DNA from: Candidatus Campbellbacteria bacterium
GTDB lineage: Bacteria; Patescibacteriota; Minisyncoccia; Phycocordibacterales; GCA-2747955
Length of the DNA stretch: 64,000 nucleotides
Direction: 5' to 3'
Assembly: GCA_002747955.1 (NCBI GenBank)
Contig: PDQZ01000010.1
Coordinates: 18,931 to 82,930, forward strand
Shown: positions 1-64,000 of the stretch, one piece after another
Position numbering within the stretch: position 1 is the first letter of the stretch
Layout of the letters: the number at the start of each line of letters is the position of its first letter
Position numbers and translations under genes: made by a program
Notes under the pieces: generated by a model
What the model was told of the DNA's origin: nothing
The model's input: only the letters and a program-made list of their open reading frames with translations
Databases searched by the model: none

Positions 1-174
1 ATTAAACCAATTCTGGTTGTTGCTTGCAGAGGCAGAATATTAAATGATAATGGTTATCCAGAAGAGGTGATTATTAAGTTCAGTATTGAAATTAGAGTTG
101 TAGTCAAAAAAGAAGAGAATGGTGATAAAACTTATCATCTTTCTTCTGTTAAAGAAAAACAACTTTTTATTTAA
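1..174 (+). CDS. 3' end of an unidentified protein gene (partial; start lies upstream of the window)
   Basis: Open frame 1 from the window edge to TAA at 172..174 (...SVKEKQLFI*), followed by a terminator hairpin. No recognisable motif. Confidence 0.35.
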   Translation: MKPILVVACRGRILNDNGYPEEVIIKFSIEIRVVVKKEENGDKTYHLSSVKEKQLFI

Positions 175-198
175 AAAAATAAATTAAAATAAGGAGAC

Positions 199-226
199 AA
201 AGCGCAGCCGTAGGCTGCGCTTTTTA
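199..226. terminator. Bidirectional rho-independent terminator between convergent genes
   Basis: GC hairpin aagcgcagcc-gta-ggctgcgctt followed by a T run. It sits between the + ORF ending at 174 and rbfA ending at 267 on the - strand. Confidence 0.6.
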
Positions 227-266
227 ACTTTTTGTTTGTAGTTTTTCTTTTCAAATTCAAACCAAA

Positions 267-617
267 CTATTTTTTACTCCTTGATTTAATCGAAATTTCT
301 TCAATCTTTTGGTGGTTTTTTTCTCCTTGGTCAATTTCAAAATCAAAAAAGGGAATTCTTTTCATCTTTGTATTTTTTTTAACAGCATGTTTTATTTCAG
401 ATCTTTTTCTTTTTAGAAAATTTAAAGCAGATTCTTCAGCAGACTCTGGAAAAACAGTAACAAACAAAACAGCTTGTGATAAGTTTGGAGCAACATCAAC
501 ATGAGTTACTGTGATTAAACTTGTTTTGTTTGTTTCTGTGTTTATAAAGTCAGATGCGATTTGTCTGATAAGTTCTGAAACTCTTTTTTGTCTTTGTGAT
601 TTTTCTTTTTTAAACAT
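267..617 (-). CDS. rbfA: Ribosome-binding factor A
   Basis: 116 aa. Typical RbfA features: KH-like core (ITVTHVDVAPNLSQAVLFVTV), basic N-terminus, and a position immediately downstream of infB. Confidence 0.75.
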   Translation of the reverse strand: MFKKEKSQRQKRVSELIRQIASDFINTETNKTSLITVTHVDVAPNLSQAVLFVTVFPESAEESALNFLKRKRSEIKHAVKKNTKMKRIPFFDFEIDQGEKNHQKIEEISIKSRSKK

Positions 618-628
618 AAATTTTAAAA

Positions 629-2149
629 TTATTTTTCAACAATTTCAACAGCTTTTAAAATATCCCCTTCTGTAATTTCAAATTTTGTTGCAATGTTCAT
701 TCCAAATTGTTGAGGTTTTTCAACTGTTGAAGTTTTATTTTTTCCTGCTTGAAGTTCTTTAATACTTCCATCTCCCAAATATTCACCTCGTCTATAAATT
801 TTAATTCTTGAACTCTTGTTTATTTTTCCATCAAGCACTTCACCACCTACAACACCTGATTTTGTCATCCAAGAAAACACTTTTAAAATTTTAGCTTCCC
901 CCACAGTTTCTTCTATTTTTTCTTTCGGAGTAAGTTTTACAATATGTTCTTTTAAATAATCTAAAAGTTCATAAATAATATTGAAAGTTTTAATTCCAAT
1001 TCCCAAGTTTTCAGCCATTTGTTGAGCGTCTGATTTTATTTTGACATTAAAACCAATAATTGTTGAGTTTGGGAGTCCGCCAAGGGCCTTAACAGCATTT
1101 TGGTTTATTTCTCCTGTTGCTTCGTCAACGATTTTAAATTCTGATCGATCGCTTTGGATTTTTTTCATCTCATGTTTTAAAGCATCAAGTGATCCTGAAA
1201 CATCAGCACGCAAAACAATAGGGAAGACATTTTTTTTGTTTTTCTGGAAAGTATTTTTTTTGTTTTGATTTTCTAAAACTTCTTTTTCAGACATCAGTTT
1301 TTTCAAGTCTTCAATGTATTTTAAAGCTTCTTTTTTGTTGGCAAAAACAGAAAATGAATCTCCAGCGTTGGGCAAAGAGTCAAAACCAATAATAGTCACA
1401 GGACTTGATGCAAATGCTTCTTGAATTTTTTGGCCATTAAAGTCTTCCATAATTCTCACAGGAGCTGATGCAAAACCTGAAACAATGTATTCTCCTGATT
1501 TAACATGACCGTTTTTAATAATCATTGAAGCTGAAATCCCTTTTTTAGAATCTGTTTTTGATTCTAAAACAAATCCAGAACCAGCTTCTGCATTGTTTGT
1601 CTTTAAATCTTCAAGTTCAACAGCCAAAAGCAAAGTGTCTAAAAGGTCTGAAACACCTGTTCCTTTTAAAGCTGAAATTTCGCTGTAAGTTATATCTCCA
1701 CCCATACCTTCAAGATAAACTTCATTTTCAATCAATGAGTTTTTTGTTTTTTGAATGTCAGCATTTGGTTTGTCGATTTTGTTAATCGCAACAATAAAAG
1801 GAATTTTTGAGTCACGAATGAATTTTAAAGCACCTTTTGTTTGTTCTGAAACTCCGTCATCGGCTGCCACAACCAAAATTGCAATATCTGCAATGTTTGC
1901 ACCACGCGCTCGAGCTTGAGCAAAGGCTTCGTGCCCAGGGGTGTCGATAAAAGTAATTTTTTGTCCGTTGTGTTCTGCCTCATATGCTGCAACATGTTGA
2001 GTAATTCCTCCAAATTCAGAATCAACTGTATTTTGATTTCGAATATAATCCAAAAGAGTAGATTTTCCGTGGTCAATGTGTCCCATCACAGCTACAACGG
2101 GAGACCTTTTTATAGTTTCGTCTTTAATATTGTTTTTCTTCTTTGCCAT
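629..2149 (-). CDS. infB: Translation initiation factor IF-2 (short form without the long N-terminal domains)
   Basis: G-domain motifs VAVMGHIDHGKSTLLD, DTPGHEAF and NKID, with C-terminal beta-barrel domains. The ORF track extends to 2248, but the first 33 codons look non-native. The start was reassigned to the internal ATG at 2149 (MAKKKNNIKDE...), about 506 aa. Confidence 0.85.
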   Translation of the reverse strand: MAKKKNNIKDETIKRSPVVAVMGHIDHGKSTLLDYIRNQNTVDSEFGGITQHVAAYEAEHNGQKITFIDTPGHEAFAQARARGANIADIAILVVAADDGVSEQTKGALKFIRDSKIPFIVAINKIDKPNADIQKTKNSLIENEVYLEGMGGDITYSEISALKGTGVSDLLDTLLLAVELEDLKTNNAEAGSGFVLESKTDSKKGISASMIIKNGHVKSGEYIVSGFASAPVRIMEDFNGQKIQEAFASSPVTIIGFDSLPNAGDSFSVFANKKEALKYIEDLKKLMSEKEVLENQNKKNTFQKNKKNVFPIVLRADVSGSLDALKHEMKKIQSDRSEFKIVDEATGEINQNAVKALGGLPNSTIIGFNVKIKSDAQQMAENLGIGIKTFNIIYELLDYLKEHIVKLTPKEKIEETVGEAKILKVFSWMTKSGVVGGEVLDGKINKSSRIKIYRRGEYLGDGSIKELQAGKNKTSTVEKPQQFGMNIATKFEITEGDILKAVEIVEK

Positions 2150-2210
2150 AATTTCTATATTATACCATAGTTTTGGAGTAATCTGAAATATTTTGAGACA
2201 CTGGAGTGTG

Positions 2211-2313
2211 CCAGAAGACGCCCCAAATTTTTTGAATTGCAAAAGCAAAAGTCAAGAGGCCTTGCCTCTCAACTTTTGCTTTTGCAATTCAAAAAATTTG
2301 GGGCGTCTTCTGG
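2211..2313. repeat. 101-bp near-perfect palindrome (41-bp perfect arms, about 19-nt imperfectly palindromic centre) in the infB / 2412 divergent promoter region
   Basis: Left arm 2212..2252 (cagaagacgccccaaattttttgaattgcaaaagcaaaagt) is the exact reverse complement of right arm 2272..2312. The centre caagaggccttgcctctcaa contains a gaggc/gcctc mini-hairpin. Confidence 0.8.
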
Positions 2314-2411
2314 TTCGTCACATCCCAATCTTTCAAGAACTTGCAATGTTTTAAAAAAGTTGTATAATATGCAATGTCGTTCTTATTTTAAAATTTCGTT
2401 GGAGAAATAAA

Positions 2412-2858
2412 ATGAAAAAATTTATTTTAGTTGTCGTTTGTTTTTTCTTTTCATTTGCACACTCTTTTGCAGGTGAGATTAAAGAACCTATTTTTAAAAA
2501 ATTGAACTGGATCCAGCTTGAATTATGCCAACAGAAACTTGGTGGTAAAACTGATGTTGAATTAAATCAGTATCTTTACAAAAAAGCTGGTTTTAATTCC
2601 ATTTCAGACCTCCAATATTCTGATTTGGAGCAAGAGTTTGCTTTTTTAGAAAAAAAAATAAAGGGTATTTACTCAAATCCAGAACTTGTGTGCTTTTCAT
2701 ACGCAAAAGCAGCAAATCTATTTAGAACCTCTATAAAAGAGGTGAATTGGGAGGATGCCGAATCTTTTTTTGGCGATATTAAAATACAATTTTATTTGGA
2801 TTGGGAAAAATATGATAAAATATTTTATTATTTTGCAGAGGGATATGATCCAATCTAA
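2412..2858 (+). CDS. Secreted hypothetical protein (N-terminal signal peptide)
   Basis: 148 aa. Hydrophobic leader MKKFILVVVCFFFSFAHSFAG. A TTGCAA-N-TATAAT promoter lies upstream and a terminator hairpin at 2868..2900. Confidence 0.5.
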   Translation: MKKFILVVVCFFFSFAHSFAGEIKEPIFKKLNWIQLELCQQKLGGKTDVELNQYLYKKAGFNSISDLQYSDLEQEFAFLEKKIKGIYSNPELVCFSYAKAANLFRTSIKEVNWEDAESFFGDIKIQFYLDWEKYDKIFYYFAEGYDPI

Positions 2859-2927
2859 AAACAAAAAATTCGTGCCCGCTGTGGAAGCGGGCTTTTTTTA
2901 TATTCAAAATCTGTTAAAATATATTAT

Positions 2928-4049
2928 ATGATTCAAAAAATTATTATTGCTATTTTAGCTTTATTTGTATTAAGTACGAGTGTTTTTAGTCAAAGTTTGA
3001 ATTTAAAAAATTTTAATGATAAAAACAGCGGTTTGATTTCAGAGCTTTCTTTGGATATGTTTCCAAAACATCCATCATCACACCAAGAGGTTCTTTTTAA
3101 ACTAAAATCATTTTATTTTAATTTAAACTTTTCTGAAACAGTTGTTTATTTTAATGGTAAAGAGTATAAAAAAGGTGTTGGTTTAAAAGAATTTAAGATT
3201 AAAACCGGTAAGCCTGGAGAGAGAAATTTAATCCAAGTTGTAGTTAGAGACCCTAAGGGTAAAATTCATACCAAAAAAGTAGAATTTACACCCGAAAACG
3301 TTGGTCTTGTTTATGAAGTAGTAGATCCTAATGTGCCTTTTGGTTACAAAGGTAAGTCTACTGTTATTTCAAACTCTAAAGTAAATATTTTTGCTTTTCC
3401 TGATTTTGTTTCTAAAAGTGGAAAAAGAATAGATAAAAAATCCTTAATTTATACTTGGTACAAAAATGGAGAAGTTGATAACAAAGCATCTGGTTTTGGG
3501 AAATATAAATATGAAGTGGAAAGAATGCCAGCAAGACCGAGTGATTTGTATATTGATGTGCTTGTAACAGATGTTACAAAAAAGAAAGTTGCAAAAAATA
3601 AAATTTATTTTAGTCCTGAATTTACAGATGTTCAGTTTTATTCTTTAAATCAATCTTTACCATTTACTTTTAAAAATGTTGTGAAAAACGGTGTTTTAAA
3701 AACTTCTGATAAAAACACAACGGTACTTGTTGTGCCGTATTTTATGGATATGAGTGAAGATGAAAATTTAGACTATACTTGGAAGATTAATAATAAAAGG
3801 TACCTTCACAACCCTGGAGACAAAAGAGACAGGTTGGTTTTTCTGAATGATACAAACAAAAAAGAGACTATTTTAAATATTTTTTTCCAATTAAAAAATG
3901 ATTACAGAATTTTACAAACAGCTCACAAAAATTTAAAATTAATTTTAAAATCGGAAAATCAAGATGAAGTTTTAAATCAACAGTATTATAATGAAGAGAG
4001 AAGTAAAAAAAATAAAAATTCAGGACTCGGCGGCTTTTTCGGATTATAA
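2928..4049 (+). CDS. Secreted hypothetical protein
   Basis: 373 aa with signal peptide MIQKIIIAILALFVLSTSVFS. No recognisable catalytic motif. Ends in a Gly-rich tail. Confidence 0.5.
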   Translation: MIQKIIIAILALFVLSTSVFSQSLNLKNFNDKNSGLISELSLDMFPKHPSSHQEVLFKLKSFYFNLNFSETVVYFNGKEYKKGVGLKEFKIKTGKPGERNLIQVVVRDPKGKIHTKKVEFTPENVGLVYEVVDPNVPFGYKGKSTVISNSKVNIFAFPDFVSKSGKRIDKKSLIYTWYKNGEVDNKASGFGKYKYEVERMPARPSDLYIDVLVTDVTKKKVAKNKIYFSPEFTDVQFYSLNQSLPFTFKNVVKNGVLKTSDKNTTVLVVPYFMDMSEDENLDYTWKINNKRYLHNPGDKRDRLVFLNDTNKKETILNIFFQLKNDYRILQTAHKNLKLILKSENQDEVLNQQYYNEERSKKNKNSGLGGFFGL

Positions 4050-4063
4050 TTTAAACAATAAAT

Positions 4064-5344
4064 ATGCCTTTAGCAGAACTAATATTTTATTATCTAATAA
4101 TTTTCTTTCCTTTTGTTCTTTTAATTTACTTAATTAAAATTACTAAAGATGAATATTTTAAAATCACAGCCCGAGAAAATGATATATCAATTGAAAGGGT
4201 GATGTATGAAATTAAAATACCAAAAGAAGTAACCAAAACTCCTTTGGCAATGGAGATGGTTTTTTCTGCTTTATACAATGGTGGTGGGGAGAGTCGTCCG
4301 ACTGATGTTTTGTTTAAAGGAAAAAGAAGGCATTATTATTCTTTAGAAATTGTTTCAGACGGAGGTGAAATAAAGTTTTATATTTGGACTCCAAAAGCAC
4401 TTGTGAAAGTTGTAGAATCAGCTTTTTATGCTCAATATCCAGGAGTGCAACTTATTGAGGTTCAGGATTATACAAAATTTTCAGCTTTTGATGAAAAAAA
4501 AGATAACTTGTTTGGCATAGAATACAAACTTTCAAAAGAAGACCCGTATCCGATCAAAACTTATAGAAAATTTGGTTTAGAAAGCGTTGGGTTGAAACCA
4601 GAAGAAGTGACAGATCCCATGTCACATATTATTGAAGTTTTATCAAATATTGGTCCTGGTGAAAAAGTTTGGTTGCAAATGGTGATTCGAGCTCACAAAA
4701 AAGATAGGAGTAAAAACTATGGACTTTTTGATATTTTTAAAAACAAAAAGTTTTCTGAGAAATCAGATTGGAAAGATGAAGCCAAAGAAGTGATTGAAAA
4801 AATAAGAAATGTAGAAGACGCAAAAAGCACCGAAGAAGTAAAATTCAAAAGGATTGATGCTTCAAAAGAAAGTGATTTGATTAACGATATTATTGAAAAC
4901 ACTTCAAAACCAGGTTTCTGGGCTGGAATTCGACTTGTTTATTTTGCAGACAAAGAGAAGTTCAATATGGCAAACGCACCAGCTTTGGCAACAATTTTTT
5001 CAACTCTTGCTTCAAATGAATTAAACTCAATTATTCCTGCTCGAACATCAGGAGATGACACAAAATATTTACGAAAATTAAAATATAAAAAAGAAAACTT
5101 TTTTAAAGAATATAAGAGGCGAAAATTCTTTCATTATGGTAAAATAGACCCTCATTATTACACACCTTTGATGAATTTAAGTTATACAGAGGAAAATGCA
5201 GATGGTTATACTTATGCTGACTTTGTTTTAAGTACAGAAGAGCTTGCAACAATTTTTCATTTACCAACAACAACTATTGTTTCTCCAAATTTTCAAAGAG
5301 AGGAGTCGGCTAAAGGATCAGCGCCAGCAAACTTACCAATTTAA
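4064..5344 (+). CDS. Membrane-anchored hypothetical protein
   Basis: 426 aa with one N-terminal TM helix (LIFYYLIIFFPFVLLIYLI). Tightly spaced with the neighbouring genes (operon-like). Confidence 0.5.
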   Translation: MPLAELIFYYLIIFFPFVLLIYLIKITKDEYFKITARENDISIERVMYEIKIPKEVTKTPLAMEMVFSALYNGGGESRPTDVLFKGKRRHYYSLEIVSDGGEIKFYIWTPKALVKVVESAFYAQYPGVQLIEVQDYTKFSAFDEKKDNLFGIEYKLSKEDPYPIKTYRKFGLESVGLKPEEVTDPMSHIIEVLSNIGPGEKVWLQMVIRAHKKDRSKNYGLFDIFKNKKFSEKSDWKDEAKEVIEKIRNVEDAKSTEEVKFKRIDASKESDLINDIIENTSKPGFWAGIRLVYFADKEKFNMANAPALATIFSTLASNELNSIIPARTSGDDTKYLRKLKYKKENFFKEYKRRKFFHYGKIDPHYYTPLMNLSYTEENADGYTYADFVLSTEELATIFHLPTTTIVSPNFQREESAKGSAPANLPI

Positions 5345-5358
5345 TAAAATAAAATATT

Positions 5359-6447
5359 ATGTCAGATGTAAATTATTTATACAAAACTCAAAAAGGCAAA
5401 TGGTGGAAAAAACTACTTTTTCTAGTGGCTTTGCTTTTTGTTATATTTCCAATTGTGGTATTTTTCTCTTATGCTTTTGTTTCAGGGGTGCCAAGAGATT
5501 TTCCTTTGAATCGGGATTTTGAAATTAAAAAGGGAATGAGTATTAAAGAAATTGGTGAATTTTTAGAAAAGGAGCATTATATTAAATCAGCTTTTGTTTT
5601 TAGAGCTTATGGTAAATACATAACAGATTTTAAAAAAGAAGATGGAAGTATTGATTCTGGTTGGTATAATTTTAAACAACCTTTAGATGTATTTGATGTT
5701 TACAGGAGATTGAAAGATGGAGAATCAGGGGTGGATAAGGTTAAAATAACTTTTATTGAAGGAGAAACTAATCATCAATACGCTAAAAAAATTGCTCGTA
5801 AATTTAAAAATATTACAGAAAAATCATTTTTAGAAAAAGCAAAAGAACATGAAGGGTACTTATACCCTGATACTTATAACAACGACTTTACAGCTTATTC
5901 AACAGAAGAAGATATTATTAAAGTTTTAAGGAAAAATTTTGATCAGAAAAATAAAGATATTTTAAAGAAAATTAAAAATTCTGACAAATCTTTGGAGAAA
6001 ATTATTATTATGGCGTCGTTGATTGAAAAAGAGGCAGGCTCAGCTCCGCTTTCTGTTAAAAAAATGGTTTCAGGAATTTTGTGGAATAGAATTAGAAGAG
6101 GAATGCCTTTGCAAGTAGATGCAGTGTTTTCTTACATCAACAAAAGACATATTAAAAAAACATTGTATTCACATTTAAAAGTTGATTCTCCCTACAATAC
6201 TTACAAATACAAAGGATTTCCTCCAACAGCCATTTGTAACCCAACAACAAGCTCAATTGTGGCAGCCTTTTCCCCAACAAAAACCTCTTATTTGTATTAT
6301 ATTACAGGAAAAGATGGGAAATTTTACTATGCTAAAACAGGAACAGGTCATCAGCAAAATGTTTTAAAATATAGAATAAATTACAAAGCGCCAGAAATAG
6401 ATTTGGAAAATGGAATTTTGGAAGATAATTCTAATGTTTCAGAATAA
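5359..6447 (+). CDS. mltG: Endolytic murein transglycosylase MltG (YceG family)
   Basis: N-terminal TM helix. The C-terminal YceG signature reads LQVDAVFSY...VDSPYNTYKYKGFPPTAICNPTTSSIVAA...YLYYI..DG...YAKT..GHQQNV. Confidence 0.7.
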   Translation: MSDVNYLYKTQKGKWWKKLLFLVALLFVIFPIVVFFSYAFVSGVPRDFPLNRDFEIKKGMSIKEIGEFLEKEHYIKSAFVFRAYGKYITDFKKEDGSIDSGWYNFKQPLDVFDVYRRLKDGESGVDKVKITFIEGETNHQYAKKIARKFKNITEKSFLEKAKEHEGYLYPDTYNNDFTAYSTEEDIIKVLRKNFDQKNKDILKKIKNSDKSLEKIIIMASLIEKEAGSAPLSVKKMVSGILWNRIRRGMPLQVDAVFSYINKRHIKKTLYSHLKVDSPYNTYKYKGFPPTAICNPTTSSIVAAFSPTKTSYLYYITGKDGKFYYAKTGTGHQQNVLKYRINYKAPEIDLENGILEDNSNVSE

Positions 6448-6558
6448 ATAAAAAACACATTTATTAAAATGTGTTTTTTATATTTTTAATAAATTGATTT
6501 ACTGTGTAAAAAAGACTTTTATTTTTTATTTTTTATGTTAAAATATTCCGTACATTAA

Positions 6559-6631
6559 CCGCTTGTAGCTCAGTCGGTAGAGCAGCAGCCTTTTAAGCTG
6601 ACGGTCGAAGGTTCGAGCCCTTCCAAGCGGA
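6559..6631 (+). tRNA. tRNA-Lys (anticodon TTT)
   Basis: Cloverleaf: U8A9, D-arm GCTCAGTCGGTAGAGC, anticodon loop CTTTTAA (U33, anticodon UUU), T-arm GGTTCGAGCC. Acceptor pair C1:G72 and discriminator A. No encoded CCA. Confidence 0.8.
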
Positions 6632-6639
6632 CTAGAAAA

Positions 6640-6900
6640 AAACTAAAACCAAAGCGACAGCTTTGGTTTTACTTTTTTTTCTTCCGCTTGGAAGGGCTCG
6701 AAAAAAGCCCAGCCATGTTTTCGTTCTGTGTTTTTGTGTTTGAACGAAAACGGCGGGCGTCGGGCCTGCGAGTTCTTAATGAACGACGAACGCAGTGAGG
6801 AAGTGAATTTAGAACTGGAAGGCGAGCCCTAACCTTAAATAATTTAAGCTCGACCAAGCACTTTCAAACACAACCAAAAAGTGTTCAATTTAGATTGTGT
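6640..6900. other. GC-rich structured non-coding island downstream of tRNA-Lys (candidate small RNA / terminator complex)
   Basis: Terminator-like hairpin accaaagc-gaca-gctttggt at 6648..6672. An inverted copy of the tRNA 3' end (tccgcttggaagggctcg) sits at about 6672..6690. A 9-bp helix ttttcgttc/gaacgaaaa and a long-range gggctcg/cgagccc pairing enclose about 150 nt. Local GC is much higher than the flanks. No match to a known RNA family could be established by eye. Confidence 0.25.
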
Positions 6901-6968
6901 TGAATAAAATATAACCTTATATTAAACTTAAAAGAGTTATTTTCAATTGGAAAAAAGAAGAGGTTAAA

Positions 6969-7283
6969 ATGTTTAAAAAAGGTTTGGAAACAGAAATGAA
7001 GATTATGTTGTTTTTAGAAAAACAAGATAAAGAGTGGTTAAAAGCAAGGGAAATATATGAGCCTTTGCCTATCGATGAACAACATTGTCGCCATATCCTT
7101 ATTATGATGTTTGATAAAGGCATTGTAGATATAAAAATAGATCATTTTTCAGAAACTGAAAAGTCTTTATATTCTTTAACAGATTTCGGAGTCAGGCATA
7201 AAAATTCTGAATTTATGACAAAAATTCGAAAGAAAGTTCAAAGGGATAATTCAAAGGACAGTGAAGTGACTATACCATTTTAA
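6969..7283 (+). CDS. Small hypothetical protein, possibly a winged-helix regulator (directly upstream of the clpB-like gene)
   Basis: 104 aa. Helix-rich N-terminal half. A terminator hairpin aaacgcgctgacgaagtcagcgcgcttttt follows. Confidence 0.4.
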   Translation: MFKKGLETEMKIMLFLEKQDKEWLKAREIYEPLPIDEQHCRHILIMMFDKGIVDIKIDHFSETEKSLYSLTDFGVRHKNSEFMTKIRKKVQRDNSKDSEVTIPF

Positions 7284-7433
7284 TTTTTATCTAAACGCGC
7301 TGACGAAGTCAGCGCGCTTTTTAAATTAAATTAAAATTATTCTATTCTTTAAAATTTCCAAAAAGGGTTGAAAAATGTTATAATCAAAAAATACGGATAT
7401 TAAATATATTACTTATCAATTAAAGAAAATAAA

Positions 7434-10128
7434 ATGCCAGATTTAAACAATTTTACACAAAAAGCCCAGTCAAATATAAGATTTGCTCACGAGCTTGCAA
7501 TGGAGAGAAGTCAAAACCAAGTAACTCCAGTTCACTTAATGGCTTCTATGCTTTTGTCTGAAGATTCAATCGCTATTACAGTATTGGAAGATTTAAGTGT
7601 GGACTATGAAAAATTTCTTGCTTTTTTAATGGAGGAGCTTGACGGTATTGCAAATTTAGAAATTAAAAGTCAAAACTTAAACCCGCCATTCCAAATGTTT
7701 TTAACAGGTGAAATTTTGATGATTTTTGATGAAGCGTCAAAGCTTGCACGTTCTGAAAAAGAAAGACATATTTCAACAAAACATATTTTCCAAGCATTTT
7801 TCAAAGCTAAAGATCAGTTTGTTTTCAGAATGCTTGAATCTTTCGGTGTCAAAGAAAAAGATGTTGTGGAAGTTTTAAAAAAAATAAAAGCTGAAGACAA
7901 AAAAGTTCAAAGAAAAAACAAAAATGTTTTTTTGCAAAAGTTTACAAAGTCGCTAACAGACATGGCTCTTTCAAACAAACTTGATCCTGTTTACGGACGA
8001 GAAAAAGAACTTCAAAGACTTATTCAAATCATTTCAAGAAGAAAAAAGAACAACCCACTTTTGATGGGTGATGCAGGAGTTGGAAAAACTTCTGTGGTCG
8101 AAGCGCTGGCTCAGAAAATTGTCAAAGGAGATGTTCCATCTTTTTTGCAAAATAAAAAAATCGTTTCACTTGATATGGGGCTTTTAATCGCTGGAACAAA
8201 ATTCAGAGGAGAGTTTGAGGACAGGCTAAAAGGAGTGATCAAAGAAGTAAAAAATTCAAATGGGGAAATCATTTTATTTATCGATGAAATTCACACCATC
8301 GTTGGAGCAGGTTCTGCTGGATCTGACCAACTTGATGCTTCAAATATTTTAAAACCTGATTTGGCTCGAGGAGAGTTAAATGTTATTGGAGCAACAACAA
8401 CAGACGAATACCAAAAACATATTGAAAAAGATTCGGCTTTAAACAGAAGGTTTCAACCAATTTATGTTTCAGAACCGTCACAAAAAGATACACTGGCAAT
8501 TTTAGAAAAAATTCGTCAAAGATATGAAGTTTTTCACGGAGTAAAAATTTCAGACAAAGCTTTGGAAAAAGCTGTTGAATTTTCTGTAAGGTATTTACCT
8601 TCAAGATTTTTGCCAGATAAAGCCATTGACTTGCTTGATGAGGCTTCAGCCCAGGTGCGTGTTTTGATTTCTTCAAAACCTGAGGTTTTGAAAAAAGCCG
8701 ACAGTCACATTGTTTCTTTGTTGGCTGAAAAGCAAGCTTTGGAAAAAGAAAATACAGTTAAAGCCAAAAGAGAAATTAAAGAACTTGAAAAGAAAATTTC
8801 TGATTTGAAAGAAGAAGTTTCTGATTTTTCTTTGAGCTGGCAAAAAGAACTTGAAGTAACAGGCGAGATTAAAAAATACAAACAAGCAAAAGACAACTTG
8901 GAGCAAGCACTGGAAATTGCTTCGTCTGAAGGTGAAATTGATATTGTTTCAGAAGTAAAATACATTGAACTTCCAAAAGTTACAAAGATTTTGTCAAAAA
9001 AACAAAAAGAGCTTGTTGCTTTGCAAAAAAGGCGAATGATTAAAAACCAAGAAGTAACAGAAGAAGATATTGCCAAGGTCATTTCAGTTTGGACAAAAAT
9101 TCCAGTTGAAAAAATGATGCAACAAGAAGTTAAAAAACTTTTAGAAATTGAAAACTTTTTGTCTTCAAAAATCATTGGTCAAGAAAATGCAATTGAAAAA
9201 ATCGCAAGTGCTGTCAAAAGATCGAAAACAGGAATCTCTGACATTTCTATTTTTAGGTCCAACTGGTGTTGGTAAAACAGAACTTACAAAACAGCTAGCC
9301 GGATTTGTTTTTGGAAATTCTGACTCTTTGATTAAAGTTGATATGTCAGAACTTATGGAGGGACATTCAGTTTCAAAACTTATCGGTTCGCCTCCAGGAT
9401 ACGTAGGTTATGAAGAAGGTGGATCTTTGACAGAACAGGTGCGACACAACCCTTATTCGATTGTTCTGTTCGACGAGATCGAAAAAGCTCATTCTGATAT
9501 TTTCAATATTTTGTTGCAAATTCTTGATGATGGAAAAGTGACAGATTCAAAAGGGCGTGTGGTTAACTTTAAAAATACAATTATTATTTTAACTTCAAAT
9601 ATTGGAACTGAGATATCAGATACAATGAACAAAATTGGTTTTGAAAAAGAACAAAAAACTAAAAAAGTTAAAAGTGATAAAGAGAAGTACCAAGAAGTTA
9701 AAAACAAAGCTATTGAAAACTTGAAAAATTACTTTAAACCTGAGTTTTTAAATAGACTTGATGAGATTGTGGTTTTTGAAGCTTTGTCTGAAAAAACTTT
9801 GGAGAAAATTGTAAAACTTGAGCTTGATGTTGTTTCTGAAAGATTGAAAGAGAAAAATATTGATTTGAAGGTGACTAAAAAAGCTATTGATGAATTAATC
9901 AACGATGATTATCCAAAAGAGTTTGGAGCAAGGCCAATTCGAAGAATTATTCAAGAAAATATTTTAGACAACTTATCAGATCAGATTTTGAAAAATTACG
10001 AGCAAAAGGGAGTCTTTACAGTTGATTTTAAAAACAAAGAATTTGTCTTTGATTTTAAAGTATCGAAAAGTAAAATTTCAACAAGAAGAAAAAGTAAGTT
10101 AAAAGAAGTGGTTAAAAAAGCAGTTTAG
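7434..10128 (+). pseudogene. clpB: ClpB/ClpC-type AAA+ chaperone ATPase interrupted by a frameshift (two ORFs, 7434..9275 and 9148..10128)
   Basis: N-terminal Clp repeat, NBD1 Walker A GDAGVGKTS, a coiled-coil middle domain, then ...IIGQENAIEKIASAVKRSKTGIS. The +1 frame continues ...[22 protein letters not shown] (NBD2 Walker A), then sensor-2 and the C-terminal domain. About 6 residues expected between GxSD and FLFLGP are missing and the frames overlap at 9148..9275. Confidence 0.7.
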
Positions 10129-10265
10129 AAAACCAAATTTTGTCCTTCGGACAAAATTTGGTTTTTTGTAATGATTTAAAATATATTTCGAAAGCGTCTC
10201 TGTTTAAGGGTTTACAAGAATAAATTATCATGATATAATTTTTTAAAATTAAACAAGAGGTAAAA

Positions 10266-10796
10266 ATGAATTCAGAATTTAAAATTATAAAACCAAAATT
10301 TTTATATCACGGTTCAGAAACTCCTGATTTAAAAATTTTAAAACCGCAAGTTCCAAGGGGTGAAAATAATGTAAATGAACCTTGCGCGGTTTACGCAAGT
10401 GACGATAAGGCAATATCAACAATGATTGCTTATCGGACTGTTCGCAATCCAGATACTTTTCTTTGTGTAAACAATATAAGAGATAAAAAAATAATCAATT
10501 ATATTGGTAAGTTAAGCAAAGAAGAGTATTTAAAAACTGACAATCCTTTTAGTTTGTATAAACTAGACAGTGAAGACTTTTATCATCACGATGAAGGCGA
10601 TATGTCTGAGTTTATAGCAGATCAAGAGCAAAGAGTTCTTTCAGAAGAAAAATTTGATTCGGTACTTAAGGAATTGGTAAAATACGGAGTTAACTTTTAT
10701 TCTGTTTCTGAAGATGTGTTTGAAGAAATAAAGTCAGACATGTCAAAAAATATGGAAGTTTTGAAAAGGGAAGGATTAAAACCACTTTATTTTTAA
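10266..10796 (+). CDS. Hypothetical protein
   Basis: 176-aa ORF with an acidic C-terminal half. No motif recognised. Confidence 0.45.
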   Translation: MNSEFKIIKPKFLYHGSETPDLKILKPQVPRGENNVNEPCAVYASDDKAISTMIAYRTVRNPDTFLCVNNIRDKKIINYIGKLSKEEYLKTDNPFSLYKLDSEDFYHHDEGDMSEFIADQEQRVLSEEKFDSVLKELVKYGVNFYSVSEDVFEEIKSDMSKNMEVLKREGLKPLYF

Positions 10797-10823
10797 AATT
10801 AAAAGCATTTTTGTTTTTGATTT

Positions 10824-10860
10824 TGAAACCCGAAAATTGCTGTGCAATTTTCGGGTTTTT
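10824..10860 (+). terminator. Rho-independent terminator; variant member of the cccgaaaat hairpin family
   Basis: gaaacccgaaaattgc-tgtg-caattttcgggttttttt. It lies after the 10266..10796 ORF. Confidence 0.6.
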
Positions 10861-10930
10861 TAAATTTGAAATCACAGTTGGTTAACATATTTTAAAATAT
10901 AAAATTTTAAAATATGTTAAAATATACTTA

Positions 10931-12721
10931 ATGAAAAATCAGCAAGTTGATGAAATTAAAAATAGAATTAAAATCAATGATTTGATTTCTGAATATATAA
11001 AGGTAAACAAAGCAGGTTCTGGTTTCAATGCTTTGTGTCCTTTTCATAATGAAAAAACTCCTTCTTTTTCCATTTCGCCTCAAATGGGAATTTATAAATG
11101 TTTTGGTTGTGGTGAAAGTGGGGATATTTTTACTTTTGTTCAAAAATATGAAAATGTAGATTTTCAAAAGGCTTTAGAAAAACTTGCTAAAAAAGCCGGA
11201 GTAAAATTACAAGAATACAAAAAAAGAACTCCTGGAGAGGTTGCATACAAAAAACAGCAAGAGCTTGAAAAAGAGATTTTACTGAATTTACTAAAAGACG
11301 CTACAAAACATTTTCAAATCAATTTATTTCAAAATGAAGATGCTAAAAATTATTTAAAAAAAAGAGGGGTCAAAGAAAAAGTGGTAAAAGATTTTAAACT
11401 TGGATATGCAAAAGAAGGTTGGGCAGATTTAAAAGAGTATTTAGAAAAAAAAGGTTATACCCAAGAACAGATTTTGAAAGTTGGTTTGGTTAAAAAAAAT
11501 GAAGAAAAAAACAGAGTTTATGATAGATTCAGACAAAGAATAATGTTTCCAATTTTTAGCCAATCAGGAGATGTGATTGCTTATTCGGGAAGAGATTTGT
11601 CAGGAAACGACAAAGTGGCCAAATATTTAAACTCACCCCAAACTTTGTTTTTTGATAAGTCAGATATTTTATACGGATTTTATCAAGCAAAAACCGAAGC
11701 TCGAAAAAGAGGTTATTTTATTTTGGTTGAAGGTCAGATGGACTTGATTATGTCGCACCAAACAGGTTTTGAAAATACAGTAGCAACTTCTGGAACTTCT
11801 TTAACTCAAAAACATTTGGACAATATGTCTTACTTTTCTAAAAAAATTATTTTTGCTTTTGACTCTGACCGGGCAGGGATTGAGGCTGCTTTCCGTGGAA
11901 TTAAACTTGCTTTGAAAAATGACTTTGATGTTAAAATTGTTGATATTCAAAAAGGCAAAGACCCAGCTGACATGATTTTAGAAGATCAAAACAGTTGGAA
12001 AAATAGCATTTCGGAAGCAAAAAACTTTATTGATTTTTATATTGGAAAAACTTTAAACACAAACTTAAGTATTAAAGACAAGGTCAAAGAAATGGAAGAG
12101 AAAATTTTACCTTTTGTGGCTCAAATTGAAAATCCTATTGAAAAAGGAAAATATATTTCAAAAATTTCCAAAGGTTTTGATGTTAAAGAAAGTTTTGTGG
12201 AAGATGATTTGAAAAAAATTAAAGAAATTTTGAAAAAACAAGAAGCTGAGGATTATAATAATGAAGTTAAAAATGTTATAATGGAGAGAAAAAAAGTTGA
12301 TATTTTTTCAAAAAATAATATAATAGATAAGACAAAAAAGAAAATATTAAAACAATTATCATCTATTTACTTTTGGCAGAAAAGTTTGTCTGAAAATAGC
12401 TTTGTAAATTATGATGAAATTTTAGTTTTTTTAAGAAAAAATACCCAAAAAGATATTTTCCAAAAGATTATAAGATTGAAAGAGGATGTCAAAAAAGACT
12501 TGATTTTTGAAGTGGAAGAATCATACACAAACAAAGAAAGACACGCCATTGAAACTGATATTGATTTTTTACAAAGAAGACTTTTTGATATTAACAAAAA
12601 AGAAAAAATAAAAAACTTACAAAAGGAACTTTTTTCAACTGACAAAAAAGAAAAAGAAAAGATTTTGAAAGAAATTGATATTTTAAATAAAACAAAATAT
12701 GGCCAAAAAAAAACAGACTAA
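10931..12721 (+). CDS. dnaG: DNA primase
   Basis: Zn-ribbon [36 protein letters not shown] region [11 protein letters not shown]...[11 protein letters not shown]. Conserved dnaG-rpoD synteny with a 23-nt overlap into rpoD. Confidence 0.9.
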
Positions 12722-13802
12722 AAAAGAATTAAAAAAAGATCAAAAAAATAAAAAAGAAGAAGTTTTAGTAGATGATGTGAACCTAGACCTAGATGGTTTA
12801 GAAGATATCGATATATCTTTAATCGATGATGTTGATTTACCATCAATTGAGGAATTTGAAATTATTGGGGGAAAAGAAAAAGAAGATGATGGATACTTGT
12901 CTTTGAATGATGAGTTTGTTGAAGCTTTTTCAAAAAAAGATAAAAAATCATACGACTCTGTCCAAATTTACTTAAAAGAAATTGGAAGTCATGATCTGAT
13001 TGATTCTGAAGAAGAAGTTGAGCTTGCAAAAAAAGTTCAATTAGGTGATGAAGAAGCTAAGAAAAAGCTTGCTCAAGCAAACTTAAGGCTTGTGGTTTCA
13101 ATTGCTAAAAAATATGCAAACAAGTCTCCAAATTTAACTATGCTTGATTTAATTCAAGAAGGAAACATTGGTTTATATAAAGCCGTAGATAAATTTGACC
13201 ACACAAAAGGGTTTAAGTTTTCAACTTATGCTACTTGGTGGATCAGACAAGCTGTAACGCGTGCACTTGCTGATCAGTCAAAAACAATCAGGGTGCCAGT
13301 GCATATGGTTGAAACTATTACAAAATACAAACAAGTTTTAAGAAGTTTAACACAAGATTTGGGAAGACCACCCGAACCTGAAGAAATTGCAATTGAGATG
13401 GATATTCCAGTTGATAAAATTTACAATATTATGCAAATTGACCAAACCATTGTTTCTTTAGAAACTCCAATTGGAAGTGATTCAGGAGATGATAAATCTG
13501 TTTTGTCTGATTTTATTTCAGATGAAAATGTGGTGAACGGAGATGTTGTTGTAACTCCAGAGCAAGAATCGAGTTTAAGGATTTTAAAAGAAGAAATCAA
13601 AAAAGTTTTATCAAACTTGTCTGAAAAAGAAAGAAAAATTTTGGAAATGAGACATGGACTTGCAGATGGAATTTTTCATACGTTGGAAGAAGTAGGGAAA
13701 GAGTTTGGAGTGACAAGAGAAAGGATAAGGCAAATTGAAGCGAAGGCGCATGAGAAGATTAGGGAAAGTAGTGAGTCTAACCGCTTAAAAGACTTCTTCT
13801 AA
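12699..13802 (+). CDS. rpoD: RNA polymerase primary sigma factor (sigma-70 family)
   Basis: Region 2 [40 protein letters not shown], region 3, and region 4 [12 protein letters not shown]...[23 protein letters not shown]. Confidence 0.9.
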
Positions 13803-13806
13803 AAAA

Positions 13807-13923
13807 ACACCAAAAATTAGCGCCAAGCTTTGTTGGCTTCATAAAATTATTTTTCAACGTAATAACACATACGTCTCAAAATAATTTTACTCGCCGCCTC
13901 GCTTGGCATCTAATTTTTGGTGT
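13807..13923. repeat. 116-bp MITE-like repeat, copy 1 (directly after the rpoD stop)
   Basis: acaccaaaaattagcgccaagc...gcttggcatctaatttttggtgt. The 14-bp terminal inverted repeats extend to an imperfect roughly 22-bp stem. About 93% identical to the copy at 16999..17114. Confidence 0.75.
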
Positions 13924-14121
13924 TTTTTCGTGGCTGAAAGTTTGATAACAAAAACTAAATTTCGCTGCGCGAAATTTGGTTTTCGATTTCTGAAAAATTG
14001 ACATTAAAAAAATAAATGTTAAAATTTTGTTAGGTTTTTATATATAAAAATAGCAGTTTTTCCGAAAGGAAAAACTGCTTATATATAATTTTTGTTAAAC
14101 TCATTTTATTAGGAGAAAGTT

Positions 14122-14808
14122 ATGAGTGATTTAAAAATTAAAAAAATAGGTGAGCCTGAAGGAGATTCTTTTAAAAATATTTTAGAAAACGTTCAAAAGC
14201 AAGCTCAGCTTGAGGGCGTTATAATCGAATTTGAAATTCCTAATGGTGCTTTTGTTCAAGTTGCTCCAGATTCAGATCTGGGCCAGCTTTATTTTAACGC
14301 AATAAGAGTTTCTTGTGAAATAGTTTCTGTTGAAACCATTGGACCTTATTATGAAAATACCAAGGTTCAGATCAGTGGGAGAGTAAAAAGAATAACTGGA
14401 CAAGATCAAGCGGTTAATCTAATCTCTTCTCAGATTGAGAAAACAGAACTTGAATTAAAGCGTAATGGATTAAAAGAAAAATGGGCCAACTCCGACGATG
14501 ATGATTATTGCATGGCAAATCTTAGTGAGTTACACGAAGAGTGCATGAAAGATCAGGAACTCCCCATGTTTGGTAAATACCTTTATAAGTTTATTACCAC
14601 TTGGGCAAAAATCATAAACCGTAGTTTGGATAGGCTTGCTGGCTTTGAATTTTATACAATTGCTGAAAAGTCTTTAGAGTCTACAGAATTTATTTTTGGT
14701 GTAGAGGAGGGATGTCCTTATCTAAAAGATAAGGCCGTTGAACTTCTTTCAAAATATCATCCAAGAGGTGATGAATTGAAGGAGTGGTGGAGTAGAAAAG
14801 TGCGATAA
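14122..14808 (+). CDS. Hypothetical protein
   Basis: 228-aa ORF with an RBS-like aggagaaag 8 nt upstream. A terminator hairpin aacggctttgctttcttggcaaagccgtttttt follows. Confidence 0.5.
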   Translation: MSDLKIKKIGEPEGDSFKNILENVQKQAQLEGVIIEFEIPNGAFVQVAPDSDLGQLYFNAIRVSCEIVSVETIGPYYENTKVQISGRVKRITGQDQAVNLISSQIEKTELELKRNGLKEKWANSDDDDYCMANLSELHEECMKDQELPMFGKYLYKFITTWAKIINRSLDRLAGFEFYTIAEKSLESTEFIFGVEEGCPYLKDKAVELLSKYHPRGDELKEWWSRKVR

Positions 14809-14943
14809 CTCCAATATTTTTAAATTTGTCACAAAACGGCTTTGCTTTCTTGGCAAAGCCGTTTTTTAATATTTTGTGTTATTGATAAATTATATTTTTA
14901 TTGTATAATAAAGAAAGTTTAATATGTGCACTGGAGGTGCAAA

Positions 14944-15579
14944 ATGAAAAAATTATGTTTGTTTTTCTTTGCTTTAACATTTGTTTTTTCTGCTTTTGGG
15001 TACGATTATACAAAATCAGAAAGAGTGTTGATGGGTCAAAGATATTATCCAGCCAATATTTATCATAAGAGTGTTTTAAATAAAAACGCTTACAATCTTT
15101 TAAAGAAAGAAGATGGGGAAGTATGTTTACAAAAAGTTTATACAATGGAGTTTTATGAGTACATAGATTTTTTACACAGAAACTACATTGTTGTAAATGA
15201 TATTGAACATAGAAAAGCACTTGATGTTTCAGTTGATAACTGTTTTTTTCTTTTTGAACACTCTTTGTTTTTCGACAAAGGTTATTTTTACAAAGTGATA
15301 CAAAAACACTTTGTTACTAAGTTTGTAAAAAATAGCAAAAAGATAAAACAGGAATGTCAAAAAGAAAATCTGGACAGAGAAAATTTTTATCAAATGTATA
15401 ATCTTTTTTCTGGAAATTTGTTGCAAGAAGATCCATATATTCTTTATACTGTCGTTATGCAAAACCCTTGTTTTGTATACGATCTAGTAAAAACAGAAGG
15501 TCTGAGTGTTTACAAGGATTATATGGAGATAATTTTGTTTAATTCTGTCAGATATGGAATTAAATATGGTTATTTTTAA
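14944..15579 (+). CDS. Secreted hypothetical protein
   Basis: The signal peptide MKKLCLFFFALTFVFSAFG begins at the second ATG of the tracked ORF. Confidence 0.45.
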   Translation: MKKLCLFFFALTFVFSAFGYDYTKSERVLMGQRYYPANIYHKSVLNKNAYNLLKKEDGEVCLQKVYTMEFYEYIDFLHRNYIVVNDIEHRKALDVSVDNCFFLFEHSLFFDKGYFYKVIQKHFVTKFVKNSKKIKQECQKENLDRENFYQMYNLFSGNLLQEDPYILYTVVMQNPCFVYDLVKTEGLSVYKDYMEIILFNSVRYGIKYGYF

Positions 15580-15620
15580 GAAAAAACAAAACGACTTTAG
15601 TTTTAAATTAAAGTCGTTTT

Positions 15621-15845
15621 TTATGTATCAACCTCTTTGATAAATTCTTCTAGTTGCTCTTTATTTTCATCAATAATTTTTATTTGGCTTTCTCCATTTA
15701 TTTTAATTTCTTTTTTTTCATAATTTACAAACAAAATACCTAAAAAACCACCAAATAAAATTAAAATCATTAAAAAATCAAAAATATCAAATTTGTATTT
15801 TGGCTCATCTTCGGGATCTCTTTTTATTTTTCTTATGTAAATCAT
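15621..15845 (-). CDS. Small membrane protein (hypothetical)
   Basis: 74 aa with a single TM helix (LMILILFGGFLGILFV). Confidence 0.35.
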   Translation of the reverse strand: MIYIRKIKRDPEDEPKYKFDIFDFLMILILFGGFLGILFVNYEKKEIKINGESQIKIIDENKEQLEEFIKEVDT

Positions 15846-15897
15846 TTTTTTTTATTCCTATATTTGTTATAATATCAGAATAATATAAAAAATCAAA

Positions 15898-16992
15898 ATG
15901 TCAGAGAATTATTATGAAATATTAGGAGTAGATAAAAATGCAAGTGCCGATGAGATTAAAAAAGCATTTAGAAAAAAAGCTCACAAATATCACCCAGACA
16001 AAAACGGTGGAGACGATGCAAAGTTTAAAAAGGTAAATGAAGCTTACGCGACTTTGTCAAACGAAAATAAAAGAAAGCAGTATGACGCTTTTGGACAAGC
16101 CGGAGCAAATGCTGGTTCTGGTTTTGGAGGTGGACAGCAAGGTGCAGGTGGTTTTGGTGGTTTTGATTTTTCAGGTTATAGTCAGCAAGGTGGAGGTTTC
16201 GGAGGTTTTGACTTTTCTGATATTTTTTCTGATATGTTTTCTCAGTCAAGAGGGGGCGGACAAAGACAGAAGAAGGGTCATGACTTGCAAACTGATATAA
16301 AAATTACTTTTAAAGAATCTGTTTTTGGAGTTAAAAAGGAATTGAAAATTAAAAAAGATGTTGTCTGTGATAGTTGTGATGCAACAGGGGCTGAAAACGG
16401 ATCTTCTTTTGAAAAATGTAAAGTGTGTGATGGGCACGGGATAGTTTACGAAGTTCAAAATTCAATGTTCGGACAGGTTCAAACTCAAAGAACTTGTTCT
16501 GTGTGTGATGGAAAAGGGGAAGTGCCAAAAAATCTTTGTAAAAAATGTTCTGGAAAAGGAGTTCTAAATAAAACAGAAGAAGTTAAGTTTGAAATTCCAG
16601 CAGGAGTTGAATCTGGGAGTGTTTTGAGAGTTAGAAACAAAGGAGGTGCTGTAAAAGGTGGACAAAATGGAGATTTGTATATCAATGTGGAAGTGGAAAA
16701 TGATCAAAATTTTGAAAAAAAAGGCAACGATATTTACACAAAAGTAGATATTAAAATCACAGAGGCTGTTTTAGGTGGAGAAAAAAAGGTAAAAACAACA
16801 GACGGATATGTTACAGTTAAAATTCCTCAAGGAAGTTTTGATGGAAAAATTTTAAAAGTTAAAAATGAAGGTTTTGTAACTTCAAATGGAACGAGAGGGG
16901 ATTTATATATTGTTTTGAAAATTGAAATTCCGCAGAGGCTTTCGAGAAAGGAGAGGAAGATATTTGAGGAGCTTCAAAAAGAAAACCTCTAA
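15898..16992 (+). CDS. dnaJ: Molecular chaperone DnaJ
   Basis: J-domain YYEILGV...HPDKN, a G/F-rich linker, and four CxxCxGxG zinc-finger repeats ([32 protein letters not shown]). Confidence 0.9.
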
Positions 16993-16998
16993 AAAAAA

Positions 16999-17114
16999 AC
17001 ACCAAAAATTAGCGCCAAGCTTTGTTGGCTTCATAAAATTATTTTTCAACGTAATAACACATACGTCTCAAATAATTTTATTTGCCGCCGCGCTTGACAT
17101 CTAATTTTTGGTGT
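16999..17114. repeat. 116-bp MITE-like repeat, copy 2 (directly after the dnaJ stop)
   Basis: Same element as 13807..13923 with a few substitutions. The tracked ORF 16922..17104 is an artefact of this element. Confidence 0.75.
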
Positions 17115-17353
17115 TTTTACATATTTGAATGGGTATCTAGCTTTGTCGACTGCACATAAAAATCTCCTCACCTTATATCAAATAAGGCTCGGAGATTTTT
17201 TGTTTGTCTCCTTATTAGACATCTCATTTTTCAAGTATTTTAAAAAATATCAGAAATTGGCTAAAATTTTTGTCGATTGTGTAAAAAAATTTTGGTAGAA
17301 AAAAAAACATGCGAAGCCTGTTTTTTTCTGCCAAAATTCTTCAAAATTTGGTT

Positions 17354-18328
17354 TTATTTTTGTTCCTGATCTTTTTTTGTTGTTCCGGGATTCAGTCTAA
17401 AGTTTTCAATCAAATGATCGTTTTCAAATATCATCGGTCGCGCTGTTGGTTGTCCCCAAGACGTATCGTAAAGCCCCATTAAATAATCATTCAGTTCAAG
17501 TTTATTTTTAAACTCAACTAACTGATAAGGTTCTTGAAAAGAAACTTTTTCAATAAACCAAAACTTTCCATCATTTTTTTGAAGTAAAATTCCAGTGTGC
17601 CCCACAAACAACTCATTGTCCAAGTCGCTGTGCATCCAAACTGAGATTAAAGAAATTTTGTCTGATTTTTTAAACTGAACTTTTCTTTCTTTAAAATAAT
17701 TTTCAATTTTCTGAACATGAACTTTCTGGTCTTTTACCAATTCAGTTGGAATACTTGAAAACAAAGTTTTAAATTTATCTAAATTTTTATAACCAATTTT
17801 TTCTTTGTTATACTTAAGCGACTCTTCATCTATAAACATAAACCTTGAATATTCTTTTTTTGGATCTTGAATTTCAACAAAATCTTCAAAAAGTCTAAAA
17901 GAAGTTATTCGGCAGTTTTGTCCTGGATCATTTTGGTCGTAATTGTTCCAAATTTGATCAATATTTGTTAAGTCATAATCAGGTTTTAATTTATCTATTG
18001 TTTCAAAACCTTTTGTGTTTAAAGTTCCACCAAGTTTAAGTCCGATAAATTTATTGTATAAAGAAACATCATTCATAAACTTATTTACAACCTCATCAGA
18101 AACTCCTACCTTTTGAAGTTCATCTTTCAAATCTTTTTCAACTTCTTCTCCCATTAAGTTTGAATATTTAATTTCTTTTATAAATTCTTGCTCTGTTTTA
18201 TTTTCTTGTTTTTCAATTTTTGTGTTTTGTGTATTTTGAATTTCAATATTTTCTTTTTTATTTACAAAGAAAAACATCGTTAATACTAAAACCAAAAAAA
18301 TTGCTAATATTATTTGTTTTTTATTCAT
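17354..18328 (-). CDS. Secreted hypothetical protein
   Basis: 324 aa with signal/TM leader MNKKQIILAIFLVLVLTMFFF. Conserved-looking Cys (NCRITSF) and His (HTGILL) positions, but the fold was not identified. Confidence 0.45.
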   Translation of the reverse strand: MNKKQIILAIFLVLVLTMFFFVNKKENIEIQNTQNTKIEKQENKTEQEFIKEIKYSNLMGEEVEKDLKDELQKVGVSDEVVNKFMNDVSLYNKFIGLKLGGTLNTKGFETIDKLKPDYDLTNIDQIWNNYDQNDPGQNCRITSFRLFEDFVEIQDPKKEYSRFMFIDEESLKYNKEKIGYKNLDKFKTLFSSIPTELVKDQKVHVQKIENYFKERKVQFKKSDKISLISVWMHSDLDNELFVGHTGILLQKNDGKFWFIEKVSFQEPYQLVEFKNKLELNDYLMGLYDTSWGQPTARPMIFENDHLIENFRLNPGTTKKDQEQK

Positions 18329-18337
18329 ATTTATTTT

Positions 18338-19954
18338 TTATTTTTTTTGTCTGTAAACTTTATTTTTAATCATATTATTCCCAAACAATTCAGACACGGT
18401 TACAAAAACAAATCCTTCATTTTTCAGCTTTTTAACCACCGTATCAACAACCCCAACAGTTTGTTTGTGAATATCGTGTGCCAATATTATATCTCCTTTT
18501 TTAACTTTTGTCATTCTTTCAATAAGAATATCTCTCTGAGGTTTTTTCCAATCTTCAGGATCAATACTCCATAAAACAATCGGCATATTTATATTTTCTT
18601 TTGTTTGGTTTGAAAATGAACCATAAGGTGGTCTGAAATTTTTAACTTCAAATCCGCTGTTTTTGTACACAATTTGATTTGTTTTCAAAACTTGAGCTCT
18701 TACAGCCTCAGGATTTAATTTTTTCAAGTTCTTATGGTCCCAAGAGTGATTTCCAATCTCGTGTCCTTCTTTAATTTCTCTTTTGATTGTTTCAGGCTGA
18801 ATTTTTGCTGATTTTCCTAAAACAAAAAAAGTTGCCACAATATCATTTTCTTTTAAAATATTTAAAAGTTTTGGAGTGTAAACAGAAGGTCCGTCATCGA
18901 AAGTCAAGGCAATACATTTTTGAACCTTACAATCAACTTTTTGATTTTTTCTCTCAACTTCAACTTTTTGAACTTTTAAATCTTTTTCTTTTTGAATTTC
19001 TTTTTCAGTTTCTCTTTTTTGAATTTCTTCTTTTTCTTTTTCGTTTTTTGGAATTTTAGTTTTTTTAACCATATTTCCCAAAAGCATTTTTTTAAATTCA
19101 GGTTTTATAACAGATTCTAGTTTTTGCAAGGGAATAACTATATGTTTAGACCCGCTTGATCCTGGGGCAACTTGATATTTATCAAAATAAATTGTTAACA
19201 AACCGTCCTTTGAAAAAGAAATGGAATCAAAATTTTCTTCTTTGGGTTCTGTTCCTTGATACATCATTTCTTTCAAACCTCTTTCGTACTCTTCTTTTGC
19301 TTTTGGTGTTGTATTTTTTCCAAGTTTTGACATTTCATATTTAATACTTTCTTGTAAAGCATCTCTTGAAATTTTAGAAACCAAAGGCAAGAAATTTTGA
19401 TTAAAAATGTCTTTGATTTTAATTCTTTGTCCAGTTTTTTTGTTGTAAATTAAAGTTTTTATAATATTTTCACTTGTGTTCCCATAAGAAACATATCTTT
19501 CAATCAAAAAGATAAAATAGTTCTCATCTGAAAGTAAAACATCAAAGTGTTGAATATATTCAACAGGAGGGGAGAAAAGATCATTTTTGTTTGATTTTGT
19601 TTTTTTCAAAAATTCTTGATATTCTTTTTCGTGTTCGTCTGCATCTTTGATGAAATCTGATTTAAATTTATCAGAAAACTGTTTTACATCTGTGTTGATT
19701 TTTTGATTTTTAACAACTGGAAAGGACATGCTTAAATAACCTTGTTTTTTCTGAGAAATGGTTGTGTCAACCCAAACACCTTTGTATTTTGATTTTGTTT
19801 CTGTTGTTTTTTCTTCAACTTTATTTTCTATTTTATTATTTTGGTTATTTTCAAAGTTTTCTTTGTTTTTGTTACTATTTTTGTTACTTAGAACAAAAAT
19901 TGATAATCCTGCTAAAACAACCAAAACTAAAATTATTTTTAAATATTTTTTCAT
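18338..19954 (-). CDS. Polysaccharide/peptidoglycan deacetylase (NodB-domain, CE4 family) with a large N-terminal extracytoplasmic domain
   Basis: Signal peptide. C-terminal NodB motifs TFDDGP, HSWDH and a divalent-metal His pair (ALTFDDGPSVYTPKLLNIL...EIGNHSWDHKNL...LAHDIH). Confidence 0.8.
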   Translation of the reverse strand: MKKYLKIILVLVVLAGLSIFVLSNKNSNKNKENFENNQNNKIENKVEEKTTETKSKYKGVWVDTTISQKKQGYLSMSFPVVKNQKINTDVKQFSDKFKSDFIKDADEHEKEYQEFLKKTKSNKNDLFSPPVEYIQHFDVLLSDENYFIFLIERYVSYGNTSENIIKTLIYNKKTGQRIKIKDIFNQNFLPLVSKISRDALQESIKYEMSKLGKNTTPKAKEEYERGLKEMMYQGTEPKEENFDSISFSKDGLLTIYFDKYQVAPGSSGSKHIVIPLQKLESVIKPEFKKMLLGNMVKKTKIPKNEKEKEEIQKRETEKEIQKEKDLKVQKVEVERKNQKVDCKVQKCIALTFDDGPSVYTPKLLNILKENDIVATFFVLGKSAKIQPETIKREIKEGHEIGNHSWDHKNLKKLNPEAVRAQVLKTNQIVYKNSGFEVKNFRPPYGSFSNQTKENINMPIVLWSIDPEDWKKPQRDILIERMTKVKKGDIILAHDIHKQTVGVVDTVVKKLKNEGFVFVTVSELFGNNMIKNKVYRQKK

Positions 19955-20038
19955 ATTTTGAATTATAACATATTAATTGATTTATTTTAATTATATGCTA
20001 TATTAAAAAAAGTGTATAATCAAAAAAAGGAGAATTAA

Positions 20039-20323
20039 ATGAAAATTACAATCTCTGATAGAGAATTTTTTGTTTTAGAAATGATAAATAATAGAAATAA
20101 CTTTGATGAAGATAGATATCAAAGATACATAACGGAATTAAAGGCTAAAAAGTGTATCTCTTGTTTAATGGTTGTCACAAGAAATGAAAACAAAAGATAT
20201 ATATTAACCGAACTTGGTAAAAAATTATATGATTTTATTTCTTCAACCACTACTATTAAAAATACTTTTTTTTATAAAAACAAAAAGGTTGTTGTTGAAA
20301 GAGTATTTACATTTTACATTTGA
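20039..20323 (+). CDS. Small hypothetical protein
   Basis: 94-aa ORF. An adjacent ORF of similar size may be a paralog or operon partner. Confidence 0.35.
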   Translation: MKITISDREFFVLEMINNRNNFDEDRYQRYITELKAKKCISCLMVVTRNENKRYILTELGKKLYDFISSTTTIKNTFFYKNKKVVVERVFTFYI

Positions 20324-20331
20324 GGTAAAAA

Positions 20332-20580
20332 ATGAAAAAAGAGAAAATTCAAAATATGGTTTTAAAATTGTTAAAATCAGAAGAAGAACTTAATTTTGTC
20401 GAAATTTTTAATAAAATTTCATCTCAAGAAATAGAGGTGGATATTTCAGGACTTGAAAATATTTTGGAAAACCTTAAGGCAAAAAAATATGTTCAAGAAA
20501 ATAATAATAAATACAGTTTAACCTATAAGGGTTTGAGTAAAACTGTATTTGGAAAAACTTTTTTAAAAAAGCAGGTTTAA
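20332..20580 (+). CDS. Small hypothetical protein (possible winged-helix fold)
   Basis: 82-aa ORF with an RBS-like gaggtaaaaaATG. A terminator aaagcctgctttt follows. Confidence 0.35.
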   Translation: MKKEKIQNMVLKLLKSEEELNFVEIFNKISSQEIEVDISGLENILENLKAKKYVQENNNKYSLTYKGLSKTVFGKTFLKKQV

Positions 20581-20842
20581 AGCCTGCTTTTATTTTACTT
20601 TTTATTTTAAATTTGTTAAAATTGTTTTAATAAGTGCTTGGTTTTGAATTTGCTTTTTAAAATTTATTTTTAGAAAATATGTGACAATTTTTCTATAAAA
20701 TAAAATAAGTTTTAAAAATTAAATAAATCAAGAAAAAGGGTGGCACCGCGGATTCTATTTGTAGAAATCGTCCCTAAAATTTAACTTTATTTTAGAGGCG
20801 ATTTTTGTTTCTAAAATTAAATTTTTGCATGAAAAAAGAAAT

Positions 20843-21814
20843 ATGACAGAAAAAGAAGATAAGATTATTTTGATAGATGCTTGTAAGTGTTTGTTAAATA
20901 AAGACAATATAAACGAAGATTTAAAAGAAATTTTGAATAAGTATTCTTATAGAAAAATTATTCTTTCTGATGTAAAATTGCGAAAAGAAGATGAAAATAA
21001 AATTAATAAATCATTAACTGGACAAAAAGAAATTTATGTTTCAAAAAAATCATTAACTAAGACAAATGAAGAGTATTATGATGAAATGTTACAATATTTT
21101 AATTTGCAGGCTAAAAATTGTATATATATTGAACATGATCCTTTGGCTAGAATAAAAGCATTGGAAAGTGGTATTTTATCTTTACCTTGTAATATTGAAG
21201 AAGATAATAAGTTGTTAGAAAGTGGTTTAGCGATGGGGTTGTTGGGTAGACTCCCTACAAGTATAGAAGTGTTTGATTTTTCTGTTAAAAATTTTATAAA
21301 AAATATAAGCATAGGATTAGTTGATGAAATAAAAATAGAATATTTGATGGTGAAATTGGGTGTATTCTATGAAAACAAAGATTATATGAGTTATTTTATT
21401 TATGTAATTTTTGTTTTCGAATCGTTGTTGTCAGAAAATTTAAATTTACATAAAGAATGCTTAAAAAGATTTAATAAAATATATAGTAATAGTAATATTA
21501 ATGTCTTATCAGAAGATTTTTTTAAAGGTAACTTAACATTGGGTAAAAAAATAGATAAATTTTCAAAATTAAATCATAATAATATTGGTTTAGAGGATGA
21601 GGTTAAAAAAATGAGAGGGTTTTTAGAAAAAAGGAATAATATATTTCATAATTTTGGTAGAGATATTGACTTATCAGAACTTAAAGGGGAAATTCAAAAT
21701 AAATATAGTTGGAATAAATTTTATTCTACAATGAGATTCATTCAAAAAATAAATTATAAATTAAATGAAAAAATAAATATTGATAAAAAAATATATCAAT
21801 TAATGAATAGATAA
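20843..21814 (+). CDS. Hypothetical protein
   Basis: The ORF track starts it at a TTG (20825). The first ATG is at 20843 (MTEKEDKIILIDACK...). Confidence 0.45.
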   Translation: MTEKEDKIILIDACKCLLNKDNINEDLKEILNKYSYRKIILSDVKLRKEDENKINKSLTGQKEIYVSKKSLTKTNEEYYDEMLQYFNLQAKNCIYIEHDPLARIKALESGILSLPCNIEEDNKLLESGLAMGLLGRLPTSIEVFDFSVKNFIKNISIGLVDEIKIEYLMVKLGVFYENKDYMSYFIYVIFVFESLLSENLNLHKECLKRFNKIYSNSNINVLSEDFFKGNLTLGKKIDKFSKLNHNNIGLEDEVKKMRGFLEKRNNIFHNFGRDIDLSELKGEIQNKYSWNKFYSTMRFIQKINYKLNEKINIDKKIYQLMNR

Positions 21815-21831
21815 AAAATAAATAAAAAATT

Positions 21832-23298
21832 ATGAAAAGAGAATATATAAAAGATTTAAAAAAAGAGGTTGGAAATGAAGTAAAAATAAACGGTTGGGTA
21901 GACACAGCTCGAGATCAAGGGAAAATGGCTTTTTTTGAGTTCAGAGATGTAACAGGAAAAGTTCAAGGGGTGGTTTTTGGAAAACCTGAAGTTTTAGAAA
22001 TTGCAAAAACTTTAAGAGATGAAGATGTTGTGGAAATTGAAGGTGTGGTTCAAGAGCGAAATGATAAAACTGCAAAGCAAGCCAAAGAAGAATTTGAAAA
22101 AACAGGAAAAGTTGCTTTTTTCGTTACAGATGTTGAACTTGAAATTACAAAAATTACAGTTTTAAATAAAGCAGAAACTCCAGTTTTTGATATTACAAAA
22201 GACACAAGGGAAATTTCAGAAGAAGTAAGAATGAAATATAAATATTTAGATTTGCGATCACAAAGAATGCAGAAAAATATTAAAGCTCGTTCAGATATTT
22301 CAAACTTTGTAAGACAGTATTTTATCAACGATGGTTTTTGTGAAATCCAAACACCACTTTTGACAAAAACAACACCAGAAGGAGCTCGTGATTATTTGGT
22401 TCCATCAAGAATTTATCCTGGAAAGTTTTATGCACTTCCACAGTCTCCACAACAATATAAACAACTTTTAATGTCATCTGGATTTGAAAAATATTTTCAG
22501 TTTGCAGTTTGTATGAGAGATGAGGACTTAAGAGGGGACAGACAGCCTGAATTTACACAAATGGACCTTGAAATGTCGTTTGTAACAGAAGAAGATGTAA
22601 TGCAAAAAAACGAAGAGGTTTTAATTCAAATTGTTAAAAAGTTTTATCCTGAAAAAAGAATTCAAGAAGTTCCATTTCCAAGAATCACTTACAAGGAGGC
22701 GATGGAAAAATATGGATCAGACAGACCTGATTTAAGAGAAGATAAAAATGACCAGAATTTACTTGCTTTTTGTTGGGTGGTAGACTTTCCGTTTTTTGAA
22801 AAAACAGCAGAGTCAGATGACCCGCAAGCTGTGGGAGAGTGGACATTTACACACAACCCGTTTTCAATGCCAAAAGAGGAACATTTAGATAACTTGATGA
22901 ACAAGGAAAATATTGGAGAGATTCAAGCTCAACAATATGACATTGTTTTAAATGGTTTTGAAATTGGTGGTGGATCTGTGCGAGCACATAAACCTGAAAT
23001 TTTGGAAAAAACTTTAGAGATCATTGGTTATGACGAAAAAATGAAAGAGCAAAACTTGTCACATATGTTTGAAGCCTTTAAAAGAGGAACCCCGCCACAC
23101 GGAGGAATTGCTTGGGGATTTGATCGACTTGTTATGCTTTTGGAAAATGAAGAAAATATTCGGGAAGTGATTGCTTTTCCAAAAACAAGAGAAGCAAGAG
23201 AGCTTTTGTTTGATTCACCATCTGATGTAACACAAAAACAACTTGATGAACTTTGCTTGAAAGTTGATAAAAAAGAAGAGAAAGAGAAAAAAGATTAA
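21832..23298 (+). CDS. aspS: Aspartyl-tRNA synthetase, short form (no GAD insertion domain)
   Basis: N-terminal anticodon-binding OB fold. Class II motifs QSPQQYKQLLMSSGFEKYFQFAVCMRDEDLRGDRQPEFTQMDLEMSF, and GGGSVRAH with GFDRLVMLL. Confidence 0.85.
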   Translation: MKREYIKDLKKEVGNEVKINGWVDTARDQGKMAFFEFRDVTGKVQGVVFGKPEVLEIAKTLRDEDVVEIEGVVQERNDKTAKQAKEEFEKTGKVAFFVTDVELEITKITVLNKAETPVFDITKDTREISEEVRMKYKYLDLRSQRMQKNIKARSDISNFVRQYFINDGFCEIQTPLLTKTTPEGARDYLVPSRIYPGKFYALPQSPQQYKQLLMSSGFEKYFQFAVCMRDEDLRGDRQPEFTQMDLEMSFVTEEDVMQKNEEVLIQIVKKFYPEKRIQEVPFPRITYKEAMEKYGSDRPDLREDKNDQNLLAFCWVVDFPFFEKTAESDDPQAVGEWTFTHNPFSMPKEEHLDNLMNKENIGEIQAQQYDIVLNGFEIGGGSVRAHKPEILEKTLEIIGYDEKMKEQNLSHMFEAFKRGTPPHGGIAWGFDRLVMLLENEENIREVIAFPKTREARELLFDSPSDVTQKQLDELCLKVDKKEEKEKKD

Positions 23299-23332
23299 AG
23301 AAAGCCGTCGCTTGAAAGCGACGGCTTTTTGT

Positions 23333-23638
23333 TTAAATTTGGTGAATTATTCTTACGGCGTCATGCCACCGTAAGCATTTGTGTTCTATACCACCCACCA
23401 AAATCTTTTTTAAGGATTTTGATTCAAGGTTGTCTTGACTACAAATGTATTCAATTGCAGCCTGACGGTTTTCGACCTTGATTTTTTCAAGTTCTGAACC
23501 GTCTTTGTCTTTTTTTATTATAAAAATGACGGGAAGAAATTTTCTTAAAAATTTATAAATTTCTTCCGGATCATTTGATTTGGCGACTCGGATGAGGTCG
23601 CCTTCTCTTATTCTTAACTCAAATTTTGCTTCACTCAT
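23333..23638 (-). CDS. Hypothetical protein
   Basis: 101-aa ORF. It shares the bidirectional terminator aaagccgtcgcttgaaagcgacggcttttt with aspS. Confidence 0.35.
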   Translation of the reverse strand: MSEAKFELRIREGDLIRVAKSNDPEEIYKFLRKFLPVIFIIKKDKDGSELEKIKVENRQAAIEYICSQDNLESKSLKKILVGGIEHKCLRWHDAVRIIHQI

Positions 23639-23769
23639 TTTTTTTCTCCGGTTTGTTTAAAGAATGAGAATAAATTATACACTTTAATGGAAATTAAGTC
23701 AATATTAAAAAACCAAATTTCGCTACGCGAAATTTGGTTTTTTATATTGTTTTTTATTGAGTTACTTAT

Positions 23770-24291
23770 CTATCTTTTATCAATAAGCCCTGTTGTTCCT
23801 GAAATGATAAGTTGAATTCCCAAAAGAACTCCAATAAAGCTTATTCCAGAAGCAGGCCAGTTTATAAAAATCATAACTGCAAAAATAAAGGCCAAAAGTG
23901 AACTAAAAAGTAAGAATTTTTTAATATTTCCTTTTTCTGAGAATGATTGAATTAAACTTGAAAGACCGCTTAAAACAAACACTGTTCCAAACAGCAAACT
24001 CATAACTGCTAAAGCCGATGCTGGATTAAGTAAAAAGTAAAATCCGATTACAAAAAGTGCTGTTGGCAAAATATAAGAAGTGATTTGTTTTTCTTTTTGA
24101 AAAACCAAAACAGCAAGTTGTAAAAATGCAACGATTGTTAAAAACCATCCTAAAATCATTTCAAGTGTCATGCTTACAAAAGATGCAAATTGGGGAAGTA
24201 AAATCAAAAGCACACCAATTAGAATTGATAATACATAAGGCCATTTTTTCTTTGCAACTGTAGAGTTGTGATTGTTATTTTCTTGTTCCAT
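23770..24291 (-). CDS. Integral membrane protein (HdeD/DUF308-like, 5-6 TM helices)
   Basis: 173 aa, almost entirely hydrophobic helices. Confidence 0.5.
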   Translation of the reverse strand: MEQENNNHNSTVAKKKWPYVLSILIGVLLILLPQFASFVSMTLEMILGWFLTIVAFLQLAVLVFQKEKQITSYILPTALFVIGFYFLLNPASALAVMSLLFGTVFVLSGLSSLIQSFSEKGNIKKFLLFSSLLAFIFAVMIFINWPASGISFIGVLLGIQLIISGTTGLIDKR

Positions 24292-24430
24292 ATTTTTAAA
24301 TTATTTAAATTATATGTTTGATTACATATATATTTAGTATATCAAAAGAAAATTTTAAATCAAAGAAAATATTGACTTTTTAGGTTTTTTAGTTATAATA
24401 AACGAAGTTAATTAAACATCACAGGAGAAA

Positions 24431-24715
24431 TTGATGGAAAAAGTAAAAATTTTTTTTATTTTTAAAAAACAAGTTGAAGTTCTAGTTAGAACCTCTGCGG
24501 GGGATATAAAACTTGTTTTTTCAAAAGGTAGAAGACTACCTAAAAATAAAATTAATAAAGAAAGGTGGAATCTGCTTTCTGAAAAACAAAAACAAGACTT
24601 GGAAGAAGTTATCTTAAATCTATCAAGTCAATACGAAAGATTTTACGACTTCGAGGGAAAAAATTTTTCAAATTTGTCTGAATATTATGATAATAGAAAA
24701 GAGGTAAGACAATGA
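24431..24715 (+). CDS. Hypothetical protein
   Basis: 94-aa ORF with a TTGACT-N17-TATAAT promoter and aggagaaattgATG RBS. 4-nt overlap with the next ORF. Confidence 0.4.
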   Translation: MMEKVKIFFIFKKQVEVLVRTSAGDIKLVFSKGRRLPKNKINKERWNLLSEKQKQDLEEVILNLSSQYERFYDFEGKNFSNLSEYYDNRKEVRQ

Positions 24716-25032
24716 ATAAGATCATTTCTTTAAAGAAAAATACTAAAAGTTACACGCTTTTAGTTGAACTTAATGGTATTCAGAAAAGAATATCGTTAAA
24801 ATGGGGAACGAGAGGGTCTTGTGGAAGTGTTCTTGTGCCAAGCCCTAAAAAAGTTTTTTGGGATAATTTTGAGAGCAAGTTGGGAACAATTTACTTTGCT
24901 GAAAAAAGGTTAAAAAAAGTAGGGGATATTTTTTATTTTGATCAAGAAGGTCAAAATCAAAGTTTTCCTAAAAAAGTTTATCCCGGAGCAGCTGCAAATG
25001 AACTGTTCCATAAAGCACGAGGAGGGTGCTAA
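24712..25032 (+). CDS. Hypothetical protein
   Basis: 106 aa. A terminator aaaaagcctgatttttcaggctttttt follows. Confidence 0.4.
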   Translation: MNKIISLKKNTKSYTLLVELNGIQKRISLKWGTRGSCGSVLVPSPKKVFWDNFESKLGTIYFAEKRLKKVGDIFYFDQEGQNQSFPKKVYPGAAANELFHKARGGC

Positions 25033-25078
25033 AAAAGAAAAAGCCTGATTTTTCAGGCTTTTTTATTTTTTATAATTT

Positions 25079-27274
25079 CTAATCCCAATTTTCCACCATC
25101 AATAAGTTTTTGTTTTCTTTTGGAAAATCTTTCCAAATTTCTTCGGTGATAAATGGCATTAACGGGTGCAACATTTTCAAAACATTTTCTAAAATGTAAA
25201 GCAATAAATATTGATTGTTTAAGTTTTTATTTTCCGCTGTTACACTTTCTTTAACTTCTTCGATTACCTCATCTGCTAAATTGTGCCAAACAAAATGATA
25301 AAGTTTTTCTGAAACCAAATAAAGTTTGTATTCAGAATATTCTTTTTTCAATTCTTCTTTAAAATTTTCAACTTGTTTGATTTTTTCTTTTTGATAATCT
25401 TCCAAGCTTGATGTATCAAAATTTTGATAATCAAAATCTTCTGTATTTTGATAAATAAATCTTGCGATATTCCAAAGCTTGTTTCCAAATTTACTGTAAG
25501 CTCGAACTTTGTTTTCATCAAATTTTACATCTTGCCCTGGTGCCACTGCCACCAACAATGACATTCTTAAAGCGTCTGCGCCATATTTGTCAATCATTTC
25601 AAGCGGATCAATTGTATTTCCAAGTGATTTTGAAAGTTTTCTGTTTTGTTTGTCTCGTACAAGTCCGTGGAAATAAACGGTTTGAAAAGGAATATCTTTT
25701 ACCAAATAAGTTGACATTAAAATCATTCGGGCTACCCAAAAGAAAATAATATCATGTCCTGTTTCAAGTAAATCTGTTGGATGATAAGTTTTAAAGTCAT
25801 CTGTCATTTCAGGCCAACCTAAAGTTGAAAATGTCCAAAGTCCAGAAGAAAACCAAGTGTCCAAAACATCTTCATCTTGAACCCAAGCTTTTTCTTTTGG
25901 AGCTTCTGTTCCACAAAAAACTTCTTCATTTTCTTGTCCTTTATTTTTATACCAAACTGGAATTCTGTGTCCGTACCAGATTTGTCTTGAAATAGCCCAG
26001 TCGTGAAGTTTTTCAATCCAGTGATAATAAACTTTTTCAAATCTTTCAGGCAAAATCTCAATCGAAGAACTTTTAACAGCATGCATCATTAACTCTTTTA
26101 AATTTACTTCTTTTTGTTCATCAAGACCTAAGTTATTTGGTCCAATTTTAAATTTGTTTGTAACTGAAATAAACCATTGATCCATAATTTGTGGTTCAAT
26201 AATTCCTCCTGACCTTTCGGCCGTAGCGATTTTGTGCTCGTATTTTTCGTCAACTTTTGTAACAAGTCCTTTTTCTGTAAGTTTTTGAACAATTTGTTCT
26301 CGAGCATCTTTGATTTTCAACCCTGAAAATTCGCCACAATTTTCCATCATTTTTCCATATTTATCAATGATTTGTTTTTTGTCTAAATTGTGTCTTTGAG
26401 CAATTTCAAAGTCAACTTTACTATGGCTTGGAGTAATGGTCATAGCTCCTGTTCCGAACTCCATATCAATAGATTCATCTTTAATCAAAGTTATTTCAAC
26501 TTCTCCTGTAATCCATTCTACTTTGAATTTGTCTCCGTGTTTATACTCTGCATATCTTTTATCATCTGGATGAACTACAATATATTTATCTCCAAGTTTT
26601 GTTTCGGGTCGAGATGTTCCAATTTCAAAAGGTCCAAATTTAAAATAATAAAATTTTGTTGTTTCTTCTTTGTAAATAATCTCATCATCTGAAATTACAG
26701 TTTGTCCTTTTGGATCCCAATTTACAATTTTGTAATCTTTATAAATGATTTTGTCATCATACATTCTTTTAAAAGCTTCAACAACAGCTTTGTGCCTTGT
26801 TTCATCTAACGTAAAAGCAAGTCTTGACCAGTCCAAAGATGATCCTAATTTTTTAGTTTGGTTAATAATTGTACTTTGAGAGTCTATTGCAAAATCATTT
26901 ACTCTTTTTAGAAATTCTTCTCTTCCTAAATCAGTTTTTCTAATTTTTTCTTTTTGTAAAAGTTTTTCAACTTTTGTTTGAGTAGCAATGGCTGCGTGGT
27001 CTGTTCCTGGAAGCCATAAAGTTTTTTTACCTTGCATTCTTTGAAAACGAACAATAGAGTCTTCAATAGCCAACATGTCAGCATGTCCAATATGCAGTTT
27101 CCCTGTAACATTTGGAGGTGGTAAAACGATTGAAAACTTTTCAGCATCTTGTTTTGTAACTCCTTTTTGAACACAAACATCAGGATTGTAAAAACCTGAT
27201 TCTTCCCAAATTTTTGAAATATTGTCTTCAAATTCTTTTGAAGAATATGCTTTGGTATATTTTTGATTTAACAT
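25079..27274 (-). CDS. valS: Valyl-tRNA synthetase (short, lacks the C-terminal coiled-coil domain)
   Basis: Class I motifs PPPNVTGKLHIGHA (HIGH), WLPGTDHAAIATQ and KLSKSLGN (KMSKS). Confidence 0.8.
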   Translation of the reverse strand: MLNQKYTKAYSSKEFEDNISKIWEESGFYNPDVCVQKGVTKQDAEKFSIVLPPPNVTGKLHIGHADMLAIEDSIVRFQRMQGKKTLWLPGTDHAAIATQTKVEKLLQKEKIRKTDLGREEFLKRVNDFAIDSQSTIINQTKKLGSSLDWSRLAFTLDETRHKAVVEAFKRMYDDKIIYKDYKIVNWDPKGQTVISDDEIIYKEETTKFYYFKFGPFEIGTSRPETKLGDKYIVVHPDDKRYAEYKHGDKFKVEWITGEVEITLIKDESIDMEFGTGAMTITPSHSKVDFEIAQRHNLDKKQIIDKYGKMMENCGEFSGLKIKDAREQIVQKLTEKGLVTKVDEKYEHKIATAERSGGIIEPQIMDQWFISVTNKFKIGPNNLGLDEQKEVNLKELMMHAVKSSSIEILPERFEKVYYHWIEKLHDWAISRQIWYGHRIPVWYKNKGQENEEVFCGTEAPKEKAWVQDEDVLDTWFSSGLWTFSTLGWPEMTDDFKTYHPTDLLETGHDIIFFWVARMILMSTYLVKDIPFQTVYFHGLVRDKQNRKLSKSLGNTIDPLEMIDKYGADALRMSLLVAVAPGQDVKFDENKVRAYSKFGNKLWNIARFIYQNTEDFDYQNFDTSSLEDYQKEKIKQVENFKEELKKEYSEYKLYLVSEKLYHFVWHNLADEVIEEVKESVTAENKNLNNQYLLLYILENVLKMLHPLMPFITEEIWKDFPKENKNLLMVENWD

Positions 27275-27334
27275 AATGTGTATATTTTAACATAAATCAA
27301 AAATATATAAAAAAAGTAAAAGGTGAGTTTTATG

Positions 27335-27392
27335 AAAAAAGCCCATTTTCGCTCAGCTTTAAATTTCAGAAGTGCGAAAATGGGCTTTTTTC
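27335..27392. repeat. Hairpin repeat family A, copy 1 (gcccattttcgc-N22-gcgaaaatgggc) in the valS/ldh divergent spacer
   Basis: aaaaaagcccattttcgctcagctttaaatttcagaagtgcgaaaatgggcttttttc. The stem and much of the loop are shared with the copies at 29865 and 59351. Confidence 0.75.
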
Positions 27393-27414
27393 AGAAATCT
27401 GTTATAATATTTAC

Positions 27415-28326
27415 ATGAAAAAAATAACAATAATCGGAGCAGGGGATGTTGGATCACACATTGCCTCTGCTTGTATTCATCAAAACTTAAATGCACAAAT
27501 TTATTTAGTAGATATTAATCAAAAATTTGAAGAAGCTCAAATTTTAGATTTAAAAGACACTTTAGCTTTTACAAAAAACACTCAAATTGCTGGAGCTGAT
27601 TTAGCAGATGATGTTGTAAAACAAAGTGATATTTTTGTTATTACAGCTGGAGTAAGGCAAAAAGAAGGCGAAGACAGAATTTCACTTTTAGATAGAAATA
27701 TTAAAATTTTAAAATCAATTAAAAGTGAAATTGGAGAAGTTAAAAAAAGTGCTATTGTGATTTTGGTTACAAACCCTGTTGACCTATTAACTCAATCTGC
27801 AAGTGAAATTTTCAACCTAGACAAAAAACAAGTTTTTGGAACAGGAACAAGTTTGGATTCTTCAAGATTAAAATGGCATTTAGCTGAAGCTTTAAACAAA
27901 AAACCAAATGAGATCAAAGCTTATGTTTTAGGCGAGCACGGAGACAGTTCTTTTGTTTACTGGTCTGATTTCAAAGATGCTAAAAAATTTTCAAAAGAAC
28001 AAAAAGAAAAAATACAAAACATTGTTAGAACTCAAGCTTATGAAATTATTGAAGGTAAAGGCTCAACGTATTTTGGAATTGGCTTTGTAACATCACAAAT
28101 TTTAAAATCAATTGTTGGAAATGAAAATCAGATTTTTTCACTTTCTTGTTGCCAAAGCGGGGAGTTTGGTTTTGAAGATATTTCAATCGGAGTTTTAGCA
28201 CGAGTTTCAAACAAAGGAGTTAAAATTTTAAATAAAAAACTAAATAAAGAAGAACAAAAACTTTTTGATATTTCAGTAAAGAAAATGCAAAAAGTTTTGA
28301 AAAAATGTATTTTGTGTAAAATTTAA
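27415..28326 (+). CDS. ldh: L-lactate dehydrogenase
   Basis: Rossmann motif KITIIGAGDVGSHIA. The substrate loop AGVRQKEGEDR (Gln, not Arg, at the LDH/MDH discriminating position), GEHGDSSFVYWS and the catalytic His region. Confidence 0.8.
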   Translation: MKKITIIGAGDVGSHIASACIHQNLNAQIYLVDINQKFEEAQILDLKDTLAFTKNTQIAGADLADDVVKQSDIFVITAGVRQKEGEDRISLLDRNIKILKSIKSEIGEVKKSAIVILVTNPVDLLTQSASEIFNLDKKQVFGTGTSLDSSRLKWHLAEALNKKPNEIKAYVLGEHGDSSFVYWSDFKDAKKFSKEQKEKIQNIVRTQAYEIIEGKGSTYFGIGFVTSQILKSIVGNENQIFSLSCCQSGEFGFEDISIGVLARVSNKGVKILNKKLNKEEQKLFDISVKKMQKVLKKCILCKI

Positions 28327-28361
28327 AAAAAGCCGTCTTGATTGACGGCTTTGTTTTTGGT

Positions 28362-28607
28362 TTATAAGTATATACTTTCTTGGATATTTATTTTTGGCAC
28401 AATTTTTTGTGCTTCCATGCTACCATTTGGATGATAGGCGATATGTCCAATATCACCAAAGGTTAAACCCAAAAATAAATTATTTTTATGTTTTAGATAA
28501 TTTGGATGATTTACCAAATCAGATGTTTCTAAAAATTCGATCCCTTCATAAAAAGGTGTTTTTGGATTTTGATTGATTTGTTTAAAAAAGTTATCTACTT
28601 CACACAT
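28362..28607 (-). CDS. Hypothetical small protein
   Basis: 81 aa with an RBS ggagaaaaaaATG. Confidence 0.35.
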   Translation of the reverse strand: MCEVDNFFKQINQNPKTPFYEGIEFLETSDLVNHPNYLKHKNNLFLGLTFGDIGHIAYHPNGSMEAQKIVPKINIQESIYL

Positions 28608-28715
28608 TTTTTTCTCCTATTTTTTGTGTTGGATAAAGAAAAACGAATTAAATTTTAACATAAAAATGTTAAAAATAAAATACACTTTTTTGATTTTTCT
28701 TGTATAATTATTTGT

Positions 28716-29864
<1,149 letters not shown>

Positions 29865-29921
29865 AAAAAGCCCATTTTCGCTCAATGTTTAATTTAAAAA
29901 GTGCGAAAATGGGCTTTTTTC
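29865..29921. repeat. Hairpin repeat family A, copy 2 (terminator position after the malic enzyme gene)
   Basis: aaaaaagcccattttcgctcaatgtttaatttaaaaagtgcgaaaatgggctttttt. Confidence 0.75.
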
Positions 29922-29949
29922 CAAAACTTTTTATGTTAAAATATTTTTA

Positions 29950-30585
29950 ATGAAAACAACAGGACTTGATATAGTATCAAAAAGAATAACTAAATTAGAG
30001 AAAAAAGCTTTTGAAGAAATTTTGAAAAGCAAAAGAAAGTTAAAGATTTTAGATTTAGCATCAGGATCTTCTTTTTTTGGTTTGTCTTGTGTTTTTTTTG
30101 GTCAAAGAGTTTTTTTGTATGATAAAAAAATAAATCTAAATATTAAAATTATAAAAAAAATATTTAAATTAAAAAATCTAATTTACCAAAAACAAAATTT
30201 AAAAAAAATAAACTACAAAACTTTTCCAAAAAATATTGACATTGTTTATTGTTCTCGATTTTTGCATTACTTAAAATACAATCAAACAGAAAACTTTTTA
30301 AAAATTTTAAAAAAAACTTTAAACAATGAAGGAAAAATCTTTTTCTCCATTTCAGGAATAAATTCTGAATTATCAAAAGATTATGAGGATAAAGAAAAAA
30401 ACATTCAAGACAGATTTTCAAAATTAAGTTTTGAAAATCAAAAAAAATTTAAAATCAAACAAAAAGTATGTTTGTATTCTAAAAATGAAACAAAAGAACT
30501 TTTTGAAAAATATTTTAAAATTCAAGACATTTGGGAATCTGATTTCGGCAACATTTTTGTAATTGCAAAAAACAGGAAAAATTAA
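29950..30585 (+). CDS. Class I SAM-dependent methyltransferase (substrate unknown)
   Basis: Motif I ILDLASGSSFFGL. Small 211-aa Rossmann-type fold. Confidence 0.5.
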   Translation: MKTTGLDIVSKRITKLEKKAFEEILKSKRKLKILDLASGSSFFGLSCVFFGQRVFLYDKKINLNIKIIKKIFKLKNLIYQKQNLKKINYKTFPKNIDIVYCSRFLHYLKYNQTENFLKILKKTLNNEGKIFFSISGINSELSKDYEDKEKNIQDRFSKLSFENQKKFKIKQKVCLYSKNETKELFEKYFKIQDIWESDFGNIFVIAKNRKN

Positions 30586-30621
30586 AATTCTTATTTTTTA
30601 AAATTATGTTAAAATATGTTT

Positions 30622-32142
30622 ATGAAAAATAATAAAGTAATTTTAATTGTAAATGATGGTTGGGGAGTCCAAACAAAGAAAAAAAATGATGCTATTTTTA
30701 ATGCTAAAACACCATTTTTTGATTCTTTGTTACAGAAATATCCAAATATCCAAATCAAAGCATCAGGCCAAGAAGTCGGACTTCCAAGAGGCTATGCAGG
30801 AAATTCAGAAGTCGGACACATAACAATGGGATCAGGAAGGCAAATTGATCAATCTTTATTAAGAATCAACAAAGCTATAAAAAGCCAAGAGTTTTTAACA
30901 AATCCTACAATCTATAAATCAATTTTAAATGTCAAAAAAAACAATTCTACATTACATTTGGTTTGTTTAATGCAAAAAGCAGGAGTGCACGCTCATTTAG
31001 ACCATTTATACGAAACTTTAAGATATTGTAAAAAAGAAGGTTTAAATCACGACAATGTTTTATTGCACCTAATCACAGACGGGCGAGATGAAAACCCAGA
31101 AGAATCTTTAGAGTTTTTATCAGAAGTTAAAGAAACAATGGGGGAGTTAAAGGTTGGAAATGTTGCTACAATTTCAGGAAGATATTATGCAATGGACAGA
31201 AACAAAAAATACAACCGAACAAAATTATTTTACAACGCAGTTGTGTTTGGAAAATCTGAAAATATTTTTGAATGTGGAATTGAAGCTATTTTTGAAAATC
31301 ACAAAGACAAAATAACAGACGAGTATATCAAACCAATGATTAAAAAAGGATACAAAGGTTTACAAAAAAATGATTCTGTATTTTTCATCAACTTCAGAAA
31401 AGACCGAGCTCGACAATTCACAAATATGGTAACAGGACAAAAGGTAGAAGAAATAAAATATAAAAAAGCACCCAAACATTATTTTATTTCAACAACAAGA
31501 TATGACAAAGAAATGAAAACAGATGTTGTTTTTGAAAATATTATCCCACAAAATACATTAGGAGATATTTTAGAAGAAAATAAAAAATCTCAGCTAAGAA
31601 TTTCTGAAACCGAAAAATACGCTCACGTAACTTTCTTTTTTGATGGGGGAGTTGCTAAAAAACACAAAAATCGAAAAGATATTTTAATTCCATCTCCAAA
31701 TGTTGAAACTTATAATTTGCAACCTGAAATGAGTTCAGTTAAAGTAACCAAAGAAGTTGTTAAAAATATCAATACAAATAAATACGACTTCATAATTCTA
31801 AATTATCCAAACGCTGATATGGTAGGGCACACAGGGGACTTTGAGGCAACCAAGAAAGCTGTAGAAAGTATAGACCAAGCTTTAAAAGAAGTTGTTAAAA
31901 ATGGACTTAAAAATAACTATACAATTTTAATTACAGCTGATCACGGAAACGCAGAAAAGGTTTCTGAGAAATTTACAGCACATACCAAAAGTAAAGTCCC
32001 ATTTATTTTAATTAATAAAAAAAATGAATTTTCTTTAAATACTAAAAAGACTTTTGGGCTTTCAAACATTGCTCAAACTATTTTGAAAATTTTAGGTATT
32101 GAAGAAAACAAAAACTATAACTTGTCAATGTTGGATAAGTAG
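30622..32142 (+). CDS. gpmI: 2,3-bisphosphoglycerate-independent phosphoglycerate mutase
   Basis: NDGWGV, SEVGHITMGSGR, the phosphotransferase domain, and the C-terminal ADHGNAE metal-site motif. Confidence 0.85.
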   Translation: MKNNKVILIVNDGWGVQTKKKNDAIFNAKTPFFDSLLQKYPNIQIKASGQEVGLPRGYAGNSEVGHITMGSGRQIDQSLLRINKAIKSQEFLTNPTIYKSILNVKKNNSTLHLVCLMQKAGVHAHLDHLYETLRYCKKEGLNHDNVLLHLITDGRDENPEESLEFLSEVKETMGELKVGNVATISGRYYAMDRNKKYNRTKLFYNAVVFGKSENIFECGIEAIFENHKDKITDEYIKPMIKKGYKGLQKNDSVFFINFRKDRARQFTNMVTGQKVEEIKYKKAPKHYFISTTRYDKEMKTDVVFENIIPQNTLGDILEENKKSQLRISETEKYAHVTFFFDGGVAKKHKNRKDILIPSPNVETYNLQPEMSSVKVTKEVVKNINTNKYDFIILNYPNADMVGHTGDFEATKKAVESIDQALKEVVKNGLKNNYTILITADHGNAEKVSEKFTAHTKSKVPFILINKKNEFSLNTKKTFGLSNIAQTILKILGIEENKNYNLSMLDK

Positions 32143-32178
32143 TTTTAAAATTTTAAATAATAATGTTACAATAAAAAT

Positions 32179-32622
32179 ATGAGATACGAAGTACCACAAT
32201 TTATCGATATTGAAGATAAAATTTTCGGACCATTAACTTTCAAGCAAGCCTTGTATATTGCAGGTTCGGCAGGACTTTCTTTTATGATTTATTATGGAAT
32301 TGAAAAGTTCGTACCTGTGGATTTGGGTGGAATAGTTAAGTTGATATTTGCTTCACCGCCTTTAGCAATCGGACTTGCTTTTGCTTTTATAAAGGTAAAC
32401 AAAAGACCTTTTATTAAATATGTTGAGGCTTTATTTTACTTTTTTGTAAAACCCAAAAGATATGTTTGGAGCAAAAAACAACATAATAAAAGTGAAAAAA
32501 AAGATATTGTAAAAAAACAAGAATTAGAAAGTGCTAGAATTGATAAGCAATATGTTCCAAATATTACAAGATCTAAATTGAAAGATTTAGCATGGACACT
32601 TGATATGGATACTGAAAAATAA
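32179..32622 (+). CDS. PrgI-family (VirB3-like) membrane protein of a type-IV-secretion-like apparatus
   Basis: 147 aa. N-terminal conserved stretch PQFIDIEDKIFGPLTFKQALYIAGSAG followed by two TM helices. Sits immediately upstream of the VirB4 homolog. Confidence 0.55.
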   Translation: MRYEVPQFIDIEDKIFGPLTFKQALYIAGSAGLSFMIYYGIEKFVPVDLGGIVKLIFASPPLAIGLAFAFIKVNKRPFIKYVEALFYFFVKPKRYVWSKKQHNKSEKKDIVKKQELESARIDKQYVPNITRSKLKDLAWTLDMDTEK

Positions 32623-32637
32623 AATAATATAATCAAT

Positions 32638-33324
32638 ATGAATAATAGTAGACAAAATATTAATAGTAAAAAAGGAATTGGTTCATCTCAAGACTTTGTT
32701 CCGATTAGAGAAATTAAAGATGGTTTTGTTGTTTTAGACGATGGAACTTTGGTTTCTGTTTCTTTAGTAACATCTATCAACTTATCTTTGAAATCACAAG
32801 AAGAGCAAGCATCGGTTATTGCTTCTTTTCAAGCATTTATCAATTTACTTGAATTTCCAGTTCAAATTTCTATTCAATCAAGAAAACTTGATATCAACCC
32901 TTATTTGGATTTGCTTGAACAAAGACTGAAAGAACAAACAATTGAAATTATTAAATTACAAACAATCGAATACATAGGCTTTATTAAAAACTTTACAGAC
33001 GCTATCAACATTATGGATAAGCAGTTCTTTTTAGTTGTTTCTTACAAGCCTATAACAATTGATACTTCTAAAAAAGGTTTCTTGTCAATGATTGGGGGTG
33101 AAAAGAAAACAGAAGATGAAAAACAAAAACAATCAAGAATGGTTTTTGAAGAAGCAAAATCACAGCTTGAACAAAGAGTGGGACTTTTAACATCTGGACT
33201 TTCAAGAACGGGTGTAAAAATCAAAAAACTTGATACTGAAGCTGCTTTGGAGGTATTTTATTCAACATTCAATCCGACAAGTAAGTTTACAGCTAAGGCG
33301 AATGGAGATAATATAAAGTATTAA
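32638..33324 (+). CDS. VirB4-type ATPase, N-terminal domain encoded as a separate ORF
   Basis: Signature VirB4/TraE N-terminus: FVPIREIKDGFVVLDDGTLVSVSLVTSINLSLKSQEEQASVIASFQAFINLLEFPVQISIQS. It ends in TAA TAA TAA and is in the same frame as the next ORF. Confidence 0.6.
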   Translation: MNNSRQNINSKKGIGSSQDFVPIREIKDGFVVLDDGTLVSVSLVTSINLSLKSQEEQASVIASFQAFINLLEFPVQISIQSRKLDINPYLDLLEQRLKEQTIEIIKLQTIEYIGFIKNFTDAINIMDKQFFLVVSYKPITIDTSKKGFLSMIGGEKKTEDEKQKQSRMVFEEAKSQLEQRVGLLTSGLSRTGVKIKKLDTEAALEVFYSTFNPTSKFTAKANGDNIKY

Positions 33325-33345
33325 TAATAATTTAACAAAAATAAT

Positions 33346-35148
33346 ATGGGATTTTTTAATTTTGGAAAAAAAGAAAACAATAAAAATAATATAGAAGTAA
33401 CTCAGATTTTACCTCAGGAAATATACAAATCAGCGGTTTTGGATTTGAAAGACATTATCGCTCCATCAGCTTTAGATATTAAATCAAAATATTTAGATTT
33501 AGGAGATATTTTATCAAGAACATTTTTCATTATTTCATACCCAAAATTTTTATCAGATGGGTGGTTTTCACAAGTAATTAACTTAGATAAAGAGTTTGAT
33601 ATTTCAATTTTTATAAATCCACTTGAATCAGAAAGAGCTTTAAAAAATCTACAAAAAAAAATCGCCGAAGTTCAAAGTCAAATTATGGATAGAGAGAGAA
33701 AAGGTCTCGTGCGTGACCCAGCCCTTGATGCTGCTTATTTAAATATTGAAAAACTGCGTGACAAACTTCAGCAATCAACTGAAAAACTATATTCTATCGG
33801 TATTTACATTACTGTTTACGGAGAAAATGAAAAGGAACTTGATAAAGTAGAAACAGAAATCAAATCAATTTTAGAATCAAAACTAATTTACGTTCGACCC
33901 GCTGTTTTTCAACAAGCAGAAGGTTTTAAAACAACTTTGCCTTTAAATAAAGATTTATTAAATGTTACTTCAAAATTAAACTCAGAGCCATTAGCTTCAA
34001 TTTTTCCATTTGTTTCATTTAACCTAACATCCGACAATGGTATTTTATATGGAGTCAACAGGCACAACTCTTCTTTGATTTTGTTTGATAGATTTTCACT
34101 TCCAAACTACAACTCTGTGACTTTTGCTACTTCTGGTGCTGGTAAATCTTACACAACTAAACTTGAAATTCTAAGAACTTTAATGTTCGACACAGATGTA
34201 ATTATCATTGACCCTGAACGAGAATATGAATATTTAGCAGAAGCTGTTGATGGTCGATACTTCAATATTTCACTTTCTTCATCTCACCACATCAATCCAT
34301 TCGACTTGCCACCAGTAGGTCCAGAAGATGACCCTCAGTCAATTTTAAGAAACCAAATTGTTTCTTTGGTTGGTTTTTTCAGAATTATTTTTGGAGGTAT
34401 GTCTCCTGAAGAAGACGCTATGGTCGATCGAGCTTTGACCGAAACTTACGCTTTGAAAGATATTACTCCAGAAGTTGATTTTTCAGATATCGAACCACCT
34501 TTGTTGTCTGACTTTGAAATGGTTTTGTCAGGAACAGAAGGTTCTTCAACTTTAGTTTCAAAACTTTCAAAATACATTCGGGGTTCTTGGGCTGGATTTT
34601 TAAACAAGCCTTCAAATGTTGATATGGATAAAAAGGTAACAGTTTTTTCTATTCGTGATATGGAAGAAGACTTGCGTCCAGTTGCCATGTACTTGATTAC
34701 TCATCACATTTGGAACTCTGTAAGACGAAATTTGAAAAAAAGACTTCTGGTAATCGATGAAGCTTGGACCATGATGAAATCAGAAGATGCCGCATTTTTC
34801 TTGTTTGGTATGGCAAAAAGAGGCCGAAAATACTACTTAGGGCTTTCAACAATTACTCAAGATGTGGGAGACTTTTTGGGATCTGAATACGGAGTACCAA
34901 TTATTACAAACTCGTCTATGCAGATTTTGTTAAAACAATCTCCGACAACAATCGACAGGCTTCAAGAAGTTTTTAACTTAACCGAAGAAGAAAAAATGCT
35001 TCTGCTTGATGCAAATGTAGGAGAGGGAATTTTCTTTGCTGGAACAAAACACGCTGCAATCAAAGTTATTGCATCTTATACAGAAGACCAAATTATTACA
35101 TCTGACCCATCGCAGATTTTAGCTTTAAGGAAAAAAGGAATTCAATAA
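33346..35148 (+). CDS. VirB4/TrbE/CagE-family conjugal-transfer-type ATPase (ATPase core)
   Basis: Walker A FATSGAGKSYTTK and Walker B RLLVIDEAWTMM, with a conserved C-terminal region GLSTITQDVGDF. Confidence 0.85.
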   Translation: MGFFNFGKKENNKNNIEVTQILPQEIYKSAVLDLKDIIAPSALDIKSKYLDLGDILSRTFFIISYPKFLSDGWFSQVINLDKEFDISIFINPLESERALKNLQKKIAEVQSQIMDRERKGLVRDPALDAAYLNIEKLRDKLQQSTEKLYSIGIYITVYGENEKELDKVETEIKSILESKLIYVRPAVFQQAEGFKTTLPLNKDLLNVTSKLNSEPLASIFPFVSFNLTSDNGILYGVNRHNSSLILFDRFSLPNYNSVTFATSGAGKSYTTKLEILRTLMFDTDVIIIDPEREYEYLAEAVDGRYFNISLSSSHHINPFDLPPVGPEDDPQSILRNQIVSLVGFFRIIFGGMSPEEDAMVDRALTETYALKDITPEVDFSDIEPPLLSDFEMVLSGTEGSSTLVSKLSKYIRGSWAGFLNKPSNVDMDKKVTVFSIRDMEEDLRPVAMYLITHHIWNSVRRNLKKRLLVIDEAWTMMKSEDAAFFLFGMAKRGRKYYLGLSTITQDVGDFLGSEYGVPIITNSSMQILLKQSPTTIDRLQEVFNLTEEEKMLLLDANVGEGIFFAGTKHAAIKVIASYTEDQIITSDPSQILALRKKGIQ

Positions 35149-35181
35149 AATTAAAAATATGGTATAATAAAAATAAAAAAT

Positions 35182-35826
35182 ATGTCTATTATTAAACAAG
35201 AAAGTCAAAGAGTTGCAATCTTTATAGATGCTCAGAATTTATATCATACAGCGCGTAATTTATATAACAGTAATGTAAATTTTAAAAGCATTTTAGAAGA
35301 TACTTTACAAAATCGTAAGTTGATCAAAGCAGTGGCTTATGTTATAACAACAGAAAGCAAAGAAGAATCAAACTTTTTTGATGCTTTAGAAAAAGCAGGT
35401 ATCGAAACAAAGTCAAAAGATTTGCAAATTTTTTATGACGGAAACAAAAAAGCAGACTGGGATGTAGGTATTGCAGTTGATGCTATTAGACTTTCACCAA
35501 AAGTTGATGCTGTTATTTTAGTTTCAGGAGATGGAGATTTTATTCCACTCGTTGAATATTTAAAATTTCATTCAGGTTGTCAGGTTGAATGTGCAACCTT
35601 TAAAGAATCAGCCTCATCTGGACTTTTAAATGTTGTGGACGATTTTATTGATTTGTCTGAAAACAAAAAAAGATATATTATTCCTACTTCAAAAAACTTT
35701 AAAAAATACAAAAAGAAAAACAATCAGAAAAAAGAAAAACAGAAAAATATTCAAAAAGTTAAATTAAAAAAAGAAAATCAAAAGCCAAATTTGAAACAAA
35801 GAAAGAAACCGAATAATAAAAAATAA
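35182..35826 (+). CDS. NYN-domain (LabA-like, PIN-related) putative nuclease with a Lys-rich C-terminal tail
   Basis: VAIFIDAQNLYHTARNL...VSGDGDFIPLVEYLK, carrying acidic residues typical of the NYN fold. Basic tail KKYKKKNNQKKEKQKN... Confidence 0.65.
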   Translation: MSIIKQESQRVAIFIDAQNLYHTARNLYNSNVNFKSILEDTLQNRKLIKAVAYVITTESKEESNFFDALEKAGIETKSKDLQIFYDGNKKADWDVGIAVDAIRLSPKVDAVILVSGDGDFIPLVEYLKFHSGCQVECATFKESASSGLLNVVDDFIDLSENKKRYIIPTSKNFKKYKKKNNQKKEKQKNIQKVKLKKENQKPNLKQRKKPNNKK

Positions 35827-35828
35827 TT

Positions 35829-36746
35829 ATGCCAGAAGAAAAAAATAACAGAATAAACACATCAGATGTTAAAGAAAATTTAAATCAAAAAGATAATAAC
35901 TTCAAAAAAAGAAGTAATGTGAAAACTTACAGGGATTTTGCCGTCTCTGCTTTAAAAGACAAACCTACTTCTTTAGCAAAAATGGTAATTGAAGAAAAGA
36001 AAAAACAAGAATTTGAATACCAAACTTCAACAAAAAACCCAAAAAACATGTTTTTAATCATTATTTCTTCTGTATTGGTGGTGTTGGGTGTAATAGCAGT
36101 TGCTGTTGCTTTAATATTTACAACTACAAAAATATCGCAAAACAAAGAAAACAGTTTACCACTTGAACCACAATCTCTTATTTATTTTGATTATAAAAAA
36201 GAAATTTTCTTGGAAAAATTAGATAGAGAAAATATTTTACAAATTACCAAAAACAGTATTCATGAAACTCAAATACCAATTGGAGATATAAAACTTGAGT
36301 ATTTTGTTAAAATGAATAAATATGATAAAAAAACATTAGTTACTGCAAAAGAGTTTATAAAAGCTATGGATACAAGGGTTTCTGTTCAATTTATTAAAAA
36401 TTTGAATGATCAATTCAGTTACGGAATTTATTCACACATAGAAGGTAATCGACCATTTTTAGTTTTACGTTTTACAGATATTGATTCTGTGTATACAAAC
36501 TTATTATCTTGGGAAAAAATGATTATTTCTGATTTGGGATCTTTGTTTAATATAAATAGAGTTTTCTATTCAAGACCTTTTGTTGATCTAACTTTACATA
36601 ACAAGGATGCTCGAGTTATTATGAATGGAAAAGGTGAGGTTGTATTTGGATATTCATTTATTGATTTAAATCACTTAGTATTCTTCACAAATTCAGATCA
36701 GTTCAACAAAATCATAGGTTTCTTTAATAATTATCAAAAGAAATAA
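35829..36746 (+). CDS. Membrane-anchored hypothetical protein (single TM, large extracytoplasmic domain)
   Basis: 305 aa with a TM helix FLIIISSVLVVLGVIAVAVALIF. Translationally coupled to the NYN gene (stop and start 2 nt apart). A terminator hairpin aaagcgtgcagccttcggctgcacgctttt follows. Confidence 0.5.
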   Translation: MPEEKNNRINTSDVKENLNQKDNNFKKRSNVKTYRDFAVSALKDKPTSLAKMVIEEKKKQEFEYQTSTKNPKNMFLIIISSVLVVLGVIAVAVALIFTTTKISQNKENSLPLEPQSLIYFDYKKEIFLEKLDRENILQITKNSIHETQIPIGDIKLEYFVKMNKYDKKTLVTAKEFIKAMDTRVSVQFIKNLNDQFSYGIYSHIEGNRPFLVLRFTDIDSVYTNLLSWEKMIISDLGSLFNINRVFYSRPFVDLTLHNKDARVIMNGKGEVVFGYSFIDLNHLVFFTNSDQFNKIIGFFNNYQKK

Positions 36747-36830
36747 AACAAAAAAGCGTGCAGCCTTCGGCTGCACGCTTTTCTAAATTCAAATTTTTCT
36801 AAAACTTCAAAAAATGTTATAATACAAAAG

Positions 36831-37085
36831 ATGTTAAAAAGAATTTTTCTAAATATAATTTTTATTTTTTCTTTATACTTTTTGCCTTGGTGGGCAGTTT
36901 TACCTTTACTTATTTTTTTGGTTTTCTATTTAGAATTTTTCGTAGAAGCTTTATTTTATGCTTTATATTTAGACTTTTTATTCTCAAAACCATTTCAAAA
37001 CATTTGGGATTTTAACTTTTTCTACTTTGTAGGCGTTTTAATTTTGCTTTTCTTTTCAATTTACCTTAAAAATAAAACTTTATAA
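36831..37085 (+). CDS. Small hydrophobic membrane protein
   Basis: 84 aa with two TM segments, immediately upstream of the PBP gene. Confidence 0.35.
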   Translation: MLKRIFLNIIFIFSLYFLPWWAVLPLLIFLVFYLEFFVEALFYALYLDFLFSKPFQNIWDFNFFYFVGVLILLFFSIYLKNKTL

Positions 37086-37088
37086 TCT

Positions 37089-38795
37089 ATGAAAAATAAT
37101 TTTAAAAAAAGAAAAAGAAGCTTTTTAAAAAAGAAAAAAGACAATTTTAACATTGACACTGCTTTTTTGAATACTAAAAATATTTCAAATCTAGATACTC
37201 AGAAATTTGAAGGAGTGCTTGAAAAACCATTGGGTTTAAAAAGTTTTGTTTATTTCTTTTTGGTATGTTTACTTGTTTCTTTACTTTTTATTTCAAAAAC
37301 TTTTTATATGCAAATTGTAAAAGGGGACGAATACTTAAAAAAATCAATTGCAAACTATCATCGTGAATATGTTTTGTTTTCAAAAAGGGGAATTATTTTT
37401 GACAGAAATGGTAAAGAACTTGTTTGGAACGAAGAAAAAGAAAATGCAGAATTTCCCAAAAGGGCATATATCAAACAAGAAGGTTTCTCACATCTTTTAG
37501 GTTTTTTGTCATATCCTCAAAAAGACAAAAGTGGAAAATATTTTGAAAAAGAATATATTGGTAAAGGTGGAATTGAAAAATATTTCAACCAAACTTTAAA
37601 CGGAAAACTTGGAAAAATTATTTTACAAGTAAACTCTGTTGGAGAAATTGTTTCAGACAATGTTATTTCAGAATCAGAAGATGGGCAAAATTTAACTTTA
37701 ACGATTGACAAAAACATTCAAGAGCAAATGTTTCAAGCTTTGAAAACTTATGTCCAAGAAAATGGCTTTGTGGGTGGGGCAGCTTCGATTATGAACGTTC
37801 AAAACGGTCAAGTTTTGGGTATGGTTTCTTTTCCAGAATATTCTTCTGAAATACTTTCAGAAGCAAAAGACAAAGAAACTATCAAAACTTATCTTTACGA
37901 CAAAGGAAAACCTTTCTTAAACAAAGCAGTTTACGGAGAATTTACTCCGGGTTCTGTTGTAAAGCCTTTTATAGCCATCGCTGCACTCGAAAATGACATA
38001 ATCAGCCCTTACACAAAAGTTTTCACAAACGGAAAACTTGTAATTCCTAACAAATGGAACCCAAACAACCCATCTGTTTTTCGTGACTGGAGAAACCAGG
38101 GAACAGTAGACATGTTTGACGCTATTGCTTGGTCTTCAAACGTTTACTTTTATAGAATTGGTGGAGGATATTTAAACGAATTTAAAGGTCTTGGAATTAA
38201 GCTGATTGAAGAGAATTTGGCTTTGTTTGGTTTTGGTTCAAAAACTGAAATTGAAGGTTTTGCTGAAAAAAAAGGACTTTTACCTTCACCTGAATGGAAA
38301 AAGAAAGCCTTCAAAAACAGCCCTTGGAATGTTGGTAACACTTATTATACATCAATAGGGCAGTTTGGCTTTTTAACAACTCCTATGCAGGTTTTAGTGG
38401 GAATATCAGCCATTGCAAACGACGGTGAAGTTTTAAAACCTAAAATTTTGTTAAATTCAGAAAAAGAAGTTAAAACTGTTTTGGCATACAAAAAAAAGAA
38501 TTTTGATGTAATCAAAAAAGCTATGAGACAAACAACAACTTCAGGTACAACTCAAGCTTTAAATTTAGATTTTGTTCAAATCGCATCAAAGTCAGGTTCA
38601 GCCCAGATTAAAGGACGAACCAAAATGAACTCTTGGGTGGTTGGATTTTTCCCTTATGATAAACCAAAATATGCTTTTGTCTTTTTAGCAGAAAACGGAC
38701 CTAAAGATACAAAAAAGTCAGTAGCACACGCAGCAAAAGTATTTTTTGAATCAATCTATCAAAACGAAGAAACAAAGAAATATTTTGAAGAATAA
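37089..38795 (+). CDS. mrdA: Penicillin-binding protein 2-type peptidoglycan D,D-transpeptidase
   Basis: N-terminal TM anchor, dimerisation domain, and transpeptidase motifs SVVKP (SxxK), SSN (WSSNVYF) and KSGS (KTG variant). Confidence 0.8.
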   Translation: MKNNFKKRKRSFLKKKKDNFNIDTAFLNTKNISNLDTQKFEGVLEKPLGLKSFVYFFLVCLLVSLLFISKTFYMQIVKGDEYLKKSIANYHREYVLFSKRGIIFDRNGKELVWNEEKENAEFPKRAYIKQEGFSHLLGFLSYPQKDKSGKYFEKEYIGKGGIEKYFNQTLNGKLGKIILQVNSVGEIVSDNVISESEDGQNLTLTIDKNIQEQMFQALKTYVQENGFVGGAASIMNVQNGQVLGMVSFPEYSSEILSEAKDKETIKTYLYDKGKPFLNKAVYGEFTPGSVVKPFIAIAALENDIISPYTKVFTNGKLVIPNKWNPNNPSVFRDWRNQGTVDMFDAIAWSSNVYFYRIGGGYLNEFKGLGIKLIEENLALFGFGSKTEIEGFAEKKGLLPSPEWKKKAFKNSPWNVGNTYYTSIGQFGFLTTPMQVLVGISAIANDGEVLKPKILLNSEKEVKTVLAYKKKNFDVIKKAMRQTTTSGTTQALNLDFVQIASKSGSAQIKGRTKMNSWVVGFFPYDKPKYAFVFLAENGPKDTKKSVAHAAKVFFESIYQNEETKKYFEE

Positions 38796-38805
38796 TTTTT
38801 TAAAA

Positions 38806-38890
38806 AGCCCGAAATTTTTTGTTTTTGAAAGTAAAAGTTGAAAGGCTCCGCCTTTCAACTTTTACTTTCAAAAACAAAAAATTTCGGGCT
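38806..38890. repeat. 85-bp perfect palindrome (40-bp arms, 5-nt loop) between convergent genes
   Basis: agcccgaaattttttgtttttgaaagtaaaagttgaaagg-ctccg-cctttcaacttttactttcaaaaacaaaaaatttcgggct. The arms are exact reverse complements. Confidence 0.85.
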
Positions 38891-38949
38891 TCTCCAACTC
38901 CAAAACAAAAAAGCAGTCACTGGTACAGCAACTGCCTTAAATTTTTTAC

Positions 38950-39300
38950 TTAACTATTCCAAGCTACAATTTTAAAGTCTGGATATAGCTTCCCAACAAT
39001 TTTTCCTATGTACTCATTGTCAGTACGACCATACCTTGACGATCTACCATTAACAAAAATTTTAGGAGTGATTTGTATGGCGATTTCGCCACCACCAATA
39101 ACCTTAAATTCTTTTTCGTATTTTTCTTGAGCAAATTTGACAATATCTTCATGATATTCATATTCTTGCAAGCTTAATGAAACAAGATATTCACTCCCTT
39201 GTTCATCTTTGAGATGAACAAATTTACCATATCCACCAGTTTTTTTAAGGTTGATAAAGACTGAAACTCCATCAACCATTTTTTCTACAATATCACTCAT
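38950..39300 (-). CDS. Small cytoplasmic protein, paralog 1 of a tandem pair (function unknown)
   Basis: 116 aa. VEKMVDGVSVFINLKKTGGYGKFVHLKDEQGSEYLVSL aligns with paralog 2. RBS aaaaaaggagaaaaacaATG. Confidence 0.6.
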   Translation of the reverse strand: MSDIVEKMVDGVSVFINLKKTGGYGKFVHLKDEQGSEYLVSLSLQEYEYHEDIVKFAQEKYEKEFKVIGGGEIAIQITPKIFVNGRSSRYGRTDNEYIGKIVGKLYPDFKIVAWNS

Positions 39301-39338
39301 TGTTTTTCTCCTTTTTTGTTTTAAGAATAAGTTATAAA

Positions 39339-39367
39339 ATTATAATATTTAAAAACCTATTTGTCAA
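39339..39367 (-). promoter_or_regulatory. Consensus sigma-70 promoter TTGACA-N17-TATAAT driving paralog 1
   Basis: On the - strand: TTGACA at 39367..39362, a 17-nt spacer, then TATAAT at 39344..39339. Confidence 0.6.
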
Positions 39368-39435
39368 TTATTTTTCTGTAAAATAAAAAAGCAGCCACTG
39401 GTGTAGCGACTGCTTTAAATTTTTTACCAAAATCT

Positions 39436-39768
39436 TTACATGGTTACCCGAACATATTTATGGGGTAAAACTTCTTGAAATGTTTTTATAATTTGACCCA
39501 AGTCCGTGTCTCCAATCATCTCACTTATGGAAAATGTAATTCCATAGCACCAAAACAAACCTTCGCATAAGACTGTAAGTCTCTTACCGTATTTTTTTTC
39601 GGAAAAGTTTACAGCATACTTATGAGTATAACAATCTATGTTTGGCAACGAAGTTAAGTAGCTATTGCCCTCATCGTCCTTAGCATAAATGAATTTTCCT
39701 TGATCGTTGTCGAAACAACAATCAATAAAAAAATTCACCCCATCAACTTTTTTTTCTACTACAGACAT
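39436..39768 (-). CDS. Small cytoplasmic protein, paralog 2 of the tandem pair (function unknown)
   Basis: VEKKVDGVNFFIDCCFDNDQGKFIYAKDDEGNSYLTSL. The likely start is the second ATG (MSVVEKK...), given the paralog alignment. The tracked ORF starts at 39780. Confidence 0.55.
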   Translation of the reverse strand: MSVVEKKVDGVNFFIDCCFDNDQGKFIYAKDDEGNSYLTSLPNIDCYTHKYAVNFSEKKYGKRLTVLCEGLFWCYGITFSISEMIGDTDLGQIIKTFQEVLPHKYVRVTM

Positions 39769-39806
39769 AACTTTCTCCATTTTTTGTTTAAAGAATAAGT
39801 TATAAA

Positions 39807-39835
39807 ATTATAATATTTAAAAAAATATTTGTCAA
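39807..39835 (-). promoter_or_regulatory. Second copy of the consensus TTGACA-N17-TATAAT promoter, driving paralog 2
   Basis: On the - strand: TTGACA at 39835..39830, a 17-nt spacer, then TATAAT at 39812..39807. The flanking 50 bp are near-identical to the paralog 1 promoter. Confidence 0.6.
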
Positions 39836-39844
39836 CACACTGAA

Positions 39845-39891
39845 AAGCCCGAAAATGACTTCGTCATTTTCGGGCCCAAACCCAAAAAACC
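39845..39891. repeat. Hairpin repeat family B, copy with extended 3' tail (agcccgaaaat...attttcgggccc + a/t-cccaaaaaacc)
   Basis: aagcccgaaaatgacttcgtcattttcgggcccaaacccaaaaaacc. Lies in a divergent spacer between paralog 2 and typA, so it is not acting as a terminator here. Confidence 0.7.
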
Positions 39892-39943
39892 TTCCAAACC
39901 TAACTTTCAGACTTTCCGTTTATGTGTTATAATTTCAAACATT

Positions 39944-41737
39944 ATGGAAATCAGAAACATAGCAATTATTGCCCACGTTGACCACGGAAAAACCACTTTA
40001 ACAGACGAGATTTTAAAACAAACTCAAATGGTAAAAGAAGGAGTTTCAATGGATTCAAACGATTTGGAAAAAGAAAGAGGAATTACTATTTACGCAAAAA
40101 ACACCTCTGTATTTTACAAAGATACAAAAATTAACATTTTAGATACACCAGGTCACGCCGACTTTGGATCAGAAGTAGAACGAGTTTTAAAATCAATTGA
40201 CTCGGTTTTGCTTGTAGTTGATGCTCAAGAAGGGCCAATGCCACAAACAAAATTTGTTTTGAAAAAATCTCTTGATTTAGGACTAAAACCAATTTTAGTT
40301 TTAAACAAAATCGACAAAGAAGGAGCCGACGTAGACAAAGCTCACGACCAAGTTTTTGACTTGTTTGTAGAACTTGGAGCAACAGACGAACAACTTGACT
40401 TTGATACTGTTTATGCAATTGGACGAGATGGAGTTGCAAAAACTTCAATGTCTGATGAACTAAAAGATATCACTCCGCTTTTAGATTTGATTTTAGAAAA
40501 AGTACCAGCTGCATCTTCTGAACAGAATATTAACTCAGAACTAAAAGCGCAAGTTTTCAACCTAGCTTACGACAACTTTTTAGGCCGAATGGGTATTTTA
40601 AGAATTTACGAAGGTAAAATCAAACAAGGACAAAACTTGTTTGTTAAAAACCATAACCAAGAAACTTTCACAGGAAAAGTTGTAAAACTTTTTACATTTG
40701 AAGGACTTGAAAGAAAAGAAGTAAAAGAAGCTCAAGCAGGGGATATTGTTATGTTAGCCGGAATTCCTGAAATTTTCATTGGACAAACTTTAGCTGAAAA
40801 TGAGGCTGCAGAACTTATGGACGAAATTAAAGTTGACTCTCCAACAATTTCTTTAAATATGTTTGTAAACGATTCTCCATTTTCAGGAAGAAGCGGAAAA
40901 TACTTAACTTCAAGACAAATCAGAGACCGACTTGAAAAAGAACTTGAAATGAACGTAGGTTTGAAAGTTGACTTTTCTGATGATTCAAAATATGTAGTTT
41001 ACGGACGTGGAGAACTTCACCTGGCAGTTTTAATCGAAAACATGAGAAGAGAAGGTTTTGAACTTGCTGTTTCATCTCCAAAAGTTATTACAAAAGAAGT
41101 TGACGGGCAAACTTTAGAGCCTTTTGAAGAAGTAAATATTTTAGTACCGGAAGAATTTTCAGGAACCGTTATTGAAAAACTTGGAAAAAGAAAAGGGGTG
41201 ATGATGGACATGCAAACTGACGAACATGGACAAACAAAAATTATTTTTGAAATTCCAACACGAGGACTTTTAGGATACAGAAACGAGTTTATCGTTGACA
41301 CAAAAGGAGAAGGGATTTTAACTTCATTGTTTTTAGATTTTAAACCTTATGCAGGAGAAATTTCAAAAACAGCACTTGGTTCAATGATTTCAATGGCAAC
41401 AGGAAAAGTTTTAGCCTTTGCTTTGACAACCCTGCAAGAAAGGGGAGAGCTATACATCAAACCATCAGACGAAGTTTACGAAGGAATGGTTGTGGGAAAC
41501 ACTTCAAAAGGAGAAGATATGACAGTTAACCCAACAAAAGGAAAACAGTTAACAAACATGCGTGCGTCTGGATCTGACGAAACTGTTCGGTTGACGCCGG
41601 CAACAGAGATTACTTTAGAAAAAGCAATTGATATTATTAAAGACGATGAGTTTATTGAAGTAACACCCAACGCTGTTAGACTCCGAAAAGAATTCCTAAC
41701 AGAAACCGAAAGAAAAAGAAACGGAAAAAAAGTTTAA
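39944..41737 (+). CDS. typA: Translational GTPase TypA/BipA
   Basis: IAIIAHVDHGKTTL, DTPGHADF and NKID, with EF-G-like domains and the BipA-specific C-terminal domain. Confidence 0.9.
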   Translation: MEIRNIAIIAHVDHGKTTLTDEILKQTQMVKEGVSMDSNDLEKERGITIYAKNTSVFYKDTKINILDTPGHADFGSEVERVLKSIDSVLLVVDAQEGPMPQTKFVLKKSLDLGLKPILVLNKIDKEGADVDKAHDQVFDLFVELGATDEQLDFDTVYAIGRDGVAKTSMSDELKDITPLLDLILEKVPAASSEQNINSELKAQVFNLAYDNFLGRMGILRIYEGKIKQGQNLFVKNHNQETFTGKVVKLFTFEGLERKEVKEAQAGDIVMLAGIPEIFIGQTLAENEAAELMDEIKVDSPTISLNMFVNDSPFSGRSGKYLTSRQIRDRLEKELEMNVGLKVDFSDDSKYVVYGRGELHLAVLIENMRREGFELAVSSPKVITKEVDGQTLEPFEEVNILVPEEFSGTVIEKLGKRKGVMMDMQTDEHGQTKIIFEIPTRGLLGYRNEFIVDTKGEGILTSLFLDFKPYAGEISKTALGSMISMATGKVLAFALTTLQERGELYIKPSDEVYEGMVVGNTSKGEDMTVNPTKGKQLTNMRASGSDETVRLTPATEITLEKAIDIIKDDEFIEVTPNAVRLRKEFLTETERKRNGKKV

Positions 41738-41874
41738 TAAAAAACAGTTAACCTAAAAAGTTAACTGTTTTTATGTTCACAAAAAATAATTGACAATATA
41801 ATTTAAAAATATTATAATAACCTTTGCTTTTTATAAGTGAAAAAAAATTCAATAACAAAAAACCGGAGTAAAAA

Positions 41875-42246
41875 ATGAATATCAGTCAAGATATTTTGGA
41901 AATAAGATTAAAAGAAAAAGAAGAGAAAGTTCTTCTTGATAAAAAAAATTTAAAGCAAGCAGTATTGATGGATAATGGTACTGACAGTGCTGATGATGCG
42001 GCTAAGCAGGAAGAGATTCGTAGACTTGATAAAACTTTACAGAACTCTAGAGAAGAATTAAGAAGAGCAAGAAGAGCTCTCAAAAAGTTTATATTAAATA
42101 AAAAAACTTTTGGTGTTTGTGTTGATTGCAATCAAAAAATACCCGATGCTCGAATCGAAGCTAATCCTGATGTTCAACGGTGTGTTGATTGTCAGGAAGA
42201 TTATGAATTTGAGCAAAGAAAAAAGGGGCTGAGAATCCCAGCTTAA
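41875..42246 (+). CDS. DksA/TraR-family C4 zinc-finger protein
   Basis: N-terminal coiled coil with DxxDxA-like acidic tip (DSADDAA). C-terminal CVDCNQKI...CVDCQ zinc finger. Confidence 0.7.
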   Translation: MNISQDILEIRLKEKEEKVLLDKKNLKQAVLMDNGTDSADDAAKQEEIRRLDKTLQNSREELRRARRALKKFILNKKTFGVCVDCNQKIPDARIEANPDVQRCVDCQEDYEFEQRKKGLRIPA

Positions 42247-42371
42247 ATTTTTGTTAACAAAAATGCAGGCAAGGCTTCGCCTTGCCTGCACAACACAAAA
42301 TTTAAAACTTATAAAAAAAGCGATGGACTAAACATTTTGTTTAGTTTTTTTATTTGTTATAATATAAAATT

Positions 42372-43181
42372 ATGGAATATGTATATATTACAATATCAGT
42401 TTTAATAATTATTTTAGGTTCTTTATCAGGAATCTTGTTTATTAACAAAAAATTTGAAAAATTTTTTCAAGAAAAAATAAAATATTTTATTGCTTTTTCG
42501 GCTGGAGTTTTTTTAATGACAGTTTTTTCAGTTACCAAAGAAGTTTTTGAATTATCCCAAAACTTTGTTTATCCTGTTTTATTTATTGCATCTGGATTTT
42601 TATTTTCAGTGGTTTTAAACATTTTTATCCCAGAAACACATCAACACCACACTTCAAAAGACTGCCAACACACAAAAAACAAACATTCAGCCAAAAAAGT
42701 CTTAATCGGAGATTCAATCCACAACATCACAGACGGACTGATTATTGTTCCTGCCTTTTTTGCTTCAACTTATTTGGGAGCAGTTACTGTTTTTTCAATT
42801 TTTATTCACGAATTTATCCAAGAAGTTTCAGAATTTTTTGTTTTAAAAAAAGCTGGTTATTCAAGTAAAAAAGCTTTATTTAGAAACTTTTTAACATCTT
42901 TAACAATTATTTTGGGTGTTCTGATCGCATTGCTTATTTCTCAAAACAACTTTTTAGAAATGTCGTTGCTTTCGTTTTCAGCTGGAATTTTTCTAAATAT
43001 TATTTTTAAAGATTTACTTCCAGAGTTATACAAAAAAGTTTCAAAGAAAAATCTAGTTTTATATACTTTAATTCTAATTTTAGGTTTTGGAGTTTTGTAT
43101 TCTGTGAATTTACTTACTCCGCATACACATGTCTTAGAAGACGGTCAGCATCAAAACGATCATGATCACGAACACGAATAA
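42372..43181 (+). CDS. ZIP-family divalent metal (zinc) transporter
   Basis: 8 TM helices. HNITDGLII and HEFIQEVSEF metal-binding motifs. His-rich C-terminus HTHVLEDGQHQNDHDHEHE. Confidence 0.7.
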   Translation: MEYVYITISVLIIILGSLSGILFINKKFEKFFQEKIKYFIAFSAGVFLMTVFSVTKEVFELSQNFVYPVLFIASGFLFSVVLNIFIPETHQHHTSKDCQHTKNKHSAKKVLIGDSIHNITDGLIIVPAFFASTYLGAVTVFSIFIHEFIQEVSEFFVLKKAGYSSKKALFRNFLTSLTIILGVLIALLISQNNFLEMSLLSFSAGIFLNIIFKDLLPELYKKVSKKNLVLYTLILILGFGVLYSVNLLTPHTHVLEDGQHQNDHDHEHE

Positions 43182-43193
43182 TAATAAAATAAA

Positions 43194-43823
43194 ATGAAAA
43201 ATATTATTTACAAAGCAGGAATAGATGAAGTGGGACGAGGCCCTGTTGCAGGACCTGTTTGTGTTTGTGCTTTTTTGATTAAAAAAGACTTTGAAAAAGA
43301 AGTTCAAAAAGAGCTTGAACAAATCACTGATTCAAAAAAACTTTCTGAGAAAAAAAGATATTTTTATTTTGAAAAAATCAAAAAATTAAAACAAGACGGG
43401 AAAGTTTTTTCATCGGCTGTTTTCGTTTCGGCTTTAGAGATTGATAAAATAGGAATTTCAAAAGCCATTAAAAAGTCAACTGAAAAATCTTTTTCAAATA
43501 CTTTAAAACAAGTCCAAGATTTTGAACAAAAAGAAATTTTAGCTGATCTAAAAGTCTTTTTAGATGGAGGGCTTTTTTTGGAAAATCAAAATATTTTTCA
43601 AGAAACTATTATCAAAGGTGATCAAAAAGAATTTACAATTTCATGTGCTTCTGTGGTGGCAAAATGTATTCGTGATGATTATATGAAAAAAATCGCTTTA
43701 GAATTTCCACAATACGAGTTTGAAAAACACAAAGGTTACGGAACAAAAAAACACCTAGAAAACATTTCAAAACACGGCCCCTCTAAAATCCACCGTAAAA
43801 CCTTCTTAAAAAAATATTTATAA
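43194..43823 (+). CDS. rnhB: Ribonuclease HII
   Basis: AGIDEVGRGPVAGPVCVCA active-site motif, with conserved C-terminal region HKGYGTKKH. Confidence 0.85.
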   Translation: MKNIIYKAGIDEVGRGPVAGPVCVCAFLIKKDFEKEVQKELEQITDSKKLSEKKRYFYFEKIKKLKQDGKVFSSAVFVSALEIDKIGISKAIKKSTEKSFSNTLKQVQDFEQKEILADLKVFLDGGLFLENQNIFQETIIKGDQKEFTISCASVVAKCIRDDYMKKIALEFPQYEFEKHKGYGTKKHLENISKHGPSKIHRKTFLKKYL

Positions 43824-44026
43824 AAGATTAAATAAAAAATAAAAAACACCAACATGAATGATTTGTAGATTATGTCCCCCCATGGGACGTCTCCAAACCT
43901 ATGGTGTTTTTTAACTTAATATTAAGTTTAACCACATTATAATCTTTTTTACAAAAAAGTCAATTTTAAATTTCAGAAGTGCTAAAAACATCATAATATG
44001 TTAAAATAAAACTATAATAATAAAAA

Positions 44027-44590
44027 ATGGCAAAAATAATAGATGATTTATTTGAATTTGAAATTACTCTTTCAAAAGATTTAGAATATGGTGATATAGA
44101 TTACTATATGACTTTTAAATGGGACGGGAAACATATTTTAAATAACAATGTATTGAAAAGAAGTTTTGGTCCATGGAGCAAATTAAGTGAAGGAGTAATC
44201 TGGCAAGATGGAGAAGAGGAGGGTTATTTAATTGAAGTAATTAAAGAGTTGTTAGAAGATGACACAGAAAAAATATGGGGTGATTTTTTTGATGATGTAA
44301 CAATTCATTTTGAACCTTTACCGTATTGGATTGATTATAAAAAGAAAAGTGGAATATTATATTTATCTGATGAATTTAAAGAAGAACAAAAACAAAGAAA
44401 AAAGAAAAAAAAGAAAATGGGGAAACTACCAGATGATGAATATGATATACATCTTTCTGTTGATTTTTCACAATTTGAAAAAAGAACAGGAGTCGGGCAA
44501 AAAGGTTTAACTTTTAATTTTAGTGCAACACGAGAAGATTTAGAAAAATTTGTAGAGCAGTTAGAAATTGAATATCAGAATTTAAAATGA
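44027..44590 (+). CDS. Hypothetical acidic protein with an internal poly-Lys stretch (first gene of the R-M island)
   Basis: 187 aa. EEQKQRKKKKKKMGK is encoded by an A-rich run. Confidence 0.4.
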   Translation: MAKIIDDLFEFEITLSKDLEYGDIDYYMTFKWDGKHILNNNVLKRSFGPWSKLSEGVIWQDGEEEGYLIEVIKELLEDDTEKIWGDFFDDVTIHFEPLPYWIDYKKKSGILYLSDEFKEEQKQRKKKKKKMGKLPDDEYDIHLSVDFSQFEKRTGVGQKGLTFNFSATREDLEKFVEQLEIEYQNLK

Positions 44591-44733
44591 TAAAAACAAA
44601 TAAAAAAATAAAATCGGAAAAAGAAAAATAACAAAAAGCATGAAAAACAAACCATCCAACCAAAGTTTTTCCTACTTTTTTCATTTTAAAAAAACTAAAA
44701 TATGATATACTTTAATACAAGAAAAAAATAATT

Positions 44734-45612
44734 ATGAAAAAAAAATATTTAAATAAGGTATTTTATAAAAATGCACAAAAAATGAAAGAAATACCAGATA
44801 ATTCAATCGATCTGATTGTAACCTCACCTCCATATTTTAATATTAAAGACTATTCTAAAAATGGTCATCAAAACAAGAAACATAGTAAAAAAAAATCAAG
44901 TCAAATTGGTGATCTTGATGATTATAAAGTATTTATAAAAGAATTGTTAAAAGTTTGGAAAGAGTGCGAGAGAATTTTAAGACCTAACGGAAAAATGGTA
45001 ATCAATACACCACTAATGCCGATGAAAAAAAAAGATTACTCCACTCATCAAAATAGACACATCTTTGATTTAAATGCTGATATACAACATTCAATATTAA
45101 ACCGTAAAAACACTAAAATGTTTCTTTATGATGTTTATATATGGGAAAGAACCAACCCAAGCAAAAAACTAATGTTTGGTAGTTATCCGTATCCAAGAAA
45201 CTTTTATGCACAAAACACTAGTGAATTTATTACTGTTTATGTCAAAGATGGGTTAACAAATAATAAATCTAATAAAAAAAATAAAGAATTAAGTAAGTTA
45301 ACTGACAAAGAATGGGTTGAATTTACTAAGCAAATTTGGAAAATTCCAATTCCAGGAAGGGGTGATATAGCTTTTGGGGAACACAGTGCAATAATGCCTG
45401 AAGAAATAGTTTATCGTTGTGTAAGATTATTCACATGTGTTGGTGATGCTGTCCTTGATCCATTCACTGGGAGTGGAACAACATTGAAAGTTGCAAAAGA
45501 AAACGGTCGTAATTTTGTTGGATATGAAATAATGGAGAGTTATCGTGATATAATTGATAAGAAAATTAAATTAGCTATTAGAAAAAATGAAGAAAAAACT
45601 CGAAAAAAATAA
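44734..45612 (+). CDS. DNA methyltransferase M1 (beta-class N6-adenine or N4-cytosine)
   Basis: Motif IV DLIVTSPPY precedes motif I FTGSGTT (beta-class order). The true start may be the internal ATG (MKEIPDNSID) at 44782. Confidence 0.8.
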   Translation: MKKKYLNKVFYKNAQKMKEIPDNSIDLIVTSPPYFNIKDYSKNGHQNKKHSKKKSSQIGDLDDYKVFIKELLKVWKECERILRPNGKMVINTPLMPMKKKDYSTHQNRHIFDLNADIQHSILNRKNTKMFLYDVYIWERTNPSKKLMFGSYPYPRNFYAQNTSEFITVYVKDGLTNNKSNKKNKELSKLTDKEWVEFTKQIWKIPIPGRGDIAFGEHSAIMPEEIVYRCVRLFTCVGDAVLDPFTGSGTTLKVAKENGRNFVGYEIMESYRDIIDKKIKLAIRKNEEKTRKK

Positions 45613-46372
45613 AATATATCAAATGGATTGTTTTGATTTTATAAAAAATCTAAAAAATGAATCCGTTGATCTTGTTGTTGTGGATCCTCCTTATAACATG
45701 AATAAAGGTGATTGGGATAAATTTAAATCAGAAAAAGATTTTTTTAATTTTACTTTTAAATGGTTGGAAGAAATAATTCCAAAAATTAAAAAAAATGGTA
45801 GTATTTATATATTTAATACTCCTTATAATTCAGCATTTATTCTTAATTTCTTGGTAAATAAAAAATTAAATTTTCAAAATTGGATAACTTGGGACAAGCG
45901 AGACGGCATGGGAGCAGCGAGAAGGAAATTTAGTAACGGACAAGAAACAATATTATTTTTTACTAAAGGAACGAAACATACTTTCAACTATAACGATATT
46001 CGTACACCCTATGAATCAACAGAAAGAATAGAACATGCAATGAAAAAAGGCATTCTGAAAAATGGTAAAAGATGGTTCCCTAATCCCAAAGGACGATTGT
46101 GTGGAGAAGTATGGCATATAACAAGTGAACGACACAAAAATAAAATTAAAGGAAAAACTCAAAAAATGAGTCACGCAACCCCTAAACCTTTAGATATGAT
46201 TGAAAGAATAATTAAAGCAAGTTCTAATGAAGGTGATTTGGTGGTAGATTTTTTTGTAGGAACAGGGACTACAGCAGTAGCATCCAAAAAATTAAAAAGA
46301 AATTTTATTTGTGCAGATAAAGAAAAAAAATATGTTGGAGTCGCAAAAAAAAGATTAAAAAATATAAAATAA
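45587..46372 (+). CDS. DNA methyltransferase M2 (beta-class N6-adenine or N4-cytosine)
   Basis: DLVVVDPPYN precedes FFVGTGTT. Overlaps M1 by 26 nt. Confidence 0.8.
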   Translation: MKKKLEKNKIYQMDCFDFIKNLKNESVDLVVVDPPYNMNKGDWDKFKSEKDFFNFTFKWLEEIIPKIKKNGSIYIFNTPYNSAFILNFLVNKKLNFQNWITWDKRDGMGAARRKFSNGQETILFFTKGTKHTFNYNDIRTPYESTERIEHAMKKGILKNGKRWFPNPKGRLCGEVWHITSERHKNKIKGKTQKMSHATPKPLDMIERIIKASSNEGDLVVDFFVGTGTTAVASKKLKRNFICADKEKKYVGVAKKRLKNIK

Positions 46373-46377
46373 AAAAT

Positions 46378-47649
46378 ATGGAAAGTAAGAATATTGACAC
46401 TACTAAAATATTAAAGCAGATTTTAGAAATAAAGCCAGAAAATAAATTTTTAAAATATATTGTAAATAGGATACAAAAAGATGATTATCGAGGGACACAT
46501 ATTTCTCAACACAATAGATACACTATGGAATATATGGAGCAAGTGTTTAATACAATATTTAAGATTGCTGGAACAAACAAATTTGCAATTCCTACAGGTG
46601 ATCATAAAATAAATTTTAATGATATTGATTTAGAAACTAAATTTAGTACATATAAAAAAATAGTTGATAGTCTATATGAAGAAACAGGTAAAGGAACATA
46701 CAATTCTGTTAAGAAGAATTTTTCTGTTGATTGGGATAAAATGTCTTTCTTGAACAGGTATGATAAGGATGGAAAGAAAAGAAACTCTTTCAAAGGTGTG
46801 GGAGTGCATTATATACAACTAACTGAGACAGCTGTGTCTCTAATAAAAGAAACTAACATTTTAAAGAAATATAAGATTTTTACCGATGCAGTAGAAAGAT
46901 TGTTTGGGAATAAACTTTCAGAAATTGTTGAAACTATTTATTATTCAGACTACAGAAATACTACTATATCAATATATGAATTTGTTTTTATATTACTTGA
47001 TAGTTCTCTTGGTCGTGAAGAAAAAATTGAGTTGATGCAGTCATATAGAGAACTGCCAAAAATAGGTAGAAATAAATTTTTTGATAAAATGAAGGAATAT
47101 GCTAAACCAAGTAACTTCGATGGGAACAAAACAAAAAAAAGAGATTTTCACAATTGGAAAAATGAGTCACAACAAATTTTGTCATTACTAAAGACAACAG
47201 TGTATTTTGACGTAGTCCTGAATAGATTTTTAAAATTAAACGTTGGCAATACTGGTATTTTTTCAGAAGATATGCTACAAAAACGTTCGGAATCTGTTAA
47301 AATTGATTATTTTAAAGAGCACGGAATAAATAAAAAAAGTAATTTCGAATTACATCATATAATACCTTTTCGTCATGCAAGAAATAAAAATGAATTGAAA
47401 TTAATTGATAATTATAAAAACTTAATATATTTACACAAAAGTAAACATAAAGAGATCACAAAAAATAAAGATAGACATGTTGTTTTGTTTATAGATCCAG
47501 AAAAATTACAACTGTCAGATTTTGAAAAAAACACGATAGAAGCTATTAACAATGATAATACAGAGTACTCAAAAAATGATTCTATTTTAAAAGCAATGAT
47601 GAAACACAATAAATCATTGTTAGAATCTATTTTTGAATATAAACAATAA
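46378..47649 (+). CDS. Putative restriction endonuclease with a C-terminal HNH nuclease motif
   Basis: 423 aa. ELHHIIPFRHARNKNELKLIDNYKNLIYLHKSKHKEI (H-N-H spacing) near the C-terminus. Starts 5 nt after M2, giving an M1-M2-R operon. Confidence 0.5.
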   Translation: MESKNIDTTKILKQILEIKPENKFLKYIVNRIQKDDYRGTHISQHNRYTMEYMEQVFNTIFKIAGTNKFAIPTGDHKINFNDIDLETKFSTYKKIVDSLYEETGKGTYNSVKKNFSVDWDKMSFLNRYDKDGKKRNSFKGVGVHYIQLTETAVSLIKETNILKKYKIFTDAVERLFGNKLSEIVETIYYSDYRNTTISIYEFVFILLDSSLGREEKIELMQSYRELPKIGRNKFFDKMKEYAKPSNFDGNKTKKRDFHNWKNESQQILSLLKTTVYFDVVLNRFLKLNVGNTGIFSEDMLQKRSESVKIDYFKEHGINKKSNFELHHIIPFRHARNKNELKLIDNYKNLIYLHKSKHKEITKNKDRHVVLFIDPEKLQLSDFEKNTIEAINNDNTEYSKNDSILKAMMKHNKSLLESIFEYKQ

Positions 47650-47799
47650 AATAAAGTTTTAAATGCTGAAAACAAAGATTACAAGCTTATTGGGTTACCA
47701 TTTTTCAATTCTGGAAATAATAGTAATTTTGAAGAAAAATTTGATGATTTAAAAAATTAAATTTGCTTTTAAATTATTTTTAATGTAAGATAAAAGTAT

Positions 47800-48249
47800 A
47801 TGGAAAATACATATAATAATAAAAAAACATTAACAAAAAGAATTATTGTTGCAAAAGCAGTTGCATTTATTTTTGCGGTTATTTATATTGCAACTTTTGT
47901 AACACAAACAAATCACGATTTAGTAAGCAAATTAAGTTTAGGAACTTTACTTGTTTGCATGACTATGGGTCTTGTGATTGCTCTTGCTGGAGTTTTTGCA
48001 AAACATCCATTTTTAGGTTTTCAAATGAAGTGGTATTTAAGAGGAGCTTTTTTAGGAACACTTATTATTTTCATGTTTGTTCTTTTGTCTTATGATGCAT
48101 TTAAAACTGTTATAGATAGTCCTTTGATTTCTTGGATGGGAATTGAAAGTCCGTATTGGGCAGTAATCGACGGAACAATTATGGGACTTATAATTGATTT
48201 TGTTGCAACAAAAATGGCAGGTGAGGGGAGAGAGCTTGAAATTTCTTAA
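47800..48249 (+). CDS. Integral membrane protein (4 TM helices), hypothetical
   Basis: 149 aa, hydrophobic throughout. Confidence 0.45.
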   Translation: MENTYNNKKTLTKRIIVAKAVAFIFAVIYIATFVTQTNHDLVSKLSLGTLLVCMTMGLVIALAGVFAKHPFLGFQMKWYLRGAFLGTLIIFMFVLLSYDAFKTVIDSPLISWMGIESPYWAVIDGTIMGLIIDFVATKMAGEGRELEIS

Positions 48250-49210
48250 GTAAAAAATAAACACAAGCAGTGTTTGTTTTTTTAATAAATTTTGATATAA
48301 TCAAATGAGTATTAACAACAGATCGGGGGTGATCTAAAAATCTCAAGTCACAGAATAATTATGTGACTAGTATAAAAAGTTGTTTAATCCGCACAAAAAA
48401 ATAAAAAATGTGCAAAAAATATTTCCTCTTGCGGGATAAAAAACCGCAGGAGGTTTTTTAATTTTCATAGTATTTATATTGTGCGACACTTCACTTTTTA
48501 GTTACTTTGTTTACTAAAATAGTGATACATAAATTTTGTTATGAAATTTCCCAAATAAAAACTTTATAAAAGACTTAAGTGTGATAAGCTCATGATTATT
48601 TAAAAATTATTTTAAAATATAAAAAAATTCTAAAAACTTTATATAAAATATGTTAAGTTTATAAATTTAATCATTTTAGCAGAATTTAAATAATAAAATA
48701 GTTAAATGTTACCATAAGTTAATTTTTAAGCATAAAACAAGCCCAAAAATGGCTTTCTAAGAGTTTTTAGAGGTACCACCATACCTTTATAATATTTTTC
48801 AAACCGAAAGTTTTTAAGCCCAAAATTAGACAATATGTAATAATTGAACTTTTACTTCAAAACAAAAAATAAAGGTATAAACATAAGGCTAAAATTTTAA
48901 TACAAACATATTAATTAACAAAATATTTAGATAAAAAGTTTCGGTAGACAGAAACAGCATAGTTATTAAAGTAAAAAGATAATTGTGCAATATCAAATAT
49001 ATTAAAAGTATTATATATGTTAAAATATATAGTAATTTAAAGTATTCAAGCCGTTTCTTAACACCCCTGAACATATTTGTCGTAAAAGATATATTGTGCG
49101 ACAAATAAAAATAATTCTAATAAACAAATAGATCACTTCTCTCTTTCTTTTATTCTCTTTTAAAAAAACAGGAGCTAAAAAACAAGCAACAACTTTTGCT
49201 TGTTTTTTAT

Positions 49211-49552
49211 TTAAACAATCTCAACTCTTTTCCCAATGGCTTGAACATATCTATAAAATAAATCTACAGACGGAGTTACTTTTCCATTTTCAATCTTTGA
49301 AATATAAGTTTTATCTTTTCCCAACTTGTCTGCAATTTCTTGTTGAGTTAATCCTGACTCTTTTCTTTCGTTTATTAAATCCTCAGCTCGAAATAAAACC
49401 ATCGCTTTTTTTCTATTGAGCTCTCTTTTTTTTGTACCCTCTTTTCCAAAAACAGAATCCAAAACATGATCAATGTTATAAGTATTTTTCTCTGATGGAT
49501 TTTTATTTAAATTTTTACTTGAAAATATATCTTTTTTATTTTTCTTTGTCAT
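49211..49552 (-). CDS. higA: XRE-family HTH antitoxin (HigA-like)
   Basis: HTH LTQQEIADKLGKDKTYISKIENGKVTPSVDLFYRY. Overlaps the upstream toxin gene by 17 nt. A bidirectional terminator hairpin follows at 49178..49210. Confidence 0.65.
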   Translation of the reverse strand: MTKKNKKDIFSSKNLNKNPSEKNTYNIDHVLDSVFGKEGTKKRELNRKKAMVLFRAEDLINERKESGLTQQEIADKLGKDKTYISKIENGKVTPSVDLFYRYVQAIGKRVEIV

Positions 49553-49871
49553 AGGCTTTTTTAATTAATTTAATTTTTTCTAACTCTTTTTTACTTAACT
49601 TTTGATTTTTCTTTTTAATTCCATTAAACAAAACAATTATTTTGTCGTTTTCATAAATATAAAAAATTCTAAATTCGTTATTTCCGTACTGCGTTCTTAA
49701 CTCATAAACTCCTTTTACACTCTTTATCTTTTTTACAAAATGTTTCAGAGTAAATTCTTGTCTAAACTTTAAAATATCAAGGGCCTTCAAAACTTTTACT
49801 GCTTCGTTAAATTCTAATTTACTTATAAATTTATCAAAATAATTTTTATATTTTTTGATTTCCCTATTCAT
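49536..49871 (-). CDS. higB: RelE/ParE-superfamily toxin (HigB/Gp49-like)
   Basis: 111 aa. KGVYELRTQYGNNEFRIFYIY...IIVLFNGIKKK matches the phage Gp49/HigB-type toxin fold. Toxin-upstream order is typical of the HigBA family. Confidence 0.6.
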   Translation of the reverse strand: MNREIKKYKNYFDKFISKLEFNEAVKVLKALDILKFRQEFTLKHFVKKIKSVKGVYELRTQYGNNEFRIFYIYENDKIIVLFNGIKKKNQKLSKKELEKIKLIKKAYDKEK

Positions 49872-50177
49872 ACCTATATATTATCACAGTTGATAAATAT
49901 ATCAACATTTAAATTGTGAATAACTTGCATTATATATCAACCTTAAAAATATTAAATTTCACTAAAATAAAAGAGGTTTTTAGTTTTTTCTTTCTTTCCT
50001 CCTTTACAATTGACTTTTTAAAATTTTGGATTATACTTAAAGTATGAATTAGCTCTGCATTTGTATTTGCAGCCCCGGGAATTGGACCCGGAACGCCCAA
50101 ATACTGCAGGGCTTTTTCTTTTATTTTTTTTAAATAAAAAACAGTTTTTATGATGTTTGTAATCATAAAAACTGTTG

Positions 50178-50312
50178 TTATTTACCTTGCTGACATCTGT
50201 TGGTACAAATACCAAACTCGTCACAAGTTGGACAGCCGAATTTGACTGTTTTAATTTTTGTAATTTTTTCAGGTTTAAAAATTTTTGGCTTCCCAATTTC
50301 TCCTTTTTTCAT
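50178..50312 (-). CDS. 44-aa Cys-rich peptide (CxxC-X5-C-X3-C), not in the ORF track
   Basis: rc reads ggaggcagaaaATG then MKKGEIGKPKIFKPEKITKIKTVKFGCPTCDEFGICTNRCQQGK*. Strong RBS. Followed on the same strand by a GC-rich nested hairpin (50040..50115). Confidence 0.4.
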   Translation of the reverse strand: MKKGEIGKPKIFKPEKITKIKTVKFGCPTCDEFGICTNRCQQGK

Positions 50313-50402
50313 TTTCTGCCTCCTTGTTAAAAATTGAACTTTTTATATTATAACAAAAAAACATCATATTTAAAAATATAAAGTTTTTTTGAAAAAATTA
50401 TC

Positions 50403-52871
50403 TTAAAATCTTACAAATGAAACTACACTATCACCTTCTTTAAGTCTCATTATTCTTACTCCTTGTGTGTCACGGTTTAGTTTTGGCACAGAATCAATTG
50501 AAATTCTAATAACCTGAGAGTTTTTAGACATAGCGATTACTTCTTCATGTTCTGGATAAACTACAGAAGATTTAACAATAAGACCTGTTTTTTCTGTTAC
50601 TTTGGCTGTTTTTATACCACTTCCACCACGAGCTTGTGTTTTGTATTCTGTGGCTTTTGTTTGCTTTCCATATCCGTTTTGAGTAATCACTAAAATATAA
50701 GCATCGTCTTTTCTTCCTTTTTCTAAAATAGAAAGTGAAACCACAATATCATCTTTTCCAAGTTTAATTCCTCGCACCCCACCGGCTGTTCTACCCATGT
50801 TTCTGATTTGTGATGATTCAAAATGAATAGTTTTTCCTTGTTGTGAAGTTAAAACAACATCATCTTGTTCTTTAACAAACCTTGCGTCAATAAGTTCGTC
50901 ATCGTTTTTCAAAGAAATTGCAATAAGCCCGTTTGCTCTGACTTCAAAAAATGCATCAGCAGCAGTTTTCTTGACAGTCCCGTTTTTTGTAACCATAATC
51001 AAAGATTCTGCACTTTCTTTAATCTCTTTGTCCATTGTCAAAACAGAAGTGATATTCTCCCCTTCTTCAAGTGGTAAAAAGTTAGCAATAAACTTCCCTT
51101 TAGTTGTTCTTTTTCCTTCTGGAAGTTCATACATTTTGGTTCTGTAAACCTTTCCTTTTGAAGAAAAGAACAAGATATCTGAATGAGTTGAAGAAGTGAT
51201 AAATTCTGAAATCACGTCGTCGTCTTTTGTTGACATATCAGAAACTCCCTTTCCTCCCCTTTTTTGAGCTTTAAACTCTTTTGGATTTGTTCGTTTCAAA
51301 TACCCTTTTTCTGTCAAAACAAGAGTTGATTGTTCGTTTGGAATTAAGTCTTCTACTTTAAAGTTTCCAGCTTTTTGTGGTACAACCACAGTTCTTCTTT
51401 CATCTCCATATTGTTCTGCAACTTCATTTAACTGTTCTTTGATGATTTTTATAATTCTTGCAGGAGATGACAAAATATCTTTCAAATCTTTAATCTTTGC
51501 CAAAAGTTCTTTAAGTTCATCTTCGATTTTCTTTCTTTCAAGTCCAGCCAACTTTTGAAGTTTCATATCCAAAATAGCTTGAGCTTGAATTTCTGTGAAT
51601 TTAAACTTTTTAATCAAGTTGCTTTTAGCTTCAACAGTGTCTTTTGAAGCTTTAATAATTTTAATCACTTGATCAATATGATCAAGAGCTTTTTTCAATC
51701 CTTCTAAAATATGCGCTCGAGCTTCAGCTTTTTTCAAATCAAACTCTGTTGCTTTGTAAATAACTTCTTTTCTGTGAGCAATAAAATCTTCTAAAACATC
51801 TTTTAAATTCAAAGTTTTTGGCACTCCTTCAACAAGTGCAACCATGTTAAAGTTAAACTTTTCTTCAAGCTGTGTGTTTTTATATAAATAGTTTAAAATT
51901 TTCTGTGCAAATGCTCCCCTTTTAAGTTCGATTACAACTCGGATGTCAGCGGTAGACTCATCTCTTAGATCTTTCAAACCTGTGATTTTTTTGTCACGGA
52001 AAAGGTTGGCAATTTTTTCAACAAAAACAGCCTTGTTCACACGAAACGGCAAAGAAGTAACAACAATTTTACTTCCTCCACCGTCTGACTCTTCAACTTC
52101 TGCATGTCCTCTTACTACAACTCCTCCACGACCTGTTTGGTATGCTTCTAAAATATCTTCATTGTTAAAGACAATTCCTCCGAGTGGAAAATCAGGTCCT
52201 TTTACAAACTGCATCAAATCTTTTACAGAACAAGTTGGATTATCTAAAATATGTTCTGTTGCATCGGTTAGTTCTTTTAAATTGTGTGGTGGAATATTTG
52301 TAGCCATTCCAACAGCAATACCCAAAGTACCGTTTAACAAAAGCCCTGGAACTCTTGTTGGCAAAACTTTTGGTTCTTGCATTGAGCCGTCGTAGTTTGG
52401 TGCATATTCAACAGTTTCTTTTTCAATATCAGACAAGTACGCAGAAGTGATTTTTTGCATTTTAGCTTCGGTATATCTGTGAGCAGCTGGTGAATCACCA
52501 TCAACCGAACCAAAGTTTCCTTGCCCCCAAATTAATGGGTATCTATATGTAAAATCTTGTGCCATTCCAACCATTGTTAAGTAAACAGCAGCATCTCCGT
52601 GTGGGTGGTATTTACCTAAAACGTCTCCCACAACACGAGCAGATTTCATAAACTTTGAAAAAGCTGTAAGGTTATTTTTGTGCATAGAATAAATAATTCT
52701 TCTATGAACAGGCTTCATTCCGTCTCGCACATCAGGAAGCGCACGGTCTGTAATAACCGACATGGCATAGTCAATATATGACTTTCGCATTGTATCAACA
52801 ATAGGTGCTTCAATGATTGACTTATGTTCCAAAACATTATCTAAATTTTTGTTATTTTTTTCTTCTGACAT
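50403..52871 (-). CDS. gyrA: DNA gyrase subunit A
   Basis: 822 aa. Active-site region with the catalytic Tyr ([10 protein letters not shown]), a QRDR-like segment ([14 protein letters not shown]), and C-terminal beta-pinwheel repeats. Confidence 0.95.
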
Positions 52872-52872
52872 A

Positions 52873-53502
52873 TTATATTGTTTTTAATTCTATTAATTCT
52901 TTTTTTCCTTCTTCTGGTAAATCTTTCTTTTTGATTGTAAGTTTTTCTTCAGTTTTAAGTTCTGAACCAAGCTCGGCTGAAAACTCTTTCAACTGATCTT
53001 TTGATGAGTAAAAAATAGGAATTACAACTTTTGGTGAAAATTGTTTTACAAATTTTGCAGCTTCTTTTGGGGTGAAAGTTTCTTCCCCACCAATTGGTAC
53101 AATGAAAATATCTCCTTTGTTAAATTCTTCATAAGCTTCGTTTGAAAAATCTTCGGCTTTTGAAATCGGACCAATTACAACTAAGTTAATTTCGTCAAAC
53201 AAAATTGAATAAGAAGTGATCATTTCATCTGCTTTTTGAAACTTTTGTTTCAAACCGTAGCCTTTAATGAACACATCTGAAATCTCGTATTCCCCTGCTC
53301 CTTTGATTGTAAATGGAACTTTGTCTTTGTAACTTACTTGATCATATCCGTTAAAATCTGGGTGATACAAGCAAGAAATGGCAATATCTGAGCCAAATTT
53401 TGTTGTTTTTTGTTTAGAATTTTTTGAAATTGGATTAAATGCAATTGTTTTATCTGCATATACAAATTTTAAAAACGATTCTCCGTGTTTTGTAATTATC
53501 AT
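52873..53502 (-). CDS. MBL-fold metal-dependent hydrolase (COG2220-like)
   Basis: The start was reassigned to the internal ATG ([13 protein letters not shown]...). A His/Asp-rich motif (LYHPDF) was seen and the MBL-fold assignment is tentative. 1-nt gap to gyrA, so operonic. Confidence 0.45.
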
Positions 53503-53587
53503 ATGTGTTATATTATACCAAAAAAAGCCTAAAAATTCCACTTTTTTGGACATTTTTAGACACATATTTTAACTTAAAATATGTCAA

Positions 53588-53636
53588 AAAGCCCGAAAAT
53601 TGCTCCGCAATTTTCGGGCCCATTCCCAAAAAACCC
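53588..53636. repeat. Hairpin repeat family B, copy with extended 3' tail; terminator position after the large MTase gene
   Basis: aaagcccgaaaattgctccgcaattttcgggcccattcccaaaaaaccc. Compare 39845..39891. Confidence 0.7.
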
Positions 53637-53637
53637 A

Positions 53638-55995
53638 TTATTTCAAAAATTCATATTCATAAACTTTCGGTTTAATTTTTTGTGCAAGTATTTTCATTTT
53701 TTCTTTTAAATTCAAGTTCAGTTTTGTATAAGTTTCATCATCACTTCTTGAATTCATTCTTCCTGCTTTACTTCTTCCTTGAAAATATTCTCGTATATCA
53801 TAATAACTTGCATTTACATTTGCACCATATTGTTTATGGTAATACTTCCAAAGTTCTTTTCCTGCTTCAAAAACATCTTTTGCTTCTTTTGAAAATTCTA
53901 ACTCTTGATTTTCTTTAAAATGATTTTGATATTTTTCAAAAAACTTTTTATCAACTTCAATTGTTGTATTTTCTGAAAGTTCTTTTTGAATATTTTTTTC
54001 TTTTTCAATAACAATTTTTCCTGATTTAAAATCAGAAATAAAATCTATCATAAAATGATTTGAAAATCTTTCTTTTGCATCAACTTCTTGTTCTGAAAAA
54101 GGAACCCAAAAATTTTCTCCTTCTTTTGAACTTATTCTGTTTTGTGTGTGAAACAAAGTAAAAGTTAAACAATCCAATTGAAATTCAAAATCATTTTGCC
54201 AACCATCTTTCGGATATAAAAATTGATCTCTATCATTTAACCAAGTTGCCTTAATACATAACCTGACAGTAAAAAATATACAACTTTGAATTAAATTTTT
54301 TATTGTAATTTTTATTCTCGTATTATGGTTTTTTTCATTTAATTTACTTGCAATAAAAACCAAACTTCTTTGTTGAAAATCACTCCCTGTAGTATTTAAA
54401 ATACCTATAAAATTTTCAGGTTCTTTTTCTGAAAAAGTTGGAATCCACTGACTGATAAATTTATTGTTTTTATTAGAAGAAATATTCTTAAAGCCTAAAA
54501 AATCACAATTTTTATTATAAATATCAGCCTTAATTTCGTCGAAATCATCAATTTTTTCACCATTCCAAATAAAAAAACCAATAGGAAATTTTCCTTTTAC
54601 ATTGTCAAAGGTGTCAGCTGGAGTTAAAAATAATTTTTCAAGTTTTGGTCTAAAGTTTTGTCTGAAAATTTTAAAATTAGAACCTTGCAAATTTTTCAAC
54701 TTTGAAAAATTTGCAATTTTTGACTTTGGAATTTCTTTATAAATTCTTATTAAAAATTGAGCAAAAAGTTCATTTCGTGCTTTTGATAATTCTGACTCAT
54801 ACTTTTTATAAATTAAATTTTCTGTAGTTGTTCCAGCCTTGTGTTCTCCCTTACCTGATATTTTTGTTTTATTTCCAGCTTCCGCATACGGTGGATTAAT
54901 ATACAAAATCAACTTCTTTCTTTTCTCTTTATCATTTATTATATCTTGTAAACTTTGTGGTAACTTATCAAAAGAGTCATTCAAAAAATCAAACTGAAAA
55001 ACTTGTTTTTCTAACAAATTTTGTTTTCCAGCTTTAATATTTTCATGCATTACATTTACATCAACTTGATCAAGTGTTGATGCATAAATATTATATTTAT
55101 TTGTTAAACCTGCAAGCAGGTTTCCAGTTCCAGCTGCACAATCCCAAACATAATACTCATCTTGCCAATCTTCTCCAAAAACATCTGCAATATACTTTTG
55201 TGAAAGTTCTACCCACTGTCTTGGTGTAAAAAATGCTCCTTTTCTTTCGCGAATATCTTGTGGCACTATCAAGTCTCTTCTTTGAATAATATATTCTTGA
55301 AATTTTTTCTGTGGTGGTCTTTTGTAACTTTTCCAAAAAGATTGATAAATATCATTATTGTTTATGTTAATAGTTGCATCAAACATTTGTTTTAAATTTT
55401 CTTTTGAAATTTTATAACCTTCATTTTGGTAAATTACAAATAAATTTTCTTTTATACTAACATCGTCTGATGTGTCTTGTGTGTTTTTGTCATCTACAAA
55501 CAAATCGGCTAAATAAAAGTCGCTATCTAAAATATTTGATTTTTTTAATTCCTCCCAATCTACAGCAATTATGGGTTTAACAACTTCAAGCCATCTTAAA
55601 TATATTGGAATAAAATTATTTTTATTAATTTTTATTTTATTACTTTGTTTTGATAGCGCAATGTTTGTTTTAATAAATTTCTCAAGTTCTTTTTTGTCTT
55701 TTATATAGTTAAAAGTATATGTATTTTTTGTTAAAATACTTTCTATTCTTTCTTTAATTATTTGAAATTCTTTTGTTTCATGATTTGATGGAGTAACATT
55801 CCAATTAAAATCATTTAAATGAAAAATATCCTCAATAGAAATATAAGGTACAAAAGAAATTTTGTGAAAATCAAATGCTCCTAAAAATTCAGGTGGCAGT
55901 GTTTTATCAAAAGTTTTTGCTTTTCCAATTGTTAAAATTAACTGTACAAACATCGTTACAGTATCATAGTCTCCAGTTTTAGCTTCGGCCCACAA
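53638..55995 (-). CDS. Large N6-adenine DNA methyltransferase (gamma-class, NPPY) with long N- and C-terminal extensions; possible MmeI-like Type IIL/IIG R-M enzyme
   Basis: Motif I VWDCAAGTGNLL, followed about 75 aa later by motif IV LILYINPPYAEAG. About 285 aa precede the MTase core and about 400 aa follow it (TRD-like). The tracked ORF begins at a TTG. The frame stays open upstream through the poly-C tract to a TGA near 56087. Confidence 0.7.
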   Translation of the reverse strand: MWAEAKTGDYDTVTMFVQLILTIGKAKTFDKTLPPEFLGAFDFHKISFVPYISIEDIFHLNDFNWNVTPSNHETKEFQIIKERIESILTKNTYTFNYIKDKKELEKFIKTNIALSKQSNKIKINKNNFIPIYLRWLEVVKPIIAVDWEELKKSNILDSDFYLADLFVDDKNTQDTSDDVSIKENLFVIYQNEGYKISKENLKQMFDATININNNDIYQSFWKSYKRPPQKKFQEYIIQRRDLIVPQDIRERKGAFFTPRQWVELSQKYIADVFGEDWQDEYYVWDCAAGTGNLLAGLTNKYNIYASTLDQVDVNVMHENIKAGKQNLLEKQVFQFDFLNDSFDKLPQSLQDIINDKEKRKKLILYINPPYAEAGNKTKISGKGEHKAGTTTENLIYKKYESELSKARNELFAQFLIRIYKEIPKSKIANFSKLKNLQGSNFKIFRQNFRPKLEKLFLTPADTFDNVKGKFPIGFFIWNGEKIDDFDEIKADIYNKNCDFLGFKNISSNKNNKFISQWIPTFSEKEPENFIGILNTTGSDFQQRSLVFIASKLNEKNHNTRIKITIKNLIQSCIFFTVRLCIKATWLNDRDQFLYPKDGWQNDFEFQLDCLTFTLFHTQNRISSKEGENFWVPFSEQEVDAKERFSNHFMIDFISDFKSGKIVIEKEKNIQKELSENTTIEVDKKFFEKYQNHFKENQELEFSKEAKDVFEAGKELWKYYHKQYGANVNASYYDIREYFQGRSKAGRMNSRSDDETYTKLNLNLKEKMKILAQKIKPKVYEYEFLK

Positions 55996-56006
55996 AAGAG
56001 GTTGTC

Positions 56007-56165
56007 TTATAGACTTGCCCCCCCCCCGAGACTTTCTTGCAGGGTTTGTTGTTTTGAAAATACTGAAAAATCAATATTTCCGATAATTTCTGTTGTATCA
56101 AATAAAGAAAACCAATCTTCTCCTACTTTATTTTTCAACTCTTCTTCTCTTATATTTTTATACAT
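56007..56165 (-). CDS. 52-codon leader ORF ending just after the poly-G tract; potential N-terminal extension of the methyltransferase after a +1 tract-length change
   Basis: ATG (rc of 56163..56165), then MYKNIREEELKNKVGEDWFSLFDTTEIIGNIDFSVFSKQQTLQESLGGGASL*. The G10 tract encodes the GGG codons. Confidence 0.45.
   Translation of the reverse strand: MYKNIREEELKNKVGEDWFSLFDTTEIIGNIDFSVFSKQQTLQESLGGGASL
56018..56027. repeat. Homopolymeric C10 (G10 on the coding strand) tract at the 5' end of the large methyltransferase gene; candidate phase-variation switch
   Basis: agacttgCCCCCCCCCCgagact. Frame arithmetic done by hand: 11 (or 8) G puts the 56165 ATG in frame with the entire MTase ORF. Confidence 0.7.
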
Positions 56166-56258
56166 TTTTTTATTTTATTGTTTCAATTATATCACAAAAA
56201 TAAATAAATTTTAAAAAAACCGCGAAACAAGTTTCGCGGTTTTTGTCTGGGGGAAATT

Positions 56259-56633
56259 TTAAGAATAATATTTCCCCAATAAGACTTTTATCATAAACCG
56301 ATATAAAAATTCGTGAATAACTTTTTCTATATCATATTCCCCTTCCGAAGAACAATCTTTTGATAAACTTGCGTCAATGAAGTTAAATATAGTTTGATTG
56401 TCTTTACAAAACTCTTCAACTTCCAAAATTGCTTGTTTAAAACATTCGGGCTCAGATGTAATTATCATAACCCCATCTGCATTTGAAATCTCACCCATAA
56501 AGATTTTGTCTCTATGAACGATCTGCAATTCACTTACAAACTCAAATTTCTCAACTGTTTCTAAAAGAAACTTACTGTCAGGATTTGAAGTCAAAATAAA
56601 GACTTTTATTTCTTTCATTATCTTTTCCCCCAA
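56259..56633 (-). CDS. Hypothetical protein
   Basis: 124-aa ORF. The aaaccgcgaaacaagtttcgcggttttt hairpin sits at 56219..56247, downstream of its stop on the - strand. Confidence 0.4.
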   Translation of the reverse strand: MGEKIMKEIKVFILTSNPDSKFLLETVEKFEFVSELQIVHRDKIFMGEISNADGVMIITSEPECFKQAILEVEEFCKDNQTIFNFIDASLSKDCSSEGEYDIEKVIHEFLYRFMIKVLLGKYYS

Positions 56634-56830
56634 CCTGGTTTGCTTGTAGATCCTAAAAGCAAATTTGAATTTGCTCTTGAAAGTAACAGCTTTTCTTTTT
56701 CAAGATCAGCAATTCTTTTTCTGAGAGCTTTACTCTGGATTTTTAAATCTTTTTTATCTTCTTGAAGCTGTTTTATTTGGGCTTCAAGTTTTAGTATATC
56801 CTGAATTGCCGATGCGTAATCAGATGACAT
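56618..56830 (-). CDS. Small coiled-coil protein, hypothetical
   Basis: 70 aa with heptad-like LEAQIKQLQEDKKDLKIQSKALRKRIADLEKEK. Overlaps the downstream ORF by 16 nt. Confidence 0.35.
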   Translation of the reverse strand: MSSDYASAIQDILKLEAQIKQLQEDKKDLKIQSKALRKRIADLEKEKLLLSRANSNLLLGSTSKPGWGKR

Positions 56831-56902
56831 ATTTTTCTCCTTTTGTTAATGAAAATTAGATAACATTTTATATTATATTTATCTTTTGTCAATAGTTTCA
56901 GA

Positions 56903-56935
56903 AAGCCCGAAAACAGCGCAGCTATTTTCGGGCTT
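56903..56935. repeat. Hairpin repeat family B, copy 4
   Basis: aagcccgaaaacagcgcagctattttcgggctt. Confidence 0.6.
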
Positions 56936-56984
56936 ACTTAATCTAAAAAACGAAAAAACAAAACAACCTTTCGGTTGTTTTATT

Positions 56985-57446
56985 TTAATCTTCTTTTTTC
57001 TCTTCGGCTTCTTCTTCCTCATTTTCTGATTTTTCTTCTTCTTTTGGTTCTTCTGTAACCTCTTCTTTCTTTTCTTCTTCAGCTGGAGCTTCAGTTTCTT
57101 CAGATGCTTTTTCCTCAGCTTCTTCGGCTTCTTTTGCTTCTTGTTCTGCTTTTAATTTTTCTTCGTCAATGACTGGTGATTTTTTAGGAAGAACATTGAT
57201 TTTTTCTCCTTTAATCACTCCTTCTTTAACCAAAATATTGTGAACAGTTTCTGTTGGTTGTGCACCGTTTGAAATGTATTTTAAAATTTCATCTTTTTTC
57301 AATTCAACTGTTTTTCTGATTGAATCATAGTGCCCAACAATGGCTACGTGTTTGTTTGATTTAACACCTGTTGTCTTGTCTGTTACAACAACTCTGAAAG
57401 AAGGATCGTGTTTTCTACCTACTCTTTGTAATTTTATTTTTAACAT
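56985..57446 (-). CDS. rpsP: 30S ribosomal protein S16 with an acidic C-terminal extension
   Basis: MLKIKLQRVGRKHDPSFRVVVTDKTTG... The start was reassigned to the internal ATG. The tracked ORF adds 13 non-native codons. The C-terminus is E/K/A-rich. Confidence 0.8.
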   Translation of the reverse strand: MLKIKLQRVGRKHDPSFRVVVTDKTTGVKSNKHVAIVGHYDSIRKTVELKKDEILKYISNGAQPTETVHNILVKEGVIKGEKINVLPKKSPVIDEEKLKAEQEAKEAEEAEEKASEETEAPAEEEKKEEVTEEPKEEEKSENEEEEAEEKKED

Positions 57447-57602
57447 AATTAACCCAAATTTTACCAAAAATACACCAAAAGTCAATATTAAAACTTTTTA
57501 TTTTAACAGTTTTTATCACAATCGTTTTCTGTAACTCTTTTTAAAACAAAAAAATTTATAAAATAAAAAATCAGCAAAATTGCTGATTTTTTAAATTTTT
57601 AC

Positions 57603-58790
57603 TTAGGCTGGAGAAACTGAAGGAGCTGTTTTTTCTACCTTTTCTGGTATTAACCGTGTTGGTACTGGTTGTGCCACTGGCTCTTGTGGTTGCATTCCAC
57701 CCATCATAAATCCACCCATCATAGTCATCACATCAACAGCTTTCTCTGGTTTCTCAATCTCAATAGTATTTGCTTTATTTTCAGTAGCTGTAATATTTAG
57801 TTTTATATCTAAATTTCCTTGAACTGTTTTGTTGCCACCCATTTTTTTATCTAATTCATTTCCTAGCTTAATAAAATCAAATTCAAGATTAACTTTTGAT
57901 TTTACAATTTTATTATCTTGAGTTATCCAAAGATACATATTTCCTTTAATATTATTTTCTAAAATATCTTTATTTTCTTTCAAAACTAAAGACATTCTAT
58001 CAATTTCTTTCATCACATCCTCGCTATTCAATTCAGGATTTTTTTTGATATTTTCTTTAACTACCTCAACATAAAAATCAATAAGTTTTTCTGTATCAAA
58101 CTCTACTTCAAATTTTCCTGCTTTGCTCCCATTTACACTATCTGTTTGATTTAAAAAATTTAGTTTAAATGGTTTGTGTTTTAGATATGAGTTTTTAACA
58201 GCAGCTAACATTTGTTTTTGTTCATCAAGACTATAAATTTGATCTATATTATTTACACCTTGTGGATCTAAACTTTCAAGTTTTTTCAAATCAATGAAGA
58301 AATCTTTGTTGTTTATCATCATTCCAAAAAATTGAATTCCTGATTGAATTTGTTTATCGTCTTCAAAAATTTTCATCAATTTGTCTAAATCTGTTGATAC
58401 TTTAAAATACATGCTGTCATCAACTAATTTCATTCCAAAATCAACCTCTAAATCCTTGATTTCTTTTTTTCCAAATTCTTCTGTATCAATATTAGCTGAG
58501 ATTTTATTTTTCAAATCAAAGTCTAATTTTTTGTTTCTTAAATCTTGTTGAGTTTTACCAGCAGATTTCATTTTAAAATCAATCTTTTCTCCTTCAACCT
58601 CTCCTTTAACTCCTATTTCCATTTCAATTTCACCTTTTGTAGGCATTTCTATATTTTTTATTTGTTCTTCAAGTGTTTTTTCTATACTTATGTTTTTAGC
58701 AAAATCTTGATTTTGTTTATAAAAATAAGCAAAAGCAGAAGCTGCTACCACAAACACCACAAATAAAATAATTAATTTTTTCTTTTTCAT
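57603..58790 (-). CDS. Secreted hypothetical protein with a Met/Gly-rich and Pro-rich C-terminal tail
   Basis: 395 aa with signal peptide MKKKKLIILFVVFVVAASAFA. C-terminal tail MMGGFMMGGMQPQEPVAQPVPTR. Confidence 0.5.
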   Translation of the reverse strand: MKKKKLIILFVVFVVAASAFAYFYKQNQDFAKNISIEKTLEEQIKNIEMPTKGEIEMEIGVKGEVEGEKIDFKMKSAGKTQQDLRNKKLDFDLKNKISANIDTEEFGKKEIKDLEVDFGMKLVDDSMYFKVSTDLDKLMKIFEDDKQIQSGIQFFGMMINNKDFFIDLKKLESLDPQGVNNIDQIYSLDEQKQMLAAVKNSYLKHKPFKLNFLNQTDSVNGSKAGKFEVEFDTEKLIDFYVEVVKENIKKNPELNSEDVMKEIDRMSLVLKENKDILENNIKGNMYLWITQDNKIVKSKVNLEFDFIKLGNELDKKMGGNKTVQGNLDIKLNITATENKANTIEIEKPEKAVDVMTMMGGFMMGGMQPQEPVAQPVPTRLIPEKVEKTAPSVSPA

Positions 58791-58985
58791 ATTTTATTTT
58801 ATACAATTTATAATAAATAATTATAACACCAAAAATTAAAAAAACAAATTTAAGTGAAATAAAATTAAAGTAAAAAATCCCTTAAAATAGAACAAAAAAG
58901 TTAAGCTCTCTTCAAATCCTTCTGGATATGACAAAATTAAAATAAAAAATCCCTGCGCACTGCTCGAGATTTTTTATTTATTTTG

Positions 58986-59058
58986 TCCACCCAGAAGGAC
59001 TTGAACCTTCGACCTGCCGGTTAAGAGCCGGATGCTCTACCAACTGAGCTATAGGTGG
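58986..59058 (-). tRNA. tRNA-Lys (anticodon CTT)
   Basis: rc: ccacctaTAgctcagttggtagagc...ccgg-CTCTTAA-ccgg...ggttcaagtcc...tgggtgg-a. U33, anticodon CUU. Acceptor pair C1:G72. Confidence 0.75.
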
Positions 59059-59095
59059 ATAAATTAAAACTTACAGAAGAGTAAGTTTTAATCTG

Positions 59096-59177
59096 TGCCC
59101 AGGATGGGAGTCGAACCCATACCACCGAAGTGACAAGATTTTAAGTCTTGCGTGTATACCAATTTCACCACCTGGGC
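59096..59177 (-). tRNA. tRNA-Leu (anticodon TAA)
   Basis: rc: gcccaggTGgtgaaattggtatac...caaga-CTTAAAA-tcttg, a long variable arm tcacttcggtgg, T-arm ggttcgactcc, and acceptor cctgggc-a. Confidence 0.8.
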
Positions 59178-59195
59178 ATAACCTTACACACTAAG

Positions 59196-59268
59196 AGGCA
59201 TGGGCGGGAATCGAACCCGCGCAATGTCGGTTTTGCAGACCGAAGCGTTACCACTTCGCCACCATGCC
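59196..59268 (-). tRNA. tRNA-Cys (anticodon GCA)
   Basis: rc: ggcatggTGgcgaagtggtaacgc-tcggt-CTGCAAA-accga...gcgggttcgattcccgc-ccatgcc-t. Confidence 0.8.
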
Positions 59269-59350
59269 TTTTAAAGTATAAAGTAAAAGTATTATAACAA
59301 ATTTTTTTAAAAAACAAAATCTTAAAATTACAAATAATTAACATAAAAAG

Positions 59351-59408
59351 AAAAAAGCCCATTTTCGCACTGCTTTAAATTTTAAAAGAGCGAAAATGGG
59401 CTTTTTTA
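59351..59408. repeat. Hairpin repeat family A, copy 3
   Basis: aaaaaagcccattttcgcactgctttaaattttaaaagagcgaaaatgggctttttt. Lies between the tRNA cluster and the SanA-like gene. Confidence 0.75.
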
Positions 59409-59411
59409 TTT

Positions 59412-60080
59412 TTATCTAATCTCAATTTTCTGACCATAAAATCTTGGTTCAACCCCAACTAAAATATCATAAAGCATTTTAACTCGAGCAAAAACTTCTC
59501 TGAAATGCACTTTGAAATTCCCAATTTTAGGGTCTTCCGCTGCAAAACCAACAGCATCTATTCCATAAAAATTTGCCAAAAACAAAGCCCTTTGCAAATG
59601 AAATTTTTGAGAAACCAAAGTTATTTTTTCTTGTCCAAAAACCTCCTTTGATCTGACAACAGAATCAAGTGTTCTAAAACCTGCATAATCCAAAAACATT
59701 TTATCTTCTGGAACTCCAAGTTTTAGTAAATCTTTTTGCATATCAACCGGCTCGTTATAATACTTTGTAGGATTTGAACCTGATAAAATCAAAAAGTTAA
59801 CCTTCCCTGCTTCAAACAAATCATTGGCTGTTTTAATACGTTCTTTATAAAACAAGTTGTTAGCCCCTTTGGTATTTGCTAAATATTTTGAAGTTCCTAA
59901 AATCAAGGCTGTTTTATTTTTAGGCAATTCTACAATATCCGTATAAATTTTGTTTTTTGAAACAAGCAAAACTGCAATATTTGAAAACAAAATCAAACAA
60001 AACAAAAAAAGCAAAAAAAATAAAATAGTTTTTCTTGTGACTTTATATATTTTATTTTCTTTTACTTTTTTTAGACTCAT
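59412..60080 (-). CDS. SanA/YdcF (DUF218) family protein
   Basis: N-terminal TM anchor, then LILGTSKY...FLILSGSN...DYAGFRTLDSVVRSKEVFGQEKITLVSQKFHLQRALFLA. Confidence 0.65.
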   Translation of the reverse strand: MSLKKVKENKIYKVTRKTILFFLLFLFCLILFSNIAVLLVSKNKIYTDIVELPKNKTALILGTSKYLANTKGANNLFYKERIKTANDLFEAGKVNFLILSGSNPTKYYNEPVDMQKDLLKLGVPEDKMFLDYAGFRTLDSVVRSKEVFGQEKITLVSQKFHLQRALFLANFYGIDAVGFAAEDPKIGNFKVHFREVFARVKMLYDILVGVEPRFYGQKIEIR

Positions 60081-60101
60081 ATATTATATTTTAACTTTTT
60101 T

Positions 60102-61106
60102 TTAAATTAATTTAAACATTTTTAGGGCAAAAAATGTGTAAAAAATTAAAAACATTAAGCCTTCCCAAATATAAATTTTTTTTGTTTGAGCTGAAATATA
60201 GAAAATCAAAGTAGTAATAGCTAAAAATGGAAGACCAATTTGTAAAGTAATCTCATCAAGTTTAATGTTTTTATAAAGCCCTACAATACCTGTAATCATC
60301 AAAATATTGAAAACATTTGAACCAAAAACGTTTCCAAAGGCCAAGTCAGTCTTTCCTCTAAAGACAGCCTTGGTTGAAACTAAAATCTCAGGTAAAGATG
60401 TCCCAATAGCAACAGCCGACATTGAGATTACATCTTCTGCAACATCAAATTTTTCAGACATGGCAACAACAGAATCAATCAAATAATTTGCCCCTAAAGC
60501 AAGCAACACACCACCGCCAAGTAAAAGTGCAAAATCTCTTACTTCAAGTTTTGTTACAACTTCTTCTTTATTTTCTTTTGCTTGTTTTTTTTCATCTGCT
60601 GCTTCTCTAATTTTGTCATCTTCTGTCAAAAACTTTTTATTATTTAACAAGTAAGCAATATAAACAATGAAAGTTATAAAAATAATAAAGGCTTCCGCAA
60701 AACTAACTGTTCCGTCATAAGCAACAAACAAAAACAAAGAAGTTGAAATAACCAGAAGTGGAATTTCAATATTTGTTAAATTTTTAGTTGTTTGAATAAC
60801 TCCTCCTAAAATGGCGGCAAAACCTGCTACAAGCAAAATATTTGCTACATTTGAACCAACCACATTGGCAGCAACAATCCCTGTTTTTCCATCCATAGCT
60901 GCTACAAACGATGAGGCAAGTTCTGGAAGTGAAGTTCCAACACCAACAATCAAAGCACCGATCACAAAAGCTGGCAGTTTAAAATATCTACCAATTCTTT
61001 CAGCTCCTTCTAGAAGAAAGTCTGAACCTTTTACAAGTCCCACCATTGAAACTAAAAATATTCCAACAAGAATAAATGAACTTAATTCCTTTGTAATTTC
61101 TATCAT
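60102..61106 (-). CDS. Ca2+/cation antiporter (CaCA / YrbG family)
   Basis: Two alpha-repeat motifs GTSLPELASSFVAA and GTSLPEILVST, each followed by GSNVxNIL. About 10 TM helices. Confidence 0.8.
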   Translation of the reverse strand: MIEITKELSSFILVGIFLVSMVGLVKGSDFLLEGAERIGRYFKLPAFVIGALIVGVGTSLPELASSFVAAMDGKTGIVAANVVGSNVANILLVAGFAAILGGVIQTTKNLTNIEIPLLVISTSLFLFVAYDGTVSFAEAFIIFITFIVYIAYLLNNKKFLTEDDKIREAADEKKQAKENKEEVVTKLEVRDFALLLGGGVLLALGANYLIDSVVAMSEKFDVAEDVISMSAVAIGTSLPEILVSTKAVFRGKTDLAFGNVFGSNVFNILMITGIVGLYKNIKLDEITLQIGLPFLAITTLIFYISAQTKKIYIWEGLMFLIFYTFFALKMFKLI

Positions 61107-61128
61107 ATATTTATTTTATTTATTTTTT

Positions 61129-62151
61129 TTAAAAAGTTTTTGAAATCATTGCTTTTTTGTAAACATCTAAATGGTTCAAAGCAATTCCTGTTCCACGCGC
61201 CACACAAGTTAAAGGATCATCTGCGATAAAAGCTTTAACTTTTGTTTGTTCTTCTACAAGCTGAGGCAGTCTCCTTAACTGACTTGTTCCCCCAGTTAAT
61301 GTAATTCCAGATTCGATTACGTCTGAAGCAAGTTCAGGCGGAGTTTGAGCCAAAACATCTTTAATGGCTTTAATCATTTCTCCTAAGTTTTTAGAAATAG
61401 CTTTAACCACATCGTTTGTTGAAACTTCAATAGTTTTAGGAAGCTCTGTTGTATAATCTCGTCCTGAAACTTTGATTTTTAATTCTTCGTTGGGTTCAAA
61501 AGGTACAGCTGAACCTACTTCAATTTTAATTTTCTCAGCAGTTTTTTCACCAATAGCTAGGTTATAAGTTTTTTTAACATAGTCCACAATAGCTTTGTCG
61601 ATTTTGTTTCCAGCTGATTTAACAGAGTTTGCACACACAATTCCTCCAAGTGAAATAACAGCAACATCGGTTGTTCCACCACCTATGTCAACGATCATTC
61701 TTCCTGTCGCCTCTTCGATTTTCATTCCAGATCCAATTGCTCCTAAAATAGGTTCTTTTACAATATATGCTTTTTTAGCTCCAGCTTTCATGGCTGCTTC
61801 AATCACAGCACGTCGCTCTGTTGAGTTAATCCCAGCAGGAACCGAGATCATCACTTCCGGTTTGAAAAGCGCAAACTTCCCTACGGCTTTTTTGATAAAA
61901 TATGCAAGCATTGCTTCTGTAACACGATAGTCAGCAATCACTCCGTCTTTCATTGGCTTATAAGCAATAATTTCATCTGGAGTCTTTCCAATCATGGTTT
62001 TTGCTTCAGCCCCAATGGCTAAAATCTTTTTTTTGTCTTCTGAAATAGCAACAACAGACGGTTCGTTAATAACCACACCTTTGTTTGGTAAATACACTAA
62101 AACATTTGCTGTCCCTAAATCAATTCCTAATTTTTTGGTCAATAAACTCAT
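61129..62151 (-). CDS. mreB: Rod shape-determining protein MreB
   Basis: LGIDLGTANVLVY, DIGGGTTDVAVIS and the actin-fold phosphate loops. Confidence 0.9.
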   Translation of the reverse strand: MSLLTKKLGIDLGTANVLVYLPNKGVVINEPSVVAISEDKKKILAIGAEAKTMIGKTPDEIIAYKPMKDGVIADYRVTEAMLAYFIKKAVGKFALFKPEVMISVPAGINSTERRAVIEAAMKAGAKKAYIVKEPILGAIGSGMKIEEATGRMIVDIGGGTTDVAVISLGGIVCANSVKSAGNKIDKAIVDYVKKTYNLAIGEKTAEKIKIEVGSAVPFEPNEELKIKVSGRDYTTELPKTIEVSTNDVVKAISKNLGEMIKAIKDVLAQTPPELASDVIESGITLTGGTSQLRRLPQLVEEQTKVKAFIADDPLTCVARGTGIALNHLDVYKKAMISKTF

Positions 62152-62269
62152 AAGCTATATTATATCAAAAAATAAATAAAAAACTATTTTTTGTAAAAGT
62201 TTTCAAAATAATATTTATTTGAAAATAAAAAACCCGTTCACCTCCATGTAAACGAGTTCTGGATAGAGT

Positions 62270-63007
62270 TTATAAGACACTTCTTCTTTCTCTTATGTAA
62301 TTCATTATACGATCTCTCGTCTCATAATCTATCCAGTCAAAATTATAAATTGGAAGATCCCTGTCTCCATTGTACTGATACATCACAAATCGATAACATA
62401 GAACATCTTCCTCATTAAACATCGCTTTTCTGTATTCACTTTTAAGCAAGTTTGATTTTCGATATTTTTCTTTCAATCCTTGAAGTAGCTGGTTATAAGT
62501 TTTACCTCTAACTTTACTTAAACAATATTCCTTTTGTTCTTGCAAATTCATTTGTTCACCTTTCACCGGCTTTATTTCCTCTTTTGGAATTTCAATTCCT
62601 TGTTCTTTGCTCAACTCCCTGAAAACAATTCCAAAAGAATGTTTTTGTTGCAAAAATACTCTCCTTGTATTTTCCAGATCTTCTTCAAAATATGTTTTTT
62701 CAATAAATTCTGGTGTATTTATCATACTTATAAGAAGTATGCATCCACTTTCATTTATTTTTTTATAATCTTCATAAAATTCCTCGTCTGATTTTGGTTC
62801 ATAGTTTTTTTCAAAAAAATCTTGAGAAATGCCATACATCTTCAAAATTTCTTTAAATTTTTTACCACCAACCTTATCAGCACAATAGGAAGCATGCTCT
62901 CTGAAAGGAAGATCCTTCAGCTTTTTTTCTTCTGTTAGCTTGGACGATGTACATCCAAATAACAAAATAGAAAGAAAAAGGGTTACCACAATACTTTTAA
63001 TGTTCAT
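62270..63007 (-). CDS. Lipoprotein, hypothetical
   Basis: Lipobox LSILLFGCTSS. 245 aa. Confidence 0.5.
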   Translation of the reverse strand: MNIKSIVVTLFLSILLFGCTSSKLTEEKKLKDLPFREHASYCADKVGGKKFKEILKMYGISQDFFEKNYEPKSDEEFYEDYKKINESGCILLISMINTPEFIEKTYFEEDLENTRRVFLQQKHSFGIVFRELSKEQGIEIPKEEIKPVKGEQMNLQEQKEYCLSKVRGKTYNQLLQGLKEKYRKSNLLKSEYRKAMFNEEDVLCYRFVMYQYNGDRDLPIYNFDWIDYETRDRIMNYIRERRSVL

Positions 63008-63277
63008 CTGAACTCTCCTGCTTTTACAAGCAAAAATAAAATAAAAAGTTTATATACAAGTTTTTATTAAAAACTTGTATATAAACAAACTAAAAAAATT
63101 TTAAAATAATTGTATGTTTGATGAAAGTATACGTCATCATTTAACATAAAATTTATTTTTAATAAAGTGTTATTTAAGAAAAACATTTTTACCTCCTTGG
63201 ATAATTGTTTTAAAAATCATTGACTAACTACATTATATATTATATAAAAAAAAAAGCAAGTGCTTTTTTAAGAAACA

Positions 63278-64000
63278 TTACCTTTTATAAAACGCCCACG
63301 AGATATCTTGCCCCAGTCTTCTACTTCTTTCCATACTTACAGGAACACACGAACCTTCAATCCCTCCATGTTCTCTTACAGCTTCTTTACACCCTTCAAG
63401 AGTACTATCATATTCACAATTCCTTAAAGCACCGAAAACACAATTTTCATCTTCCACAAATTTCACATCTATTCTTTGTGCCCCTTGTTCATGATAAGCA
63501 TTTATTTTATCTCTAATAGCATCTACCACCACTTCTTGCTCACTTCTTAATTCTAAATTAAGCATATCTTTACAAGTAAATCCCGTAGTTACATCAAGCC
63601 AACCTCTACCTCTTTCATATTTTTCAGCCAAACACTCACCTATGCTGTTATAACAATATATTTTTTGACTCCTATCTGCAAAAACATAATCATCTCTCCC
63701 CTTAGCATACATACAATATCTGTTTGTGTTATTTTGTCTCATTTGTTCCTTCGCATCTGTTCCGAATCTTAAATAACAACCACTTATACGAACAAGTCCA
63801 TTAGTATCTGTCTGTGTATTGAAAAAAGATTGTTCATCTATACACTCCTCTTTTGTCATACATCTTTTTTCATAACCACCAATTAGCGTATTGTGATCAT
63901 CATTTAAATAACACCACCTATCCTCCGGAGTTTCAGGATCGTTGTTTGTATCTGTTAAAGAAGCATTACTTGAAGCTGTTCCTGAAATTGAAAAATTACT
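63278..64000 (-). CDS. Cys-rich hypothetical protein (partial; ORF continues upstream past the window end)
   Basis: The tracked ORF begins at an internal Met. The same frame stays open through 63860..64000. At least 12 Cys in the visible part. Confidence 0.45.
   Translation of the reverse strand, partial: SNFSISGTASSNASLTDTNNDPETPEDRWCYLNDDHNTLIGGYEKRCMTKEECIDEQSFFNTQTDTNGLVRISGCYLRFGTDAKEQMRQNNTNRYCMYAKGRDDYVFADRSQKIYCYNSIGECLAEKYERGRGWLDVTTGFTCKDMLNLELRSEQEVVVDAIRDKINAYHEQGAQRIDVKFVEDENCVFGALRNCEYDSTLEGCKEAVREHGGIEGSCVPVSMERSRRLGQDISWAFYKR

Follow-up and report, generated by a model that had tools for sequence, protein, structure and literature searches.

A type IV secretion core beside a NYN-membrane protein gene pair on a Candidatus Campbellbacteria chromosome: probably two units

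The five genes described here probably form two separate units lying side by side in the window (the whole 64,000-nucleotide stretch that was analyzed, from a chromosome of Candidatus Campbellbacteria, Patescibacteria): a type IV secretion system (T4SS) core (32164-35148) and a gene pair encoding an NYN-domain protein and a membrane protein, M305 (35160-36785), whose adjacency to virB4 would reflect a lineage-specific gene order. The first three genes correspond to a conjugation-independent T4SS core that has been described before and that nearly all Patescibacteria carry on their chromosomes. All five open reading frames (ORFs) were confirmed on the + strand, with intergenic gaps of 15, 21, 33, and 2 nt. 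The locus contains the following features:

32164..32172, + strand: extended -10 element TGTTACAAT, 7 nt upstream of the PrgI ATG
32179..32622, + strand: PrgI-family (VirB3-like) membrane protein, 147 aa, two transmembrane (TM) helices (Pfam PrgI)
32638..33324, + strand: TrsD/TraC-like protein, 228 aa, free-standing homologue of the VirB4 N terminus (NCBIfam; PF26593 on orthologues)
33346..35148, + strand: VirB4-family T4SS ATPase, short form, 600 aa (NCBIfam conju_CD1110, Pfam P-loop_TraG, PDB 4AG5)
34126..34149, + strand: Walker A motif ATSGAGKS of VirB4, aa 261-268 (motif search)
34744..34767, + strand: Walker B motif LLVIDEAW of VirB4, aa 467-474 (motif search)
35160..35168, + strand: extended -10 element TGGTATAAT, 14 nt upstream of the NYN ATG
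35182..35826, + strand: LabA/DUF88-type NYN-domain protein, 214 aa (Pfam NYN, PDB 2QIP)
35829..36746, + strand: M305, bitopic membrane protein, 305 aa (alignment, AlphaFold2)
36749..36785, strand not assigned: terminator-like GC-rich hairpin with a 17-bp stem and A-/T-run flanks, 3 nt past the M305 stop
From 36831, strand not assigned: 84-aa ORF, the next gene, with its own TGTTATAAT element (element scan)

The secretion core and its divided VirB4

The first gene had been read in the initial annotation as encoding a two-TM protein of the PrgI/VirB3 type. Its product indeed scored above the curated cut-off of Pfam PrgI (E 7.2e-10; 39.7 bits, cut-off 27) and contained two hydrophobic helices (aa 25-41 and 52-71), and a PrgI orthologue lay in syntenic position upstream of TrsD/VirB4 in 51 loci. 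The 228-aa TrsD-type product had no match in the Pfam scan. It matched the NCBIfam models TrsD/TraD (E 4.4e-8) and VirB4_plasma (E 2.6e-10), and neither score reached the cut-off set for full-length members, which is expected of a protein the size of a fragment. The precomputed Pfam family PF26593 (TraC-like) is present on its orthologues, and a TrsD-type gene was located directly upstream of virB4 in 56 loci, at a median gap of 47 nt. Single-sequence structure prediction of the TrsD-like protein gave an unusable model (pLDDT 34.6). The 600-aa protein was assigned with high scores to conju_CD1110 VirB4 (E 1e-111; 374.6 bits, cut-off 325; positions 183-730 of 752), and also matched Pfam P-loop_TraG (E 2e-23) and the VirB4 C-terminal domain of PDB 4AG5 (E 8e-40). 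Both Walker motifs named in the initial annotation were located and intact. VirB4 homologues numbered at least 8000; the best 120 were 68-100% identical, ∼600 aa long, and from Patescibacteria, to which all source-named entries among them belonged (Campbellbacteria, Pacebacteria, Parcubacteria).

Since the 228-aa ORF covers positions 97-285 of the VirB4_plasma model (894 positions in all) and the 600-aa ORF covers positions 275-893, the two together tile a full-length VirB4. The earlier description of a split VirB4 therefore holds as homology, but the arrangement is ancient and conserved and contains no lesion. The canonical N-terminal domain that had been ascribed to VirB4 needs qualification in a similar way: the Pfam match to this domain (CagE_TrbE_VirB) is weak and falls within the 600-aa protein (aa 64-201), and the 228-aa ORF represents only the extreme N-terminal segment of ∼190 residues. 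PrgI, TrsD, and VirB4 were encoded in this order at ∼50 of the 57 other species' loci and on the Geobacillus plasmid pGspE55-1, and the recurrence of the triplet in these species and on Bacillales plasmids indicates that the split is ancient. The split is the conserved arrangement of TrsD plus a short VirB4 that characterizes the pGO1-type subclass of MPF_FATA. One could instead suspect a pseudogene or an assembly error, that is, a nonsense or frameshift lesion that left the system dead, because the two adjoining ORFs (228 and 600 aa) sum to one VirB4 length and the same contig carries an apparent frameshift in ClpB at 7434-10128. The probability of such a lesion is negligible: the break consists of a TAA stop, a spacer of 21 nt, and a new ATG, with no frameshift; the two-gene arrangement recurs in the 56 loci and on plasmids; the best 120 VirB4 homologues all have the short length; and TrsD is a recognized family (NCBIfam; PMC12102498).

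Conjugation machinery and the chromosomal setting

Channel and pilus parts were sought by Pfam and NCBIfam scans of window ORFs of ≥90 aa. The scanned ORFs yielded no relaxase, type IV coupling protein (T4CP), VirB6, or VirB8, in agreement with the initial annotation, which had listed VirD4, relaxase, VirB6, and VirB8 as missing from the window. A VirD4/TcpA coupling protein gave no Pfam match, and a tblastn search of the window with a VirD4-like fragment from another locus (L001) was empty. Likewise, neither Pfam and NCBIfam nor profiles of virB4-neighbor families revealed VirB6-like proteins, VirB2-like pilins, or a VirB1-like hydrolase in the window. The only accessory family found by the latter profiles was the following:

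2928..4049, + strand: secreted 373-aa protein of the p373 family (tblastn, blastp cluster)

In other Paceibacteria, p373 genes are normally located directly downstream of virB4 (tblastn matches in 13 virB4 loci; a blastp cluster of 16 loci with a median offset of +128 nt from the virB4 stop). Here the gene lies 29 kb from virB4. The module, which had been called minimal, is so only locally, as the window holds this conserved T4SS-linked gene at a distance. Three other ORFs were considered as T4SS parts and rejected. A 426-aa protein (4064-5344), tried as DUF8128 (VirD4-like ATPase-associated), showed no BLASTP similarity to the N terminus of the DUF8128-T4CP of L065. Two candidates for VirB6-like or surface components were a 785-aa ORF (53638-55995), in which an NPPY methyltransferase motif was recognized by eye, and a 395-aa ORF (57603-58790), which had only a sub-threshold match to archaeal flagellin.

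The VirB4, PrgI, and TrsD families go back to conjugative plasmids of monoderms, and NCBI names the VirB4 protein "conjugal transfer protein TraC." The module might accordingly be what is left, or a portion, of an integrated conjugative or mobilizable element, with the relaxase and coupling protein encoded beyond the window. We regard this as extremely unlikely. No relaxase, T4CP, integrase, or flanking repeat was found; repeats around the locus were AT-rich chance matches only. No tRNA adjoins the module, as the structured RNAs detected with Rfam comprised only four tRNAs elsewhere in the window, far from the locus. The GC content is uniform (∼30%), without a compositional island, and the flanks consist of housekeeping genes, with iPGM and PBP2 adjoining the module and further housekeeping genes extending for ∼30 kb on either side. 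An element just outside the window had been named as a possible source of the module; the 3.7 kb past the left end contained housekeeping genes as well (TruB/MreB). Moreover, VirB4 identity is 65-85% across many Patescibacterial species, in each of which the gene is chromosomal. This pattern points to vertical inheritance, a view shared by the survey of Quinonero-Coronel et al. 2025 (PMC12102498).

This survey found VirB4, TrsD, and PrgI/VirB3 to be widespread in Patescibacteria and the system to be related to MPF_FATA, with relaxases rare and T4CP genes rarely near virB4; T4SS parts were often dispersed or undetectable, and VirB8 homologues went largely undetected. The relaxase-less chromosomal system of the window is exactly the one described there. 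Hence, two statements of the initial annotation are upheld: that VirB4 mini-systems are known from CPR bacteria, and that the module is a VirB3/VirB4-based, T4SS-like one rather than a classical conjugation system, given its housekeeping flanks and the lack of a relaxase and T4CP in the window. In Southlakia (Southlakia epibionticum), epibiotic growth was reported to strictly require the T4SS (Wang et al. 2023, PMC10633639; PMC12857230). The core belongs to the small set of machines that Patescibacteria have been shown to need for their epibiotic life. The first unit would be the energizing and membrane-anchoring core of the relaxase-less chromosomal T4SS that typifies Patescibacteria and is derived from monoderm MPF_FATA conjugation machinery. 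By analogy with VirB3 and VirB4 of studied T4SSs, PrgI would hold oligomeric VirB4 at the membrane, where VirB4 would hydrolyze ATP to drive assembly of a pilus or channel and passage of substrate. According to the literature, the core would serve host interaction in epibiotic growth and not conjugation. Any remaining parts (pilins, a VirB6-like protein, a T4CP) would be encoded outside the window.

The NYN-M305 pair and its transcription

The fourth gene encodes an NYN nuclease-like domain (aa 10-160) followed by a Lys-rich tail (aa 166-214), as the initial annotation had proposed: the domain matched Pfam NYN with an E value of 1.3e-33 (116.9 bits, cut-off 24.2) and PDB 2QIP (VPA0982) with 5e-27, and the 49-residue tail contains 21 Lys/Arg and 2 Asp/Glu residues. 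In seven orthologues, the acidic motifs FIDAQN, DWDVG..DA, and SGDGD and the residues D16, D92, D94, D100, D116, and D118 were invariant. The protein, with its intact acidic active site, is probably a (ribo)nuclease. Homologues numbered 7941, the best 120 of which were 53-100% identical and spread across Patescibacteria. The NYN profile found nothing in viral contigs. A role in defense was considered and rejected, PADLOC returning only a generic LabA-like NYN domain match with no system context.

The ATG of M305 follows 2 nt after the NYN stop. M305 was correctly annotated as a single-pass membrane protein: a conserved juxtamembrane motif on the cytoplasmic side (aa 31-60) is followed by one TM helix (aa 74-100) and an extracytoplasmic α/β domain (aa ∼110-305), predicted by AlphaFold2 with pLDDT >90 for aa 120-300. 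Its family profile matched 4318 cluster representatives. No Pfam domain was found in 10 long members of the family, and scans with the profile retrieved only two short contigs from metagenomes and nothing from viral contigs. Since VirB8 is the subunit that mostly escapes detection in Patescibacteria (PMC12102498), M305, two genes downstream of virB4 and bitopic with the N terminus inside and a C-terminal α/β ectodomain as is typical of Gram-positive VirB8-like proteins, might be the missing VirB8-like (or another structural) subunit. This is very unlikely. The predicted fold had no PDB match at E≤1e-3; the 50 best Foldseek matches in PDB included no VirB8, TraM, PrgL, or TcpC, the best being DcrB (E 2.9e-3), and the NTF2-like fold that marks VirB8 was not found in the predicted extracytoplasmic domain. 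Furthermore, the virB4 neighborhoods of the 57 other species contained no member of the family except for one distant profile match in L026, ∼8 kb upstream of the gene, and away from virB4, M305 adjoins Mur ligase and peptidoglycan-binding genes.

Promoters were called as consensus matches. TGnTAnAAT elements occur 7-15 nt before the ATG in about a dozen genes of the window. Element TGTTACAAT likely marks the start of a (near-)leaderless PrgI-TrsD-VirB4 transcript, and TGGTATAAT gives the NYN-M305 unit a putative promoter of its own. An extended -10 element precedes NYN but is absent before TrsD, VirB4, and M305. In three genomes that have the pair away from virB4 (L063, L065, and L071), equivalent elements occur 9-11 nt before NYN. 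The hairpin behind M305 was called on the - strand by the scan, and its + strand reading, with a T-rich tail (TTTTCT) after the stem, was made by eye. No terminator was found between VirB4 and NYN, which together with the gap of only 33 nt means that cotranscription by read-through is possible.

Gene order around virB4 and comparison with known systems

Gene order was compared with the virB4 loci of 57 other species and of the close relatives L060, L061, L062, L066/67, L003, and L009/L057. The pair was found downstream of virB4 in only one clade, comprising the window genome, L060, L061, and L066/67. The initial annotation had considered the association of nuclease and VirB4 as possibly functional and had proposed to check its synteny. 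It holds within this clade but fails beyond it: in the 57 species, the nearest 10 kb on either side of virB4 contained no NYN profile match, and in three close relatives (L062, L003, L009/L057) virB4 was not followed by NYN either. In one genome, NYN and virB4 were 26 accession numbers apart. Of 8 distinct contexts, 7 have NYN ahead of M305 and only 4 of the 8 lie downstream of virB4, and both families are far more widespread in Patescibacteria than the adjacency to virB4. These results indicate that NYN and M305 form a tighter partnership than NYN and VirB4, as the pair also occurs away from virB4. A functional link between NYN and VirB4 is weakly supported, and the adjacency of nuclease and virB4 is probably lineage specific and incidental.

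Alternatively, all five genes could constitute one module, in which a T4SS ATPase core cooperates with a membrane-tethered NYN nuclease that processes the nucleic acid being moved (uptake or release of DNA or RNA). The location of the genes on one strand with short gaps and a sole terminator after M305 is consistent with this. So is the conservation of the five-gene block in the four genomes of the clade: their outer flanks differ in all, which suggests more than inheritance of a whole neighborhood. P0011 and P0316, which share a 4577-bp contig, and P0019 and P0314, whose contigs have the same length (17155 bp), may be further cases of adjacency, and the other location of the pair is after pilin genes. 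A 2026 preprint (10.64898/2026.06.21.733656), which reports that a Patescibacterium with T4SS-like tubes takes up host RNA, was counted in favor as well. Nonetheless, a single module appears unlikely. Neither NYN nor M305 has an orthologue beside virB4 in the 57 other species (0/57), the three close relatives lack the pair at this site, and NYN has a putative promoter of its own. Both proteins represent phylum-wide families with adjacency limited to one clade, and NYN is mentioned neither in the preprint nor in the T4SS survey (PMC12102498).

We therefore favor two units. The second would be a terminator-closed pair with its own promoter, encoding a cytoplasmic LabA-type NYN protein, whose Lys-rich tail would bind nucleic acid, and bitopic M305. 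Based on their adjacency in most contexts and the 2-nt gap in the window genome, we infer that the two proteins may work jointly on the cytoplasmic side of the membrane, possibly in a housekeeping RNA or envelope-linked role. Its slot downstream of virB4 would then be a gene-order state of one lineage and not the sign of a T4SS-nuclease machine.

In sister genomes, the pair directly follows type IV pilin genes, beside cell wall genes. This location, too, is next to an envelope-spanning filament machine and could hint at a shared theme. We consider it distinctly improbable, but conceivable, that NYN-M305 is a membrane-tethered nuclease module that serves such machines (the T4SS here, type IV pili in the sister genomes) by cutting host-derived nucleic acid, e.g., the host RNA whose import by Patescibacteria the 2026 preprint reports; if so, the two recurrent positions of the pair would reflect function and not chance. 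Action of the pair with the T4SS or type IV pili on host nucleic acid would bear on how reduced bacteria obtain nucleotides, although this link is weak. What the locus adds to the literature is one more, notably stripped-down instance of the core and a conserved pair, not yet described, of an NYN and a bitopic membrane protein, both from very large Patescibacterial families.

Among known systems, the core is most like the T4SS of Patescibacteria: VirB3/PrgI, TrsD, and VirB4 adjoin on the chromosome, without a relaxase or a T4CP nearby, and VirB4 shares 65-85% identity with that of many Paceibacteria and other Patescibacteria. Unlike in other Paceibacteria, the locus in the window's clade is cut down to the three core genes. 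Missing from the window locus are virB4-flanking families seen there (large secreted proteins, an upstream protein of ∼215-350 aa, a pilin, and 420-aa membrane proteins), and the slot of the usual downstream gene, p373, is occupied by NYN-M305. In contrast to L002, the locus is not near dnaA but ∼14 kb from a terminus-like GC-skew maximum. With trsC-trsD-trsE of pGO1/pSK41-type MPF_FATA systems it shares the gene order and the same VirB4 split, and the order is shared, too, with the PrgI/TrsD-like/DUF87-VirB4 triplet of Bacillales and haloarchaeal plasmids (Geobacillus pGspE55-1), in which the split likewise yields a TrsD-like protein of ∼200-300 aa and an ATPase of ∼600-640 aa. However, TrsD identity to the plasmid systems is only 24-32%, and these are embedded in conjugative or plasmid-borne clusters with peptidoglycan hydrolases and large surface proteins, whereas the window genes are chromosomal and lack DNA-processing machinery. 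The NYN protein resembles LabA/DUF88 proteins (COG1432) such as Vibrio parahaemolyticus VPA0982 (PDB 2QIP), with a full-length domain and all acidic motifs present; it differs from VPA0982 in its variable Lys-rich C-terminal tail (49 aa here, up to ∼160 aa in relatives) and in its pairing with a gene for a bitopic membrane protein.

Three-gene secretion core and the two-part VirB4

The virB4 locus comprised five co-oriented ORFs at 32179-36746, separated by gaps of 15, 21, 33 and 2 nt:

32179-32622, forward strand: ORF1, PrgI family protein
32638-33324, forward strand: ORF2, TrsD-like protein (228 aa)
33346-35148, forward strand: ORF3, VirB4 (600 aa)
35182-35826, forward strand: ORF4, NYN-domain protein (214 aa)
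35829-36746, forward strand: ORF5, membrane protein M305 (305 aa)

ORF1 scored above the Pfam cut-off for the PrgI family (VirB3-like) and had two hydrophobic helices. ORF3 was identified as VirB4 (NCBIfam conju_CD1110, E 1e-111, above the curated cut-off; E 8e-40 against PDB 4AG5, the C-terminal domain of Thermoanaerobacter VirB4) and contained both Walker motifs, A (ATSGAGKS, aa 261-268) and B (LLVIDEAW, aa 467-474). ORF2 had no match in the local Pfam copy; in NCBIfam it matched the TrsD/TraD family and covered positions 97-285 of the VirB4_plasma model (894 positions), of which ORF3 covered 275-893, and its orthologues belonged to the precomputed family PF26593 "TraC-like". Together, ORF2 and ORF3 thus cover a full-length VirB4, as the initial annotation had recognized in calling this ATPase split. 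A lesion as the origin of the split was ruled out by the junction itself (TAA stop, 21 nt, ATG), by the uniform length of the best 120 VirB4 homologues (all ~600 aa), and by the conserved gene order, with a TrsD-like gene upstream of virB4 in 56 loci (median gap, 47 nt) and PrgI upstream of the TrsD-like gene in 51. It was further ruled out by a plasmid parallel: Geobacillus plasmid pGspE55-1 exhibits the same PrgI/TrsD-like/DUF87-VirB4 order, and plasmids of Bacillales and haloarchaea commonly encode TrsD-like proteins. A pseudogene reading of the locus, to which a divided ATPase gene might point, is very improbable.

In several Nealsonbacteria-like and other genomes, virB4 contained an in-frame, stop-free insertion of ~640 aa (L049:7316-11050, L050:7313-11065, L051:1309-5031 and L053:1581-5267). 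One end directly adjoins the Walker A residues GAGK, the last residues are HN, and the next residue is Ser; the insertion thus bears the signature of a putative intein in the P-loop.

Relaxase, T4CP, VirB6, VirB8 and T4SS pilin families were not detected among the scanned window ORFs of ≥90 aa, in agreement with the earlier statement that the window is without a VirD4 coupling protein, relaxase, VirB6 or VirB8; that the locus is a mobile element, as the plasmid-borne counterparts could suggest, has at most a very slight probability. The remaining families that flank virB4 in other Paceibacteria had profiles matching nothing near virB4, either in the window or in close relatives. One usual neighbour was present at a distance: the gene at 2928-4049 encodes a secreted 373-aa protein of a family (p373) whose members directly follow virB4 in 13-16 further loci of Paceibacteria (median, +128 nt), and in the window this gene is displaced 29 kb from virB4. 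There it lies between genes for a 148-aa signal-peptide protein (2412-2858) and a 426-aa N-terminally anchored protein (4064-5344), both without family assignment. The empty neighbour profiles and the displaced p373 gene therefore indicate that the virB4 locus is genuinely cut to three genes in this clade; at least one usual neighbour has moved away, and its position is taken by NYN-M305.

The NYN-M305 pair and its genomic contexts

ORF4 comprised a full-length LabA/DUF88-type NYN domain (Pfam E 1.3e-33; PDB 2QIP E 5e-27), with all conserved acidic motifs intact in seven orthologues. The Lys-rich tail noted initially was borne out (21 Lys/Arg in 49 residues), its length being very variable among relatives. 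Patescibacteria carry this family very widely and with good conservation (7941 matches, the best 120 of which were 53-100% identical).

M305 is bitopic. Its single transmembrane helix directly follows a strongly conserved cytoplasmic motif (VKTYRDFAxxALKxKPTSLAKMxIxEKKK), and its 190-residue ectodomain was modelled at pLDDT >90. Foldseek returned no PDB match at E≤1e-3 (best, DcrB at E 2.9e-3), and its 50 best matches included no VirB8-like structure; that this single-helix protein is VirB8 is accordingly given hardly any probability. The family profile matched 4318 cluster representatives (50% identity), 1013 of them at E≤1e-30. Members (P0143-P0288) vary in their N-terminal extensions, which reach ~350 aa; Pfam has no model for the family, and no Pfam domain was found in ten long members; this is apparently a sizeable, uncharacterised, Patescibacteria-wide family of membrane proteins.

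Synteny with virB4 was assessed in the loci of 57 other species representatives (±10 kb flank, ~0.9 Mb). The NYN profile had no match in this sample, and that of M305 had a single distant one, ~8 kb from virB4 in L026. Among close relatives, whose VirB4 is 82-85% identical to that of the window, the full five-gene block recurred in L060, L061 and L066/L067 with differing outer flanks, and the pair was not downstream of virB4 in L062, L003 and L009/L057. The proposed NYN-virB4 association hence holds in some close relatives and fails in others and in the 57 further species. A rough neighbour-joining VirB4 tree grouped every adjacency case into a single clade, within which the arrangement has apparently been lost in places. 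Homologues on equal-sized contigs (4577 and 17155 bp) suggest two further candidate adjacencies, and in another genome NYN and VirB4 were 26 accession numbers apart on one contig. M305 orthologues occurred in eight distinct contexts, with NYN directly upstream in seven; four lay downstream of virB4, and in three (L063/64, L065 and L071) the pair was located elsewhere. In these three a Mur ligase and/or peptidoglycan (PG)-binding gene followed the pair, which in L063/64 and L071 came after one or two N_methyl (type IV pilin-like) genes. In L072, M305 occurred without NYN.

In about a dozen window genes, the ATG was preceded at a distance of 7-15 nt by an extended -10 element (TGnTAnAAT; consensus matches at, e.g., 2912, 10915, 19970(-), 27292(-), 27400, 29934, 30607, 32164, 35160, 36815, 39925, 42355, 57508(-) and 62167(-)). 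Since this spacing leaves no room for a Shine-Dalgarno leader, mRNAs of this organism may be predominantly leaderless or near-leaderless. Within the five-gene block, the consensus scan found the element before PrgI (32164) and before NYN (35160, TGGTATAAT) and none in front of TrsD, VirB4 or M305; the next one precedes an 84-aa gene at 36831, and a 17-bp GC-rich hairpin lies 3' of M305 (36749-36785). The same element preceded NYN in L063, L065 and L071, where the pair is away from virB4. No terminator was found between virB4 and NYN, so read-through is possible.

The family assignments, the intact motifs, the conservation and the order of the genes are observations; as an interpretation, we consider it probable that the block consists of two units, a secretion core and a separate NYN-M305 unit. 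That all five genes form a true T4SS-nuclease module, as the recurring block and possible read-through would allow, is unlikely given to what extent NYN-M305 occurs apart from virB4. In the favoured two-unit arrangement, established T4SS knowledge suggests that PrgI/VirB3 would anchor VirB4 at the membrane and TrsD would supply the N-terminal VirB4 segment in trans, with assembly and transport powered by ATP hydrolysis; the core would serve host interaction, not conjugation. NYN, as a cytoplasmic nuclease-like nucleic-acid-binding protein, may act together with bitopic M305 in a housekeeping or envelope-linked role independent of the T4SS.

Genomic setting and genetic code of relatives

The GC content was ~30% throughout the window, and the block was flanked by housekeeping genes: upstream, lactate/malate dehydrogenase-like, malic enzyme, methyltransferase and phosphoglycerate mutase genes; downstream, those for a small hydrophobic protein, PBP2 and TypA/BipA. 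A matching Logan contig reaching 3.7 kb past the left end of the window encoded RbfA, TruB and MreB. At ~46000-50000, the cumulative GC skew reached its maximum and gene orientation switched from + to -, so that this zone looks like a replication terminus; it includes a Gp49-like/HTH toxin-antitoxin pair (49211-49871). This zone is only ~14 kb from the virB4 locus; in many Paceibacteria (e.g., L002) virB4 adjoins dnaA/dnaN. Two restriction-modification systems were present, one at 44734-47649 (two N6/N4 DNA methylases and a type II restriction enzyme; PADLOC REase_II, E 6e-74) and one at 53638-55995, where a 785-aa ORF contains an NPPY methyltransferase motif, matches no family and is possibly a type IIG-like enzyme. 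A ClpB-like chaperone gene was apparently frameshift-split into two overlapping ORFs in different frames (7434-9275 and 9148-10128); the cause may be an error in sequencing or a genuine frameshift. Two small paralog-like ORFs adjoin on the minus strand (38950-39300 and 39436-39780), one of which gave a Janus/Ocnus match (Pfam E 3e-10); this family, to which the eukaryotic phosphohistidine phosphatase PHPT1 belongs, is unusual in a bacterium.

Compared with window positions 33346-36746, close relatives whose VirB4 is 82-92% identical (L009, L057, L060-L062, L065-L069, L071 and L072) had in-frame TGA codons (e.g., L060:9420, L066:5315 and L060:11578). These mostly align with Trp (TGG) in the window proteins, including the VirB4 Walker B Trp and the invariant Trp228 of M305, which indicates that such relatives probably read UGA as Trp in a code-4-like reassignment. 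TGG occurs in frame 134 times in the window genome, where TGA interrupts none of the real genes. Paceibacteria lineages that are very closely related thus seem to differ by a change of genetic code.

Comparison with known Patescibacterial systems

That NYN-M305 is a nuclease tethered to the membrane and helps to acquire nucleic acid from the host through the T4SS or T4P, a reading compared with a preprint on feeding on host RNA (10.64898/2026.06.21.733656), is doubtful, slightly more so than the five-gene module; the pair adjoins virB4 in some genomes and type IV pilin-like genes in others. NYN is mentioned neither in that preprint nor in the T4SS survey of Quinonero-Coronel et al. 2025 (PMC12102498), and the pair with its lineage-restricted position beside virB4 is undescribed. 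According to that survey of 2,474 virB4 genes, Patescibacterial VirB4 forms a monophyletic clade related to MPF_FATA, PrgI/VirB3 adjoins virB4, relaxases are almost absent, and T4CP genes are seldom near virB4 (PMC12102498). The T4SS is reported to be essential to Southlakia when it grows as an epibiont (Wang et al. 2023, PMC10633639; 2025 review, PMC12857230). The PrgI, TrsD and VirB4 genes of the window thus represent an already described system, whose split architecture is also known.

Follow-up and report, generated by a model that had tools for sequence, protein, structure and literature searches.

The locus described here lies on the minus strand of a 64-kb window (the whole stretch of DNA analysed) and holds two adjacent genes, A and B, each predicted to be monocistronic with its own promoter and terminator. 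In the reading that we favour, with modest confidence, these are two single-gene units encoding proteins of the PHPT1 fold, of which B would be a hydrolase and A a remodelled homologue, and in which old coding cores would be framed by younger flanks that arose by gene conversion or by re-use of one expression module. The features of the locus are collected in Table 1.

Table 1. Features of the A/B locus, with positions in the window
Feature	Position	Strand	Description
Hairpin, terminator-like	39845..39877	minus	GCCCGAAAA..UUUUCGGGC followed by a U-tract; just upstream of promoter A
Promoter A	39807..39835	minus	TTGACA-17 nt-TATAAT, 12/12 against the sigma-70 consensus
Discriminator and ~32-nt 5'UTR, gene A	39769..39806	minus	GGAG Shine-Dalgarno at 39775-39778, 6 nt before the ATG at 39768
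Gene A	39436-39768	minus	110 aa + stop; P0002; predicted diverged PHPT1/Janus-fold paralogue
Terminator A	39380..39427	minus	Intrinsic; stem-loop 39388-39416 and U-tract
Promoter B	39339..39367	minus	TTGACA-17 nt-TATAAT, 12/12 against the sigma-70 consensus
Discriminator and ~32-nt 5'UTR, gene B	39301..39338	minus	GGAG at 39308-39311, 7 nt before the ATG at 39300
Gene B	38950-39300	minus	116 aa + stop; P0001, locus tag CSB11_02605; canonical PHPT1/Janus-family domain
Terminator B	38902..38949	minus	Intrinsic; stem-loop 38910-38938 and U-tract
Perfect palindrome, 87 nt	38805..38891		42-nt arms, 3-nt loop; between the PBP2 stop codon and terminator B

Judged from these signals, A and B are probably two independently transcribed, highly expressed single-gene units. 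Read from its first ATG, gene A would span 39436-39780 (114 aa); its start was placed at 39768 instead because of the homologous GGAG Shine-Dalgarno site and the corresponding NCBI protein (110 aa). The pair is neighboured by genes for PBP2, TypA/BipA, a DksA/TraR-like protein, a ZIP transporter and RNase HII, and a phmmer search of all six-frame ORFs detected no family members in the window besides A and B. Integron cassettes were rejected on inspection, attC core sites and an integrase being absent and every unit having its own promoter; a diversity-generating retroelement was likewise rejected on inspection for lack of a reverse transcriptase. No RNA family reached its gathering score in the A/B region, and sub-threshold matches to microRNA precursors were discarded as artefacts of the long palindrome, which is itself probably a bidirectional terminator or a boundary element. 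The terminator-like hairpin upstream of promoter A, perhaps an insulator or a relic, belongs to a small family of hairpins in the window and is not preceded by any minus-strand gene.

The first-pass annotation had described about 50 bp of nearly identical sequence upstream of each gene, with a textbook TTGACA-N17-TATAAT promoter, and near-identical terminators downstream. Both descriptions held. The 56-nt promoter/5'UTR blocks (39780-39835 and 39312-39367) agreed at 53 of 56 positions, including 15/17 in the spacer and 26/27 in the 27-nt stretch between the -10 hexamer and the Shine-Dalgarno site. A search with a 45-mer, allowing up to 3 mismatches, returned exactly these two sites in the window against 0 expected. 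No further copy of the block was present in the 64-kb window, and the 25-nt promoter core was absent from the genome and metagenome contig collections searched, which did not include the source MAG. Perfect TTGACA-N17-TATAAT promoters numbered three in the 64 kb (0.05 expected); the third, at 41790-41818, has AAATATTATAAT in common with promoters A and B and nothing in common with them downstream of the -10 hexamer. No significant fold was detected in the 5'UTR of A (z -0.9) or of B.

The 48-nt terminator blocks were identical at 42 of 48 positions, and the -35 hexamer of promoter B begins 12 nt past terminator A. Both blocks fold as hairpins with a GC-stem and a U-tail (-19.9 kcal/mol for A and -17.0 kcal/mol for B) and were also called by a terminator scan. 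All six differences between them are transitions, and the changes in the stem, checked by hand, preserve base pairing only in the minus-strand RNA, where G.U pairs form. A degenerate terminator pattern was absent from the metagenome contig collection searched, in which the source MAG was not included.

Gene B encodes a recognizable member of the PHPT1 family. It matched Pfam PF05005 (Janus/Ocnus, PHPT1 family) with 40.5 bits (cut-off 23, E=3.3e-10, profile positions 22-108 of 108), in agreement with its precomputed annotation, and matched by hhalign a family profile from which A and B had been left out (99.8%, E 2.4e-29). Among the sequences of solved structures human PHPT1 was its sole match, aligned over EYHxDI...GGG...YG...YPD, with HMMER pairing EYHEDI of B with EYHADI of 2AI6. 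In a family alignment of 29 sequences including human PHPT1, the His, Ser and one Gly are invariant and the Lys and a second Gly nearly so; B keeps every invariant residue and has His50, Lys26, the glycines at 69-71 (GGG), Ser87 and Gly91. The AlphaFold2 model of B (pLDDT 94.2) placed human PHPT1 on top in a Foldseek search of the PDB (TM 0.71-0.73, E down to 6e-8), a fold match that is partly circular because the input alignments of the structure models included mammalian PHPT1.

In human PHPT1, Lys21 and the Ser loop (S94-M95-A96, then YG) presumably hold the phosphate; in B, by analogy, it would be held by the GGG and Ser87 loops together with Lys26. The equivalents of human Arg45 and Arg78, which we take to be important basic residues for substrate binding, are Ser41 and Glu72 in B. 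Both columns are non-basic in most of its clade, with Y or W directly following the GGG. Since neither B nor its clade conserves these arginines, the substrate, or the surface that meets it, may differ; their absence does not bear on membership of the fold. For His53 of PHPT1 the role described is that of a general base: it activates water, and a phospho-enzyme intermediate is not formed (PMC11277029). By analogy, His50 of B would act on water as its general base. We infer that B may be an active hydrolase of N-linked phosphate, that is of phosphohistidine and possibly of phospholysine or phosphoramidate.

Gene A gave no match to PF05005 even at E<=10 and no match to PHPT1 among the sequences of solved structures. 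Its homology was taken instead from hhalign against the clade profile that excludes A and B (97.8%, E 9e-13, 94 columns) and from phmmer against B (E about 1e-12), so that profile alignment placed both proteins in one family. The AlphaFold2 model of A (pLDDT 84.0) has its strands and helices in the same order as that of B, and Foldseek again put human PHPT1 on top (TM 0.60-0.65, E about 3e-4); chains of human PHPT1 were the only significant PDB matches for either model. A keeps His49, Lys25, Ser82 and Gly86, His49 falling with His50 of B in a column invariant across the 29 sequences, that of human His53, the catalytic histidine with which helix 1 starts. The Gly-rich loop, GGG in B, reads C68-E69-G70 (CEG) in A, with the third glycine alone retained; five residues are deleted just before the Ser, and MIG replaces YG. 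Cysteine is enriched in A (5 residues, at positions 17, 18, 46, 68 and 74; 4.5% versus 0.5% in the long ORFs of the window). The GC3 of A is 0.336, whereas the window averages 0.209 (sd 0.033) and gene B has 0.216; by part, the first 16 codons give 3/16 and the remainder 34/94 (0.36). The outlier status of A in GC3 is based on 110 codons (binomial p=0.002), and a direct comparison of A with B gave p=0.05.

On these profile and model matches, A appears as a full-length, strongly diverged homologue of the PHPT1/Janus fold. Its remodelled loops, cysteines and codon composition suggest altered specificity or impaired catalysis, in which case A may act as a binder or regulator and not as a redundant copy. 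Structure prediction and remote-homology search, which the first-pass annotation had proposed for both proteins, thus led to the PHPT1 family and fold in each case, and its description of their function as unknown can be replaced by PHPT1/Janus membership, through PF05005 for B and through profile and structure matches for both.

The closest sequences to B share 31-36% identity with it and are PF05005 domains in genomes of uncultured candidate phyla, labelled as MAGs of Candidatus Paceibacterota, Candidatus Saccharibacteria and one archaeon. Examples are MEZ4211192.1 and HRH30785.1 (Candidatus Paceibacterota) and a Candidatus Saccharibacteria locus (L002). This clade, small and rare, of which B is a canonical member, carries the shared motif KF[VI]..D..G..Y[VL]I.LP....YH.DI..F....Y.K...V.GGG......K..I.G.S..YG.AD. 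All ten relatives scanned matched PF05005, nine of them above the cut-off and one (P0018) below it at 19.1 bits, and all named clade members are annotated as hypothetical proteins. In many of them the domain is part of a protein of 225-880 aa, joined to DUF4116 repeats or to a C-terminal region of ~170 aa that is itself conserved, whereas A and B are stand-alone domains. Word-index searches with A and with B returned the query itself as the sole match. An exhaustive profile search of 1.84 billion cluster representatives yielded 41 matches, none close, the best non-self match to the A+B profile scoring 68.8 bits. No relative above ~36% identity to A or B was found, nor was a tandem pair with shared flanks seen elsewhere among the relatives found. 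A narrow alignment of relatives of ~330 aa pointed to two related loci in candidate-phyla MAGs; inspection of ORF translations identified their neighbours as ThrRS, a repeat protein, a NusB/Nudix-like protein and RNase III, and the neighbourhood of these two loci gave no clue to function.

Human PHPT1 (14 kDa; PDB 2HW4, 2NMM, 2AI6) is the nearest known system. It shares its Pfam family with B and its predicted fold with A and B, and like them it is a stand-alone domain of about 115-125 aa. B keeps the catalytic His of this enzyme (EYH[A/E]DI), a counterpart of Lys21, the Gly-rich loop that lines the active site (G75-G76-G77 in the human protein) and the S..YG loop. Identity of A and B to human PHPT1 is only about 20-33%, however, and their host is a candidate-phyla bacterium; A moreover lacks two of the three loop glycines and five loop residues. 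PHPT1 is treated as eukaryotic in the literature (PMC6282199), and no description of bacterial homologues was found in the literature searched. The phosphohistidine phosphatase known from bacteria, SixA, belongs to the histidine-phosphatase superfamily (PMC6282199, PMC7948535). Its role, removal of phosphate from phosphohistidine in bacteria, is presumed to be alike, but its fold and mechanism are unrelated; in searches of Pfam and NCBIfam, A and B gave no match other than that of B to PF05005, and hence none to SixA.

The history of the pair was read from the divergence of coding and non-coding parts. By BLASTP, A and B share 40% identity over 68 aa (E=9e-15), and 41 of 109 positions are identical in the full-length alignment. 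Identity at third codon positions is 35%, versus 34% for random sequence, and at conserved residues the same codon is used in 14 of 40 cases, where 21.6 are expected by chance; synonymous sites are saturated. The flanks (53/56 and 42/48) are thus more conserved than the coding sequence, as had been noted earlier. Similarity is bounded exactly by the -35 hexamer and the terminator U-tract, and at the protein level what is specific to A and B is confined to roughly the first 16-19 residues (VEK.VDGV..FI). The earlier claim of clear but strongly diverged paralogues stands as to homology and divergence, but the similarity quoted for it from 'GKF' onwards is conservation common to the family.

From residue 20 onwards, B is identical to a clade relative (P0003) at 36 of 96 positions (BLOSUM sum 202) and to A at 25 of 90 (sum 79). 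Neighbour-joining, which is unreliable on a long branch such as A, recovered A and B as sisters in 66 of 200 bootstraps with the first 19 residues and in 1 of 200 without them. These comparisons indicate that, once the first 19 residues are set aside, neither A nor B has the other as its closest relative. Because of this and of the saturation at synonymous sites, the coding cores must have separated long ago, and a recent duplication with diversifying selection cannot explain the pattern. The flanks share either a more recent ancestry or a tighter constraint than the cores.

Most likely, to go by the pattern in this one genome, the similarity of the flanks stems from short-tract gene conversion or module re-use, the former having been offered in parentheses by the first-pass annotation and now being the favoured reading, with saturated cores lying beside the conserved ends. 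The promoter, 5'UTR, first ~16 codons and terminator would then have an ancestry much younger than the cores, acquired when the adjacent units exchanged short tracts by gene conversion or recombined unequally, or when one expression module was used again; selection would afterwards have maintained the consensus promoter and the terminator hairpin. As the flanks are not 100% identical, any conversion was not very recent.

An alternative that we regard as unlikely, yet worth weighing, is an ancient tandem duplication without conversion, after which purifying selection would have acted on almost every base of the ends, for instance to maximise expression or to serve a repressor or RNA-binding regulator common to both genes. 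The exact limits of the similarity, the preserved pairing in the terminator stems and the third promoter, in which AAATATTATAAT suggests a preferred form of strong promoter, all fit such constraint. It would have to extend, however, to the spacer, the stretch between the -10 hexamer and the Shine-Dalgarno site and the terminator loop, which have no known sequence-specific need. The third promoter shares nothing downstream of its -10 hexamer, the 5'UTRs lack significant structure, and differences that are all transitions are typical of low recent divergence and not of saturation under constraint.

Rather doubtful is a replacement of the core of A (codons ~17-110) by horizontal transfer from a somewhat GC-richer donor into a resident cassette, with the conserved ends serving as homology arms. 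The GC3 of this core (34/94 = 0.36 versus 0.21 for the genome), next to typical values in the first 16 codons (3/16) and in gene B (0.216), agrees with such a transfer, as do the atypical cysteine content of A and its being as near to other family members as to B. The codon sample is small, however, and no donor-like sequence was present among the 1.84 billion cluster representatives (best non-self match 68.8 bits). Nor were the promoter and terminator blocks found elsewhere in the window or in the contig collections searched, and there is thus no evidence for a circulating cassette. We give low credence to a bolder form, in which the conserved ends would be the homology arms of a portable high-expression cassette that swaps PHPT1-fold cores between cells, the core of A being an imported allele; an active N-phosphate phosphatase and a neofunctionalised partner (metal- or redox-binding, or a pseudo-enzyme), both at high dosage, would then erase phosphohistidine signalling in an episymbiont.

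The first-pass annotation had instead proposed that a recent tandem duplication was followed by diversifying (positive) selection on the proteins while the expression signals stayed unchanged, a pattern known from immunity, antitoxin or surface-variation arrays. Flanks far better conserved than coding sequence, adjacent homologous genes of the same architecture and the strongly diverged functional loops of A are what this would produce. The synonymous-site analysis largely refutes it: third positions are at the random level, identical codons fall short of chance, and selection on the protein cannot cause saturation at synonymous sites; the core regions, moreover, are not sister sequences, that of B being nearer to others. 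An array of this type also finds no echo in the setting or the products. Toxin, secretion and mobile-element genes are not adjacent, and the fold is that of a phosphatase family. PADLOC returned nothing for B and a match of only 15 bits, at chance level, for A; neither protein had a significant match in PHROG or any match in NCBIfam, and the viral structure library gave none at E<=0.001. Inspection of the N-termini found them hydrophilic, with no signal peptide, and a transmembrane segment was likewise absent. We therefore consider this explanation very improbable. A metagenome assembly artefact, by which two strain alleles of one locus were misjoined in tandem through shared flanks that could confuse an assembler working on a MAG contig, is scarcely credible, since the flanks differ at 3/56 and 6/48 positions and are distinct sequences, the 12-nt junction of terminator A and promoter B is unique, assemblers collapse allelic bubbles and do not concatenate them, and the saturated cores lie far beyond strain variation.

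Tandemly duplicated and strongly diverged paralogues of the PHPT1 family occur in Drosophila as janA, janB and ocnus, from which the Pfam family takes its name. At least some of these copies have altered catalytic residues, an arrangement of an enzyme with a diverged paralogue. They form overlapping transcription units with testis-specific regulation and have no shared promoter/terminator module; the likeness to A and B is one of analogy only. Bacterial tandem paralogues under short-tract gene conversion likewise have tracts of high identity in parts of adjacent direct repeats. A and B differ from these in that the presumably homogenized parts are the non-coding expression signals and the first codons, while the coding cores are saturated.

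The proteins of the A/B locus belong to a known family, and the mosaic history of the locus is mildly unusual; current understanding is not overturned by either. As a mosaic of saturated cores and near-identical signals, the locus is a compact case of misleading flank similarity: the pattern resembles fast protein evolution and is better read as concerted evolution or regulatory-module re-use. In the reduced genome of an uncultured Candidatus Campbellbacteria bacterium, a canonical PHPT1-like protein and a remodelled paralogue are here encoded side by side, each behind an apparently very strong promoter. PHPT1 is treated as eukaryotic in the literature, and SixA, the phosphohistidine phosphatase characterized in bacteria, is unrelated to it. 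Should B prove active, it would offer a simple prokaryotic model for the mechanism of PHPT1 and a lead on histidine (N-) phosphorylation in such organisms.

Genes A and B lie in tandem on the minus strand and encode the small proteins P0002 and P0001, respectively. Their homology, as proposed in the first-pass annotation, was confirmed by BLASTP (40% identity over 68 residues, E = 9e-15), 41/109 residues being identical over the full length. An in-frame ATG upstream of A, at 39780, would give a protein of 114 aa; the start giving 110 aa was retained because of a GGAG Shine-Dalgarno site at 39775-39778, aligned to the GGAG of B at 39308-39311, and because of the deposited protein P0002.

Between the start of the −35 hexamer and the A-run ahead of the Shine-Dalgarno site, the promoter blocks of the two genes were identical at 53/56 positions. 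Terminator blocks were identical at 42/48 positions and form stable hairpins with U-tracts after them. Perfect TTGACA-N17-TATAAT promoters occur three times in the 64 kb (0.05 expected), two of these being the promoters of A and B. The conserved flanks and consensus signals described from the first reading were borne out. When a 45-mer of the promoter block was searched in the window with up to three mismatches, only the A and B sites matched (zero expected from shuffles). All six differences between the terminator blocks are transitions. Following a hand check of the stem changes, pairing was found to be preserved via G.U only with the minus strand read as RNA, and the hairpins are therefore oriented with genes A and B. 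Each unit has its own terminator, a consensus promoter, a ∼32-nt unstructured 5′UTR and a GGAG site, all predicted from sequence. Sequence analysis shows A and B to be two complete predicted transcription units, each separately terminated.

Coordinates of the gene pair, hairpin elements and other features in the window
Feature	Position	Strand	Remark
Fourth tRNA gene	6559-6631	plus	
Perfect palindrome, 87 nt	38805-38891		between PBP2 stop codon and gene B terminator
Gene B	38950-39300	minus	ORF, 116 aa
Gene A	39436-39768	minus	ORF, 110 aa
Hairpin family AAAAGCCCGAAAA-N-TTTTCGGGC	39845-39877, 53588-53619, 56903-56933	minus	read as terminators
Third perfect TTGACA-N17-TATAAT	41790-41818		upstream of DksA/TraR-type zinc-finger gene (41875-42246)
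Cluster of three tRNA genes	58986-59268	minus	

Gene B (locus tag CSB11_02605, from a MAG named Candidatus Campbellbacteria bacterium) is hypothetical in the annotation. Its product scored 40.5 bits (cut-off 23) against Pfam PF05005 (Janus/Ocnus), to which the 14-kDa phosphohistidine phosphatase PHPT1 belongs; this assignment was already present in the precomputed annotation. Among solved structures, human PHPT1 entries alone matched, via EYH[A/E]DI, GGG, YG and YPD[Y/F]. A 29-sequence family alignment was examined that included human PHPT1, whose residues 50-120 agree with the 2AI6 alignment. His50, Ser87 and Gly91 of B occupy invariant columns, Lys26 and Gly71 near-invariant ones. His50 aligns with human His53, the general base that activates water in PHPT1, no phospho-enzyme intermediate being formed (PMC11277029). 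When neither A nor B contributed to the family profile, B matched it at 99.8% (E 2.4e-29), and the AlphaFold2 model (pLDDT 94.2) matched human PHPT1 chains in the PDB with Foldseek TM 0.71-0.73. B was placed in PF05005 by the membership tests that were run and is a canonical PHPT1-fold homologue. By analogy, it is predicted to hydrolyze N-linked phosphate with a PHPT1-like mode of action.

The product of gene A had no Pfam match, remaining below the PF05005 threshold. Using the profile built without A or B, it was matched over 94 columns (97.8%, E 9e-13). The His, Lys, Ser and Gly of the family are retained, the GGG loop is changed to CEG and five residues are missing ahead of the Ser. Its AlphaFold2 model (pLDDT 84.0) matched human PHPT1 chains at TM 0.60-0.65. 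Secondary-structure elements follow the same order in the A and B models, whose significant Foldseek PDB matches were human PHPT1 chains only. As mammalian PHPT1 was included in the AlphaFold2 input alignments, the fold match corroborates the sequence evidence but is partly circular and not independent of it. A is a divergent PHPT1-fold homologue, below the Pfam threshold and lacking part of the Gly loop; its catalysis may be altered or lost, with a different role.

GC3 of A (0.336) is the highest of the 55 window ORFs (mean 0.209, sd 0.033; binomial p = 0.002), with 3/16 in the first 16 codons and 34/94 beyond; that of B is typical (0.216). A contains five cysteines (4.5%, vs 0.5% in the window's long ORFs; p = 3e-4) and B none. 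C17, C18, C46, C68 and C74 of A lie in or beside the loops forming the PHPT1 active site: cysteines precede Lys25 and His49, and another takes the position of the first GGG glycine. Conceivably, a metal or redox site stands where the phosphate pocket would be.

Word-index searches with A and B returned no homologue besides each query itself. An exhaustive HMMER search of 1.84 billion cluster representatives with an A+B profile yielded just 41 hits at E ≤ 1e-3, of which the highest-scoring non-self one reached 68.8 bits. The resulting small clade shares the motif KF[VI]..D..G..Y[VL]I.LP....YH.DI..F....Y.K...V.GGG......K..I.G.S..YG.AD. All ten members scanned matched PF05005, nine above the cut-off (P0018 fell below, at 19.1 bits). 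Members with a name derive from MAGs of Candidatus Paceibacterota and from a single archaeal MAG, the others being unnamed metagenome proteins; a genome-collection scan added one locus from Candidatus Saccharibacteria. Many members are domains within proteins of 225-880 aa, some fused to DUF4116 repeats. Relatives of ∼330 aa from candidate-phyla MAGs (P0003-P0007, P0016; loci L001, 4995-5999, and L002, 2379-3308) carry, in this order, a conserved N-terminal YNKPET.EEL segment, the PHPT1-like domain and a ∼170-aa C-terminal region that is also conserved (motif SENGSSFG.DT) and has no Pfam match. In other relatives the domain stands at the extreme C-terminus of ∼870-880 aa proteins. P0003 overlapped weakly, below threshold, with the phage MuF C-terminal domain (20.5 bits, cut-off 27.6).

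The pair forms a minus-strand islet within a long plus-strand run of housekeeping genes. Upstream neighbors are PBP2 and a small membrane ORF, labeled MreD-like by sequence inspection with no family match behind it; downstream are TypA/BipA, the DksA/TraR-type zinc-finger protein, a ZIP transporter and RNase HII. Adjacent genes include no toxin, integrase or transposase, and GC content is unremarkable. Searches of defence, phage and NCBIfam libraries gave nothing significant, and Rfam nothing above gathering score. TypA/BipA appears near-leaderless (39906-39946), a TG-extended TATAAT ending at 39933 and the ATG lying at 39944, with no Shine-Dalgarno site visible before it. The interval 33346-35826 encodes a TraG/VirD4-like P-loop ATPase-domain protein (600 aa) and, after it, an NYN-domain protein. 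It lies directly ahead of the ORFs preceding PBP2, one of 305 aa and a membrane ORF of 84 aa, both lacking a Pfam match. The ATPase and NYN-domain genes may be left over from machinery for conjugation, type IV secretion or DNA uptake.

Two hairpin elements flank the islet, the palindrome and the terminator-like hairpin at 39845-39877. The palindrome, with fully complementary 42-nt arms and a 3-nt loop (−66 kcal/mol, z −14), is much longer than an ordinary terminator, and its outer ends AAGCCCGAAA...TTTCGGGCTT fit the short hairpin family. The ends GCCCGAAA...TTTCGGGC are common to both elements and two more window hairpins, GCCCGAAA occurring eight times in the window (0.66 expected); the hairpins at 39877 and 53620 have the flank GGGCCCAWWCCCAAAAAACC in common as well. 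Lying directly before promoter A, with no gene on the minus strand upstream of it, the former may serve as an insulator, mark the end of a small RNA or be a relic.

Third positions of A and B are 35% identical, 34% being expected from window third-position composition, and the same codon is used at 14/40 conserved degenerate-codon residues (21.6 ± 2.9 predicted from genome codon usage). Synonymous sites are therefore saturated in the cores, at a flank divergence of about 5-12%. Diversifying selection, as first suggested, acting on recent duplicates is an insufficient cause, since synonymous saturation is beyond the reach of protein-level selection. From residue 20 of B on, B is nearer to clade members than to A (36/96 identical to P0003, BLOSUM sum 202; 25/90 to A, sum 79), and A is equally or less close to B than to P0004. 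By neighbor-joining, a simple method, A and B were sisters in 66/200 bootstraps with all columns and in 1/200 without the first 19 residues. Judged from these comparisons, what is exclusive to A and B within the family is the terminator and a single tract that starts at the −35 hexamer and runs to about codon 16. The protein likeness quoted in the first-pass annotation is specific to the pair before about codon 16; from 'GKF' on it is family-wide conservation.

From this one genome, we infer that the flanks were homogenized by short-tract gene conversion or unequal exchange between adjacent direct repeats, or that an expression module was re-used; selection would thereafter have maintained promoter consensus and terminator pairing. 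The main rival, purifying selection alone on the flanks, accounts for the sharp boundaries and the pairing-preserving terminator changes but leaves the near-identity of spacer, discriminator/5′UTR and loop-proximal bases unexplained; the third perfect promoter has the hexamers and AAATATTATAAT in common with those of A and B and nothing downstream of the −10. Horizontal import of the A core is suggested by its outlying GC3 and cysteine content, but no donor-like sequence was present among the cluster representatives, and the flanks were not found again in genome or metagenome contig collections, which do not include the source MAG. Misassembly of the tandem pair is unlikely, the flanks being distinct sequences and the junction between units unique.

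By analogy only, the pair can be likened to Drosophila janA/janB/ocnus, which are tandem paralogues. Unlike animal PHPT1, the clade has no equivalents of Arg45 and Arg78, and its substrate surface probably differs. PHPT1 has been described as eukaryotic and SixA named as the bacterial phosphohistidine phosphatase (PMC6282199, PMC7948535); no description of bacterial PHPT1 homologues was found in the literature searched. B and A are additional members of a known protein family and form a mildly unusual mosaic, in which old cores are combined with young or constrained expression signals.

Follow-up and report, generated by a model that had tools for sequence, protein, structure and literature searches.

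A candidate poly-G contingency switch in a restriction-modification-like gene of Candidatus Campbellbacteria

A poly-G tract near the start of a long gene

The stretch of DNA analyzed in this study (the window) comprises 64,000 nucleotides of a Candidatus Campbellbacteria metagenome-assembled genome (MAG), in keeping with the CPR-like organism suspected in the initial annotation of the sequence. On its minus strand, a homopolymer of ten G nucleotides separates a short open reading frame (ORF) from a long one that carries the motifs of a DNA methyltransferase. The features of the locus, each with the basis of its assignment, are as follows.

53638..56165, minus strand: whole gene, an ORF of 841 or 842 amino acids if the tract is G8 or G11; predicted stand-alone Type IIG/IIL-like nuclease-methyltransferase-recognition protein (in-silico fusion, homologue coverage, structural matches, no conserved neighbour)
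56007..56165, minus strand: 52-codon 'leader' ORF at G10, opening at ATG 56165 and stopping at 56007 (alignment with 119 homologues; domain model)
53638..55995, minus strand: 785-codon ORF at G10 with a nominal TTG start at 55995; remainder of the gene rather than an independent cistron (ORF call; start context)
56018..56027, minus strand: G10 homopolymer (C10 on the plus strand), the candidate slipped-strand switch; G9 in the Logan assembly
56067..56078, minus strand: NIDF motif with invariant D32, putative PD of a PD-(D/E)xK site at the start of beta2 (invariant column)
55978..55992, minus strand: WAEAK motif with invariant E61-x-K63, putative ExK in beta3 (invariant; the tract-bearing loop lies between this motif and D32)
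55114..55143, minus strand: DCAAGTGNLL, SAM-binding motif I, residues 342-351 (family-invariant)
54886..54897, minus strand: NPPY, catalytic motif IV of an N6-adenine methyltransferase, residues 424-427 (family-invariant; structural matches)
56186..56215, minus strand: promoter-like TTTAAA-18-TG-n-TATAAT (extended -10), 20 nucleotides upstream of ATG 56165 (consensus match only)
56213..56245, minus strand: intrinsic-terminator-like hairpin CCGCGAAAC-TT-GTTTCGCGG followed by T7, at the end of an upstream gene of 124 amino acids (read from the sequence)
Downstream neighbours: a metallo-beta-lactamase-fold protein and gyrA (PID83223.1), housekeeping
Upstream neighbours: small hypothetical proteins and ribosomal protein S16

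The minus strand at the tract reads CTC, then GGGGGGGGGG, then CAAGTCTATAA, within the wider context CAAGAAAGTCTC-GGGGGGGGGG-CAAGTCTATAAGAC. This is the sole G/C run longer than six nucleotides in the window (29.5% GC), which otherwise contains one C6 and twelve runs of five. Because independent, identically distributed nucleotides would yield a G/C run of at least ten with an expectation of 5e-4 per window, and because the next-longest run is so much shorter, the tract is not a chance feature. GGG supplies 12.5% of the glycine codons in the genes of the window and one of the 28 in the rest of this gene, and a census of repeats elsewhere in the window returned only AT-rich low-complexity arrays.

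The 785-codon ORF occupies the -1 frame relative to the 52-codon ORF. The initial annotation had calculated by hand that a tract of eleven or eight G nucleotides would place ATG 56165 in frame with the methyltransferase, and this holds when the tract is replaced in silico. The G8 and G11 variants each form a single fused ORF of 841 and 842 amino acids, respectively, whose products are co-linear with homologues, and the G11 junction reads QESLGGGGKSIRQPLLWAEAKTGDYD, exactly as predicted. The G9 and G12 variants enter the third frame and yield products of 61 and 62 amino acids, such that translation of G9, G10 and G12 alleles ends after 52 to 62 codons. Also as first described, the large ORF contains no ATG before its codon 15 (ATG 55953). 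Upstream, the methyltransferase frame is bounded by a TGA at 56073-56071, which lies 44 nucleotides before the tract rather than the approximately 60 given initially.

The tract spans codons 46-49 of about 842. The locus displays two hallmarks of a homopolymer contingency locus, namely a long 5′ G/C run (about eight nucleotides or more) that far exceeds the background and a reading frame that changes with repeat number. A genetic code in which UGA is recoded was considered and ruled out, as evident by long housekeeping ORFs such as gyrA that are intact under translation table 11.

The short ORF encodes the conserved N-terminus of a widespread protein family

When the in-silico fused protein is used as a query, more than 8000 homologues are recovered. 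The best 119 of these are 804-865 amino acids in length, are 60-67% identical to the query, and cover 100% of it. Their N-terminal alignment has the pattern KYKNIREEELKNKVG.DWF..FDTTEI.GNIDF.VFPKQ..LFGR.PLLWAEAKTG, to the first part of which codons 1-45 of the short ORF correspond (helix, beta1, and beta2 with D32), whereas codons 46-52 consist of the tract and an out-of-frame tail. The 52-codon ORF reported in the initial annotation is thus real, but what had been interpreted as a leader coupled to the methyltransferase gene is that gene's own conserved N-terminus. One 599-amino-acid protein that co-clustered with the 52-residue product (P0125) is an unrelated sodium:solute symporter, and was set aside as a clustering artefact. 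A look-up of contigs that encode the 785-residue ORF returned nothing on record.

At least 582 species-level reference genomes encode a member of this family. Bacteroidota account for the majority, with scattered members in Sulfurovum, Variovorax, Methylophilaceae, Treponema, Cloacimonadales and Acidobacteria. Judged by this distribution, which is of the mobile-gene type, the family is horizontally mobile. No flanking gene is common to more than five of 80 orthologous loci, and therefore the gene stands alone.

Single-sequence searches with the fused protein gave no match in Pfam or NCBIfam at E≤0.1, and searches of PDB sequences and PHROGs gave nothing useful. PADLOC reported only a weak MTase_II match (E=0.027, residues 299-354). 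A comparison of the family profile with PDB sequences produced only weak matches to Rab GTPases over residues ~492-630 (best E=2e-5), which we reject as chance or compositional hits and which contradict the fold searches described below. These matches fall on an IWDT..E.F-like stretch.

Start context favors ATG 56165 as the likely start

Shine-Dalgarno-like motifs precede only four of the 43 long ORFs in the window, and the usual start context is instead an A-rich sequence directly downstream of a TATAAT box. ATG 56165 conforms to this pattern, with a TATAAT box followed by 20 A-rich nucleotides. The terminator-like hairpin, which was missed by an automatic terminator scan because its loop is just two nucleotides long, ends the upstream gene, and this arrangement suggests that the restriction-modification (R-M) gene is its own transcription unit. 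Two internal start sites were considered and rejected. TTG 55995 is preceded by gacaacctctt, which does not resemble the A-rich context close to a TATAAT box at which the other 43 genes start, and ATG 55953 likewise has an atypical context, with its sole GGAG located ~17-20 nucleotides before the ATG.

These observations bear on a proposal in which function is split in the OFF state. Restarting at TTG 55995 or ATG 55953 would produce a methyltransferase that lacks the nuclease, and the tract would then act as a restriction-only switch or as part of a phasevarion. The downstream ORF does retain all methyltransferase motifs, the product from ATG 55953 would be devoid of D32 and ExK, and there is a weak promoter-like match within the leader (56101-56073, 9/12). 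However, this match is no better than those in shuffled sequence (21 found versus 19.1 expected), and the start contexts and scarce Shine-Dalgarno motifs described above speak against translation from either internal site. The methylation-dependent phasevarion envisioned in the initial annotation gains no support of any kind from our analysis, and the part that would switch is a predicted nuclease-methyltransferase fusion rather than a Mod or HsdM/HsdS subunit. We consider it highly unlikely that function is split in this manner.

The predicted protein resembles single-chain R-M enzymes

An AlphaFold2 model was generated from a 42-sequence alignment (mean pLDDT 65.8), with good confidence in residues 1-170 and in the methyltransferase core. 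The best Foldseek match of this model is DrdV, a Type IIL R-M enzyme (E=1e-9, ~750 columns), and further matches include LlaBIII/LlaGI (Type ISP), M.BseCI, CamA, M.TaqI and MmeI, as well as HsdM. Motif I precedes the NPPY motif IV, which is the gamma-class order. Sequence motifs and modelled fold together establish the assignment as a gamma-class N6-adenine DNA methyltransferase.

The N-terminal ~170 residues, which carry the invariant D32 and E61-x-K63, were also modelled as an isolated domain. The elements of this model follow the alpha-beta-beta-beta-alpha-beta order of the PD-(D/E)xK core. D32 opens beta2 and ExK falls within beta3, and between the two is a low-confidence hairpin loop of residues 40-52, which the tract encodes. 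The best structural match of the isolated domain is a weak one to BpuSI (E=0.025, 179 columns), comparisons with the DrdV nuclease fragment, Cas4 and AddB gave E>1, and a sequence-profile search of the domain returned no match. A PD-(D/E)xK-like nuclease module is therefore likely, at the level of a putative assignment.

Sequence variability across the family alignment is highest in a block just after the methyltransferase core, and this C-terminal region presumably serves in target recognition. There are no genes for separate R, M or S subunits at the locus, where the neighbours are housekeeping genes. In its modelled architecture, the protein most resembles the single-chain nuclease-methyltransferase-recognition enzymes of Types IIL, IIG and ISP. 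The initial identification as a methyltransferase therefore stands, as evident by motif I and NPPY, but the view of the protein as a methyltransferase alone does not. We infer that the enzyme both cuts and methylates DNA, and that it works like single-chain Type IIG/IIL enzymes, yet is not a member of any curated family at the sequence level, such as Eco57I (PF07669) or N6_Mtase (PF02384) of Pfam. Such a large, mobile and uncurated family, which seems to represent a single-chain R-M type, merits biochemical characterization.

The tract resides in a lineage-specific insertion

Where homologues have FG, the in-frame protein of the window has QESLGGGGKSI. The tract, at codon 46 of the ORF, is therefore located within a lineage-specific insertion of ~9 amino acids (~27-30 nucleotides) in the beta2-beta3 hairpin loop of the nuclease-like module. 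This loop tolerates insertions in other family members as well, as evident by L051/P0032 (SFGEGWGG.), L059, L072 and L074.

The initial annotation had held that a lack of the homopolymer in orthologues would refute a switch. Across the 80 orthologous loci, no gene contains a G/C run of at least eight nucleotides, and runs within the loop do not exceed five. However, this absence is not a valid refutation, because the tract of the phase-variable Type IIG R-M gene cj0031 is also missing in many homologues (PMC4889913).

One distant family member from JGI metagenomes (L081) does carry an in-frame G8 in exactly this loop, where PPVSGEMGGALLWAEAK is encoded by tcGGGGGagatGGGGGGGGct. It was the sole match when metagenomes were scanned with a degenerate pattern of poly-G plus LLWAEAK, and the same pattern gave no match in viral contigs. 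A search of JGI metagenomes for the exact flanks with a variable tract also gave no match, and no close relative of the Campbellbacteria allele was found in the collections searched.

Two assemblies differ only in the length of the tract

Inspection of the tract for length heterogeneity, as recommended in the initial annotation, was possible at the level of assemblies. Logan provides an independent assembly of public read sets, in which the neighbouring proteins are also on record, and we compared the consensus sequences (rather than read counts) for SRR6011893 with the NCBI MAG. Contig SRR6011893_13724 (9203 bp) spans the promoter, leader and tract, and aligns to window positions 63939-54736 with no mismatches and exactly one gap, such that its tract is G9 and its predicted product is 61 amino acids long. 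A second contig, SRR6011893_2981, is 100% identical to window positions 53615-40403. Over 22.4 kb, the sole difference between these two assemblies of the same strain is therefore the length of the G run, which is G10 in the MAG and G9 in Logan. This is the pattern anticipated by the slipped-strand idea put forward initially, which it supports.

It seems reasonable to interpret the difference between G9 and G10 as biological, although PCR or sequencing stutter at a run of 9-10 G nucleotides is a possible cause. A related concern is that the homopolymer might have been called incorrectly, and that the true tract is in frame (G11 or G8) in a gene that is constitutively intact. Long G runs are trouble spots for sequencing chemistry, and the disagreement between the assemblies shows that the length of this run is not called robustly. 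However, both consensus calls would have to be in error and to miss the true length by unequal margins (-1 and -2 if it is G11, +2 and +1 if it is G8), whereas everything else in the 22.4 kb is identical. Moreover, a true run of G8-G11 would still be hypermutable. A calling error of this type strikes us as improbable.

The recorded products are those of G9 and G10 alone, and both are out of frame (OFF). Exact look-ups of the G7, G8, G11, G12 and G13 products gave no matches, including when the G8 and G11 products were shortened to the point where the Logan contig stops, and neither of the two assemblies carries an ON allele. We nevertheless expect that in-frame alleles occur.

Recoding could in principle also yield a full-length enzyme from the G10 allele, either through a -1 ribosomal frameshift at G GGG GGG or through slippage during transcription of the G run. 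In its favor, the methyltransferase ORF lies in the -1 frame, G-GGG-GGG formally matches the X XXY YYZ consensus for slippery sites, and RNA polymerase slippage on long homopolymers is established for A/T runs. However, slippery sites composed only of G nucleotides are poor frameshift sites, and no stimulatory RNA structure is evident, since the 87 nucleotides downstream of the tract have the same minimum free energy as shuffled sequence (z=0.04). A different shift would be required for the G9 allele, and the orthologues lack any such device. We assign very little likelihood to recoding at this site.

The gene is intact apart from the tract

A more serious alternative is that the gene has recently become a pseudogene. 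In this scenario, the poly-G tract arose in a dispensable, horizontally acquired R-M gene and is simply an unstable run that is not under selection for switching. The finding of two OFF lengths and no ON allele is consistent with this explanation, as is the NCBI record, which apparently lacks a protein accession for the gene (the flanking accessions are PID83224 and PID83227, with none for P0001). Likewise, ~5 of the 80 orthologues are interrupted, which suggests that the family is often lost. However, the interruptions in these orthologues consist of in-frame stops or an inserted DUF559 element, and none of them coincides with a homopolymer.

The Campbellbacteria gene itself carries no stop or frameshift in ~840 codons outside the tract. 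By comparison, a random ORF of such composition would on average extend for 13 codons, and 790 open codons would arise with a probability of ~1e-28. Among residues that are invariant in 41 homologues, 250 of 259 are retained, including all catalytic motifs, and the nine changes are mostly conservative. The composition of the gene (GC 0.26, GC3 0.14) is that of the host, and such complete amelioration argues for long residence under selection. Given the intact frame, the retained invariant residues and the host-like composition, the sequence indicates that this gene is not an old pseudogene. Recent inactivation, against which the same data weigh, we regard as unlikely.

A proposed switch and its implications

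On balance, we favor the interpretation that the tract acts as a contingency switch, operated by slipped-strand changes in its length, within a Type IIG/IIL-like R-M gene that encodes a single chain, and consider this to be somewhat better supported than not. The Campbellbacteria copy would have acquired the poly-G-bearing insertion between the catalytic D of beta2 and the ExK of beta3, and replication slippage would then alter the length of the run. Tracts of G8 or G11 (3n+2) would permit synthesis of the full-length protein, whose loop would then contain three or four glycines, whereas G9, G10 and other lengths would lead to a stop after 52-62 codons. Because the tract is inside the nuclease-like module of a single-chain enzyme, switching is expected to toggle restriction and modification together. 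Both activities would be lost at once, and the cell would avoid the self-killing that accompanies the loss of the methylase only. Switching of this kind may be adaptive, for example if defence against phages has to be balanced with the uptake of DNA.

In Campylobacter, Helicobacter, Neisseria and Haemophilus, it is textbook knowledge that R-M genes vary in phase through poly-G tracts. Our literature search found no paper that joins CPR/Patescibacteria with phase variation, and phase-variable systems are absent from the text of a 2026 preprint devoted to CPR methyltransferases. The Campbellbacteria locus is probably a slippage-driven on/off switch whose mechanism is familiar from pathogens, but whose lineage is new and whose protein family is uncharacterized. 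If the switch is real, then genome-reduced, uncultured episymbionts also vary their defences through hypermutable contingency loci, which bears on how they reconcile phage pressure with their need to import DNA and nucleotides. Genes of this type are dropped by annotation pipelines, which treat them as frameshifted pseudogenes, and therefore phase-variable defence genes in MAGs are systematically hidden.

A more ambitious interpretation joins three propositions: that this is the first simple-sequence-repeat contingency locus in CPR/Patescibacteria, that nuclease-less but methylation-competent states may exist, and that the protein represents an unrecognized major class of single-chain R-M enzymes. 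That all three hold together is doubtful in our estimation. If they did, an ultra-small and probably episymbiotic cell would hedge phage defence against DNA uptake by poly-G slippage. The tract would split the nuclease motif between D and ExK, such that some states might uncouple restriction from modification, and a family of more than 8000 members in at least 582 species-level genomes would have been invisible to Pfam and NCBIfam.

Comparison with known systems

Among known systems, the phasevarions built on Type III mod or Type I hsdM-hsdS genes (Haemophilus, Neisseria, Helicobacter, Streptococcus) share with this locus a simple-sequence repeat in the 5′ part of a methyltransferase ORF. In phasevarions, the repeat gives stochastic ON/OFF expression of separate Mod or HsdM/HsdS subunits, which act as epigenetic regulators and whose Res partners are often inactive or absent (PMC5909438, PMC7383803). 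In contrast, the putative nuclease and the methylase of the Campbellbacteria protein are fused, the tract falls within the former, and nothing points to a role in regulation.

The structural relatives DrdV and MmeI (Type IIL) and LlaBIII/LlaGI (Type ISP) are represented by PDB entries 7lo5, 5hr4, 4xqk and 5ffj, to which the Campbellbacteria protein is 11-14% identical. The latter is also shorter, at 842 amino acids compared with 919-1500, and does not have the helicase/translocase module of Type ISP enzymes. Searches of PDB sequences and with the family profile gave no sequence-level match to any of these enzymes. To our knowledge, no phase-variable tract is known in DrdV, MmeI or LlaBIII/LlaGI. 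BpuSI (Type IIG; PDB 3s1s) has the same order of nuclease followed by methyltransferase, and is the protein to which the isolated N-terminal domain gave its weak match.

A close functional parallel is Cj0031/Cj0032 of Campylobacter jejuni NCTC11168, in which a single polypeptide with endonuclease and N6-adenine methyltransferase functions is likewise split by an intragenic poly-G tract. The poly-G run of cj0031 lies inside the fused endonuclease-methyltransferase gene, which appears as two annotated ORFs when out of frame (PMC4889913, PMC6321876), and switching, the methylation motif and phage restriction have all been demonstrated for this enzyme (PMC4889913). The tracts are similar in length (G9 in Cj0031, G9/G10 in the Campbellbacteria gene), both are present in some alleles only, and an out-of-frame tract abolishes restriction along with modification, as is predicted on the Campbellbacteria side. 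The two systems differ in that Cj0031 has Eco57I and TaqI_C Pfam domains, whereas the Campbellbacteria protein has no Pfam match. The tract of Cj0031 is also located two thirds into a protein of 1243 amino acids, whereas that of the Campbellbacteria gene is at codon 46 of 842, in the predicted nuclease module. Finally, the host of Cj0031 belongs to the Campylobacterota, whereas the candidate switch described here resides in a member of the CPR/Patescibacteria.

Insertions and gene copies among homologues of the R-M protein

The hairpin loop of the nuclease-like module that carries the G10 run holds G-rich sequence in other members of the family as well. In another lineage, represented by the orthologous locus L051 and the family protein P0032, this same loop contains a G-rich insertion (SFGEGWGG.; the L051 loop reads …CTCCCTCTCCTTTGGGGAGGGCTGGGGTGGGGCT…) that includes a short inverted repeat, CCCTCTCC/GGGGAGGG. 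It may be what remains of a G tract that has decayed, or else a small inserted hairpin. A distant family member from an unrelated JGI metagenome (L081) has two G runs in the loop and is a second candidate hypermutable allele:

L081:115-145 (contig Ga0209737_10295965), minus strand: G5-AGAT-G8, in frame, in the same hairpin loop

The variable linker of the orthologue from a Flavobacteriia groundwater MAG (L078) is split by ~650 nt (L078:7088-7739) that carry three tandem ~45-nt G-rich repeats and an ORF matching DUF559 (Vsr-like endonuclease, E=6e-31). One reference genome, the Flammeovirgaceae MAG of L021, has tandem paralogues: the matched gene and, ~1.2 kb upstream of it, a second family copy of 806 aa.

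Other features of the R-M coding sequence

The R-M gene also contains a palindrome:

54685-54716, within the R-M coding sequence: near-perfect 32-nt palindrome, TTGCAAATTTTTCAA-AG-TTGAAAAATTTGCAA, with 14-bp arms

The Logan contig L083, from a second assembly of the same strain, ends at 54736, only ~20 nt from this palindrome, and therefore a break in k-mer assembly at the palindrome may be the simple cause of the nearby contig end. In the PDB, the family profile weakly matches small GTPases of the Rab family (best E=2.4e-5); the matches fall at residues ~492-630 of the fused protein (window ~54270-54690) and centre on an ‘IWDT..E.F’ stretch. Fold searches give no support for a Rab GTPase likeness of these residues, and the matches are probably due to chance.

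Neighbouring genes and gene starts

Three further loci in the window were annotated:

44734-47649, plus strand: R-M-like cluster, separate from the poly-G R-M gene, ~6 kb beyond gyrA
49211-49871, minus strand: toxin-antitoxin-like pair adjoining gyrA
56985-57485, minus strand: ribosomal protein S16 gene

The first of these looks like a second, distinct R-M-like cluster. It begins with two neighbouring N6_N4_Mtase genes that overlap (292 and 261 aa; E=6e-45 and 8e-61). After them comes a 423-aa ORF, which gave no match in a Pfam search and is possibly the cognate endonuclease. In the toxin-antitoxin-like pair, a Gp49/HigB-like protein (PF05973, E=2.5e-15) overlaps an HTH_3 antitoxin-like protein (E=1.8e-14). 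The Pfam S16 domain covers only residues 21-78 of a 153-166-aa protein, whose long, Glu/Lys-rich C-terminal extension is encoded by a TCT/TTC-rich array of 12-nt periodicity at 56989-57079.

Across the whole window, hardly any gene starts have a Shine-Dalgarno motif (4 of 43 long ORFs). In A-rich sequence only 5-10 nt before many of the ATGs there is a TGnTAtAAT-like box, a pattern suggesting that mRNAs with no leader or a very short one are common in this Candidatus Campbellbacteria organism.
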